A stretch of DNA of 32,000 nucleotides from an archaeon (lineage in GTDB: Archaea > Iainarchaeota > Iainarchaeia > Iainarchaeales > CSSED10-239): the NCBI GenBank assembly GCA_041657425.1, contig JBBABY010000003.1, positions 1 to 32,000 on the forward strand, read 5' to 3'. The notes beneath the pieces are model-generated. The model searched no databases and was not told the origin of the DNA. It worked only from the letters and a program-made list of their open reading frames with translations. Within the stretch, counting starts at the first letter, position 1; every line of letters starts with the position of its first letter. Shown in pieces: positions 1 to 32,000 of this stretch. The translations under genes and the position numbers were made by a program.

Positions 1-761
1 AAGAACGTATTATAAATGATTTGAGAAATATTGGCGTCTGCGTATACGACCGTGATCCATCTTCCGGAAAACAATTATCTTGTTTTGACGAGGATTGCCC
101 ACACCACAGTGGGAGTGTAGATGGTATCGCTCAAGGGTTTGAAGAGTCAAAAGAGTGGCATATTTTAGAAATTAAAAGTGCTTCCAACAAATATTTTAAT
201 CTCATAAAAAAGCAAGGGGTTCAGAAGATCAAGCCACTCTATTACGCTCAAGTCCAAGATTATATGAGGTGGTTTAAGTTAACAAGAGCCTTCTTTTTCG
301 TTGTAAATAAAGATACAGACGAAATTTTTTCTGAACGAATATACTACGATAAAGATTTTGCAGAAAGACAGGCAGATAAGGCAAAGCGCGTGGTATATTC
401 GTCGATACCATTGGAGAAGTTGGGAGACAAAGAAACATCGTTCTGCTGTAAATTCTGCGACCACGCGGATTTATGCTGGCACGGCGGACTCCCCCTTGTG
501 AGTTGCCGCACCTGCGCTTTCTCTACCCCCGAAGTAGACGGCACGTGGACGTGTGGACGTTTTGAGAAAAGGGTGATTAGTGAGTTTGAACAGAAGCAGG
601 GTTGTGTGGGACACATTTTTATTCCGGAACTTGTGCCGCTTCGGTTAATTGGTGCAGACCCGGAAAAGGGCACTATCGAATACGAAGGGGGTATTATAAA
701 TGGCGCTGGGAATGTATTGAGCGTGGATTTGGAAAAGGTTATTAATAAGAAAAATATCTGA
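1..761 (+). CDS. RecB/Cas4-like PD-(D/E)XK exonuclease with Fe-S-type Cys motif (5' end cut by window edge)
   Basis: The frame is open back to base 3, so the N-terminus lies upstream. GSVDGI ... HILEIKS ... YYAQVQDY fits the D / ExK / QxxxY nuclease core. CKFCDHADLC is the CX2CX5C signature of Cas4/AddB-type Fe-S nucleases. There is an extra Cys-rich C-terminal ~90 aa. Confidence 0.75.
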   Translation, partial: ERIINDLRNIGVCVYDRDPSSGKQLSCFDEDCPHHSGSVDGIAQGFEESKEWHILEIKSASNKYFNLIKKQGVQKIKPLYYAQVQDYMRWFKLTRAFFFVVNKDTDEIFSERIYYDKDFAERQADKAKRVVYSSIPLEKLGDKETSFCCKFCDHADLCWHGGLPLVSCRTCAFSTPEVDGTWTCGRFEKRVISEFEQKQGCVGHIFIPELVPLRLIGADPEKGTIEYEGGIINGAGNVLSVDLEKVINKKNI

Positions 762-818
762 TATTTAAACTTTTCTATTCTACAAAGTTATAAATACTTT
801 TGAAACAATGGTATTATT

Positions 819-977
819 ATGTGCATCAAAACAACATCCATAAAACACCCAAACACAGATTGTTGCAACAACCCAACATGCGACGTTTCATTAACCCCGC
901 CGTTTCTTGTGCCGGCACGATGTTGGTATTGTGGGAAGTTGTGTAGTGAGTGTGGAAAAATAAACAACAACCATTAA
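819..977 (+). CDS. small Cys-rich protein (52 aa)
   Basis: ORF below the track cutoff: MCIKTTSIKHPNTDCCNNPTCDVSLTPPFLVPARCWYCGKLCSECGKINNNH. It has 9 Cys including CWYCGKLCSEC and lies on the same strand as its neighbours. No clear SD. Confidence 0.35.
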   Translation: MCIKTTSIKHPNTDCCNNPTCDVSLTPPFLVPARCWYCGKLCSECGKINNNH

Positions 978-1000
978 ATACTAACGCGTTCTATACATAC
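971..1000 (+). promoter_or_regulatory. promoter-like box TTAAAT(974-979)-N12-TATACA(992-997), 5 nt before ATG 1003
   Basis: CCATTAAATACTAACGCGTTCTAT (971-994) matches 27809-27832 at 22 of 24 positions. No SD lies between the box and the ATG. Confidence 0.4.
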
Positions 1001-1002
1001 AT

Positions 1003-1161
1003 ATGATAACCTTCCCATTATGCCCGACACAACTTTATGACGGAATAATTATCGGTGTTAATGCAGACACACTCAAAGTAAAATTACCAGATGGTCGTGT
1101 TGCAACGGTGAAAATAAAGGGCGATGAGTTTGAAGCGACGTATGAGGGGGAGTATGAATGA
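1003..1161 (+). CDS. hypothetical small protein (52 aa)
   Basis: MITFPLCPTQLYDGIIIGVNADTLKVKLPDGRVATVKIKGDEFEATYEGEYE. Its stop overlaps the next ATG (ATGA). Found by hand, below the track cutoff. Confidence 0.45.
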   Translation: MITFPLCPTQLYDGIIIGVNADTLKVKLPDGRVATVKIKGDEFEATYEGEYE

Positions 1162-1316
1162 GTATAACAAAAGATGAAAATTTAAAAATTCGCCATTTAA
1201 TGGCAACGATTGAAGCGATGGAAGGAACAAACATTCCTTTCCCTACAGCAAGGAAAATTTTTGAAGTATATAAAGAGTTGAAGGAAATCGTGGGTAATGA
1301 AGAAGTGGAAGGGTAA
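1158..1316 (+). CDS. hypothetical small protein (52 aa)
   Basis: MSITKDENLKIRHLMATIEAMEGTNIPFPTARKIFEVYKELKEIVGNEEVEG. ATGA overlap upstream; the next ORF starts 2 nt after its stop. Confidence 0.45.
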   Translation: MSITKDENLKIRHLMATIEAMEGTNIPFPTARKIFEVYKELKEIVGNEEVEG

Positions 1317-1318
1317 TT

Positions 1319-1540
1319 GTGACAACAGACGATTCTTACGGCAAACAAAAAGTTGATTATCACAAATTTATAAATTGTGTTGTTGTAATAGGATTTTTCA
1401 TTTTGATTTTGTCAACAATAACATTATGGTGCGCGCTCATTGGTCATTCTGATATAAAACTATTTTGCTGGGGGAGCATTTTTGGAGCGACTTTGATTAT
1501 TGAAGGAATGCTTGCATCATTTTTTAATATGGGGGATTAA
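1319..1540 (+). CDS. small membrane protein (2 TM)
   Basis: Track ORF with a GTG start. Hydrophobic segments VVVIGFFILILSTITLWCALIG and IFGATLIIEGMLASFF. Packed between same-strand ORFs. Confidence 0.55.
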   Translation: MTTDDSYGKQKVDYHKFINCVVVIGFFILILSTITLWCALIGHSDIKLFCWGSIFGATLIIEGMLASFFNMGD

Positions 1541-1674
1541 TGTCCCACGAATACGCGCGTCGTCAGTTGATGGTGAAGAAGAAAGAGGAACCCATTCTTG
1601 ACCCTTTAACTGATAAGGAGGAGTTGGAGAATGAGTTTGATAATGAGACCATGTACGAGAATCCGTTTCCGTGA
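1540..1674 (+). CDS. hypothetical acidic small protein (44 aa)
   Basis: MSHEYARRQLMVKKKEEPILDPLTDKEELENEFDNETMYENPFP. Its ATG overlaps the upstream TAA by 1 nt, and its stop overlaps the next start (GTGA). Confidence 0.4.
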   Translation: MSHEYARRQLMVKKKEEPILDPLTDKEELENEFDNETMYENPFP

Positions 1675-2162
1675 AGGTGATTGTGATGGTAGAAAATAAA
1701 TTAAAAATTGCGATGATTATAATTTTCACAATTGCCATTATTTTATGTGGATATTATTATCAAAAATCATCTCATGTTATAATGATTGGTAATCAACCCG
1801 GTTGGTGTGAAAATAACGGTGATTTTCATGCGTTTATTTATGATGCATATGGGAAGGGAGAATATAAAGGAAATTGGAGTCAAATAAAAAATTTCCTCGT
1901 TTACCAACATAATAAATATAGTGTGGATTTTATAATAGACTCACCAACCTTTGGAAGTGGGAGAACCGATGATATACGATATTCGTTGGATGAATATATT
2001 ATAATGAAAGACAAGCAATGCGGGAATGGAACTCCATTACATTATGGGTTGGATATTTTAGATCCCGGTTTAAACTCTGTTGTTTCTAAACCAACAATCG
2101 TTCCAACAATGATGGCTACATATGATTATTTAAATTCACAATTTGGGAAAGTTCTAGTATGA
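1671..2162 (+). CDS. hypothetical protein with N-terminal TM anchor
   Basis: Track ORF of 163 aa. The start is GTG 1671 or, more likely, ATG 1686 (AAGGTGA upstream). N-terminal IAMIIIFTIAIILCGYYY, then a soluble domain. Confidence 0.6.
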   Translation: MKVIVMVENKLKIAMIIIFTIAIILCGYYYQKSSHVIMIGNQPGWCENNGDFHAFIYDAYGKGEYKGNWSQIKNFLVYQHNKYSVDFIIDSPTFGSGRTDDIRYSLDEYIIMKDKQCGNGTPLHYGLDILDPGLNSVVSKPTIVPTMMATYDYLNSQFGKVLV

Positions 2163-2293
2163 CAGATGAATCGTGGGAATGTGGATACAACTTTACTGGC
2201 GATTGCACTAATGAAGATTGTGGTTTTTATGGATTACCATGTCCGTTTAAAATGTTAAGTGAATGCTCAGTGCATAATGAGAAGTTAAAATGA
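2159..2293 (+). CDS. small Cys-rich protein (44 aa)
   Basis: MTDESWECGYNFTGDCTNEDCGFYGLPCPFKMLSECSVHNEKLK. ATGA overlaps at both ends. Confidence 0.4.
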   Translation: MTDESWECGYNFTGDCTNEDCGFYGLPCPFKMLSECSVHNEKLK

Positions 2294-2571
2294 CCGATCT
2301 TCTTATAGTGGGTTTATTATTAATAATTATTCTAATATTAATAACAGTCTATGCACCCGAAATTTTGTTATATGGCATTCTTGCCGTTTGCATTGTCGGT
2401 TTAATCGTCTGTATCGTGGTTCTAGGAGCGCAATTTATTCACGACCCCGTTGGGTTCTTGTATAGTGGTCTTGTTACGAACAATCCGTTGTTTGTGTTTC
2501 AACAAAATATGATGAATGAATCTGCGAGGATGTTGAATCAAACGATAGTATTAAATACTATTAAAACATAA
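2290..2571 (+). CDS. small membrane protein
   Basis: Track ORF of 93 aa with two long hydrophobic stretches (LLIVGLLLIIILILITVYA; ILAVCIVGLIVCIVVLGA). Confidence 0.6.
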   Translation: MTDLLIVGLLLIIILILITVYAPEILLYGILAVCIVGLIVCIVVLGAQFIHDPVGFLYSGLVTNNPLFVFQQNMMNESARMLNQTIVLNTIKT

Positions 2572-2579
2572 TACTTATA

Positions 2580-2771
2580 ATGACTAAATACAAAAAATGT
2601 GAATGTTTAAAAGAAGAGAATTCCGTTGCGCGATGTGATGCTGTTGATAGATTAATGCGCGGCGAATCTGTTTTTTATTGTCCGAAGTCAAGACTTCAAT
2701 ATCATGTCACGGCAACTTGTTGGAAGGTTGATTTTGATTGGGTTGGGTCGTTAAATGGAAGAAGAAATTAA
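2580..2771 (+). CDS. hypothetical small protein
   Basis: Track ORF of 63 aa with an ATG start, same strand. It overlaps the next gene by 17 nt. Confidence 0.5.
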   Translation: MTKYKKCECLKEENSVARCDAVDRLMRGESVFYCPKSRLQYHVTATCWKVDFDWVGSLNGRRN

Positions 2772-3636
2772 AACAAAGGTTTGTAGTCGGTGTAAGAGGG
2801 GATTGCCGTTAACGAAGTTTAGGAGAGAAAAAAGTAGAAAAGATGGATTGCAAATGTGGTGTAAAGATTGCCAAAGTGAATATGGGAGGGAAAGAAATAA
2901 AATATTACATCCAACGGAATCAAAAATCCGTGATGTTTTGCGTATTTGTAAACAATGTGGAATTGTATTCGAAGTAAAATATCCATATCAACACCCGCAA
3001 TATTGTTCTCGTGAGTGTGCATATATCGGAAATAGAAGTAAAATAAAATGTAAATGCTTGACATTCGGAAAAGAATTTGAAGTGTGGACATCTTATATTG
3101 TTAGGGGTGGTGGGAAATATTGCTCGGTTGGATGTAAATCGATTGCCAGAAGAAAACGTATAAATCGTGTTTGTCAGCAATGTGGGAAAGAATTTGAAAC
3201 CACACAATACAAAGTTGATCACGAAAGGGGGAAATTTTGTTCTGATGAATGCAGTCGCAAATTTCGAATCGGGAAAAAATGGTCAGAGGATAAATGTTTA
3301 AATTTAAGATATATAAGACGTGGTGAAAATGCATATCAATGGAAGGATGGTGTCACATCATTAAATAATCAAATTAGACATTGCACAAAAATGAGAAAAT
3401 GGATTCTTTCTATATTTGCCAGAGATAATTACCGAGATTGGTTCAGCGGATGCAAAGGAACACGCAAAAACCCTATTCAAGCACACCATATAATACCTTT
3501 CCATACAATAATAGAAAAATATAATATAACGACTTTGGAAGAAGCAGAATCATGCGAAGAATTATGGGATATAAATAATGGAATCACCATGTTGAAGAAT
3601 TCTCATAAAGCATATCATGATATGTGGGGGTGGTAA
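2755..3636 (+). CDS. free-standing HNH endonuclease with N-terminal repeated zinc-ribbon modules
   Basis: C-terminal HHIIPF ... NGITMLKNSHKAYH is an HNH motif. Upstream are three repeats of C-x2-C-G-x-x-F-E ... (K/Q)(Y/F)CS-x-(E/G)C, plus a CSRC...CKDC ribbon. Confidence 0.85.
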   Translation: MEEEIKTKVCSRCKRGLPLTKFRREKSRKDGLQMWCKDCQSEYGRERNKILHPTESKIRDVLRICKQCGIVFEVKYPYQHPQYCSRECAYIGNRSKIKCKCLTFGKEFEVWTSYIVRGGGKYCSVGCKSIARRKRINRVCQQCGKEFETTQYKVDHERGKFCSDECSRKFRIGKKWSEDKCLNLRYIRRGENAYQWKDGVTSLNNQIRHCTKMRKWILSIFARDNYRDWFSGCKGTRKNPIQAHHIIPFHTIIEKYNITTLEEAESCEELWDINNGITMLKNSHKAYHDMWGW

Positions 3637-3637
3637 A

Positions 3638-5275
3638 ATGGCAATTCTTCGGGATTATCAAAACGAGGCTGTCCAAGCAGTCTGGAACTACTGGGAAAGT
3701 GGAAACGGTAGAAACGCTCTGATCGTCTCCCCAACGGGTTCTGGGAAAAGCATTATTTTGGCAGAGATGATTAAACGATTATGTTTGGATAGTTCCGACA
3801 TTAAAATATTGGTTATTACCGACACCAGAGAATTAATTTCGCAGGATTACAAATCTATAAAAAACCACTACCCAGAATGCAACATTGGAATTTACAGTGC
3901 GGGGTTACGTGAGAAAAGTGTTAAGCCAACCGTGATTTGCTGTGGCATTCAGAGTATGTATAATAAAGCATATGATTTCGGTCGTGTGGATGTTGTCATA
4001 ATTGACGAAGCTCATTTAGTTTCACCCAAATCCACAACAAGATTCCAGAAATTTTTTACACAACTTCGGGTATCATCACCGCATTTTGTGGTCGTTGGTC
4101 TAACCGCAACACCATTTAGGCTTTCCGACGGAATGTTAAACGAAGGAGACGATGCTTTATTTGAAGATATTGTGTATGTCTGTGATATGAAGAGATTGAT
4201 TAAAGAAGGATATTTGGTAAATGTAATTAGCAAAGGCGGATTGGCGAAAATTGATTTAAAGGGAGTGCGCGTTCAAGCGGGAGATTATAATTCTAAAGAT
4301 CTTGCCTATGCAGCAGATTCGAAGATATTGGTTGAAAAGGCTGTTAATGAAATCGTGGAATATGGTAAGGATAGAAAGTGCTGGTTGATATTTACTTCTG
4401 GTATAAAACATTCAGAGCACGTTGCCGAAGAATTAAAAAAGCATAAAATTGATTGCGAGATTGTAACCGGAGATACACCGTCTGAAGAAAGAAATAAAAT
4501 TGTGGAAAAATATAGAAATGGTAAATTGAGATGTTTGATTAACGTCGGAATCTACACAAAAGGATTGGACGTTCCGGCTATTGATCTTGTGGCGCTTTTA
4601 ACAAGTACAAAATCAACGGGGCGCTACATCCAGATGGTGGGCCGTTCTATGAGACCTTCCCCGACGACAAACAAGGCAAACGCTATTTTGCTCGATTTTG
4701 GAAATAATTGTATTGAACATGGCCCGATTGATTCTATAGATCCAGTAAAGATACATGGAAAAGATATATTTGGGAAACCACCAGCAAAACCGCCTATGCG
4801 TGAGTGCGAGCGTTGCCACTGCATTCACCACGCGCGGTTATCTGTTTGTCCGGGGTGTGGGTTTGTTTATCCGAAAGATGAAGACACCGAAGCAAGGCAC
4901 GGTGCTACCGCGTATTCTGGCCCGGTAATGAGTGATCAAATAAAACCCTACATTATAGATGTAGTTGACACCTACGTTTCCAAACACTCCAAACCGGGAA
5001 AAATACCGTCGGTGAAAGTGGAATTTATTGATAGAATGGATCGTGCCTATCCGATTTGGATCTGCCTTGATCACCGGAACTACGCCGCTGAAAAAGCGCG
5101 TGCATTGGTTCAACAACTTGGAGGAAAATCAAAATCGGTGGAGGAAGCATTAAAAGAATATCCCAATTGGCGGAAAGTTGAAAAGATCGAAGTCCGACCC
5201 GATGGTAAATTTACTAGAGTGACCGGCTTCGTCTTTGCAAAGGGGCAATCGACGCAGCAGAAGTTGGAGGGGTAA
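3638..5275 (+). CDS. SF2 DEAD/DEAH-box DNA helicase (phage replicative/recombination helicase type)
   Basis: Walker A SPTGSGKS, DEAH box IIDEAH, TATP, and a helicase C domain (VGIYTKGLDVP, QMVGRSMR). A Zn ribbon CERCHC...CPGCG follows. ATG 3638 sits 1 nt after the HNH stop, behind GGGGGTGG. Confidence 0.9.
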   Translation: MAILRDYQNEAVQAVWNYWESGNGRNALIVSPTGSGKSIILAEMIKRLCLDSSDIKILVITDTRELISQDYKSIKNHYPECNIGIYSAGLREKSVKPTVICCGIQSMYNKAYDFGRVDVVIIDEAHLVSPKSTTRFQKFFTQLRVSSPHFVVVGLTATPFRLSDGMLNEGDDALFEDIVYVCDMKRLIKEGYLVNVISKGGLAKIDLKGVRVQAGDYNSKDLAYAADSKILVEKAVNEIVEYGKDRKCWLIFTSGIKHSEHVAEELKKHKIDCEIVTGDTPSEERNKIVEKYRNGKLRCLINVGIYTKGLDVPAIDLVALLTSTKSTGRYIQMVGRSMRPSPTTNKANAILLDFGNNCIEHGPIDSIDPVKIHGKDIFGKPPAKPPMRECERCHCIHHARLSVCPGCGFVYPKDEDTEARHGATAYSGPVMSDQIKPYIIDVVDTYVSKHSKPGKIPSVKVEFIDRMDRAYPIWICLDHRNYAAEKARALVQQLGGKSKSVEEALKEYPNWRKVEKIEVRPDGKFTRVTGFVFAKGQSTQQKLEG

Positions 5276-5277
5276 AA

Positions 5278-5547
5278 ATGCCAACACCAATACAAGAAGC
5301 AAGAGATAGGGGAAAGATGCAAACTTGCGATCCGGTTGTGTTTGAATTTTTTATATCTGGGATTGAGTGTTTTGTATTTTCGCTTATCGTATTACACCTT
5401 CTACCAAATAATACGCCATCATTAGCGGCAGCGCCGATTTTATTTTTTGGGATAACAATGCTCGTTATATCTATTATTGCATTGTTATATATGGGATATG
5501 TTCGATTTTCTAATTGGTTAATTAAGAGATTGAAGGAGGAAACATGA
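5278..5547 (+). CDS. small membrane protein
   Basis: Track ORF of 89 aa with two hydrophobic helices and an ATGA overlap downstream. Confidence 0.6.
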   Translation: MPTPIQEARDRGKMQTCDPVVFEFFISGIECFVFSLIVLHLLPNNTPSLAAAPILFFGITMLVISIIALLYMGYVRFSNWLIKRLKEET

Positions 5548-5822
5548 CAAACCTAAACTACATCGAAACCTACGACTGCATTAAAAACCCAGAACCATGC
5601 GATCTTATTTGTATGATAAAAAGCATGTGGGCATATGCAGATATTGGTTATTTCAAATACGACAAGAACACGCGTGAACTTGAATTGCACACCGGTGGAT
5701 GGAGTGGCAACGAAGAAATAATTAGTGCTCTCGAAAAGAATAAAGTGTTTTGGATATTGTATTGGCAAAAGACGGAACGCGGCGGGCATTATTATTTTAA
5801 TATACCGAAGAGGAAACCATGA
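5544..5822 (+). CDS. conserved-looking hypothetical protein (HTGGWSGNEE motif)
   Basis: Track ORF of 92 aa, translationally coupled on both sides, with AGGAGG upstream. Function not recognised. Confidence 0.6.
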   Translation: MTNLNYIETYDCIKNPEPCDLICMIKSMWAYADIGYFKYDKNTRELELHTGGWSGNEEIISALEKNKVFWILYWQKTERGGHYYFNIPKRKP

Positions 5823-5923
5823 CAATAAGAGAAACATTAAATGGCGCATCAATTTTTGTATTATGGGCAGTAGTGGCATTATTGATATGGTGGATTCCGA
5901 GAAAGGTTTGTGGGGTGGTGTGA
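5819..5923 (+). CDS. tiny membrane peptide (34 aa)
   Basis: MTIRETLNGASIFVLWAVVALLIWWIPRKVCGVV. ATGA overlap with the upstream stop. It fills the gap before ATG 5927. Confidence 0.3.
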   Translation: MTIRETLNGASIFVLWAVVALLIWWIPRKVCGVV

Positions 5924-5926
5924 GGT

Positions 5927-6382
5927 ATGAAACACACATTTATTTTTATTATAATGTGTATGCTAATTGGCTGCACATTGTTTGGTCTTGTTTTATATTT
6001 TACACACGAGCAAGATATGTCATTTAAAACAAATGATATTGTTTATAGTAATTACTGTAATTTTTTATATAATTATTTGGGGGTGGATAAAAATTACAAT
6101 TTCGCATATCAAAATTATACACATGAGGATTTTACATATATTCCACATTATGTAAAATTTCATATTCGACACGAACAAAAAGGAATAAATGTTTCTATAA
6201 AAATGAGTAATGAGTGTTTTCGAAATACACAAGAAATGTATAGTTACACCGATAACAATTCCGAAGTTGATTTCCCTATGATAAGTAGTGCAAAGTATAA
6301 TATATTAATAGACAATAATAGATGTAGTTATTATATTTATCCGAGTGAGAGTTATTATGATATTTATTGTGGGGTAGAATGA
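5927..6382 (+). CDS. putative lipoprotein
   Basis: Track ORF of 151 aa. N-terminus MKHTFIFIIMCMLIGC has a signal peptide followed by a lipobox-like LIGC. The mature part is rich in Tyr and Asn. Confidence 0.6.
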   Translation: MKHTFIFIIMCMLIGCTLFGLVLYFTHEQDMSFKTNDIVYSNYCNFLYNYLGVDKNYNFAYQNYTHEDFTYIPHYVKFHIRHEQKGINVSIKMSNECFRNTQEMYSYTDNNSEVDFPMISSAKYNILIDNNRCSYYIYPSESYYDIYCGVE

Positions 6383-6383
6383 A

Positions 6384-6668
6384 ATGACAACAACACCATA
6401 CTATGAATACACACAAGAACAACACGACGAAATAGTTATGAACCTTTTAAAGATTCAAATAAATTTGCCCATCAATAAAGCAGAGCGTGAATGCAGGATA
6501 ATTGACGGCGCGGTTAAAGATATTTATAAAATTTTATATGCGAAGTCCGAACAAAAGGTTTATAATCCTGTAACGGGAAAGTATTATAGTATTTGTAAAC
6601 GATCTAGCGTGAATAAAAATGCTGGTAATATAAAAGGGATGTGGGGGAAGAAATATAAAAATATTTAA
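6384..6668 (+). CDS. hypothetical protein
   Basis: Track ORF of 94 aa; its ATG is 1 nt after the upstream stop. Confidence 0.6.
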   Translation: MTTTPYYEYTQEQHDEIVMNLLKIQINLPINKAERECRIIDGAVKDIYKILYAKSEQKVYNPVTGKYYSICKRSSVNKNAGNIKGMWGKKYKNI

Positions 6669-6756
6669 CATCATTTCAGAAATTTTAAAGACTGCTCTTT
6701 CTATTTTAATTCCATGTTTTGTAATTTATTTAGTAATTGTTGTTGCGCAAACCAAT

Positions 6757-6963
6757 TTGATTATAAATGTTGCGTTTGTTATTTTATTTTGGATTTCTGT
6801 ATGGTTTGTTTTAAATTATACATGCCCAGAATGGGTTTGTTCTTTAATAGTCTCGTTAGTTGTAACTGATATTGGGTCGTCTATTGTAGAAAATATTTGC
6901 AATTATATTCCACACACTCACTACCCGGCGCGAAGTAAACGAAGGAGGTTTACAAGAAGATGA
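6757..6963 (+). CDS. small membrane protein (start uncertain; frame open from 6634)
   Basis: Track ORF with a TTG start. The same frame upstream encodes another hydrophobic helix but has no ATG/GTG/TTG (see findings). Its end overlaps the VRR-NUC start (ATGA). Confidence 0.5.
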   Translation: MIINVAFVILFWISVWFVLNYTCPEWVCSLIVSLVVTDIGSSIVENICNYIPHTHYPARSKRRRFTRR

Positions 6964-7319
6964 AAAGTAAAACAACAAAACAAGCTACCGAGGCATCGCA
7001 CCAATACGGCTTCTTGATTTGGTTTCACCAGAAGTTCCCCGGCGTTTTAATTTATCATTGTCCGAATGGAGAAAAACGTTCTATAAAAACCGCTGTGCGC
7101 TTAAAGAAGATGGGCGTCGTGGCAGGCATACCAGATTTGTTTGTGCCATCGTGGGCGTTATACATTGAGCTTAAAAGGGAAAAAGGTGGGGTTGTTTCCG
7201 AGGCACAGAAAAAGATAATGACATACCTTCAGAGAGTTGGTTATACTTGCTTAGTGTGTCACGGGGCTACAGAGGCGTCTATTAAAGTATTAAAGTTTTT
7301 GGAGGAGAGAAATAAATGA
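6960..7319 (+). CDS. VRR-NUC domain nuclease
   Basis: GIPDLFV ... YIELKREKG ... SEAQKKIMTYLQRVGY is the PD...ExK VRR-NUC signature. Size is 119 aa, with AGGAGG upstream. Confidence 0.85.
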   Translation: MKSKTTKQATEASHQYGFLIWFHQKFPGVLIYHCPNGEKRSIKTAVRLKKMGVVAGIPDLFVPSWALYIELKREKGGVVSEAQKKIMTYLQRVGYTCLVCHGATEASIKVLKFLEERNK

Positions 7320-7344
7320 ATATAATACCCAGTGGAGGTATTTA

Positions 7345-7569
7345 ATGAAGAAAATAATCTATCCCGAAGATTCCGATTACGAAGATTATAAAGACATTTA
7401 CGACGAGTGTGAACATTGCCACGTGCTTGTCAATTTTGATGCACTGGATGACGAAGATGTTATATATGAAAAACAAGGATACGAAGAATATTGTGGATTT
7501 AAAGTGAGCGCGCCCGACGCAGTTGTTGGATTTGTTTGTCCGGAATGTGGAAAAAAGAATAAGTTTTAA
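7345..7569 (+). CDS. small zinc-ribbon protein
   Basis: Track ORF of 74 aa with CEHCH ... CPECGKKNKF and GGAGG upstream. Confidence 0.6.
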   Translation: MKKIIYPEDSDYEDYKDIYDECEHCHVLVNFDALDDEDVIYEKQGYEEYCGFKVSAPDAVVGFVCPECGKKNKF

Positions 7570-7570
7570 A

Positions 7571-7861
7571 ATGAAAGACCACATTTTTATAGACCCACCC
7601 GAACCACGAAAAATGCGGATATTAGATTTTTATAAATTGAAGTGGATATGTATTTCTATAATTTTTGTTAGTATCTCCATTATTTTTCAATACATCCAAG
7701 ACCCGACAACTTTAACCACGATTGGATTTTTTAATAAAGTGATTGTGGAAAATGTTTCACCTGTTATTAGTGTTGCATCATCTTTGATAGCAGCAGTAGT
7801 TATTTCTCCAATTGTGGAATTTGAATGGGTGTTAGTAAAAGAGATTTTAAAAAAGTTTTAA
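7571..7861 (+). CDS. small membrane protein
   Basis: ATG 7571 lies 1 nt after the upstream stop. The track's 7523 start would overlap by 47 nt. Two or three hydrophobic helices. Confidence 0.6.
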   Translation: MKDHIFIDPPEPRKMRILDFYKLKWICISIIFVSISIIFQYIQDPTTLTTIGFFNKVIVENVSPVISVASSLIAAVVISPIVEFEWVLVKEILKKF

Positions 7862-7863
7862 AA

Positions 7864-8454
7864 TTAATCACACTCATCCTTCTTCTCGCACGTGGGTGGG
7901 GTGTATTTTTGAAGTTCGGGTGGAACACACTCTTTAATTTCTTCAACTTCGAAATTCATAAATTCGCAAAATATACAAGTGACTACAATTGTAAATAGAA
8001 AAACCGGGACAAAATATTGATTCCCGATGTTTCGTGCAGTTTCATTAACCGAAAGGCAACCGGCCCCAAGAATAATACTGGCGATACATCCACCAAGCAA
8101 TGATAATGATATTGGTGTTCCCTCCCATCTTATAATGTGTGTATGATTGCGTGTTTTCCTCATCAAACATTTAACGAAACCTTTTGTCGCCGGTTCACAA
8201 TCCGGGTTTTTAAAACCAGCAAGTTCTTCCTTTGTGAAGTATGCGACATTTCCATTCTCACCATAAAGCGCGATTGGTTTGTTATTATCTATTCGTTCTT
8301 TAAATTTAAGATTGCTCGTTTTTGTAAACTTCTCCATCTCCTCCACGGAAGAGAAATAAGCAGTCGATCCATCTTTGCTGTGTAATGCGATCATAGGTGT
8401 TTGTTTTACAAACTTTCCCATTCCGTCGCGTGGTTGTTTTTCTTTTTTGGTCAT
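7864..8454 (-). CDS. C-terminally membrane-anchored protein with duplicated N-terminal module
   Basis: The only minus gene in a plus-strand region. The repeat is ALHSKDGSTAYFSSVEEMEKF / ALYGENGNVAYFTKEELAGF. Two C-terminal TM helices. ATG 8454 is preferred over TTG 8481. Confidence 0.6.
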   Translation of the reverse strand: MTKKEKQPRDGMGKFVKQTPMIALHSKDGSTAYFSSVEEMEKFTKTSNLKFKERIDNNKPIALYGENGNVAYFTKEELAGFKNPDCEPATKGFVKCLMRKTRNHTHIIRWEGTPISLSLLGGCIASIILGAGCLSVNETARNIGNQYFVPVFLFTIVVTCIFCEFMNFEVEEIKECVPPELQKYTPPTCEKKDECD

Positions 8455-8636
8455 GATTATCAATATACGTATTAGTCTCAAAACATAATAAACCTTTCCC
8501 CTCGCGCGTTTTTAAAATATCTTTCATCTTTTTTACATTTTCATCGTAAGTAGACGAAAAGTATATAAACTAGAAGTGCATACATTGTAGTGTCAATCGA
8601 TGAAACGATTAGACGTTTTTAGGAGAATTTTAAAAT

Positions 8637-8867
8637 ATGACTAATAGTGAAATTGTTGGTAAAGAAGTTATTACGCGTGAGAAAGGATACCTTTATTGTA
8701 TTACAAAGGATGGAAACGTTGATCGTGTTCCCGCGAAGTCAAACAAGACCGGTTCTAGGAAGACGGTAAGCAAGGAAGCGGTTAAGAAGGAACCCGGTTA
8801 CTTGTATTTCCTCGGTAAGAGCGGTCGCATTGAGCGGGCTCCGATGAAGAACGCGGGCAAGGCTTAA
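8637..8867 (+). CDS. small basic protein with tandem GYLY-x4-K-x-G-x3-R-x-P repeat
   Basis: Track ORF of 76 aa. EKGYLYCITKDGNVDRVPAKSNKTG is repeated as EPGYLYFLGKSGRIERAPMKNAGK. AGGAGA SD. Confidence 0.65.
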   Translation: MTNSEIVGKEVITREKGYLYCITKDGNVDRVPAKSNKTGSRKTVSKEAVKKEPGYLYFLGKSGRIERAPMKNAGKA

Positions 8868-8973
8868 AATAAATATTTTTTAAATTTCTTTTTTTATAAT
8901 TATAAATATTCAGACCGTTAGGTATAAATATTTTAAACGCGTAGTATGTTATAGAAAGTTTGGAGTTGTGAAA

Positions 8974-9327
8974 ATGAACACGGAAGGGCAATATGTAATC
9001 ACAAATGTTCAAATTGAAAAGTTTGGAGACTATGTAGAAGACGACGATAACCACACCGAAGAAAAATATAAAAACGCGCGTGGTCTTGCAGGAACAATTC
9101 GTATCAATCCGATATCAGATGAAATCAAGAAAGTAAAGAATAATTTACTTGATAAAATTGATGCTTGTTTGTTAGAGTGTGCATATCTTGATGATAGAAT
9201 CAGTGGGGAGGGTGGTTGTCCCGGAACTAGAAACGGGGAATATAATTGTGATACCTGCCAATATTTCACCGTTGATGTCTCATGCTTAAAATCAACCATT
9301 GAGTCTATGAGAGATGACGCAGAATGA
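8974..9327 (+). CDS. hypothetical protein
   Basis: Track ORF. ATG 8974 with GGAG 8 nt upstream is preferred to GTG 8968. Contains the Cys cluster CPGTRNGEYNCDTC. Confidence 0.6.
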   Translation: MNTEGQYVITNVQIEKFGDYVEDDDNHTEEKYKNARGLAGTIRINPISDEIKKVKNNLLDKIDACLLECAYLDDRISGEGGCPGTRNGEYNCDTCQYFTVDVSCLKSTIESMRDDAE

Positions 9328-9524
9328 AAGACCACGAAATTATTACACTACAAACACGAAAGCGAATGTATTTAAATCATCTTCAAAAGCACAAGTTGCG
9401 CGTCGTGTTTTATGAAGACAAGTTGAAGCGCATTGATGAATTGCTTTCAGGCAAAGCAGTTCCAACACCGTGTGAAATAACTAATTTGCCGTTGGGTTAT
9501 TTCGGGGATCATGTGGATGTGTGA
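9324..9524 (+). CDS. hypothetical small protein
   Basis: Track ORF of 66 aa with an ATGA overlap upstream. Confidence 0.55.
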   Translation: MKDHEIITLQTRKRMYLNHLQKHKLRVVFYEDKLKRIDELLSGKAVPTPCEITNLPLGYFGDHVDV

Positions 9525-9527
9525 GAA

Positions 9528-9725
9528 ATGAGCACAAAGAAACGTGACATTTGCCCAGCATGTGGTTACGATCTAGTCATCGTATGTGGAGATGAAGAAT
9601 ATATCGCAAAGACAGGAAGATCGATGGTTAAAGTAAATTTTGGTTGCAACGAATGTGGATATGAATGGAGCGAATCATTGAATTTGGAACAGTATGCCCA
9701 TTTGAAATTAAAGGGGTTGCTATGA
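9528..9725 (+). CDS. small zinc-ribbon protein
   Basis: Track ORF of 65 aa with CPACG ... CNECG. Confidence 0.6.
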   Translation: MSTKKRDICPACGYDLVIVCGDEEYIAKTGRSMVKVNFGCNECGYEWSESLNLEQYAHLKLKGLL

Positions 9726-9907
9726 AACTATTCAAATACGCATACGACATTTCATATGATCAAGGTTGCGGAGTTGTGCTTGCAAAGACGAAGGAAACGG
9801 CTATTGAGATGATTAAACAAAAACCATATTATGGGGTTAAAGATTTGGAAGTCGAAGAAGTTGATATCAAAGTATCGCAGATAATTGATCATTCATGGAG
9901 TGAGTGA
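9722..9907 (+). CDS. hypothetical small protein (61 aa)
   Basis: ATG 9722 forms an ATGA overlap with the upstream stop. The track's 9665 start is an alternative-frame extension. Confidence 0.55.
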   Translation: MKLFKYAYDISYDQGCGVVLAKTKETAIEMIKQKPYYGVKDLEVEEVDIKVSQIIDHSWSE

Positions 9908-9910
9908 GAA

Positions 9911-10150
9911 ATGCAACACTACTGCCCCAACTGTTGGTTTTTCCATGAAATCGTTACTGATAATTTTGGAGGGGATCATCCACCATTGGGTCGATTGACT
10001 CCCGATATGTTAGAGAACGAAGATGGAAACGCAAAATATGGGTGTTATTGCCCATCAGCATGGGTCCACGTAATGCCTATGCGCGTTATCGATTTGCAAC
10101 TACTTCGCGCGGTTGGTTGTCAGTCTTTTATTGTGAGGGAGACATTATGA
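9911..10150 (+). CDS. hypothetical small protein with CPNCWFF motif
   Basis: Track ORF of 79 aa, tightly spaced with its neighbours. Confidence 0.55.
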   Translation: MQHYCPNCWFFHEIVTDNFGGDHPPLGRLTPDMLENEDGNAKYGCYCPSAWVHVMPMRVIDLQLLRAVGCQSFIVRETL

Positions 10151-10557
10151 AACTCCACAACTACATCCAAGTAACGAGTCGTCGTGGCCACTTCAATTTC
10201 TGTGATCCTTCACAGGAATCGGTTTCAACCCATATCGCTGTTGTGACACCCGATGGGAAGCAAAAAAGTTATATGAATCTCAATACAGATTATGAGATTT
10301 ATTATACCGATGCTATGGATCTTTTACCAGAAATAGATGCGAGTTTGAAAAGATCTTTTTCAACATCGCGCGCAGAAGAAATCGCATTCCGTGATTATCT
10401 TTCGGAGAATGGCGATGATCTGTATATTGGTAATATGCAGCAGGAAAAAATAAAATTGGAGAAGCAAAAAGAGAAAATCGACAAGAGGCTTTTAGAAATT
10501 AATAATTTCTTGTCTGGGCAAGGATGGTTTGAAAAGGGAATGTGGGTGGAGCCTTAA
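10147..10557 (+). CDS. hypothetical protein (136 aa, C-terminal coiled coil)
   Basis: ATG 10147 forms an ATGA overlap upstream. C-terminal QQEKIKLEKQKEKIDKRLLEINN. Confidence 0.6.
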   Translation: MKLHNYIQVTSRRGHFNFCDPSQESVSTHIAVVTPDGKQKSYMNLNTDYEIYYTDAMDLLPEIDASLKRSFSTSRAEEIAFRDYLSENGDDLYIGNMQQEKIKLEKQKEKIDKRLLEINNFLSGQGWFEKGMWVEP

Positions 10558-10773
10558 ATGATTCCGCTTCATTTTTGTGTTGAAATGGAATGCAAATATC
10601 TTGGAATGGCCGTAGAAACACATTCATTTTTCTCCAAAGATGTTAAGAAAAATCAACGTAGATGTTTATGTAGAGGGAAAGGAAAATCTACATTGCCACG
10701 TTATATTTCATGCGAAGAATGCCCAACTTATCAAGAAGGATTAAAATTGCTTCACTCTAAAATAGAAAAATAA
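10558..10773 (+). CDS. small Cys-rich protein
   Basis: Track ORF of 71 aa; its ATG directly follows the upstream stop. It has 7 Cys including CEEC. Last gene of the plus block, convergent with the minus operon 7 nt away. Confidence 0.5.
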   Translation: MIPLHFCVEMECKYLGMAVETHSFFSKDVKKNQRRCLCRGKGKSTLPRYISCEECPTYQEGLKLLHSKIEK

Positions 10774-10780
10774 ATTGTTT

Positions 10781-11581
10781 TCAAACCCCCAACACCTGCA
10801 TAATCGTCTTACCCTTCAACAACTCATTCTTCTTTTGTATCGCTCTCCTCAACCAATATTTCTCCGACACATTACAATAATGACAAATAGAATTTTGGTC
10901 TTTCTGCAATCTATCAGAGATCTTTCCATGTCGCGCTGCCAACTCTAGATATGTATTCTCATACAACGACCCAACCTTCTCCGTCAACCCGCGCACCATA
11001 CAACAAAAGAACACGTTGCCATTGGGCAGGAGTTGATAAGCAGGTGATTCTAGGAAGTTGCAAAGTCTACGCCCTTTTTTTAATTCGGCCCGACCGCGCG
11101 CCATATCCTCGCACTTATTGGAAATAAACCCCCACCCCATGTTCATATATTCGAGATGCTTAACATTCATTTCAATAATGGAGCGTGCTTCAAAGTAATC
11201 TTGTGTTTGTGGGATTTTGGCATTACCATAAGCGTCGGGGAGGTGAAGGACAAATTTGTCGATGGGAATATCAATTAACCTACAAGCATTAGTTGGTGTC
11301 AATCCGGTTAGTGTGCTAAATATAGAAATGGGGTGTCCTTTGTGATGTGCCCACATAATCATATCTGTTGTCTGTGGATTAAGGAATGGTTCGCATAGAC
11401 CAGAAAAGAAAATGGGTAGATTTTGTGGAACCGTTTTCATAAAGTTTTTGAACTGGTCAAGTGTCATTAAAGGATTACCTTTGTAATTTTTAATAATCGT
11501 TTCCTGTGGACAATATTTTAGGCAGTTGATTGAGCAACCGATTTTGGTTGTGATCTCGAAGTAGGAGGGTGGTAGGATCAT
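10781..11581 (-). CDS. small radical SAM-like enzyme with twitch/partial-SPASM C-terminus
   Basis: N-terminal GCSINCLKYC cluster motif (spacing CX3CX3C, read directly from the DNA). FSGLCEPFLNP is a GGEP-type SAM motif. CNFLESPAYQLLPNGNVFFC fits CX13GX4C, followed by CHYC. Confidence 0.65.
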   Translation of the reverse strand: MILPPSYFEITTKIGCSINCLKYCPQETIIKNYKGNPLMTLDQFKNFMKTVPQNLPIFFSGLCEPFLNPQTTDMIMWAHHKGHPISIFSTLTGLTPTNACRLIDIPIDKFVLHLPDAYGNAKIPQTQDYFEARSIIEMNVKHLEYMNMGWGFISNKCEDMARGRAELKKGRRLCNFLESPAYQLLPNGNVFFCCMVRGLTEKVGSLYENTYLELAARHGKISDRLQKDQNSICHYCNVSEKYWLRRAIQKKNELLKGKTIMQVLGV

Positions 11582-11730
11582 TTTATCCCCTCATTATATA
11601 TCTGTATATTTTCATACGGTTCGCCATCGTCTTTGATATCCACGACTCTCCCCTGTGTTCTATCATATTTCACCCATTTTTTAGATGATGTGTTGTAAAC
11701 TTGGAAATATATATCGTAGTTCGTTTTCAT
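11578..11730 (-). CDS. hypothetical 50-aa protein
   Basis: MKTNYDIYFQVYNTSSKKWVKYDRTQGRVVDIKDDGEPYENIQIYNEGIK. ATGA overlaps with both flanking genes. Below the track cutoff. Confidence 0.5.
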   Translation of the reverse strand: MKTNYDIYFQVYNTSSKKWVKYDRTQGRVVDIKDDGEPYENIQIYNEGIK

Positions 11731-12596
11731 CTCTTCCTCACCAAATCAAACCCCGTTACTTCTTCAACGATACAAACTCCCAAATTCTTCAAATGATACG
11801 GCAGCAAATCCCACGCACCCCTTTTAATAAGAATTTTTACAATGCCCCACGATTGATTAATATTGCCCGTTGTTGCAGTCAACCCGCTTTCGTTCCAACG
11901 ATAGTGAGATAAAACTTCTGGGAATAATCTACCTTTATATTTTCGCAAACGCAAAGACAAATCTCCATCATCAGTGTGTTTTAAAGATTCATCAAACACA
12001 TACCCATATTCAGATTTTATTTTATCTAATGTTTCTTTTTTAAATAATATTCCTCCAATTCCCCCAATCTCGTTGTGTGTACCGGGCATCTCCATAATAA
12101 TTTGTTCCTTATTATCTTTATGCATTTTTTGGCAATGCACACACCAATCCAAATCTGAATTGATATAGTTTTCCATTGCCATAACCATTCTTTCCAAGTT
12201 TTGTGGTTCCCACCAATCATCAGCATCTAGGAAAGTAACATATTTACCAGAACATTCATTAAACCCCTTATTGCGCGCGGTCGCACAATTAGATTTTTTA
12301 TCTTCCCGTATAATACGGATTTTTGGATTTGGATCATCTACATTAATGCATTTCCATATTTCATCCAATGTATTATCTGTGCATGGTGCGAGAACAATAA
12401 AACATTCCCAGTTTGTGTAAGTTTGGTTGATAACGGATTGTAGGCATTCTCCGATGTATTTTCCAGAATTATAAGCAGGAATGACAATACTTACGAGTGG
12501 AAGATTGTCATTATATTTTTTGCAATTAAATTCTCGCAACAATTCAAAATATAGTGGTGTTGGTTTTACTATTGGGTTCCAAAATACGCGGTTCAT
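11727..12596 (-). CDS. family 2 (GT-A) glycosyltransferase
   Basis: VSIVIPAYNSGKYIGECLQSVINQTYTNWECFIV and FLDADD (DXD). ATG 12596 lies 1 nt after the upstream stop. Confidence 0.85.
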   Translation of the reverse strand: MNRVFWNPIVKPTPLYFELLREFNCKKYNDNLPLVSIVIPAYNSGKYIGECLQSVINQTYTNWECFIVLAPCTDNTLDEIWKCINVDDPNPKIRIIREDKKSNCATARNKGFNECSGKYVTFLDADDWWEPQNLERMVMAMENYINSDLDWCVHCQKMHKDNKEQIIMEMPGTHNEIGGIGGILFKKETLDKIKSEYGYVFDESLKHTDDGDLSLRLRKYKGRLFPEVLSHYRWNESGLTATTGNINQSWGIVKILIKRGAWDLLPYHLKNLGVCIVEEVTGFDLVRKR

Positions 12597-12597
12597 T

Positions 12598-12972
12598 TTA
12601 ATCCTCCAATTTATCCATGAATTTATTAATAAAATATCCAATCGCTCCACCACAACCAAATCCGGTTATCATTCCATAAGAAATGATTATCATTTGACAT
12701 CCCATTATATATGCCCACATATGATAAATAGGTTGCGTTTCACTTGCAAATTCTATAATTTTTAATATTCCTAATATTCCTCCCATAAGTGATATTATTA
12801 AAAATGGAGCGATTTTTATTACATTATTCCAATTATATAAAAAGGATATATATTTTTTTGAAAACAATAATATATATATCGAGATTCCAACGAATATTCC
12901 AAATAATATTCCCATAATATGTGGAAATATTAAACATTTAACCATGGGCCAAAATTCTATAAATTCTTCCAT
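12598..12972 (-). CDS. small polytopic membrane protein (about 4 TM)
   Basis: Track ORF of 124 aa, almost entirely hydrophobic, inside the GT operon. Confidence 0.65.
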   Translation of the reverse strand: MEEFIEFWPMVKCLIFPHIMGILFGIFVGISIYILLFSKKYISFLYNWNNVIKIAPFLIISLMGGILGILKIIEFASETQPIYHMWAYIMGCQMIIISYGMITGFGCGGAIGYFINKFMDKLED

Positions 12973-12973
12973 T

Positions 12974-13306
12974 TTATTTCCTCTCCTTCAACTCTCTTAA
13001 TATAGTCACGACTTCCTTCCAATCCTTATTCAAATCCGCTGAATTTTTCATAAATAAATATTGATAATCGGATCGTATTAAAACTCTCCCTGATATTACA
13101 ACTCCGATAAATCCTATTATTGGAATAATTATATAAATAAGAATGGCAGCATTGCCATATATCCCAAATTTTTCACAAGCCAACATAGCAAATGTTTCAA
13201 ACGTCACGATTGGAAAAACATATTGATATATGTTCCACGCGGTCTGAAACTCGGTTTGTCGATCTGCAATATATTTTAAAATTGACAATGGAATTTTTAT
13301 GGTCAT
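12974..13306 (-). CDS. small membrane protein (about 110 aa)
   Basis: ATG 13306 overlaps the radical SAM stop (TGATG). The track's 13321 start is a TTG. Two or three TM helices and a charged C-terminus. Confidence 0.6.
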   Translation of the reverse strand: MTIKIPLSILKYIADRQTEFQTAWNIYQYVFPIVTFETFAMLACEKFGIYGNAAILIYIIIPIIGFIGVVISGRVLIRSDYQYLFMKNSADLNKDWKEVVTILRELKERK

Positions 13307-15783
13307 CAAATCCCCATCCAATTTTTAATCCGTCGCATTCTTTTAAATCCCAATAACTTTACAGCGAGTCTCCCCAATTGAATATATCGTGTGCCCATTT
13401 CAAATCTTCCATTACATTCGGGGTTATTACAAATTACCCCCACGCTGAATTGCGCATGTGGTCGTTTAGTTGTTTTATAAGTTTGCATCTTCCCACAATG
13501 GGGGCATTTTACAAAGATTTCATCATTGGTTATTTTTGTTGGAACAGATACGGGAATTGCTGTGTATTTTAAAGTGAACACTTCATTTTTCAACGTGTCA
13601 AAATCTTCATCTGATAAATTTGTGAGATTACATACGTTATCATAATTATAATCCGTGCTTGTCAATTTATTAATAAATTCTATTTCATCTTTTATGATTC
13701 CATTTTGTAAAGCATGTTTATAAATAGCGGTCCCGGGAAACGGAATAATAAAGCCCATAAATAAACCACCTCGTGAAAGATGTGGGTGTTCTCGAATGAA
13801 TTGTAAAGTAGTGCGTGCGGTGGAAAGTGTTTCTGCATTATCTCCAAAGATGAACCCCCCTTGCGGAACAAGATTTCTTTCTGCGATCATTCCAAGCGTG
13901 GTTTCAATCTGCGCGGGTGTTATGTGTTTTCGCATTGAATCGAGAACTTTTTGGTTGTAACTTTCGAGACCTAATCCGATAACTACATTCCCACAGGATT
14001 TCATGGCATCAAGAAGTTCTGCGTCCGCGCAATCAACGCGCAGATTGCAATACATTTCAATTCGCCACGGAATGGTTTTCTGATATTCTTTAAATTGTCG
14101 GCAGAATTCAAGTGCGCGCGCTTTATCGTATGAAAACAATTCGTCAAGAAATGTGAAGAAGTTAATGTGGTATTTTTCAACAACGTATTTGATTTCTGAC
14201 ATTATATTTTCTGCGGAACGGTAGCGGTATTTTGGGCCGGTTGTGTGGTAGCAAAATGTGCAATTATGAACAAGAACGTCGTTGGCATAGAACCAATTAT
14301 ATCCCGGCACTTCTAAACAATACGTATTATGTAACCCATCTAGTGGTTCAACGCTTTTAACTACGTGATTTACATCTGGTTGCCCGGGTATACGGGATTT
14401 TGTTGTTCTTCCACAACCACCTTTCCACATCGGATTTTTATTCCCCGTTTTGGATGCTTTATAATTCATTCTGGATTCTATAGAGCGAACTTTACCACGT
14501 TGTTCTTTTCCGCGTTGCACAAAAAATTCGTGTGGTAGATTTTTTGCGGGATTATTATCTTTCATACGTTGTGATAGTTCTGGATGGTAAGTTGGGATAT
14601 GTTTATGATTGTCGGTAAGTGTTAAATTTTTTTCAACATTATTTATTTGATTATGATCATTGTGATGAACCCTTTCGTATTGTGAGAGTTTCCTTCCAAT
14701 CATAGATTCCATTATTAAAGTGTGCTGATATCGATGCTTTTTCCTTCCCCATATTATAATCGTGTAACCAGTGGTGCTCAATTTATAATGAACAGCACGA
14801 ACACTATCACCGGGTCTCAAAAATTGTGCTTCCGTTTCATACTCTCTCAACGGGACATATTGGTTTGAGTTTAAAAATTTTACAAATTTGTGATCTGGTG
14901 TACAGTCAATATATCCCCCCTCTTTAAATGAAACTCTAACGAGATTTTTATTTTCTCCGGTTTTAGCAACTATTGAGGACTGTGCATATAATACATCTTT
15001 TGTAATTGGATCTCGTGTAAGAACTTTTGGGGTCTGCCCAACGAGATCTTTTATTTTAATGTTGCCATTTGTGGTTGCAATTAAAGTGTCTCCTGATAAA
15101 CAATTTGCCGAACAACCGCGCGCTGAAACCAACATATACGGGCGCGGTGGATAATCTCGTGGATATTGATTCCAACCGCCAAGTTCTTGGTGTTTCAAGT
15201 ATTCGGAATAACCGAATAGTTCAAGATCGGGAAACGGGAGTGCATCTAGGTTTTTGATTTGGGGGCGTGGTTGTGTTTTAGTAAACGTTGGAATAGGCCA
15301 TGTTGTTGAATAAATAATACCTTTAACATTTTCCACAGATTGCCCCTTCTCAATAGTTTGTATCAACTCTAATGCTGTTTCTTCACCCTCAAAAATAATC
15401 CCGTAATGTGGATTAATAAGTTTCATCATTAGTTCGGGGTTAGACGAAATGATACCTCCACCACAGACGGTTATTGTATTGGGAGATGCTTCGTGTACAT
15501 ATTTTATTATATCGCGCACAGCGGGATACATTATGGAAATTGTGCCGGTGAATACGAAATCATAGTGAGTGTCAGTAATAGTTTTTTGTACAATGTTTTT
15601 AACCAATCCGGGTGTGTGATTAAGGTTTAATGCCGAGACATCACATCCATTGTGTTTGAGATAAGAAGCGATGTAGGGCATTCCCACGGGCATTAAGTAA
15701 TCATAGTCAATACCGGTTTCGTTTTCATTGTAGACAGTTCCGAAACCTTTATTAAATCTAGGTAAGATAAAAAGGATTTTCAT
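13306..15783 (-). CDS. class B (B12-binding domain) radical SAM enzyme, interrupted by an intein
   Basis: N-terminal B12-binding-type Rossmann region (KILFILP ... ITVCGGGIISSNPE). After intein removal the cluster motif is CSANCTFC. Also FLDELF, GLESYNQKVLDSMRK, and a C-terminal Zn ribbon CPHCG...CNNPEC. ATG 15783 forms an ATGA overlap upstream. Confidence 0.9.
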   Translation of the reverse strand: MKILFILPRFNKGFGTVYNENETGIDYDYLMPVGMPYIASYLKHNGCDVSALNLNHTPGLVKNIVQKTITDTHYDFVFTGTISIMYPAVRDIIKYVHEASPNTITVCGGGIISSNPELMMKLINPHYGIIFEGEETALELIQTIEKGQSVENVKGIIYSTTWPIPTFTKTQPRPQIKNLDALPFPDLELFGYSEYLKHQELGGWNQYPRDYPPRPYMLVSARGCSANCLSGDTLIATTNGNIKIKDLVGQTPKVLTRDPITKDVLYAQSSIVAKTGENKNLVRVSFKEGGYIDCTPDHKFVKFLNSNQYVPLREYETEAQFLRPGDSVRAVHYKLSTTGYTIIIWGRKKHRYQHTLIMESMIGRKLSQYERVHHNDHNQINNVEKNLTLTDNHKHIPTYHPELSQRMKDNNPAKNLPHEFFVQRGKEQRGKVRSIESRMNYKASKTGNKNPMWKGGCGRTTKSRIPGQPDVNHVVKSVEPLDGLHNTYCLEVPGYNWFYANDVLVHNCTFCYHTTGPKYRYRSAENIMSEIKYVVEKYHINFFTFLDELFSYDKARALEFCRQFKEYQKTIPWRIEMYCNLRVDCADAELLDAMKSCGNVVIGLGLESYNQKVLDSMRKHITPAQIETTLGMIAERNLVPQGGFIFGDNAETLSTARTTLQFIREHPHLSRGGLFMGFIIPFPGTAIYKHALQNGIIKDEIEFINKLTSTDYNYDNVCNLTNLSDEDFDTLKNEVFTLKYTAIPVSVPTKITNDEIFVKCPHCGKMQTYKTTKRPHAQFSVGVICNNPECNGRFEMGTRYIQLGRLAVKLLGFKRMRRIKNWMGI
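14263..15102 (-). mobile_element. intein (280 aa) with HNH homing-endonuclease domain
   Basis: Starts CLSGDTLI (Cys1). Block B is IDCTPDH. HNH motif HHNDHNQINNVEKNL...NHKH. Ends FYANDVLVHN and is followed by a +1 Cys. Excision restores CX3CX2C in frame. Confidence 0.85.
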
Positions 15784-15968
15784 ATTCCAAACCACCATCC
15801 CGGTCTATCACATGCAAATGTGGAATAGAGTGGATCAGAAAGTGTTGCATTTACACATTTTTGAAATTCACCCACTTGTGTTAAATGAATAACTGTGCCA
15901 TGTATAAATATTGCCAATATTATTACTATAACACTTAAAAATATTGTTAATTTATAACCATCTTTCAT
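15780..15968 (-). CDS. small single-TM protein
   Basis: Track ORF of 62 aa with LTIFLSVIVIILAIFI. ATGA overlaps on both sides. Confidence 0.55.
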   Translation of the reverse strand: MKDGYKLTIFLSVIVIILAIFIHGTVIHLTQVGEFQKCVNATLSDPLYSTFACDRPGWWFGI

Positions 15969-16609
15969 TCTTTCTCCTCCTTACATTCAATCAACTTAAT
16001 ATCCGGTTTTTCTTTTTCAATTTGTTGCAATGATTGTTGAGCATATAACATTGAATTTTTGTTGGCACAAATATCATCCAATCGTGGGGGAATATCAACA
16101 CCATACTTTCTGAAATCCAGAGAATAAAACTTTTCATATGCCCCACGTGCTTCTTCAAACGTTCCAGCCATTACGAGAGCGCGGATTGATGATTCACATA
16201 CATCACGCAACATTTTTGCCGGCACTTCGAGGTCAATATTTGCTTTGATGTATTCTACAATTTCATATTCAAATTGTGATGTAATCGGAATTCCATAAAA
16301 GTTCGCACCTTCGCATCGTCCATATTCATTTGATTTTCCACCGAGTTCAACCACTTGTTCTACTCTCAATTTTTCACTATTTAAAATATCTTCTATCTCG
16401 TGCATTCTTTGTTTAATTTCTTTTTGTTTCCGTTCCAGTTGTTCTTTTTCGAGTATGAGAGTATCCCATCCTTTTCGTTTAAGCACATTACTACGAGCAA
16501 TTCCCCAGAAATCTTTTATCTGACTGATAAAGCGTTGATTGATTGCTTTCAAATCCTGCGTTAGTATTTTTTCAAATCCTTCGCGCTCCCGTTCGGTTAG
16601 TTTTGGCAT
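15965..16609 (-). CDS. hypothetical protein with coiled-coil segment
   Basis: Track ORF of 214 aa with LEKEQLERKQKEIKQRMHEIEDIL. It is embedded in the GT operon and overlaps the upstream GT by 13 nt. Confidence 0.65.
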   Translation of the reverse strand: MPKLTEREREGFEKILTQDLKAINQRFISQIKDFWGIARSNVLKRKGWDTLILEKEQLERKQKEIKQRMHEIEDILNSEKLRVEQVVELGGKSNEYGRCEGANFYGIPITSQFEYEIVEYIKANIDLEVPAKMLRDVCESSIRALVMAGTFEEARGAYEKFYSLDFRKYGVDIPPRLDDICANKNSMLYAQQSLQQIEKEKPDIKLIECKEEKE

Positions 16610-17769
16610 TTCAACAACCTCCTGTAAACTTCCATATACTGTTTCGCAATATTCTCCGGTAAATATTTCAATGCTGTTTCCCTCCCTCCTTTTCCAAGTT
16701 GCTCTTTTAATGCATCACCACAAATTAAAATCTTAAATGCTAGTTCTTCGTGGTTTCCGTTTTTTACCAACAATCCATCAACACCATCTTTTATTATACT
16801 TTCCGAACCGCCCGACCGGGTTGCTATTACTGGTGTTCCTGTAGCCATCGCTTCAAGAATGGTTATACCCTCTGATTCTTCATATGAAGGTGAAATATAT
16901 ATTGATGCATTAGAATATTCTTTCATTAATAATGTATCGCTTACTTTTCCAACAAAATTCACATTGTCAATTAAATCCAAATCGGAAATGAGTTTCATTA
17001 TATCTGCGCAATATATAGGACTTCGTATCGAACCAACGACATTCAATTTTATATAAGGCATTTGTTTTTTAACTATATAAAGTGATCGGATAAGAACGTC
17101 TAATCCTTTTCGTTTTTCAATCCCCCCAACATATAATAATAGATTTGGTATTGTGTATTTTGTTGTAACATCCATAAAACATGGATCAACCGGGTTGGAA
17201 ATGACATCTACATGTATCGCATAGTTTCCATATTGTGTTTTCGATATGCATTTTCTCATTTCTCTTTCTACATAATAAGAAACGGCAACAACGTTTTCCA
17301 TTTTTTCAAAGATGTGTGATTCCATTTTACAACAACTTATACGATGCCACGCGCCTTTTAGACCAGACCAATATTTTGATTCATTGTGTGACACTCCGTG
17401 AACAGTTATAAGAACAGGACATTTTTTATATGCAATTGCTGGGTATCCATATTCCCAGCTTGAACCATTGGCGTGGATTAAATCTGGTTTTATTTTATTT
17501 ATTTCATGCAATATCAATTGCTTGGAAAGGAATTTTGGAACCAAGATTGGTTTGTTTCTTAAAGGAAAATGGATATAATGGATTGCAAGATTTTTGTTGA
17601 TTGACACAAAAGATTTATCAATTCCATCCGTGATTGTCAATACGTGAAAGTCATATTCTGGGCACAATTTTGATAATGCATTGGCAGTTAAATAAACTGA
17701 CCGCATTATTCCGCCGGTTATTGTTTCATTGGGTAGTGGGTAGTCTCCGAGTATAAGAATACGTGTCAT
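16597..17769 (-). CDS. GT-B glycosyltransferase, GT4-like
   Basis: ESEGITILEAMATGTPVIATRSGGSESIIKDGVDGLLV is the EX7E retaining GT-B signature. The N-terminus RILILGDYPLP is typical. Confidence 0.85.
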   Translation of the reverse strand: MTRILILGDYPLPNETITGGIMRSVYLTANALSKLCPEYDFHVLTITDGIDKSFVSINKNLAIHYIHFPLRNKPILVPKFLSKQLILHEINKIKPDLIHANGSSWEYGYPAIAYKKCPVLITVHGVSHNESKYWSGLKGAWHRISCCKMESHIFEKMENVVAVSYYVEREMRKCISKTQYGNYAIHVDVISNPVDPCFMDVTTKYTIPNLLLYVGGIEKRKGLDVLIRSLYIVKKQMPYIKLNVVGSIRSPIYCADIMKLISDLDLIDNVNFVGKVSDTLLMKEYSNASIYISPSYEESEGITILEAMATGTPVIATRSGGSESIIKDGVDGLLVKNGNHEELAFKILICGDALKEQLGKGGRETALKYLPENIAKQYMEVYRRLLKCQN

Positions 17770-18758
17770 ATTAATTCCTTGATGAGTTGTTTCACCGATT
17801 CTTGTTTTCTTTCACGGCTGAAATAACGTGCGCGCTCACGCGCTTTTGAACCGTCCATAGTCATTGCTTTATTAATTGCATTAATAGTTGCTGTAACATC
17901 TCCATAAGGCACGATAATACCCGTGTCTTCTACAATCCACGGCAAAGCACCTTTATCGCTAACAACAGGCACACAACCATATGCCATTGCCTCTACAAGT
18001 GAGATACCAAATGTTTCATCGCGTGAAAGTTGGCAATAGACTTTGGCGCGTTTCAAATAGTCCTCGTATTCTTTTCGTGGGAGATGTTCTAATATTTTTG
18101 TGTTATAAAGAATATTTTTTGATGCTTCTTGAAATATTGAAATTCCTTTATAAGCATACGCATGTTTCGAACACACGGCGGTTACAGCAAGATCTTCTTT
18201 TTGTGGAAGTGGTATATCACAAGTTTCCGTATCAACCCAATTCGGAATTGTGATTATATGAGCCATTGTGTGGGTTAAGTAATAATTTTCAAAATAATAA
18301 TCGTCTTCGGGCAATGCAAATGTATTATCCATCAATTTTATTCCTATACCAACTTTTAATGTTTTAACATTGTATACGGGGGAAGGAACAATAATTTCTG
18401 TTGCATTTCTTATAATCCATCTTGAAACATATCCACGGATTGGTTTAAGTTGATTTCCATAATTAATTTCAGATATTCCAGAAACTTCAAATCCACCGAC
18501 ATTCACAGCTGTGGGTATATTAAATATTTTTGCAATAATAACTAATGGTAGTGCCGGGCAATCTGCAAACCAAACCCAGACGAGATTTGATTTTCTAATA
18601 TTTAAAACTTGTTGAAAACATTTAAATAGATAAAGCGGAAAATCCATTTTTTTGATCGGGGTGTTAAAAATAAAAACATCGTGATCTTCCTTTAAAAGTT
18701 CTGCATCTCCTTGTATAAAAGGACTGCGCATATCTCCGGCGAAAAAGATTTTTGTCAT
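17766..18758 (-). CDS. GT-B glycosyltransferase, GT1/GT4-like
   Basis: ETFGISLVEAMAYGCVPVVSDKGALPWIVED (EX7E). 330 aa, with an ATGA overlap downstream. Confidence 0.75.
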   Translation of the reverse strand: MTKIFFAGDMRSPFIQGDAELLKEDHDVFIFNTPIKKMDFPLYLFKCFQQVLNIRKSNLVWVWFADCPALPLVIIAKIFNIPTAVNVGGFEVSGISEINYGNQLKPIRGYVSRWIIRNATEIIVPSPVYNVKTLKVGIGIKLMDNTFALPEDDYYFENYYLTHTMAHIITIPNWVDTETCDIPLPQKEDLAVTAVCSKHAYAYKGISIFQEASKNILYNTKILEHLPRKEYEDYLKRAKVYCQLSRDETFGISLVEAMAYGCVPVVSDKGALPWIVEDTGIIVPYGDVTATINAINKAMTMDGSKARERARYFSRERKQESVKQLIKELI

Positions 18759-19547
18759 TTAATATCCTCTAATAAAATCTTTAACTATATTCCACATTAC
18801 CATTATTTTTTCATCGAGAATTCTATAATGAATTAAAAACGATGTTTCTGGTTTTTCCAGATTGTTCCTTTTTAAAAATTCTCGTAAATTTTCCATTACT
18901 TTTATAACGTTTTGGTGATAAGCAACAAAGGAATAGTTACTTCGTTTTTGTATACTATTTTCTGAAATAGTATATTCAAACAAAGGTGTCGGGTCGTAAT
19001 AAATTTGTGTTGTTGCTACAAATCTTATTGAGAAATCATAGTCTTCACAAAGTGGGAGCAGGTTGTATAGACCTGTTTTTTCCAATAAACTTCTGCGAAT
19101 TACACATGACGATGTTACAACGAAATCCCCTATTATTTCCTGTGGAAGCATGTCGGGTTCATTTGTAATATTTCTTTTAATATATAAATCTTTTCCTATG
19201 TTCCCGTTACTGCAAACCAATCCTAATTTTGGGTCTATTAATAATCTTGATATCTGCGATGCTAATTTTTCTGGATACCAAACATCATCATCATCTAAAA
19301 AGGCAATGTATTTTCCATTTGAAACTTTAATGCCCATGTTTCTGGATATGGCTGGATATGATGTTGTAGGTATATGAAGAAAATGGACATTTGGATAATT
19401 ATCGGAAATTTCGTTGGTTGCCCATGTGTCATCTACAACAATAATTTCATAATCTGTAAAAGTCTGATCTAGGACACTTTGGATTGCTCGTTTTAAAGAT
19501 AGGTTGCGGTTGTGAGTTGGAATGATAACAGAAACGAGAGGAGGCAT
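18759..19547 (-). CDS. family 2 (GT-A) glycosyltransferase
   Basis: VSVIIPTHNRNLSLKRAIQSVLDQTFTDYEIIVVDD and FLDDDD (DXD). First gene after the promoter-like box. Confidence 0.85.
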   Translation of the reverse strand: MPPLVSVIIPTHNRNLSLKRAIQSVLDQTFTDYEIIVVDDTWATNEISDNYPNVHFLHIPTTSYPAISRNMGIKVSNGKYIAFLDDDDVWYPEKLASQISRLLIDPKLGLVCSNGNIGKDLYIKRNITNEPDMLPQEIIGDFVVTSSCVIRRSLLEKTGLYNLLPLCEDYDFSIRFVATTQIYYDPTPLFEYTISENSIQKRSNYSFVAYHQNVIKVMENLREFLKRNNLEKPETSFLIHYRILDEKIMVMWNIVKDFIRGY

Positions 19548-19555
19548 ATTGTAAT

Positions 19556-19579
19556 AAGATAGGACGCGTTAATATAAAA
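19556..19579 (-). promoter_or_regulatory. promoter-like box TTTTAT-N12(ATTAACGCGTCC)-TATCTT, 8 nt before ATG 19547
   Basis: Same architecture and CGCGT(T/C)CTAT core as the boxes at 971 and 27809. No SD before the GT2 start. Confidence 0.35.
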
Positions 19580-19592
19580 AGGTTGTGGTGGG

Positions 19593-21149
19593 TTATTTGC
19601 CTTCACGAATACGTTTTCTTCCAAGTTCACAATATTCAGGATTGAGTTCTATACCAATATAATCACGATTATGGAGTTTACAAGCGACACCGGTTGCTGA
19701 TGAGCCGGAGAAGGGATCGAGAATTGCGGCGGGAACTGGTATGTTATTTGTGCAATTACAAGATGGTTGCCAATCTATGGTTTCAGTAATTTGAGCAACA
19801 TGACCACCAGTGCGTTCTAATCCCTGCGCATTACCGGGATTGAGTTTTTGCTTCTGATCATCAGAACCAATGGTGGGGCGAGTTATATATGATTCTTTTT
19901 TCGCAACTCTAACCCACGGCGCTCCACAATGTGGGCAAACGCCTTTTTCTGATGTTCCCGCGAGAATTAGGGGTTCTACAAGCCTTATCGGATATGCGGC
20001 AAAATGTGAACCTTTATACGGTTTCGGATTTACCACAAGAGCCATTGGTTCACCATCTTCATTGTGAAGAAGTCCTTGCCATGTCTTGAAGAAGAAATCG
20101 GAATCCCGCATGTAACGAAGGCCATAACCATTAGGTTCATAGCGAGCGTTAAATCCTGTGTAAGTTTCATTCCCTGTGTTATCTTGCTTTTTAAATTGCC
20201 CCCCATCTGGATACTTGGAGTTTGTGTTTACGCATTGACGAATAACACCGCGCGGTCTTTTATCTTTGTTGTAAGATTCTGATGAAAGTTGCATTGTTGC
20301 TATGTAGTCATAGTAATATTTCTGTGATTTTGAGAATAAGAATATGTGTTCAATGGAAGAGCCGGGGCGATCTGTTACAGATGATGGAAGTGAATTTCTT
20401 TTTACCCAAGGAATATCAGAACGGAGATACCAACCCCCCTTACTTGCTTTTAACCACTCTTCATCCAAATCTTCAATTGTTCTTTTAGTATGTTTTGGAA
20501 CGTCATTCCAAGTATCATAATCTCGAAGCAACGAAGTTTTGATTTTTTCTACTGTATACATTGTCTGTGGTGATGAGGCACCATCGGAGCGCATAGAAAA
20601 TGCTAAAGCCCACGGGATACCAATAAGGTCTTTGGGTTTCATTCCCATAAGTTTTGACTTATCTACATTCCCGGATTTAGAGTGACCTTCAAGATTTCTT
20701 CCTTTAAGAATATCTGATCCACCGTTGAACGATCCGCATTTAGAAGCACAATAACTATCCCCAATATTCATCCAGAAAACACCGTCGCTTCTTAAAATCC
20801 TTTTTAATTCATGAAAGATAGTTGTTAGGTGTTTAACAAACAATTCAGGTGTAGGCTCTTGTCCCAGTTCACCTTTCCACGCTCCACACTTTGAACAAAT
20901 ATCACTTCGCAAATTCTCACGGTGCGTATTCCCTTCATGTTGCATTGGACCCGGTTTTGTATCAGATGATCTATATCCCGGTGGATGAACTTCCCCCCAT
21001 TCATGTTGGCAGTTTGGATCTCCATCCCATATTTGTGGTTCGGTATTGTACGAACGCAATCCATAATATGGACTTGACGTTACCGCACAATGCACTGACT
21101 CACTATCCATCCTTTTCAAAACTGTTAAAGCGTCGCCTTGGATAATCAT
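19593..21149 (-). CDS. beta-class N4/N6 DNA methyltransferase with large central insertion
   Basis: N-terminal motif IV VTSSPYY. GELGQEPTPELFVKHL...VFWMNIGDSY. C-terminal motif I ILDPFSGSSATG. Zn-type CQHEW...CSKCG. No adjacent restriction endonuclease was recognised. Confidence 0.85.
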   Translation of the reverse strand: MIIQGDALTVLKRMDSESVHCAVTSSPYYGLRSYNTEPQIWDGDPNCQHEWGEVHPPGYRSSDTKPGPMQHEGNTHRENLRSDICSKCGAWKGELGQEPTPELFVKHLTTIFHELKRILRSDGVFWMNIGDSYCASKCGSFNGGSDILKGRNLEGHSKSGNVDKSKLMGMKPKDLIGIPWALAFSMRSDGASSPQTMYTVEKIKTSLLRDYDTWNDVPKHTKRTIEDLDEEWLKASKGGWYLRSDIPWVKRNSLPSSVTDRPGSSIEHIFLFSKSQKYYYDYIATMQLSSESYNKDKRPRGVIRQCVNTNSKYPDGGQFKKQDNTGNETYTGFNARYEPNGYGLRYMRDSDFFFKTWQGLLHNEDGEPMALVVNPKPYKGSHFAAYPIRLVEPLILAGTSEKGVCPHCGAPWVRVAKKESYITRPTIGSDDQKQKLNPGNAQGLERTGGHVAQITETIDWQPSCNCTNNIPVPAAILDPFSGSSATGVACKLHNRDYIGIELNPEYCELGRKRIREGK

Positions 21150-21388
21150 TCAACAACCTCAAATAAATCGGTGTATTCGGAATCAAACAACTCATAATCA
21201 TCTCCAATCGATATTTTTAAATCCCCGAATTCTTTAGTGAGAAATCCAATTTCCCTTTCGTGATTTTCAAGCCAATGTGCTTTTTGGGATGCGAGGTATG
21301 CTACTGCTTCATCACCACCAAAACAATTTTTTAAAAATCGTTGAGCAAAATGATTTCCAGCATTTTCTATTATTTTTATTCTAATCAA
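21146..21388 (-). CDS. hypothetical acidic protein
   Basis: Track ORF of 80 aa with ATGA overlaps on both sides. Confidence 0.6.
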   Translation of the reverse strand: MIRIKIIENAGNHFAQRFLKNCFGGDEAVAYLASQKAHWLENHEREIGFLTKEFGDLKISIGDDYELFDSEYTDLFEVVE

Positions 21389-21927
21389 TTCTTCACATCC
21401 TGATACGGAATAGTATCTGCTTTCTGTGAAAGTGCAAGTTTAATATATAATTTTCTTTGTTCTCTATACCAGTCAGAATCAGAGCCTTTAAAGTTTTGGC
21501 TTTGAGGAAGCGCGCGGTATTCTTTTATTTCACCACTCAATTTGGCGCGCAGTGTGTAGAACCAAACGGGATCATATTTGTAACATAGTTTGTCGGCCCA
21601 ACAAAGTTTGGATGGAATTGTGTTTCGTGCTCTTGCAAAATGCCGAGAATGATATAAACATAAATTTCTATAATGCCGCCATTCTGTATCGGTTTTTGTA
21701 TCGAGATATTTTGCTGCAAAACTCGCTGCCCACACCGGATGATTTTCTCCCTCTGTGCCATCCATATTTGGGCATCCCCAATATCCCAAATCGTGGATGA
21801 AGATACAAACAAATTCTTTCCATGATGGCCACGATTTATAGAGTTCTTTCCATGCGAGTGTAACAGTTAGTGGATGCCAAAATATTTGATGTACGCCCCA
21901 CAACAGAGATTTTGTTCCAGTTTTCAT
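21385..21927 (-). CDS. hypothetical protein with HD-like motif (possible metal-dependent phosphohydrolase)
   Basis: Track ORF of 180 aa with H...IHDLGYWG...H...YHSRH...D spacing reminiscent of HD-domain enzymes. The functional call is weak. AAGGAGA SD. Confidence 0.55.
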   Translation of the reverse strand: MKTGTKSLLWGVHQIFWHPLTVTLAWKELYKSWPSWKEFVCIFIHDLGYWGCPNMDGTEGENHPVWAASFAAKYLDTKTDTEWRHYRNLCLYHSRHFARARNTIPSKLCWADKLCYKYDPVWFYTLRAKLSGEIKEYRALPQSQNFKGSDSDWYREQRKLYIKLALSQKADTIPYQDVKN

Positions 21928-22003
21928 TTTTATTTCTCCTTACAAATTTGCTTCGCCGTCTTCGTTTTTATAAATCGTTCTATTGTTTCTGCACTATCTA
22001 TAC

Positions 22004-23011
22004 TTATATGCGCGTATTAAATTTTCCCACTTCACAATAGTTACATTCTTTTGTAGGGAGTTGGATGCATTGATCACAGAATTTGCTGCCTTCTGCTGCG
22101 TTGCGAGTGCATTTTTTATGAGCACATTTTGTAATATCCGATATTTTCGGCTCCGCATTGACATCAAAATATCGCGCCTGATATAACACTTCTTCCATCT
22201 GTTTAAATGCTTTTTGGCACTTTGTCAGAAGGACTTCTGCATTTTCCATGTTGTACCCGTCTTTACAACATTCTTTTGCCCATGAGTCTTCGGTATTATC
22301 TCTTTTATATTTTTCCGGATCGGATTTTATCTCGTTGATGCAATTTGCCATTTCTGTTAATACGGACTCCACCCGAACAAGATCTCTCAATAATTCTTGA
22401 ACTGGGTTTGATGTGTCTTTTGGAGCATATAAATTGATGTGACTTTCGTTTTCTCCATTATATTGAATTTTGTCAATAACTATATGCTCAGATAAAACAT
22501 CAAATGGAATATCAAATGTAACCTGATACAACATTGAACGTTCGAGATCTTCAAGAATTTGGTTTCGGTTCTTTCGCTTGAACTGCTCAAAAAATCCCCG
22601 ACTTGATGTGTTATTAAACCATATGTTTCGTGTTATTGCTTCTTTGTATGTTGGGGTAACACGATCAAATTGGTTTCCGTGGTTACAATCGTATGATACT
22701 GCCGGAGAATGATCATCATATTGTAGCGGGATATGTTGCATTAAGTCTTTTGTTTTTTCTCCGTTAATTACCCCCCACTTTTCAAACGTTTTGTGTTCTT
22801 CTTTGCAAAACCCATTGTGATCACCATATTCTTTTTCGGCGATGTTGTCAAAAGGTGTAGTAAAATACATACTGTATTTCAGGAACCCGGGTTTTTGAAT
22901 GCGGGAGTTGAAATAATATCCATATTGAACTTCTCCAAATAACAGATGCAATAATCCTATTGTTGCATCTACATCTTCGTAATTTGAGCATCGTTTAATT
23001 CCATTATACAT
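22004..23011 (-). CDS. hypothetical protein with C-terminal Cys-rich tail
   Basis: Track ORF of 335 aa, SD AAAGG. The C-terminus is CAHKKC...CDQC...CNYC. Confidence 0.7.
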   Translation of the reverse strand: MYNGIKRCSNYEDVDATIGLLHLLFGEVQYGYYFNSRIQKPGFLKYSMYFTTPFDNIAEKEYGDHNGFCKEEHKTFEKWGVINGEKTKDLMQHIPLQYDDHSPAVSYDCNHGNQFDRVTPTYKEAITRNIWFNNTSSRGFFEQFKRKNRNQILEDLERSMLYQVTFDIPFDVLSEHIVIDKIQYNGENESHINLYAPKDTSNPVQELLRDLVRVESVLTEMANCINEIKSDPEKYKRDNTEDSWAKECCKDGYNMENAEVLLTKCQKAFKQMEEVLYQARYFDVNAEPKISDITKCAHKKCTRNAAEGSKFCDQCIQLPTKECNYCEVGKFNTRI

Positions 23012-23064
23012 GATTGTTACCTTTCATAGTAAATAGTATACGTTCTAATAGTTATTAAATGTTG

Positions 23065-23241
23065 TTACTCTTTATTCGTAAACCTCTTCAAACACTCGCT
23101 CATATTCCATTGCCCACAAACAAGATTATCATCCGTCTCGCTGTTATCAAGATCACAAGTCATATTTGTATGACACGAACTTTCTTTTGTTTTCTTATGT
23201 TCGCAAGTCGCACAACACGTAAATGCTATAAACTTAATCAT
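23065..23241 (-). CDS. small Cys-rich protein (58 aa)
   Basis: MIKFIAFTCCATCEHKKTKESSCHTNMTCDLDNSETDDNLVCGQWNMSECLKRFTNKE. ATGA overlap with the Lar-like stop. Below the track cutoff. Confidence 0.45.
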   Translation of the reverse strand: MIKFIAFTCCATCEHKKTKESSCHTNMTCDLDNSETDDNLVCGQWNMSECLKRFTNKE

Positions 23242-23612
23242 TTTTTCTCCTTTTTTGAAACCATTTGAATTGGCGTTAAAAGATCGTTTATATGTTTAAT
23301 TATATTTTCAGAATTCATAAGTTCTCTTCTAATAATAAATAATGCATCTGTAGATAATTGAACACGGTTATCATCAACTTCATCAGGTATCATTGCTGGA
23401 ATAAATCTATTGTTCCACGCTTCGATTGCTTGTTGTTCGGATTCGCACCAACAATGAGGATAGAGATTTCTCCCCCTCGCATAGCAATCTTTACAAAAAA
23501 CATGATATGCATAAATTCGGTTGTTATCATCTTCTGCCAGATCTGGCACTATTTCTAGATCGTTACTTCCACAAAATGGACATGGTAATAGTTTTTCATT
23601 TTTGTCAATCAT
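23238..23612 (-). CDS. Lar-family (restriction alleviation-like) zinc-ribbon protein
   Basis: LPCPFCGSNDLEIV ... YHVFCKDCYARG ... SEQQAIEAWNNR matches the Lar-family pattern. ATG 23612 is preferred over the track's upstream start. Confidence 0.65.
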   Translation of the reverse strand: MIDKNEKLLPCPFCGSNDLEIVPDLAEDDNNRIYAYHVFCKDCYARGRNLYPHCWCESEQQAIEAWNNRFIPAMIPDEVDDNRVQLSTDALFIIRRELMNSENIIKHINDLLTPIQMVSKKEKK

Positions 23613-23922
23613 TTCCAACCACCGTATCAACCAAGTGCAAAATCGACAACCATTCCGGCACATCAATATTTACACTACCCGCATATCCCTTTTCAATCGC
23701 TTCTTCTATTTCTTTTCTAAAAAGATTTCTTCTACTCTGTGGCATATGATCCCAGTTTGCTTTTATGATATCAGCGATAGTGCTGACAACATAAGTTTGA
23801 CGACCGAGAGCGTATCGAAACGCACAAAATAAGAGAATGTCTTGGTTACAATCTTCGAAGTTGATGTAGATTTCTCCGGTTCTATGGCACGGTAGTGGGG
23901 GTGTTAGTTTTTGATTAACCAT
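23605..23922 (-). CDS. conserved-looking hypothetical protein (FRYALGRQTY motif)
   Basis: Track ORF. ATG 23922 overlaps the nrdJ stop (TGATG); GTG 23931 is the alternative start. Confidence 0.6.
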   Translation of the reverse strand: MVNQKLTPPLPCHRTGEIYINFEDCNQDILLFCAFRYALGRQTYVVSTIADIIKANWDHMPQSRRNLFRKEIEEAIEKGYAGSVNIDVPEWLSILHLVDTVVGND

Positions 23923-25315
23923 CACGAACACCTACTTTTGCCACAATTCGTACAAATCCTGCATCCGCCTTCCATCACATAATGCGGCGCGTCACAACAT
24001 TTTTCTTCTGTTGCTTCAACCTTTATACTTTTGGGCATTAACATTTTTATCGCATCGTCCAAACATTTTCCTGTAATATCCGCGCACGATTTACCACACG
24101 ATAATTTGTTCTGCATCGCCGTCATGCACTTTACTTTAGAGAATTGTTTTACATAGTTCTCTGCTGGTGTCCCCCATTCCAATCCTGCCGAAATAGAACG
24201 CCCCATTGCTGCCATATTTGCCTGACACCCACCAACACCATCACCTTCCACAAAGATCATTGTTGGTTCCTCTTTGTCGTGGCCAATGATAACATAGAAT
24301 TTCCCGCATCCACTATGGACTTTGTAAATTACAGCGGGGGTTTTGGATTCGTAGAAAGCATTTTCAGTTTCGATCCAATCTACGATACTTTCAACAACCA
24401 CGGGTTTCTTAAGTGCCAACACTTCATTCTCACGGCTACCATTGCGATAGATTGTAAGACCTTTACAACCACTCTTCCACGCGTCAATAATGATCTGTTT
24501 GATTTCTTCTTTAGTAGCAGAGTTTGGAAGGTTGATTGTTTTTGAAATGGACATATCCACATTCTTTTGGAATGTGGCCTGCATTTTTACGTGCATTGAT
24601 GAAGGGATGTCCATTGCGTTTTGGTAGAGGAGTTTGAAAGAATCTGGTAAAAATTCTATATCGCGAATCGTCCCCTTTTCATGGCAGTGTCTAATAATGG
24701 CTTGTCTCGTTCCATCCAACGTATCATATTTTACGCCATCCACGGTTACGAAGAATCCTACTTTGCCATTAAGATCAGTCATTAGATTTTTCAACGCTTC
24801 TTCAAACAACGGATGCACAATATAATGTTCGCCCAACGTGTCATGCCGCGTATATACCCAATTAAATGCGGGTTCGATACCTGATGAAGCACCCGCAATA
24901 ATACTAATTGTTCCCGTTGGTGCAATCGAAGTCAATGAAGCATTTAACCTGTTCTGTTTGATATTCGGATTCTTACCCAATGACTCTGACACTTCATGTG
25001 CGCGCTCATTAATAAATTTCATAATTTCTTCGGCAATATCAAGTGCCTTCTGACTATTATAAGGAATCCCCATTTTAATCAACGCGTCGTGGAATCCCAT
25101 AACACCGAGACCGATCTTGCGCGTTCGCTTGGATGCAAAGTCAATTTCTTGGAGTGGGTATTTGTTTTTGTCGATTACATTATTGAGGAATATAACCGCT
25201 GTGTCTATTGTGGCTTTGAGTTTGTCGTAGTCAATTGCATTGTCTTTTATGTGGTGGGAAAGGTTGATGCTACCCAAGTTGCAGCTCCCCCATGATTCTA
25301 ATAGAGCCTCCCCGC
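23922..25315 (-). CDS. nrdJ: class II (adenosylcobalamin-dependent) ribonucleotide reductase, exon 2
   Basis: Begins within the Cys codon of NPCGE, then ALLESWGSCNLGSINL. C-terminal Zn ribbon CDAPHYVMEGGCRICTNCG. Joins exon 1 in frame (694 + 1394 nt = 696 codons). Confidence 0.9.
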
Positions 25316-25586
25316 CAAGAGGTTTTTTGTTACAGCAACGATGCTTCGTTGCAGGTGTGATCATTTCTGTCACACTCTCATATTCTCATATGAGATCGGA
25401 CTATATCATCGATGTCGCGTCTATAGTCTCTGAACCTTCATCTTATTGATAAGATGCTTGGCTGCTGATTGCCCAATCATTTCTATTTTTAAAACGTTCA
25501 CGTTTATCATTTCTGATTGCGTTGTAGTTAGAGATGCTTAAGGGTGTTCCAGCAATTTACGCGATTTTAAATCCACACGGAGTTTA
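25316..25586 (-). ncRNA. group I self-splicing intron (271 nt, no ORF)
   Basis: P1 is exon AAUCCAU paired with intron GUGGAUU, with a U.G wobble at the 5' splice site. Core elements: P AAUUGCUGG, Q AAUCAGCAGC, R GGUUCAGAGACUAUAG, S GAUGAUAUAGUCCG (P7 GACUAUA/UAUAGUC). Terminal G at 25316. Confidence 0.85.
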
Positions 25587-26280
25587 ATGGATTTGTATTG
25601 AGTTCTCCATATTCGGGAGCCGGGTTATACTTTTCGATTGTATCTTTGAACAGAATTCCCGGCTCTCCGTTATTGTAAATTCCGTTCACAATCAAGTTCA
25701 TGATTTCGGGTGTGGGATTCTTCATGAATTCATCTGTGAGTTTGACAGAGATATTAAAGTTAGAGAGTTTTCCTTCTGTCTGTTTACATGTCACAAAGTT
25801 TTTGATTTCTGGATGCGCAATATCAAGGCATCCCATCATAGCTCCCCGGCGACGGCCTCCTTGCTTGACAACCTCTGTCATTGTGTTAAAAACTTCCATA
25901 AATGAAACCACACCGGAGGAAACACCGTTGCGTTTTCCAACTTTGCTTCCAGCGGGTCGGAGTTTTGAGAAATTGAATCCGACCCCGCCCCCACGAGCGA
26001 AGATTTTTGCTGCATTTTTGTTAGCATCAAAAATACTTTCAATTGTATCTTCTACCGGCAAAAAGAAACACGCTGACAAGGCGGGGTTAGAAGTTCCGGC
26101 ATTCATCAGGGTTGGTGAGTTGGGCAAAAAATCTTTATCTACAAGAATTTTCTTGAACTGATGATATTGTTCGTCGTTGCTTGAAATGAATCGCGCTACA
26201 CGTTCACAAACATCGGGATAACTATTTTCTCCATCGACGCAATATCGTTCTTTAATGAGTTTATCTTCGTAAGTTTCCAT
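25587..26280 (-). CDS. nrdJ: class II ribonucleotide reductase, exon 1
   Basis: FLPNSPTLMNAG, ACFF, GGGVGFNFSKLRPAGS, GGRRRGAMM, ending ...ELNTNP plus the first base of the Cys codon. GGGAG SD. Confidence 0.9.
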
Positions 26281-26382
26281 TTGGGTCTCCCAAAAATTTA
26301 TGTTCTGATAACTATACAGAATTGCGTTTACACGCGTGATATAGTTATGTTTTATTTATATTTAAAGGTTTGTTATGTAAAT

Positions 26383-26691
26383 TTATGTTTCAATCTCACC
26401 TTTCAACAATGCAATAATATCACAAAGATACAAATCTTCGTGGTCATCCATTGCTTCAAAGTGTTTGATAAGATTACTTAAGTGTTTAGTGGGATTTTTA
26501 ATAAAGGAAGAGTGTGAAGCGCAACCAATTGTTTCTGTAATATTATACATTTTATCACGTTGTATTGAGAACCCCAAAAAATTATTATGATTGATATCAA
26601 ATAACAGTTTGTTTGTTTCAGATGGGCAATCTGTAGATGCGTAATTACAACACGTCTCGCATCGATATTGGTTTTTGGTGTTTTCGGTCAT
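26383..26691 (-). CDS. hypothetical protein, N-terminal CETC motif
   Basis: Track ORF of 102 aa with an ATGA overlap upstream. Confidence 0.6.
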   Translation of the reverse strand: MTENTKNQYRCETCCNYASTDCPSETNKLLFDINHNNFLGFSIQRDKMYNITETIGCASHSSFIKNPTKHLSNLIKHFEAMDDHEDLYLCDIIALLKGEIET

Positions 26692-27014
26692 GGTTTCTCT
26701 TTATTTAGATATTTAATAAACTCACAAAATTTGATAATTTTATTTAAACGCTCCGATACGGTTTCAAATTCATTTCGAATGCATCGGTTTTCTTTTAATG
26801 CTGTTTCAAGTCTCCCCTTTATCCAATATAAATCGGTTAAAGTTTCGTTTAACTCATAAAAATCATCTTCCGTTCCACAGCAATCATAATCCGGTGGGTG
26901 GCATTGGGTTTTATCTTTTGGGTCGATCCACATGCAAGTTTCACATTGATGATAATTTTTATCAGTGAATTTAACGATATTATTTTGTTTATAATGACTA
27001 CAGTTGTTGGTCAT
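26688..27014 (-). CDS. hypothetical protein, N-terminal CETCMW motif
   Basis: Track ORF of 108 aa with ATGA overlaps on both sides. Confidence 0.6.
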   Translation of the reverse strand: MTNNCSHYKQNNIVKFTDKNYHQCETCMWIDPKDKTQCHPPDYDCCGTEDDFYELNETLTDLYWIKGRLETALKENRCIRNEFETVSERLNKIIKFCEFIKYLNKEKP

Positions 27015-27601
27015 GGTTGCTCCTTATGACGGAGGGATTCTTCACAGGACCGGACATGTGCAATAACTCTGTTTCCAGAATCTCGCAATCCTTCGTATGC
27101 AATCTTTTCAATTTCCTCCAGAAGATACCCGCATTCTTTTTGGAGCGTTTCTACTGTACGCTGCGTATAGTCGTAACTTCCCCATTCCCCGGCCGGGATC
27201 CAGTCGTATCCTTTTGCGAGAGATTGTATTTTTGCCAACGCCTCTGCAAGACCGGATTGATCTTTTGAGATGACATCGCGGATTAGTGCTAGATTTTCTT
27301 CCAGCACTTTCTCCCGGGCTGCCTGCTCTATCGCGGTAATTCCGGCACCGCACACCCCAGAACTTTCATACGCAAGTTCGTGGATGCAACCACGCCCGAC
27401 TAAATATATGGGACATTTCTGGCAGAGGGGCGTGGGAAAAAGTCTTTTTGCGGCTCCCTCTAGCGGGGCGATGACTGGGTGGGAACGAGCTTCCGTCTTA
27501 TTCGACCACCAAAAACAATGCCCACAGGTTGCATCTTTGGGGCACATGTCCTTGGGCGGTTTTGTGCAATCGTATCCCTTCGGCTGCTTGTCTGTTGTCA
27601 T
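27011..27601 (-). CDS. hypothetical protein, N-terminal CGHCFWW motif, locally GC-rich gene
   Basis: Track ORF of 196 aa. Overlapping ORFs in other frames are explained by its high GC content. Confidence 0.65.
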   Translation of the reverse strand: MTTDKQPKGYDCTKPPKDMCPKDATCGHCFWWSNKTEARSHPVIAPLEGAAKRLFPTPLCQKCPIYLVGRGCIHELAYESSGVCGAGITAIEQAAREKVLEENLALIRDVISKDQSGLAEALAKIQSLAKGYDWIPAGEWGSYDYTQRTVETLQKECGYLLEEIEKIAYEGLRDSGNRVIAHVRSCEESLRHKEQP

Positions 27602-27762
27602 GGTGCAAAACCTTTACCCTTGCGTTTCTCTCTTTCATCATAGCAATGAGACCCTGCAACACAGGATAGACATTTCACGCTGTTCATTTGATATCTGCTG
27701 AAGCAGGAAATGTTTTGGCTGGTTGTAGATCCTCCATTTAGGACCGGGTAATCGTCAGTCAT
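27598..27762 (-). CDS. small Cys-containing protein (54 aa)
   Basis: MTDDYPVLNGGSTTSQNISCFSRYQMNSVKCLSCVAGSHCYDEREKRKGKGFAP. ATGA overlap with the downstream gene; its ATG lies 8 nt after a promoter-like box. No SD. Confidence 0.4.
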   Translation of the reverse strand: MTDDYPVLNGGSTTSQNISCFSRYQMNSVKCLSCVAGSHCYDEREKRKGKGFAP

Positions 27763-27770
27763 ATACGTTC

Positions 27771-27794
27771 TATATACGCCATCAATCTATTTAA
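27771..27794 (-). promoter_or_regulatory. promoter-like box TTAAAT-N12(AGATTGATGGCG)-TATATA, 8 nt before ATG 27762
   Basis: Read on the minus strand. Same hexamers and 12-nt spacing as the plus-strand boxes. It is the head of the long minus block. Confidence 0.35.
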
Positions 27795-27808
27795 ATCCTT
27801 CTACACAA

Positions 27809-27838
27809 CCATTAAATACAATCGCGTTCTATCTAATT
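27809..27838 (+). promoter_or_regulatory. promoter-like box TTAAAT(27812-27817)-N12-TATCTA(27830-27835), 11 nt before ATG 27847
   Basis: CCATTAAATACAATCGCGTTCTAT matches 971-994 at 22 of 24 positions. It is the head of the plus block. No SD. Confidence 0.4.
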
Positions 27839-27846
27839 GTGATATT

Positions 27847-28515
27847 ATGGCAACAAAAGACGAACTCAAAAACATGCTTGTAAGCCTTGTGAACTTAAAA
27901 GTTTCAGAAGAGGACATCACGGAAATTGATATTACTCTTAAAACAAAGATGAGTTCTATTACTCTTGTGGAGAGGTATGAAGGAAAAAATAAAGATATTC
28001 CATCCTGTTATAATGTAGAACACGATAATACCGAGCCAAACATTCTTGAAATAGAAGCGTGTAGAAAGTGCAGTTTTGTAGACTGTAAGACTAAATGTAA
28101 AGAGAATCCAATAGTAAAAGAACCCGTTGTAGAACCAATTGCACCCCCAGTTGTTAAGGAAAGAAGGAAGCGCACACCGAAAGTAACTGCTCCTGTGGAA
28201 GTTGTTGAAACACCCGTTACACCTCCGGTCGTAGAAACCGAGAAATCTTCGGTTTCTACATTTCCAGATGCACTTTCTGTTGCAGCAACACAGCCAACAG
28301 GTACGGTTTCTTCATCCCCGGTTGCTTCTTCTAAACCAACCGGCATCGCGCGCATTGTAAAACTCGTTACGTTCTTCTGTAAGGGACAAAATATTAATCC
28401 CTCCGACATCACGATCAATCTGTTAAAGGAAAAGGCGTTTGATATTATCGAAGGATACGAAGATTCTGTTGTGCAGATTGCTATTGATGAGTTTAAGAAG
28501 GTGAATGGGAAATGA
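27847..28515 (+). CDS. hypothetical protein with central Pro/Val/Thr-rich linker
   Basis: Track ORF of 222 aa. Structured N- and C-terminal parts are joined by PVVEPIAPPVV...PVEVVETPVTPPVVETE. Confidence 0.65.
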   Translation: MATKDELKNMLVSLVNLKVSEEDITEIDITLKTKMSSITLVERYEGKNKDIPSCYNVEHDNTEPNILEIEACRKCSFVDCKTKCKENPIVKEPVVEPIAPPVVKERRKRTPKVTAPVEVVETPVTPPVVETEKSSVSTFPDALSVAATQPTGTVSSSPVASSKPTGIARIVKLVTFFCKGQNINPSDITINLLKEKAFDIIEGYEDSVVQIAIDEFKKVNGK

Positions 28516-28925
28516 TTCCGTTTGATGTCGATCCGATGGGGTATTATTTGGTAGGTATATGTGCTATTTTTGCCGTGTTGTCAATTATTATTTTTATTTT
28601 TGACAATACTAACACCAAAGCATTTTTTGAAGTATTTGCTTGTTTATTCGCAATATTATCTTGTATTTGTGCAGTAATATTTATTATTGGTGGTTCTACA
28701 TACACCGATACAATAACAATATGCAAACATATTCAAAATAGTGATATGACTGTTATTGATACCAATGAAAATGTGTATTATATCTGTGATATAGTTACAA
28801 AATTTAAAGTGGCAGATAATGAAACGGTCAAAGTAAAAATTAAAGAAGAATTGGGTTATAAATGGATTTATTCTATCGATGCCCCAATTTCGTGCGGCAA
28901 CCAAACTTGTGGGGTGTCACCATGA
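28512..28925 (+). CDS. membrane protein (2 TM plus soluble C-terminal domain)
   Basis: Track ORF of 137 aa with an ATGA overlap upstream. Confidence 0.6.
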   Translation: MIPFDVDPMGYYLVGICAIFAVLSIIIFIFDNTNTKAFFEVFACLFAILSCICAVIFIIGGSTYTDTITICKHIQNSDMTVIDTNENVYYICDIVTKFKVADNETVKVKIKEELGYKWIYSIDAPISCGNQTCGVSP

Positions 28926-29326
28926 CCACAACTCCAGAATCCATCGCCCGAAACCTTATCCGATTCTTTATTTTAATCGTTCTTGAAGCCGGTATCTTCT
29001 CCGGCATCGCTGCAACACTTCTCATAGGGGATTTAGTGCGTGCACTTGTAATCGTTCTTGCGATTATAACAGCAGTCGCGTGTGGGTGGATTGTGTGGAA
29101 ACAGAAAACAAATTATATTGGAAACGAAGTTATTGAAAGTGCCGCGCGCAGCATTGCAAAGATATTTTTAATGATTGTATTTGTTGCAGGTATCATTCTT
29201 GGTATCGCAGTTGAATTGCTCACTGGATTGAATGTTGTTACTTTGGTAGCAGTTTTATTTGGTGCGCTGTTGGTAATGGGTGTGTGGTTGTTTAAGGAAA
29301 TGTTGTTGGGGAAATGGTGGAAGTGA
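28922..29326 (+). CDS. 4-TM membrane protein made of an internal tandem duplication
   Basis: ATG 28922 (ATGA overlap). ESIARNLIRFFILIVLEAGIFSGIAATLLIGDL... is repeated as ESAARSIAKIFLMIVFVAGIILGIAVELLTGLN... Confidence 0.65.
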   Translation: MTTTPESIARNLIRFFILIVLEAGIFSGIAATLLIGDLVRALVIVLAIITAVACGWIVWKQKTNYIGNEVIESAARSIAKIFLMIVFVAGIILGIAVELLTGLNVVTLVAVLFGALLVMGVWLFKEMLLGKWWK

Positions 29327-29327
29327 A

Positions 29328-29582
29328 ATGATAACCAAAGTAACAATATTTGGGGTCGTTTTATTGATCGGGGGAATCGTATTAACACCAATCGCTTTTA
29401 TGATGTATTTTTCAATGATGGGGCATCTTCCAGCATCGAGCGATTTTGTATTAAATCTTATTAATAATATAAAATCGGCATCAACAATAAGCGGTTGCGG
29501 GATTGGTATATTCTTCATGTTGGTTGGGGCGACTCTTGTTTATTATGAAAATGCAAAAATGGTTGGGGTTAATATTAAATGA
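29328..29582 (+). CDS. small membrane protein
   Basis: ATG 29328 lies 1 nt after the upstream stop. Two or three hydrophobic helices. Confidence 0.6.
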   Translation: MITKVTIFGVVLLIGGIVLTPIAFMMYFSMMGHLPASSDFVLNLINNIKSASTISGCGIGIFFMLVGATLVYYENAKMVGVNIK

Positions 29583-29881
29583 CAATAGAAATTACACTTC
29601 TTCCGATTTCATGTAGGACATTACACAAAATAAAGAAATTTTTATGTAATTTATCTGCCAACTTATTTGTATGGTCTATATTAATATTTGGATCTTTGAT
29701 GTTATTTATTCCGCGAGATGTAACATTATGGCTTAATAACAGACGAATAATGCCACTCACAGAAATGGATGTTCTTTCAGAACGTATTGGAGGGGGTCTT
29801 ATTATTGTCGGAGCGATAGTTTTAATGGCTATCATATACGGCATTAAAATTTCGTGGTGCAAAAAGGAGAAATCGAAATGA
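29579..29881 (+). CDS. small membrane protein
   Basis: Track ORF of 100 aa with ATGA overlaps on both sides. Confidence 0.6.
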   Translation: MTIEITLLPISCRTLHKIKKFLCNLSANLFVWSILIFGSLMLFIPRDVTLWLNNRRIMPLTEMDVLSERIGGGLIIVGAIVLMAIIYGIKISWCKKEKSK

Positions 29882-30159
29882 CTACTTACACAAAAGAAGA
29901 ATGGGATTCGCGTAAGATTACTTACGATGGATTTATGTCTGCCATTTTAGACATCTTGTTTATGGCATTATATTTACTTGGAGGAATGGCATTTTTAATT
30001 TATGCCTCTACCAATGTAACACCTTATTATCTCACGTGGGGTTATTTAGCAGTTGGGATATTTTTAACAGTTAACGCAATTGTTGTTAAGTTTTTTCATT
30101 TGCTGCAACCCCGAGATTGGTATGAAACGGAGATTACTATGATGAAAAAGAAAGTATAG
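29878..30159 (+). CDS. small membrane protein
   Basis: ATG 29878 (ATGA overlap), AAGGAGA SD, two TM helices. Confidence 0.6.
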   Translation: MTTYTKEEWDSRKITYDGFMSAILDILFMALYLLGGMAFLIYASTNVTPYYLTWGYLAVGIFLTVNAIVVKFFHLLQPRDWYETEITMMKKKV

Positions 30160-30168
30160 ACGAAACCC

Positions 30169-30192
30169 TTAAATAGAATACGCGTATATATA
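30169..30192 (+). promoter_or_regulatory. promoter-like box TTAAAT-N12(AGAATACGCGTA)-TATATA
   Basis: Same architecture as the boxes at 974, 27812 and 27794(-). Here it lies 87 nt upstream of ATG 30280. Confidence 0.3.
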
Positions 30193-30262
30193 CTAAACAT
30201 AATCTTTTTAATTCGAGGTTGTATAATTGTCAAAACACAATACCTATTATTTAAAGTTGTAT

Positions 30263-30291
30263 AGTCACGGTGATTTCTAATGAGTCACGGT
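30263..30291 (+). repeat. direct repeat AGTCACGGT x2 (30263-30271, 30283-30291) bracketing the start codon
   Basis: Exact 9-mers spaced 20 nt apart. GTTGTATA is also repeated at 30218-30225 and 30256-30263. Confidence 0.5.
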
Positions 30292-31212
30292 CTGGAAAAT
30301 CCATTAACCGTTAAGGCGAGAAATGCCAGACGGAATCGTTCTGCGCAACGTTCTGTGCAGGGTAATATTTATGAAAAAGAACATCCGGATCGTGCTGCCG
30401 AATATCGTAGAAGATATAAAGCAAAGAAAGGATCTTTCGCGCAGCAACTTATAAATGCGCGCGCGCCGTTGGTGTTTACTGCTGGCGATATTTGTCTCGC
30501 GTGCGATTTTCACATACCGTGCCACGATGAATCTCTTATTGATTATATGATTGGTGTTTGTAAAGATTTAAATATTAGGAAACTCGCAATCGACGGAGAC
30601 TTCTTGGATTGTGATAACCTTAGTATTTTCACTAGTGTTACAGAGTCAAACCGAAGTGTGTCTATTACATGGAAGGCTGAAAAAGATGAAGGTCGAAAAA
30701 TAATGACCCGCCTTCTTGAATGGTTTGAAGAAATTTATATTTGTTCTGGAAACCACGAGAATCGTATTATTGCACTTACTGGTGGGAAAGAAGGGTTTAA
30801 AGATATAGTATTAGCGATGATGCCGAGAAACATTACCATATCTGATTATGAAAGACGTGTTCATTCTACTACAGATGATTTTATGATTTTGAATCACAAT
30901 TGTGTGGATGAAAATGGAAATGATCGGATTCAAGAATGGATGCTTTGCCACCCGAAAAACTTTAGTATTTTGCCTTTGAGAGTAGCGCGCGCGTTGTGTG
31001 CAAAATTCGGAAAGAATATTCATATGGCGCATGGTCACAATTTATTGCAGGGGCGTGATATAAGTGGGAGATTTATATGTATAGAAGGTGGGGGATTGTT
31101 TGATAGAGAGGCGTTGGAATATACTTGTAAAACGACCACACACCCGGTAATGAGAAGTGGGTTTTTCATTTTGAAGAACGGAGAGGCGTTGAAATTTGAG
31201 GGGAGGTCGTGA
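30280..31212 (+). CDS. calcineurin-like metallophosphoesterase
   Basis: Motifs DFHIPCHD (DxH), IDGDFLD (GDxxD), GNHENR (GNHE) and MAHGHN (GH). Basic N-terminal extension. Confidence 0.8.
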   Translation: MSHGLENPLTVKARNARRNRSAQRSVQGNIYEKEHPDRAAEYRRRYKAKKGSFAQQLINARAPLVFTAGDICLACDFHIPCHDESLIDYMIGVCKDLNIRKLAIDGDFLDCDNLSIFTSVTESNRSVSITWKAEKDEGRKIMTRLLEWFEEIYICSGNHENRIIALTGGKEGFKDIVLAMMPRNITISDYERRVHSTTDDFMILNHNCVDENGNDRIQEWMLCHPKNFSILPLRVARALCAKFGKNIHMAHGHNLLQGRDISGRFICIEGGGLFDREALEYTCKTTTHPVMRSGFFILKNGEALKFEGRS

Positions 31213-31386
31213 ATGAAAATCCCATTATTTATATTAATATTAATGCTGGTATGTATATTATCAATGGCAATCGCAGTATATTTGCGCCATCCATTTCTTA
31301 TGATTATTGCAATGCCAATTATGATGGTTGCTTCTATAATGATGCCGGATAAATATATGAACACGAATGTTTTTGTTGGTGCGTAG
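31213..31386 (+). CDS. small membrane protein (57 aa)
   Basis: MKIPLFILILMLVCILSMAIAVYLRHPFLMIIAMPIMMVASIMMPDKYMNTNVFVGA. It exactly fills the gap between the stop at 31212 and ATG 31387. Confidence 0.45.
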   Translation: MKIPLFILILMLVCILSMAIAVYLRHPFLMIIAMPIMMVASIMMPDKYMNTNVFVGA

Positions 31387-31760
31387 ATGAAAACCCTCTA
31401 CATCTCCGGCCCTTTCAGTCTCATACCCGACGGTTATGATGAACTCCACGGAACAGAAATCAATATTATTGAAGCGTCACGTTATGCGCTTGCTGCTGTC
31501 TATAAAGGGTGGGCACCATTCACACCGCATAAAAATACATCTGGGTTTCAACATGTTGTAGATATTGGTTATGATACGTGGATGAATATTTGTTTGGCAT
31601 TTGTGGAGAAATGTGATGCCATTCTTCTACTGCCCGGATGGGAAAAAGTCAAGGAGCGACGATGGAACGAGAATTGGCGATTGCATTAGGTAAGAAGATT
31701 CTTACTCCAAAAAATGTTGATGATATATCGAATGTAGAAGAAGTGTTTGATGAGGGGTAA
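31387..31760 (+). pseudogene. DUF4406 / nucleoside 2-deoxyribosyltransferase-like gene with a frameshift at an A5 run
   Basis: YISGPF ... CDAILLLPGWEK in frame 1 stops at 31689. From 31647 the -1 frame reads SQGATMERELAIALGKKILTP..., the expected family C-terminus (GWExSxGAxxExxxAxxLGKxI). Confidence 0.65.
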
Positions 31761-31765
31761 ATAAT

Positions 31766-32000
31766 ATGAGCGACGACGACGACTCAATATTTATACTACG
31801 ATGCATAATGATAATGTTTGCAGTTATTATATTGTGTGTTTTGTTTAACCAATTTGTTTTTCACATCACGCCACCGCAGCCCGAACCAACATCTCAATTA
31901 ATTACAAAAAATATCGTTTTCACTAATAAAGAAGTTGTTGGTATATTTAATGGTTTTGGTTGTATGGGTGTAACAATGGAATTGTTTGATGAAAACGGTA
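31766..32000 (+). CDS. hypothetical membrane-anchored protein (3' end beyond window)
   Basis: ATG 31766; the frame is open to the window end (78 codons). MSDDDDSIFILRCIMIMFAVIILCVLFNQFVF... includes a TM helix. Confidence 0.5.
   Translation, partial: MSDDDDSIFILRCIMIMFAVIILCVLFNQFVFHITPPQPEPTSQLITKNIVFTNKEVVGIFNGFGCMGVTMELFDENG

Follow-up and report, generated by a model that had tools for sequence, protein, structure and literature searches.

A putative virus-encoded cassette of glycosyltransferases and two radical SAM enzymes, one of which is interrupted by an intein

Gene content and organization of the cassette

The DNA analyzed here (hereafter the window) is a 32,000-nt stretch of contig JBBABY010000003.1. 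Eleven tightly packed open reading frames (ORFs) on its minus strand, spanning 10781-19547, had been reported in a preliminary description, and all of them are present. These encode two family-2 glycosyltransferases (GT2), two GT-B/GT4 glycosyltransferases, a class B radical SAM (rSAM) enzyme, a BtrN-like twitch rSAM enzyme, three small membrane proteins, and two small unassigned proteins. In the order of transcription, the features are:

19548-19592, minus strand: conserved 45-nt leader, which holds the promoter-like motif AACCTTTTTATATTAACGCG at 19565-19584
18759-19547, minus strand: GT2a, GT-A fold family-2 glycosyltransferase, 262 aa, core; PF00535 at 1.4e-28 (Pfam), DXD motif FLDDDD
17766-18758, minus strand: GT-B glycosyltransferase, 330 aa, core; PF00534 (Glycos_transf_1) at 1.8e-17, EX7E motif ETFGISLVE
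16597-17769, minus strand: GT4 (GT-B), 390 aa, core; PF00534 at 1.9e-33 and PF13439 (Glyco_transf_4) at 2e-13, EX7E motif ESEGITILE
15965-16609, minus strand: 214-aa protein, accessory; no match in Pfam, NCBIfam, PHROG, or PADLOC
15780-15968, minus strand: 62-aa protein, accessory; one transmembrane helix predicted by hydropathy
13306-15783, minus strand: class B rSAM precursor, 825 aa, core; PF02310 (B12-binding) at 6.5e-13, PF04055 (Radical_SAM) at 5.8e-14, PF14890 at 1.2e-11
14263-15102, minus strand: 280-aa intein within the precursor; PF14890 at 1.2e-11, Intein_Nterm at 7.7e-11, intein_Cterm at 8.7e-4
12974-13306, minus strand: 110-aa membrane protein, core; hydropathy shows a hydrophobic core (about residues 26-79) and, at the C terminus, a charged tail
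12598-12972, minus strand: 124-aa protein, accessory; two to three transmembrane segments predicted by hydropathy
11727-12596, minus strand: GT2b, GT-A fold family-2 glycosyltransferase, 289 aa, core; PF00535 at 1.8e-31, DXD motif FLDADD
11578-11730, minus strand: 50-aa ORF, accessory; homologues only in L004/L005 and L187, differently placed
10781-11581, minus strand: BtrN-like twitch rSAM enzyme, 266 aa, core; assigned by family profile and by an AlphaFold model searched with Foldseek

The Pfam matches and a motif check bear out the preliminary glycosyltransferase assignments with their DXD and EX7E motifs, PF02310 together with PF04055 does the same for the class B B12-binding rSAM enzyme, and hydropathy gives transmembrane segments in the 62-, 110-, and 124-aa products, which had been called membrane proteins. 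The ORFs overlap by up to 13 nt, the widest gap between them is 1 nt, and five junctions are 4-nt ATGA overlaps. The earlier claim that the eleven genes appear to be expressed as a set is overstated, since the conserved core, as delimited by sequence comparison, is seven of the eleven genes. These are, in order, GT2a, GT-B, GT4, the B12-rSAM gene, the 110-aa membrane protein gene, GT2b, and the twitch rSAM gene, and their order is kept in a set of related uncultured viral contigs (L001-L006 and L182-L184).

Among the core proteins, identity to the relatives is 78-79% in L002-L004 and 54% in L006 for GT2a, 57-68% for the 330-aa GT-B enzyme (38% in the more divergent L010), 52-82% for GT4, 55-80% for GT2b (31% in L012), and 61-77% in L002-L006 for the membrane protein. 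The best named NCBIfam matches of GT4 (EpsE, VpsD, and Agl16) all fall below cut-offs. The membrane protein most likely starts at ATG 13306 of a 115-aa ORF, which gives 110 aa as in the relatives. The other four ORFs (214, 62, 124, and 50 aa) are accessory in this genome and are interleaved with the packed core. The gene for the 214-aa protein is found in L001-L003 and L182-L184 and is missing from L004 and L006; its product shares 96% identity with that of L001, compared with 70-86% for its neighbors, and the gene is apparently mobile. The 62-aa protein has no homologue in any of the loci retrieved, and the 124-aa protein has none in the related loci.

The leader is 84-91% identical across three genomes (the window, L002, and L004), compared with 77% for the adjoining coding DNA, and it is conserved although the upstream genes differ among the three. 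The window contains the core motif AACCNTTWWATANWAWCGCG in three exact copies, against an expectation of 0.12, and each copy is located 14-20 nt ahead of the ATG that opens a gene block. No Shine-Dalgarno sequence precedes the first ATG of the cassette, and a generic sigma-70 scan found sites no more often than expected (73 vs 67.5 +/- 7.7). The "promoter-like box" proposed for this operon is thus real as a conserved element, and its promoter function is putative.

Two radical SAM enzymes and an intein

The region 13306-15783 had been read as a plain enzyme, and a 280-aa intein was overlooked. Both intein matches, TIGR01445 and TIGR01443, exceed cut-offs. The intein starts with CLSGDT (block A), contains TPDH (block B), ends with VLVHN, and has all canonical splicing residues; an HNH-like stretch (HHNDHNQINNVEKNL…H) lies inside it. 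It interrupts the CX3CX2C motif directly after N, ahead of the second Cys (CSAN|C…HN|CTFC, joined as CSAN|CTFC), so that the first Cys of this [4Fe-4S] motif is parted from the other two and the +1 nucleophile of the intein is itself the second cluster ligand. The precursor would therefore be expected neither to bind the cluster nor to cleave SAM until the intein is spliced out, leaving a predicted enzyme of 545 aa. If translation began at the alternative ATG at 15798, the precursor would have 830 aa. About 12 close homologues (72-87% identical) are free of inteins and have an uninterrupted RGCxxxCxFC. Another intein is found at the identical site in P0013, and other rSAM exteins have relatives of the intein there as well.

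A model of P0002, a homologue without the intein (87% identical; pLDDT 90.9), has TsrM, AprD4, MgmA, OxsB, CysS, and TokK as its best structural matches. AprD4, an enzyme acting on an aminoglycoside sugar, is also the best PDB sequence match of the class B enzyme, and the best named families are HpnJ (the best), PhpK, and BchE, all far below cut-offs. The C-methylases of the GenK/Fom3 type offered earlier as analogs are appropriate at the class level only, the best named matches being HpnJ, PhpK, and BchE by family and AprD4, TsrM, and MgmA by structure. Cobalamin use cannot be read from the sequence, as AprD4 has the same domain.

For the twitch enzyme, the Pfam matches (Radical_SAM and SPASM) are both under cut-offs. 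The suggested analogy to BtrN is supported by a family profile that matches BtrN over its full length (E=7e-5), with the auxiliary-cluster cysteines of BtrN aligned, and by a confident AlphaFold model (pLDDT 89.7) whose best PDB match is BtrN (4m7t; Foldseek 5.9e-9, TM 0.65/0.69). The cluster motif CX3CX3C is formed by C16, C20, and C24, and the putative auxiliary-cluster cysteines are C174, C193/C194, C233, and C236; the cysteines are invariant in an alignment of 18 sequences. The structural neighbors are mostly rSAM enzymes that act on sugars or cyclitols (BtrN, BlsE, SpeY, and DesII).

Because the nearest solved relatives of the two rSAM enzymes (BtrN and AprD4, followed by SpeY, BlsE, and DesII) are all sugar or cyclitol enzymes of antibiotic pathways, the cassette might make a diffusible aminoglycoside-like pseudo-oligosaccharide for use against competitors or for host manipulation. 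We consider this improbable: the similarities are at the level of fold or class (14-18% identity), the cassette has no cyclitol synthase, aminotransferase, or exporter, and the cellular homologues examined lie in envelope-glycan loci rather than antibiotic clusters.

Probable viral context and distribution

The genes around the cassette encode a helicase, HNH endonucleases, a DNA methylase, an intron-split RNR, a Sak4-like AAA_24 protein, PolB, and NUMOD3 endonucleases. No housekeeping gene was found over ~50 kb around the cassette. This gene content as a whole strongly suggests a viral block but does not prove it, because structural genes were likewise not seen in the same ~50 kb. The earlier term "phage-type genome" holds for the viral context, with its replication and homing genes. 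However, the best relatives of PolB are in archaeal tailed viruses, so the host domain may differ from that implied by "phage".

An ordinary, non-viral polysaccharide locus on the chromosome of a small-genome bacterium would account for the labeling of identical proteins as "Candidatus Paceibacterota bacterium" in three NCBI MAG records. This origin is very improbable given the exclusively virus-type replication, recombination, and homing-endonuclease genes and split RNR in the surrounding ~50 kb, a relative in IMG/VR, and the absence of B12-rSAM relatives above 40% identity from all 185,579 species-representative genomes. Nor does the cassette correspond to a common bacterial capsule or O-antigen locus: even in its closest cellular relatives, identity to the B12-rSAM does not exceed 48%, and in 79 cellular loci with such relatives no twitch partner lies within 10 kb.

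In addition to the related contigs, analogous modules (a B12-rSAM, a small Cys-rich rSAM, one or more glycosyltransferases, and a small membrane protein) were found in two further, more divergent viral lineages, L012 and L010/L172, with membrane proteins of 113 aa and 84 aa, respectively, in the same place of the module. In L006, L010, L012, and L172, a homologous protein of 553-603 aa with a signal peptide and a CarboxypepD_reg domain is encoded within 2.5 kb of the module.

Megablast against 50,697 deposited phage genomes returned nothing, and tblastn with the B12-rSAM returned only three weak matches (19-24% identity); a gene set of this kind was thus seen in no sequenced cultured phage. 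Neither rSAM has a family in the PHROGs library, where the twitch enzyme has no match and the B12-rSAM has a weak one on its C-terminal ribbon. No description of the cassette emerged from literature searches, and the preliminary statement that no phage system pairs glycosyltransferases with both rSAM types survived all these searches. B12-rSAM and GT2/GT4 genes are listed, separately, in viruses of methanogens (PMC9723712).

Among cellular loci with B12-rSAM relatives, one in Methanoregula combines genes of the heptose or nucleotide-sugar type with an ABC-2 exporter and a SPASM rSAM, and another adjoins genes for an STT3-family oligosaccharyltransferase (AglB in archaea), a flippase, DegT, and glycosyltransferases. 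The twitch enzyme has cellular relatives in a wall-polysaccharide locus of Lachnospiraceae, which also contains other rSAMs and glycosyltransferases.

Proposed function and alternatives

On balance, and with reserve, we favor the view that the virus encodes a membrane-associated system for glycan assembly in which the glycan is also tailored by radical chemistry. This reading is suggested by the domains and folds, the synteny of the core, the analogous modules, the secreted neighbor, and the glycan loci of the cellular relatives. As stated earlier, no nucleotide-sugar synthesis gene, Wzx/Wzy, or GtrC was detected in the window, nor was GtrA (Pfam, NCBIfam, and PHROG profile searches); we therefore propose that the four Leloir glycosyltransferases would use host nucleotide sugars and build a short oligosaccharide at the inner membrane face, most likely on a host-primed polyprenyl or dolichyl phosphate. 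The twitch enzyme may abstract hydrogen from a sugar carbinol, like BtrN, SpeY, and DesII, and so oxidize it to a keto-sugar, after which the class B enzyme may C-methylate a sugar carbon, or catalyze a dehydration or rearrangement like those of AprD4 and HpnJ. Anchoring of the enzymes could be the role of the conserved small membrane protein. Because no priming phosphoglycosyltransferase, flippase, polymerase, or oligosaccharyltransferase gene was found in the window or ~10 kb on each side, this lipid-carrier route would be wholly host-dependent, with host flippase and transferase machinery placing the altered glycan on surface glycoconjugates. If so, the surface of the infected cell would be changed, a secreted viral protein decorated, or both. 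Several observations count against this reading: the CX3CX3C spacing of the twitch enzyme, which a survey of motif spacing marks as non-canonical, the lack of the 553-603-aa protein in the window and ~20 kb of flanks, and the inconsistent enrichment of N-X-S/T sequons in that protein (z 0.3 to 2.9).

The lack of priming, flippase, and transferase genes in the cassette would suit direct cytoplasmic glycosylation of capsid, tail, or fiber proteins, similar to that in mycobacteriophages or chloroviruses, with the rSAM enzymes tailoring the attached sugars and no lipid carrier involved. Neither GT2 has transmembrane segments, the L012 module abuts a 1519-aa, fiber-looking PKD/Laminin_G protein, and a twitch-rSAM fusion on a cyanophage-like contig adjoins Gly-rich, collagen-like proteins. 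We nevertheless regard this alternative as rather unlikely, since a small membrane protein is kept within the module in three lineages, the signal peptide of the recurrent neighbor implies export rather than cytoplasmic assembly, and the cassette here lies amid replication genes, not structural genes.

Hypermodification of viral DNA with a radical-tailored sugar chain, which would evade host restriction, has little probability. An N6/N4 DNA methylase gene does lie immediately upstream in this genome and in L002/L003, L010 and L012 have unrelated DNA methylases within 4 kb, and Lar-like restriction-alleviation domains are close by. However, the L004 cassette has no methylase, and the matches to TAGT (0.0076) and GT4-conflict (1.2e-5) are weak and under Pfam cut-offs. 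Furthermore, no hydroxymethylase, TET/JBP, or deazapurine genes were seen in ~50 kb, the conserved membrane protein fits poorly, the cellular relatives are in surface-glycan loci, and we know of no DNA modification that involves four glycosyltransferases.

The preliminary interpretation, a radical-modified oligosaccharide, is thus partly supported, and the product and acceptor proposed here are putative. The cassette has no match among known defence systems.

Gene content and expression signals of the cassette

The minus strand of the window between 10781 and 19547 carries 11 ORFs, and profile searches together with active-site motifs confirmed the two GT2 enzymes, two GT-B enzymes and B12-binding radical SAM enzyme reported in the preliminary description.

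Principal genes of the cassette
18759-19547, minus: GT2 glycosyltransferase (GT2a; profile search 1.4e-28; DXD motif FLDDDD)
17766-18758, minus: GT-B glycosyltransferase (profile search 1.8e-17; EX7E motif ETFGISLVE)
16597-17769, minus: GT-B glycosyltransferase with a Glyco_transf_4 N-terminal domain (GT4; profile search 1.9e-33; EX7E motif ESEGITILE)
15965-16609, minus: gene for a 214-aa protein
13306-15783, minus: long ORF with B12-binding (6.5e-13) and Radical_SAM (5.8e-14) domains in the profile search (B12-rSAM)
11727-12596, minus: GT2 glycosyltransferase (GT2b; profile search 1.8e-31; DXD motif FLDADD)
10781-11581, minus: twitch radical SAM enzyme

Neighboring ORFs overlap by up to 13 nt or are separated by at most 1 nt, with ATGA overlaps at five of the junctions. 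Transmembrane-length hydrophobic segments are present in the 62-, 110-, and 124-aa products and absent from both GT2 enzymes. The 214-aa and 50-aa products have no match in the Pfam, NCBIfam, PHROGs, or PADLOC profiles, and PHROGs contains no family for either radical SAM enzyme or for the small proteins. No defense system was recognized by the PADLOC models, in which the sole matches were a generic radical SAM profile (PDC-M51A, 8.9e-7) and the flanking DNA methylase.

Based on tblastn searches, seven genes form a core that is found in every related contig long enough to show it, namely, GT2a, GT-B, GT4, B12-rSAM, the 110-aa membrane protein, GT2b, and the twitch enzyme. The other four ORFs are accessory; those for the 62-aa and 124-aa products are unique to the window genome, and the 50-aa ORF has homologs elsewhere. 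The 214-aa gene is 96% identical to its copies in four related uncultured viral contigs (L001 and L182-L184), with 70-86% identity for the neighboring GT4 and radical SAM genes, and is absent from two others (L004 and L006). From these identities, it looks like a recently exchanged accessory gene.

A 45-nt leader before GT2a is 84-91% conserved among the relatives, compared with 77% for the adjoining coding DNA, and the genes upstream of it differ. Three copies of its core motif, AACCNTTWWATANWAWCGCG, are present in the window (0.12 expected), each followed by TYCTAT.

Copies of the promoter-like motif
969-988, plus
19565-19584, minus
27807-27826, plus

The first ATG of a co-directional gene block without a Shine-Dalgarno sequence follows each copy at 14-20 nt, and the same arrangement is found in the relatives; most internal genes have GGAGG-type sites. 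A looser search for the leader motif (6 versus 2.3) was not convincing, whereas the refined motif was, and a generic scan for sigma-70 promoters and terminators performed no better than on shuffled sequence. The promoter-like box previously placed at the head of the operon is thus supported as a conserved and repeated element with a putative function. In its geometry, it is compatible with two promoter types, an archaeal TATA box giving a leaderless transcript and a bacterial promoter with a -10 element only.

Two radical SAM enzymes and an intein

The long ORF matches PF02310 with 49 bits (cut-off 32.1) and PF04055 with 53 bits (cut-off 29.5). It encodes an N-terminal B12-binding Rossmann domain and a radical SAM core, the CX3CX2C motif of which is intact only once an intein is removed. 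A model of an intein-free homolog (P0002; pLDDT 90.9) has TsrM, AprD4, MgmA, OxsB, CysS, and TokK as its best PDB matches (top E-values 1e-24 to 1e-16), and AprD4 is also the best PDB match by sequence. Among the named NCBIfam subfamilies (HpnJ, PhpK, BchE, GenK/Fom3 type, and others), the closest is HpnJ, at 127 bits against a cut-off of 578. Because the folds match but every named family lies far under its cut-off, the assignment to class B is secure, and the chemistry could be methylation, dehydration, or rearrangement. AprD4 has the same B12 domain, so cobalamin binding and methyl transfer are putative for the cassette enzyme. The analogy to GenK/Fom3-type C-methylases drawn in the preliminary description holds at class level only.

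Like other class B enzymes (TsrM, AprD4, MgmA, OxsB, TokK, and HpnJ), the cassette enzyme has its Rossmann B12 domain before a radical SAM barrel with CX3CX2C. Unlike them, it ends in an invariant four-cysteine ribbon (CPHC…C…C) followed by two predicted helices (13306-13500, minus), which are kept throughout the family alignment. This region may be a zinc ribbon or provide an additional metal site, with a tail that associates with the membrane.

The long ORF had been read as a radical SAM enzyme only, and this reading missed an intein. With 825 aa, the product is about 280 aa overlong, and the excess corresponds to an intein at 14263-15102 of the window (residues 233-512 in an 830-aa numbering that starts at the ATG at 15798). 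As in class 1 inteins, the segment opens with a cysteine at position 1 (C1-LSGDT), contains the block B sequence TPDH, and ends in VLVHN followed by a cysteine at +1. It matches Pfam Intein_splicing (1.2e-11), and both NCBIfam termini exceed their cut-offs (TIGR01445, intein_Nterm, 42.8 versus 24.5 bits; TIGR01443, intein_Cterm, 19.5 versus 15.6 bits). An HNH-like stretch, HHNDHNQINNVEKNLTLTDNHKH, lies within the intein; Pfam detected no HNH domain in the window's copy, and one relative of the intein (P0181) has PF13392 (HNH_3). The intein parts the first cluster cysteine from the other two, such that excision would join CSAN to CTFC as CSANCTFC and restore CX3CX2C, and one of the cluster ligands doubles as the +1 splice nucleophile.

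The insertion is precise, in frame, and at a conserved site that is uninterrupted in close homologs. Close homologs (P0002-P0012; 72-87% identical) are 542-558 aa in length, and those examined read RGCxxxCxFCFHTTG unbroken. More broadly, C-x3-C-x-F-C is continuous in the 12 intein-free homologs examined (36-87% identical, including P0002, P0003, P0005, P0007, P0010, and P0012), and the copies in L182-L184 are also free of inteins. One homolog (P0013, in L006) is interrupted by an intein at exactly this position; in the alignment, that intein is visibly more diverged than the extein (~75% identical). Relatives of the intein were found in radical SAM genes only; three of these (P0180, P0182, and P0184), all on short metagenome contigs, have it at the same site, before the second cysteine of CX3CX2C, within different exteins. 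This pattern suggests that the intein may have homed between paralogous active-site motifs.

By sequence, the intein has no relative in the PDB, and our literature searches found no description of an intein in a class B radical SAM enzyme or in a virus. An intein is present in another radical SAM enzyme, MoaA of Pyrococcus abyssi, with a Cys-3/Cys1 disulfide acting as a redox trap (PMC3922620). Both inteins adjoin extein cysteines, so splicing of the window's intein could in principle be coupled to redox state as well. The two cases differ in their exteins (an archaeal MoaA versus a viral class B enzyme) and in the position of the cysteines, since the N-extein cysteine of the window's enzyme is at -4 and its +1 and +4 residues are cluster ligands. 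With a split iron-sulfur motif, a cluster ligand as the +1 nucleophile, many intein-free alleles, and same-site relatives in other radical SAM families, this intein provides a clean natural test case. It therefore opens two questions to experiment, namely, whether splicing is coupled to redox state or to assembly of the cluster, and how inteins home from one paralogous active-site motif to another.

The second radical SAM enzyme has 266 aa, and its Pfam matches are under threshold. The earlier identification as a small twitch-type enzyme nevertheless holds, as BtrN is the best match by both sequence profile and fold. The family profile matches BtrN across its full length (E=7e-5), and the model (pLDDT 89.7) has BtrN as its top PDB neighbor (E=5.9e-9; TM 0.65/0.69), followed by anSME, BlsE, SpeY, and DesII. 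In the alignment of 18 sequences, C16, C20, C24, C174, C193, C194, C233, and C236 are invariant, and C174, C193, C233, and C236 align with the auxiliary-cluster ligands of BtrN. The C-terminal SPASM domain is thus of the abridged (twitch) kind, with the cysteines for a single auxiliary cluster, and the CX2CX5CX3C second-cluster motif of full SPASM domains was not seen in these 18 sequences. Its first three cysteines (residues 16-24, CSINCLKYC) are spaced CX3CX3C rather than in the canonical CX3CX2C. The same spacing is found in 43 of the 53 full-length homologs, and 10 distant homologs keep CX3CX2C.

BtrN, a 2-deoxy-scyllo-inosamine dehydrogenase (PDB 4M7T), is similar in length (~250 aa), also has its three-cysteine motif near residue 16, and has C-terminal auxiliary-cluster cysteines that align with those of the cassette enzyme. 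The differences are a low identity (~14%), the CX3CX3C of the cassette's clade in place of CX3CX2C, and an extra conserved cysteine (C193/C194) in the twitch enzyme. By analogy with BtrN, SpeY, and DesII, the twitch enzyme may be an alcohol dehydrogenase acting on a sugar or cyclitol. With such relatives, a soluble pseudo-oligosaccharide may be considered as the product of the cassette, a reading that we regard as very unlikely.

Outside the cassette, one distant viral relative of the twitch enzyme forms the C-terminal part of an 875-aa fusion protein (L099, 8216-10843). The other parts of the fusion are an FkbM methyltransferase domain and an unassigned N-terminal domain, and its gene adjoins those for Gly-rich, collagen-like proteins on a cyanophage-like contig of 157 kb. 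About 385 more distant viral members of the family were found in IMG/VR outside the cassette context. Neither B12-rSAM nor the cassette glycosyltransferases were found beside 79 distant viral relatives, so this larger viral family belongs to a different context. One distant relative is located in a Lachnospiraceae wall-polysaccharide locus with further radical SAM enzymes and glycosyltransferases.

Viral context, host, and distribution

The window and its flanks of about 20 kb contain the following genes.

Genes and intron around the cassette
Window and ~20 kb flanks: helicase, HNH and NUMOD3 endonucleases, VRR-NUC and YqaJ-like nucleases
Window and ~20 kb flanks: Sak4-like AAA_24 protein, DUF669 protein, N6/N4 DNA methylase, Lar-like domains
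Window and ~20 kb flanks: family B DNA polymerase; ribonucleotide reductase gene split by a group I intron
25377-25596, minus: group I intron in the ribonucleotide reductase large-subunit gene (RF00028, 67 bits, E=3e-15)

The exons of the ribonucleotide reductase gene are located at 25567-26280 and 23922-25373, and two related contigs (L002 and L004) have a single uninterrupted gene of 682-698 aa. Proteins identical to those of the window are found on contigs of up to 138,951 bp, which are labeled as 'Candidatus Paceibacterota' in three NCBI MAG records, and one relative is found in IMG/VR. On those labels, the cassette could be taken for a non-viral chromosomal locus; no structural genes were seen in the window and ~20 kb flanks, and no housekeeping genes were seen there either. 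Given the replication, nuclease, polymerase, and intron-split reductase genes, the lack of housekeeping genes in this region, and the IMG/VR relative, a viral origin is well supported, and we regard a chromosomal locus as highly improbable.

The host domain is indicated differently by different genes. The family B DNA polymerase (1,123 aa; 12480-15851 of L175, a contig that continues past the window's 3' end, i.e., ~0.8-4.1 kb beyond that end) was compared with 50,697 virus genomes, and its 15 best matches all belong to haloarchaeal tailed viruses (31-33% identity, in two pieces); Pfam detected no intein in the polymerase. Likewise, TTWWATA at ~25-30 nt before first ATGs without a Shine-Dalgarno sequence would fit an archaeal TATA box with leaderless transcripts. 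The best matches of the helicase, the Sak4-like protein, and the ribonucleotide reductase are bacteriophages. The intron in the reductase gene points the same way, since archaea rarely have group I introns, whereas these are typical of bacteriophages. The MAG labels name Paceibacterota, and no tRNA genes are present.

The N6/N4 DNA methylase (19593-21149, minus) has 518 aa, compared with 400 aa in L002 and L003 (36% identity), and matches its Pfam profile in two separate stretches; it may carry an insertion. L004 has no methylase gene at that position. Lar-like zinc-ribbon domains occur in two proteins (2755-3636, plus; 23238-23666, minus), one of which is fused to an HNH endonuclease. With these two proteins, the intron, the intein, and the NUMOD3 endonucleases encoded a short distance past the window, the genome is rich in selfish elements.

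The co-occurrence of the two radical SAM enzymes with glycosyltransferases, proposed earlier as a check, recurs in related uncultured viral contigs and is absent from the 50,697 deposited phage genomes and from 79 cellular loci. A megablast search with 10 kb found no nucleotide match among those phage genomes, and B12-rSAM has only three weak matches among deposited phages, the best at 24% (Streptomyces phage SF3). A metagenome scan yielded seven short contigs only. Among 185,579 species-representative genomes, we found 484 relatives of B12-rSAM, all with ≤40% identity; these come from Methanoregula, DPANN archaea, Elusimicrobia, Planctomycetes, Omnitrophota, and deltaproteobacteria. None of the 79 cellular loci fetched has the twitch partner, the 110-aa protein, or the accessory ORFs within 10 kb. 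A Methanoregula homolog (46%) is located among heptose- or nucleotide-sugar-type genes with an ABC-2 exporter and a SPASM radical SAM enzyme, and a homolog with 37% identity adjoins an STT3-family oligosaccharyltransferase gene (AglB in archaea), a flippase, DegT, and glycosyltransferases.

Analogous modules are found in two more, divergent viral lineages. The L012 module consists of B12-rSAM, a 113-aa membrane protein, a GT2, and a twitch enzyme with 46% identity, and those of L010 and L172 consist of a GT2, a GT1, an 84-aa membrane protein, SAM methyltransferases, a 255-aa Cys-rich radical SAM enzyme, and B12-rSAM. Since it is conserved in several uncultured viral lineages, the cassette is not a one-off. 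The system was not described in the literature that we searched on inteins with radical SAM enzymes, on cobalamin radical SAM enzymes with phages and glycosyltransferases, and on CPR phages. Methanogen viruses have been reported to carry B12-rSAM and GT2/GT4 genes as separate auxiliary genes (PMC9723712).

A proposed glycan pathway and its relation to known systems

We lean towards reading the cassette as a virus-encoded, membrane-associated system in which a glycan is assembled and subjected to radical tailoring. From nucleotide sugars supplied by the host, the four Leloir glycosyltransferases would make a short oligosaccharide, for which a host-primed lipid is the most likely carrier. The twitch enzyme would oxidize a sugar carbinol, and the class B enzyme, which in the window genome would first have to splice out its intein, would methylate, dehydrate, or rearrange a sugar carbon. 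The export and transfer machinery of the host would then attach the product to surface glycoconjugates or to a viral protein that is secreted. Of this model, the genes present, their folds and synteny, and the anatomy of the intein are established, and substrates, carrier, acceptor, use of cobalamin, and splicing are inferred. The operon reported in the preliminary description is confirmed and extended, and its interpretation is supported in part.

The glycosylation of mycobacteriophage virions and that of chlorovirus capsids resemble the cassette in that the virus supplies several glycosyltransferases of its own and uses host nucleotide sugars. Those systems are not known to include a radical SAM enzyme, a conserved membrane protein, or an intein, and the cassette has no detectable relative in the deposited phage genomes. 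With such precedents, and with both GT2 enzymes lacking membrane segments, the cassette might glycosylate virion proteins directly in the cytoplasm; its core includes the 110-aa membrane protein, and we judge this route unlikely, if still worth weighing. As for DNA as the acceptor, a DNA methylase gene flanks the cassette; DNA hypermodification appears highly improbable to us.

The cassette also resembles gtrABC O-antigen conversion, in which a phage GT2 acting on a lipid-linked sugar alters the host surface, and both cassette GT2 enzymes weakly match 'GtrB-like' PHROG families. Unlike gtrABC, it has no GtrA (PF04138) and no GtrC-like polytopic protein, its GT2 enzymes have no transmembrane anchor, it combines four glycosyltransferases with two radical SAM enzymes, and no integrase was seen. 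We found no priming transferase, flippase/polymerase, ABC exporter, or nucleotide-sugar genes in the window or ~10 kb on each side, and the cassette does not have the composition of a Wzx/Wzy- or ABC-dependent CPS/O-antigen locus. A further parallel is with archaeal Agl N-glycosylation clusters, as B12-rSAM relatives in cellular genomes have an STT3-family oligosaccharyltransferase gene, a flippase gene, and GT2/GT4 genes as neighbors; the cassette GT4 weakly matches Agl16 and the GT2 enzymes weakly match AglG. The viral cassette differs in having no oligosaccharyltransferase, flippase, or priming enzyme, and an archaeal host is putative.

Virus-encoded glycosylation is known, and we found no described case with radical SAM sugar-tailoring enzymes; the radical SAM pair and the intein that splits an iron-sulfur motif are the distinctive additions. 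Its seven core genes amount to a compact route to a sugar that is probably C-modified or deoxygenated, which may interest enzymologists working on class B and twitch enzymes, and for virologists the cassette represents a new type of modification, at the surface or on the virion, from anoxic habitats. A bolder combined reading, which we consider distinctly doubtful as a whole, is that a virus of an archaeon or an ultra-small bacterium rewrites a lipid-linked surface glycan of its host with a radical SAM-modified sugar. The class B enzyme would be gated post-translationally by the intein in its [4Fe-4S] motif and become active only on splicing, which may depend on redox state or the supply of iron-sulfur clusters, and members of the same intein family would have reached this motif in several families of radical SAM enzymes. 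If true, a conditional switch would be built into a viral auxiliary pathway.

Four divergent viral contigs encode a homologous 553-603-aa protein within 2.5 kb of the B12-rSAM module, with a signal peptide and a C-terminal CarboxypepD_reg domain.

Genes for the 553-603-aa secreted protein
L006, 10274-12085
L010, 13991-15730
L012, 8522-10183
L172, 12547-14352

This protein has no PHROG or PDB match and was not found near the window, and its enrichment in sequons is inconsistent. It is a candidate acceptor or partner of the cassette.

Follow-up and report, generated by a model that had tools for sequence, protein, structure and literature searches.

The interrupted radical SAM gene and its surroundings

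A gene on the reverse strand of the window (i.e., the whole 32,000-nt stretch of DNA that was analyzed) encodes a B12-binding radical SAM enzyme that is interrupted by an intein (Table 1). Its frame is open across 830 of 830 codons.

Table 1. Features of the intein-bearing gene in the window
Feature	Position	Strand	Detail or support
Precursor OR​F, intein-interrupted B12-binding radical SAM enzyme	13306..15798	(-)	830 aa from first ATG
N-extein, B12-binding domain and linker	15103..15798	(-)	ends ...ARGC(-4)SAN(-1)
Cys229, first cluster ligand	15112..15114	(-)	within N-extein
Intein, Cys1 to Asn280	14263..15102	(-)	280 aa; ORF residues 233-512; PF14890, TIGR01445, TIGR01443, and model
N-terminal splicing region, intein residues 1-108	14779..15102	(-)	block A CLSGDT, block B IDC-T68PDH71; TIGR01445 at residues 1-74
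T68-H71 of block B	14890..14901	(-)	
Nested homing-endonuclease insert, intein residues 109-243	14374..14778	(-)	PHROG HNH matches
HNH core, E143/H146/H147...N159...H168/H173	about 14584..14676	(-)	
C-terminal splicing region, intein residues 244-280	14263..14373	(-)	TIGR01443 at residues 260-280
Cys262 at position F:4	14317..14319	(-)	
C-extein, radical SAM core from Cys+1 (C513)	13306..14262	(-)	Pfam Radical_SAM
C513-T-F-C516	14251..14262	(-)	C513 and C516 invariant among homologues
Cys-rich zinc-ribbon-like tail	C-terminus of C-extein	(-)	weak zinc-ribbon matches, residues 763-801 (Pfam)

The exact 830-aa product had no record in the contig index. An 825-aa form is on record (P0001) and differs from the window product by one residue. 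The true start is likely Met6 (15781..15783, reverse strand), because the homologues all begin with MKILF. From this start, the precursor would have 825 aa and the spliced enzyme 545 aa (825 - 280), which is the length of the ligated extein predicted in the preliminary description of this DNA.

Pfam divided the ORF into a B12-binding domain (residues 35 to 145), an Intein_splicing domain (246 to 512), and a Radical_SAM domain (511 to 668). The scores for PF02310 (49 bits) and PF04055 (53 bits) both exceeded the cut-offs, identifying the host as a class B (B12-binding) radical SAM enzyme. None of the named equivalogs (BchE, HpnJ, PhpK, AprD4, and others) was reached, the top model being BchE (137 bits; cut-off, 481) and the rest likewise falling far short of their cut-offs.

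The intein junctions read ...ARGCSAN/CLSGDTLIATT...DVLVHN/CTFCYHTT (slashes mark junctions here and below). In the precursor, the CX3CX2C motif is split 4 + 4 by 280 residues, and it becomes contiguous (CSANCTFC) only after in silico removal of the intein. Both the 280-aa block and the restoration of the motif by its removal had been proposed beforehand and are confirmed here. The block had also been placed between the first and second cysteines of the motif, with Cys+1 as the second cluster ligand, and the alignment with intein-less homologues agrees. An alignment with 12 intein-less homologues contained a single clean gap of 280 residues between CX3 and CX2C. Nine intein-less homologues were 81 to 87% identical over 99% of the extein and had an unbroken CX3CX2C.

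Two syntenic contigs (44 and 83 kb) carry a 547-aa intein-less version of the gene in an unchanged gene order. In the intein-less allele L001 (9360..11003), the DNA at the insertion site reads GGTTGCAATTTTTCG/TGTTCCTTCTGC, a junction also written as ...AATTTTTCG/TGTTCC.... The intein is thus clearly polymorphic for presence and absence. An intein also interrupts a second allele, P0013, at the identical point; the closest relative of P0013 (P0012) is intein-less. Between the two intein-bearing alleles, the inteins are 63% identical and the exteins 68 to 76%. These values fit vertical codescent of intein and host gene within the lineage, with no sign of recent homing between these two.

Elsewhere in the window, we found genes for a YqaJ-like recombinase domain, an SNF2 helicase, a DNA methylase, and a ribonucleotide reductase (RNR), together with a group I intron in the RNR gene and a free-standing HNH ORF. 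An 86% relative is present in IMG/VR, and another member of the intein family described below adjoins Mu-F and prohead protease genes. We consider the genomic context to be phage-like. When 20 kb of the window was compared by megablast with 50,697 phage records, nothing matched, and tblastn with the extein found only B12-binding radical SAM genes of ~24% identity (e.g., in Streptomyces phage SF3). A second intein was considered in the DNA methylase (518 aa versus 400 aa in the syntenic contigs, with a split Pfam match) and rejected because its translation, which is simply a divergent one, lacks a Cys1/HN/+1 signature.

Splicing domain and nuclease insert

The preliminary description had read the block as an intein, and three profiles bear this out: Pfam Intein_splicing (PF14890; 48.6 bits; cut-off, 35.8; E value, 1e-12), TIGR01445 intein_Nterm (42.8; cut-off, 24.5), and TIGR01443 intein_Cterm (19.5; cut-off, 15.6). 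The structure agrees. An AF2 model of the intein built on a 36-sequence alignment had a pLDDT of 90.1 and a pTM of 0.80; an earlier AlphaFold run on a 7-sequence alignment (pLDDT, 51) was set aside. The model superposed on the Ssp DnaB, Npu DnaB, and Mtu RecA mini-inteins (Foldseek probability, 1.0; TMt, 0.73 to 0.84). Taken together, AF2 and Foldseek indicate a HINT fold with its termini brought together. The Foldseek alignments span ~281 columns, and the central domain is therefore an insert. The best matches in BFVD were intein-bearing phage polymerases, RNRs, and terminases.

All of the splicing motifs named beforehand (Cys1, TPDH, the terminal HN, and Cys+1) were present; the class 1 hallmarks are Cys1, the block B TxxH (T68-P-D-H71), H279-N280, and Cys+1 (C513). 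In the family alignment, C1, G4, T10, C67, T68, and D70 are invariant, as are W270, F271, N274, V276, L277, and N280 of the C-terminal blocks, and H71 is nearly so (≥90%). Block F reads ...TYC262LEVPGYNWFYAN and block G reads DVLVH279N280. The canonical Asp (F:4) and His of block F are absent, with Cys262 at F:4 and NWF in place of HNF. These two residues are common in class 1 inteins but not obligatory. Given the F:4 Cys and the missing block F His, splicing may not follow the textbook class 1 chemistry in every step.

In the model, β strands occupy intein residues 7 to 108, followed by a ββα element at residues 143 to 172 (strands 143 to 147 and 160 to 164; helix 165 to 172) and helices at residues 174 to 218; pLDDT is low at residues 231 to 239. 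Along the insert, the HNH core comes first, followed by NUMOD3-like helical segments for DNA binding and then by a flexible linker. The HNH motif, VHHNDHNQINNVEKNLTLTDNHKH, lies at intein residues 145 to 168, and E143, H146, H147, and N159 do not vary in the family alignment. An HNH nuclease center had been predicted for the block, and HNH endonuclease families of PHROG (phage) matched intein residues ~96 to 180 with E values of 9e-11 to 1e-4. Pfam HNH_3 (PF13392) did not match the intein copy in the window even at an E value of ≤10. Three relatives exceeded the HNH_3 cut-off of 24.8 bits (P0122, 38.0; P0126, 25.4; P0121, 25.2), and 47 of 66 family members matched HNH_3 at an E value of ≤0.001 (NUMOD3, 3 of 66). 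For the window copy, it is the PHROG models and the conservation within the family that point to an HNH domain.

Related inteins at the cluster motif of radical SAM proteins

An exhaustive HMMER search of 1.84 billion proteins yielded 2108 hits in all and 89 cluster representatives at an E value of ≤1e-30. Among the proteins fetched, 87 carried a related intein at the CX3/CX2C position of a radical SAM protein, with the junction GCxxx/C[LIV]xGDT...VLV[HK]N/Cx[FY]C. The window intein belongs to this large, little-described family, which hits the cluster motif of many radical SAM enzymes. A few relatives are inserted before the first or the third cysteine of the motif instead. At every sub-site of the family, a ligand Cys stands at +1 or immediately precedes the intein. 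Of the 66 members scanned with Pfam, all had Intein_splicing, 62 had Radical_SAM, and 59 had B12-binding domains. When the intein, either by itself or as a profile, was used to query a word-indexed protein collection, short fragments only were retrieved. Scanning 185,579 species genomes with an intein profile gave at least three good matches, all of them in MAGs; this number is a lower bound, as the scan used two peptide patterns.

Compared with the window protein, the family inteins are 40 to 66% identical and the exteins mostly 19 to 29%. This combination of similar inteins and divergent exteins supports mobility of the intein across the wider family. Mini-intein versions of 144 to 165 aa without the HNH domain also occur in the family, as expected in a homing cycle.

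The nearest relatives outside radical SAM proteins are HNH inteins of class II RNRs (GANMGxLR/C...VFVHN/CDHPDI; HMMER E values, 1e-17 to 1e-29). They share with the window intein a DC-TPDH in block B and a similar overall length, and they too have a nuclease insert at the center. Host and site are different, and so is block F, where they keep the canonical F:4 Asp and HNF and the radical SAM clade has an F:4 Cys and (D/N)WF. Position F:4 is Cys in 74 of the 87 clade members (~85%) and Asp in 14 of the 15 nearest RNR-site relatives. This comparison marks the F:4 Cys, which lies close to the active site, as gained specifically within the clade. Cys67 is invariant in the RNR-site relatives as well.

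The departure of block F from the canonical form, with neither Asp nor His, could be taken as a mark of decay, as could the escape of the window nuclease domain from HNH_3. On such a reading, the block would be a nonsplicing remnant, and either the gene has been inactivated or the 830-aa protein functions with the insert as a permanent domain. We consider this very unlikely. The 830-codon frame is open throughout, all of the splicing and HNH catalytic residues agree with the family-invariant columns, and block F features common to ~85% of a large conserved clade are no private defect. Furthermore, the block is wholly missing from 87%-identical homologues. From what is established about the CX3CX2C loop, a 280-aa domain kept between the first two cluster ligands could not be reconciled with the cluster loop of a radical SAM enzyme.

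A class 3-like or hybrid splicing route, in which Cys262 at F:4 serves as the branch nucleophile, is highly improbable. The prevalence of the F:4 Cys in 85% of the clade and the phage context (a phage origin is assumed for class 3 inteins) would suit such a route. The rest of the WCT triad is missing, with Phe73 at B:12 and Val278 at G:5. Moreover, Cys1 is invariant in the family, whereas class 3 inteins, as reportedly defined by Tori and Perler, have no N-terminal nucleophile. A further possibility, itself quite unlikely, is that the clade stands mechanistically between class 1 and class 3 inteins.

The host gene had initially been regarded as unusual for an intein. It is less so, considering the 87 fetched proteins with a related intein at the motif and the curated NCBIfam model NF038136 ("intein-containing Rv2578c family radical SAM protein"), which likewise describes an intein-interrupted radical SAM protein. 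The alignment of the relative P0121 to NF038136 starts exactly at residue 35, which is the first cysteine of the motif and precedes Cys1 by four residues, suggesting the same kind of insertion point. NF038136 represents another radical SAM subfamily that is not B12-binding, and a score of 27.5 (cut-off, 700) puts the window protein and its relatives outside that family. Inteins in radical SAM proteins are already known as a kind (NF038136 and MoaA), and the window intein is a further case. The literature searched contained no description of an intein inside the radical SAM CX3CX2C motif, and radical SAM is absent from the main text of one intein survey (Novikova 2016). The family-level picture appears to be undescribed in the literature searched: dozens of divergent B12-binding radical SAM hosts, most of them encoded on phage-like contigs from uncultivated sources, with several insertion points in one 8-residue motif. 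This picture extends the known host range of inteins past replication and nucleotide metabolism.

Proposed splicing and homing, and possible redox control

The explanation that we favor, and consider very probable, is that a full-length class 1 intein, harboring an HNH homing endonuclease of the HNH_3/NUMOD type as a nested domain, is inserted in frame within the CX3CX2C of a phage-encoded class B radical SAM enzyme. The intein would be a selfish element that targets the motif DNA and has spread across radical SAM genes. The conserved residues suggest the following splicing steps. The 825-aa precursor would fold its HINT domain, and Cys1 would perform an N-S acyl shift at the Asn(-1)-Cys1 bond. 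The N-extein would then pass by trans-thioesterification to Cys+1, the future second cluster ligand, and cyclization of Asn280, assisted by His279, would free the intein. An S-N shift would restore a normal peptide bond, giving a 545-aa enzyme with an intact CSANCTFC able to bind the cluster. The freed 280-aa (32-kDa) intein would act as an HNH nuclease, presumably cutting intein-less alleles at the motif DNA during coinfection, and repair of the cut allele would copy the intein in (homing). Since the target encodes a superfamily-wide motif, the element would also have reached many nonorthologous radical SAM genes. That the cluster cannot assemble before splicing is a reasonable inference but falls short of certainty, because the HINT fold brings the two ends of the intein near each other.

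Inteins are debated as pure parasites or as posttranslational switches. The default view of the present one is a selfish element tolerated by its host thanks to efficient splicing, and a regulatory role is possible. Here one cysteine would serve both as splice nucleophile and as a ligand of the catalytic [4Fe-4S] cluster, which would tie activation of the enzyme chemically to splicing. The intein could be conditional, with Cys-4, Cys+1, Cys+4, Cys1, Cys67, and Cys262 forming disulfides or binding metal, such that splicing proceeds only under reducing or anoxic conditions, in which an oxygen-labile radical SAM enzyme can work. Such gating is speculation and unlikely on balance, yet it is plausible by precedent. 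In the case of Pyrococcus abyssi MoaA, a radical SAM protein, a Cys-3/Cys1 disulfide traps the intein (Callahan et al. 2011, as summarized in PMC3922620 and PMC10663303); for the Pab PolII intein, the trapping disulfide joins Cys1 and Cys+1 (PMC3922620 and PMC10663303).

The MoaA intein serves as the reference case for splicing under disulfide (redox) control and resembles the window intein in its oxygen-labile Fe-S radical SAM host, its Cys1, and an extein Cys shortly upstream. It differs in that MoaA is not a B12-binding class B enzyme, that the gene is archaeal and chromosomal rather than phage borne, and that the upstream Cys stands at -3 versus -4 here. We infer that the MoaA intein also lies inside CX3CX2C, as Cys-3 would fit CX3C-x-x/C.

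Within the radical SAM clade, the F:4 Cys in place of the Asp of RNR-site relatives and the ligand Cys flanking the intein at all sub-sites favor redox gating. On the other hand, any Cys-type intein needs a Cys+1 and any homing endonuclease a conserved motif, so that the location is explained without regulation. The upstream Cys at -4 (C-S-A-N/C1) also departs from the -3 position of MoaA and of the engineered CPGC traps, and Cys67, being invariant at the RNR site, is not specific to radical SAM proteins. More broadly, the whole clade might act as a built-in switch for anaerobiosis or Fe-S status, in which the ligand Cys nucleophile and the F:4 Cys, through a disulfide or bound metal, hold back activation of the phage enzyme until the cell is reducing; we regard this as quite unlikely.

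The Mycobacterium tuberculosis SufB intein is comparable in having a host within the Fe-S cluster machinery and splicing that is reported to respond to oxidative stress; unlike the present host, SufB is a scaffold protein, and no cluster-ligand motif is split. Like the window, Campylobacter phage IBB_35 (PMC3322345) combines several self-splicing elements with free HNH genes in one phage genome, but its inteins lie in terminase, PhoH, and RNR, and its radical SAM gene, which is mentioned apart from these, is not reported as intein bearing.

Under the favored reading of a class 1 homing intein, the radical SAM intein offers a well-defined test case for whether redox state or Fe-S supply can make splicing conditional. 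Automatic annotation of intein-split genes overlooks the intact CX3CX2C. Protein engineering could find candidate tools in the compact Cys1/Cys+1 HNH inteins and in their mini versions of 144 to 165 aa.

An intein within the cluster motif of a B12-binding radical SAM protein

A single open frame of 830 codons (13306..15798, minus strand) encodes a protein with Pfam matches to B12-binding (residues 35 to 145) and Radical_SAM (residues 511 to 668). In the translation of 14203..15162 (minus strand; ...ARGCSAN CLSGDTLIATT ... FYANDVLVHN CTFCYHTT), an intervening block separates the cysteines of the iron-sulfur cluster motif, and its in silico removal yielded ...ARGCSANCTFCYHTT, the canonical CX3CX2C. 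The true start is probably Met6 (15783), because all close homologues begin with MKILF in the alignment; the precursor would thus be 825 aa and the spliced product 545 aa, which agrees with the length proposed in the preliminary description. The block has a G+C content of 36.2%, similar to that of its flanks (38 to 39.5%).

The block alone scored above the cutoffs for Pfam Intein_splicing (48.6 bits versus 35.8) and for NCBIfam intein_Nterm (42.8 versus 24.5) and intein_Cterm (19.5 versus 15.6). A sequence search of solved structures returned only weak matches, all of them inteins (DnaB, gp41-1, and DnaX), which mapped to the two ends of the block. An AlphaFold model based on a 36-sequence alignment (pLDDT, 90.1; pTM, 0.80) was compared with the PDB using Foldseek, and the top matches were solely inteins and Hint domains (Ssp/Npu DnaB, Mtu RecA, and VMA inteins; target TM-scores, 0.73 to 0.84). 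Given that these alignments span approximately 281 columns, the N- and C-terminal thirds correspond to the HINT fold and the center to an inserted domain. Among predicted viral structures, the best matches were phage DNA polymerases, RNRs, terminases, and helicases that carry inteins, and the top 50 included no radical SAM host. A complete set of class 1 splicing residues was identified in sequence and structure. The feature is real, and its earlier structural interpretation is correct.

The spliced extein (i.e., the host protein parts after intein removal) retrieved 615 homologues. Nine of these (P0002 to P0010; 542 to 558 aa) were 81 to 87% identical over 99% of the extein and lacked the intein, which was present in P0001 (825 aa, one substitution) and P0013 (823 aa). 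Twelve aligned intein-less sequences with identities down to 30%, including Methanoregula, Butyrivibrio, and Patescibacteria proteins, showed one clean gap at the intein site, where C-x-x-x is directly followed by C-x-F-C (e.g., ARGCNFSCSFC and TRSCPMACTFC). C229, C513, and C516 were invariant. In P0013 (TRSCPMA/CLAGDT...VLVHN/CTFC, with slashes marking junctions), the intein occupies the same codon as in the window, and P0012 (TRSCPMACTFC), a close relative of P0013, lacks it. At the intein-less site of L001, a syntenic phage-like contig, the DNA reads ...GGTTGCAATTTTTCG directly followed by TGTTCCTTCTGC.... The proposed insertion inside CX3CX2C was thus borne out; homologues aligning continuously through the 280 aa were looked for, and this was not the case.

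The central HNH motif was likewise corroborated. At least seven PHROG "HNH endonuclease" families matched residues ~96 to 180 (E values, 9e-11 to 1e-4), and E143, H146, H147, and N159 were invariant, with L160, H173, and E175 nearly so, in an intein-only alignment of 18 members. Pfam HNH_3 had no match in the window's intein even at an E value of ≤10; it was matched in 47 of 66 scanned family members, and P0121 and P0122 exceeded its gathering score and also had weak NUMOD3 motifs. The model places strands at 143 to 147 and 160 to 164, followed by a helix, helices at 174 to 218, and a disordered linker at 231 to 239. On this basis, the central domain is apparently an intact HNH nuclease with helical DNA-binding modules.

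For the host enzyme, all named NCBIfam equivalogs scored far below their cutoffs, and the nearest solved structure by sequence was the aminoglycoside diol-dehydratase AprD4 (E value, 2e-15). The C-terminal tail (13306..13500, minus strand) contains a conserved zinc-ribbon-like CPHCG...C-N-N-x-x-C-N-G with weak Lar/Ogr/IS1595 zinc-ribbon matches; this tail is common to close homologues but not to typical class B radical SAM enzymes.

Splicing class, cluster assembly, and possible redox control

Block F position 4 (F:4; the 19th residue from the C terminus) is normally Asp. In inteins at the radical SAM site, it was Cys in 74 of 87 (Asp, 9; Asn, 4), whereas Asp was kept in 14 of the 15 closest RNR-site inteins. 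The F block reads (D/N)WF in the radical SAM-site clade, compared with the usual HNF in RNR-site relatives. Cys67, just before the block B Thr, was invariant in both groups. Class 3 inteins carry a WCT triad (Trp at B:12, Cys at F:4, and Thr at G:5), of which only the F:4 Cys was found here, B:12 being Phe and G:5 being Val. Because these two hallmarks are missing and Cys1, present in the window's intein, is invariant in the family, we filed the intein by its sequence as class 1 with an unusual F block.

Splicing would proceed in four steps, with Cys+1, which is also the second cluster ligand, acting as the nucleophile in trans-thioesterification, and the cluster would assemble only once the exteins are ligated. 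The precursor likely cannot bind the cluster, a claim that falls short of proof given the proximity of the two termini in the HINT fold. The freed nuclease would drive homing on motif-coding DNA during coinfection. The preliminary description also raised redox-gated splicing, for which real precedent comes from the Pyrococcus abyssi MoaA radical SAM intein, with a Cys-3/Cys1 disulfide, and from the Pab PolII intein, with a disulfide between Cys1 and Cys+1 (PMC3922620, PMC10663303); however, the upstream Cys lies at -4 in the window's intein rather than at -3 as in MoaA, and such gating seems unlikely here.

There is precedent for inteins in radical SAM proteins, as illustrated by Pab MoaA and by NF038136, the NCBIfam-curated model "intein-containing Rv2578c family radical SAM protein." The alignment of P0121 to NF038136 begins at the first motif Cys of P0121 and scores far below the cutoff. 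We found no account in open-access text of inteins interrupting CX3CX2C in B12-binding radical SAM enzymes or of the HNH-intein clade, which is sizeable and apparently undescribed. The present case is a new member of the well-known class of inteins that carry a homing endonuclease, with a host family and an insertion site that are both new. Because inteins typically occupy catalytic motifs, it would hardly surprise a specialist. As an experimental system it is a good one, given that Fe-S ligand cysteines are used directly as splice nucleophiles, that F:4 is Cys, and that the family is broad.

Breadth and probable mobility of the intein family

When 1.84 billion cluster representatives (50% identity) were searched exhaustively with the intein using HMMER, 2,108 matched at an E value of ≤0.001 (89 at ≤1e-30). 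Junctions were located in the best 150 of the 2,108, approximately 110 of which were radical SAM-like (GCxxx/C[LIV]xGDT ... VLV[HK]N/Cx[FY]C); a stricter pattern applied to P0121 to P0292 retained 86 to 87 proteins. The nearest inteins outside radical SAM proteins were in RNRs (GANMGxLR/C...VFVHN/CDHPDI). Related inteins were also observed at other points of this 8-residue motif: before the first Cys (P0197; SSRG/.../CPFSCAYC; G/CxxxCxxC), before the third Cys (P0225 and P0254; GCPYKCTF/.../C; CxxxCxx/C), and after the second Cys with Ser at +1 (P0161 and P0214; CxxxC/SxC). Every cluster-ligand Cys thus serves as the +1 nucleophile somewhere in the family.

Length variants included mini-inteins of 144 to 165 aa (13 under the stricter pattern) and longer forms of 300 to 329 aa. 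Mini-inteins lacking the HNH insert occur at the same radical SAM site as in the window in P0182, P0206, P0209, P0211, P0212, P0220, P0221, P0228, and P0239. They fit with loss of the endonuclease during the homing cycle and may be useful as compact Cys1/Cys+1 inteins.

Of 66 scanned members, all matched Intein_splicing, 62 Radical_SAM, and 59 B12-binding, and their NCBIfam similarities were scattered over HpnJ-, PhpK-, BchE-, ApyD-, and KedN5-like models. Family inteins were 40 to 66% identical to that of the window, versus mostly 19 to 29% for exteins (up to 40% in P0128); in P0126, the values were 66% and 24.5%, respectively. Such discordance at the sequence level is what characterizes an element that moves between nonorthologous genes through recognition of their shared motif. 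When 185,579 species genomes were scanned with two peptide patterns, only three clear members came up; each has the intein at the same site and lies on a MAG contig (Paceibacterota, Rhodoferax, and a gammaproteobacterium). The element thus resides mostly on uncultivated, largely phage-like DNA. One further member adjoins Mu-F-like and prohead-protease genes.

Genomic context and other interrupted or candidate mobile genes

Besides a series of GT2 and GT4 glycosyltransferases surrounding the radical SAM gene, the products encoded in the window include a YqaJ-like recombinase domain, a free-standing HNH_2 protein, an SNF2/DEAD helicase, a DNA methylase, an RNR, and a metallophosphoesterase; no tRNAs were detected in the window. 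Two syntenic metagenomic contigs (44 and 83 kb) carry, in this order, RNR, DUF3310, methylase, GT2, GT4, GT4, a 214-aa ORF, and the radical SAM gene, with an intein-less radical SAM protein (547 aa) and an uninterrupted RNR (698 aa). IMG/VR contained an intein-less relative (86%).

Coordinates of the intein and of other features in the window
Feature	Position	Strand	Description
Free-standing 293-aa ORF, C-terminal HNH_2	2755..3636	+	PF13391, 25.1 bits versus 21
Second radical SAM-like ORF, 266 aa	10781..11581	-	Noncanonical CX3CX3C (GCSINCLKYC)
Intein block CLSGD...VLVHN	14263..15102	-	ORF residues 233-512, 280 aa
Cys262, F:4 residue of the intein	14317..14319	-	Relatives compared, P0121-P0271
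N6/N4 DNA methyltransferase	19593..21149	-	518 aa versus 400 aa in syntenic contigs
RNR large-subunit gene	23922..26295	-	Two ORFs, 237 aa and 483 aa, split by group I intron
Intron-bearing segment in RNR gene	25313..25596	-	
Group I intron, Rfam RF00028	25377..25596	-	67.3 bits versus gathering score of 50

The intein-bearing gene lies in a block (11727..19547, minus strand) of four glycosyltransferases (two GT2 and two GT4), a 214-aa ORF of coiled-coil-like character, and two small hydrophobic ORFs (12598..12972 and 12974..13321). The gene order is kept on phage-like contigs L001 to L003, and the block resembles a phage module for glycan or sugar modification. The second radical SAM-like ORF has only subthreshold similarity to Radical_SAM and SPASM-maturase models and no intein.

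Compared with the RNR of L001, exon 1 ends at ...TNP and exon 2 resumes at GE..., placing the intron at the NPCGE catalytic-cysteine loop; no ORF was evident inside it. The Pfam match of the DNA methyltransferase is split into two stretches; an intein signature was looked for in this gene and not found, and the additional residues resemble divergent Cys-rich insertions (e.g., CSKCGAW and CPHCGAPW). The HNH_2 ORF directly precedes the SNF2/DEAD helicase gene (3617..5275), with which it overlaps, and is another candidate for a mobile nuclease in this genome.
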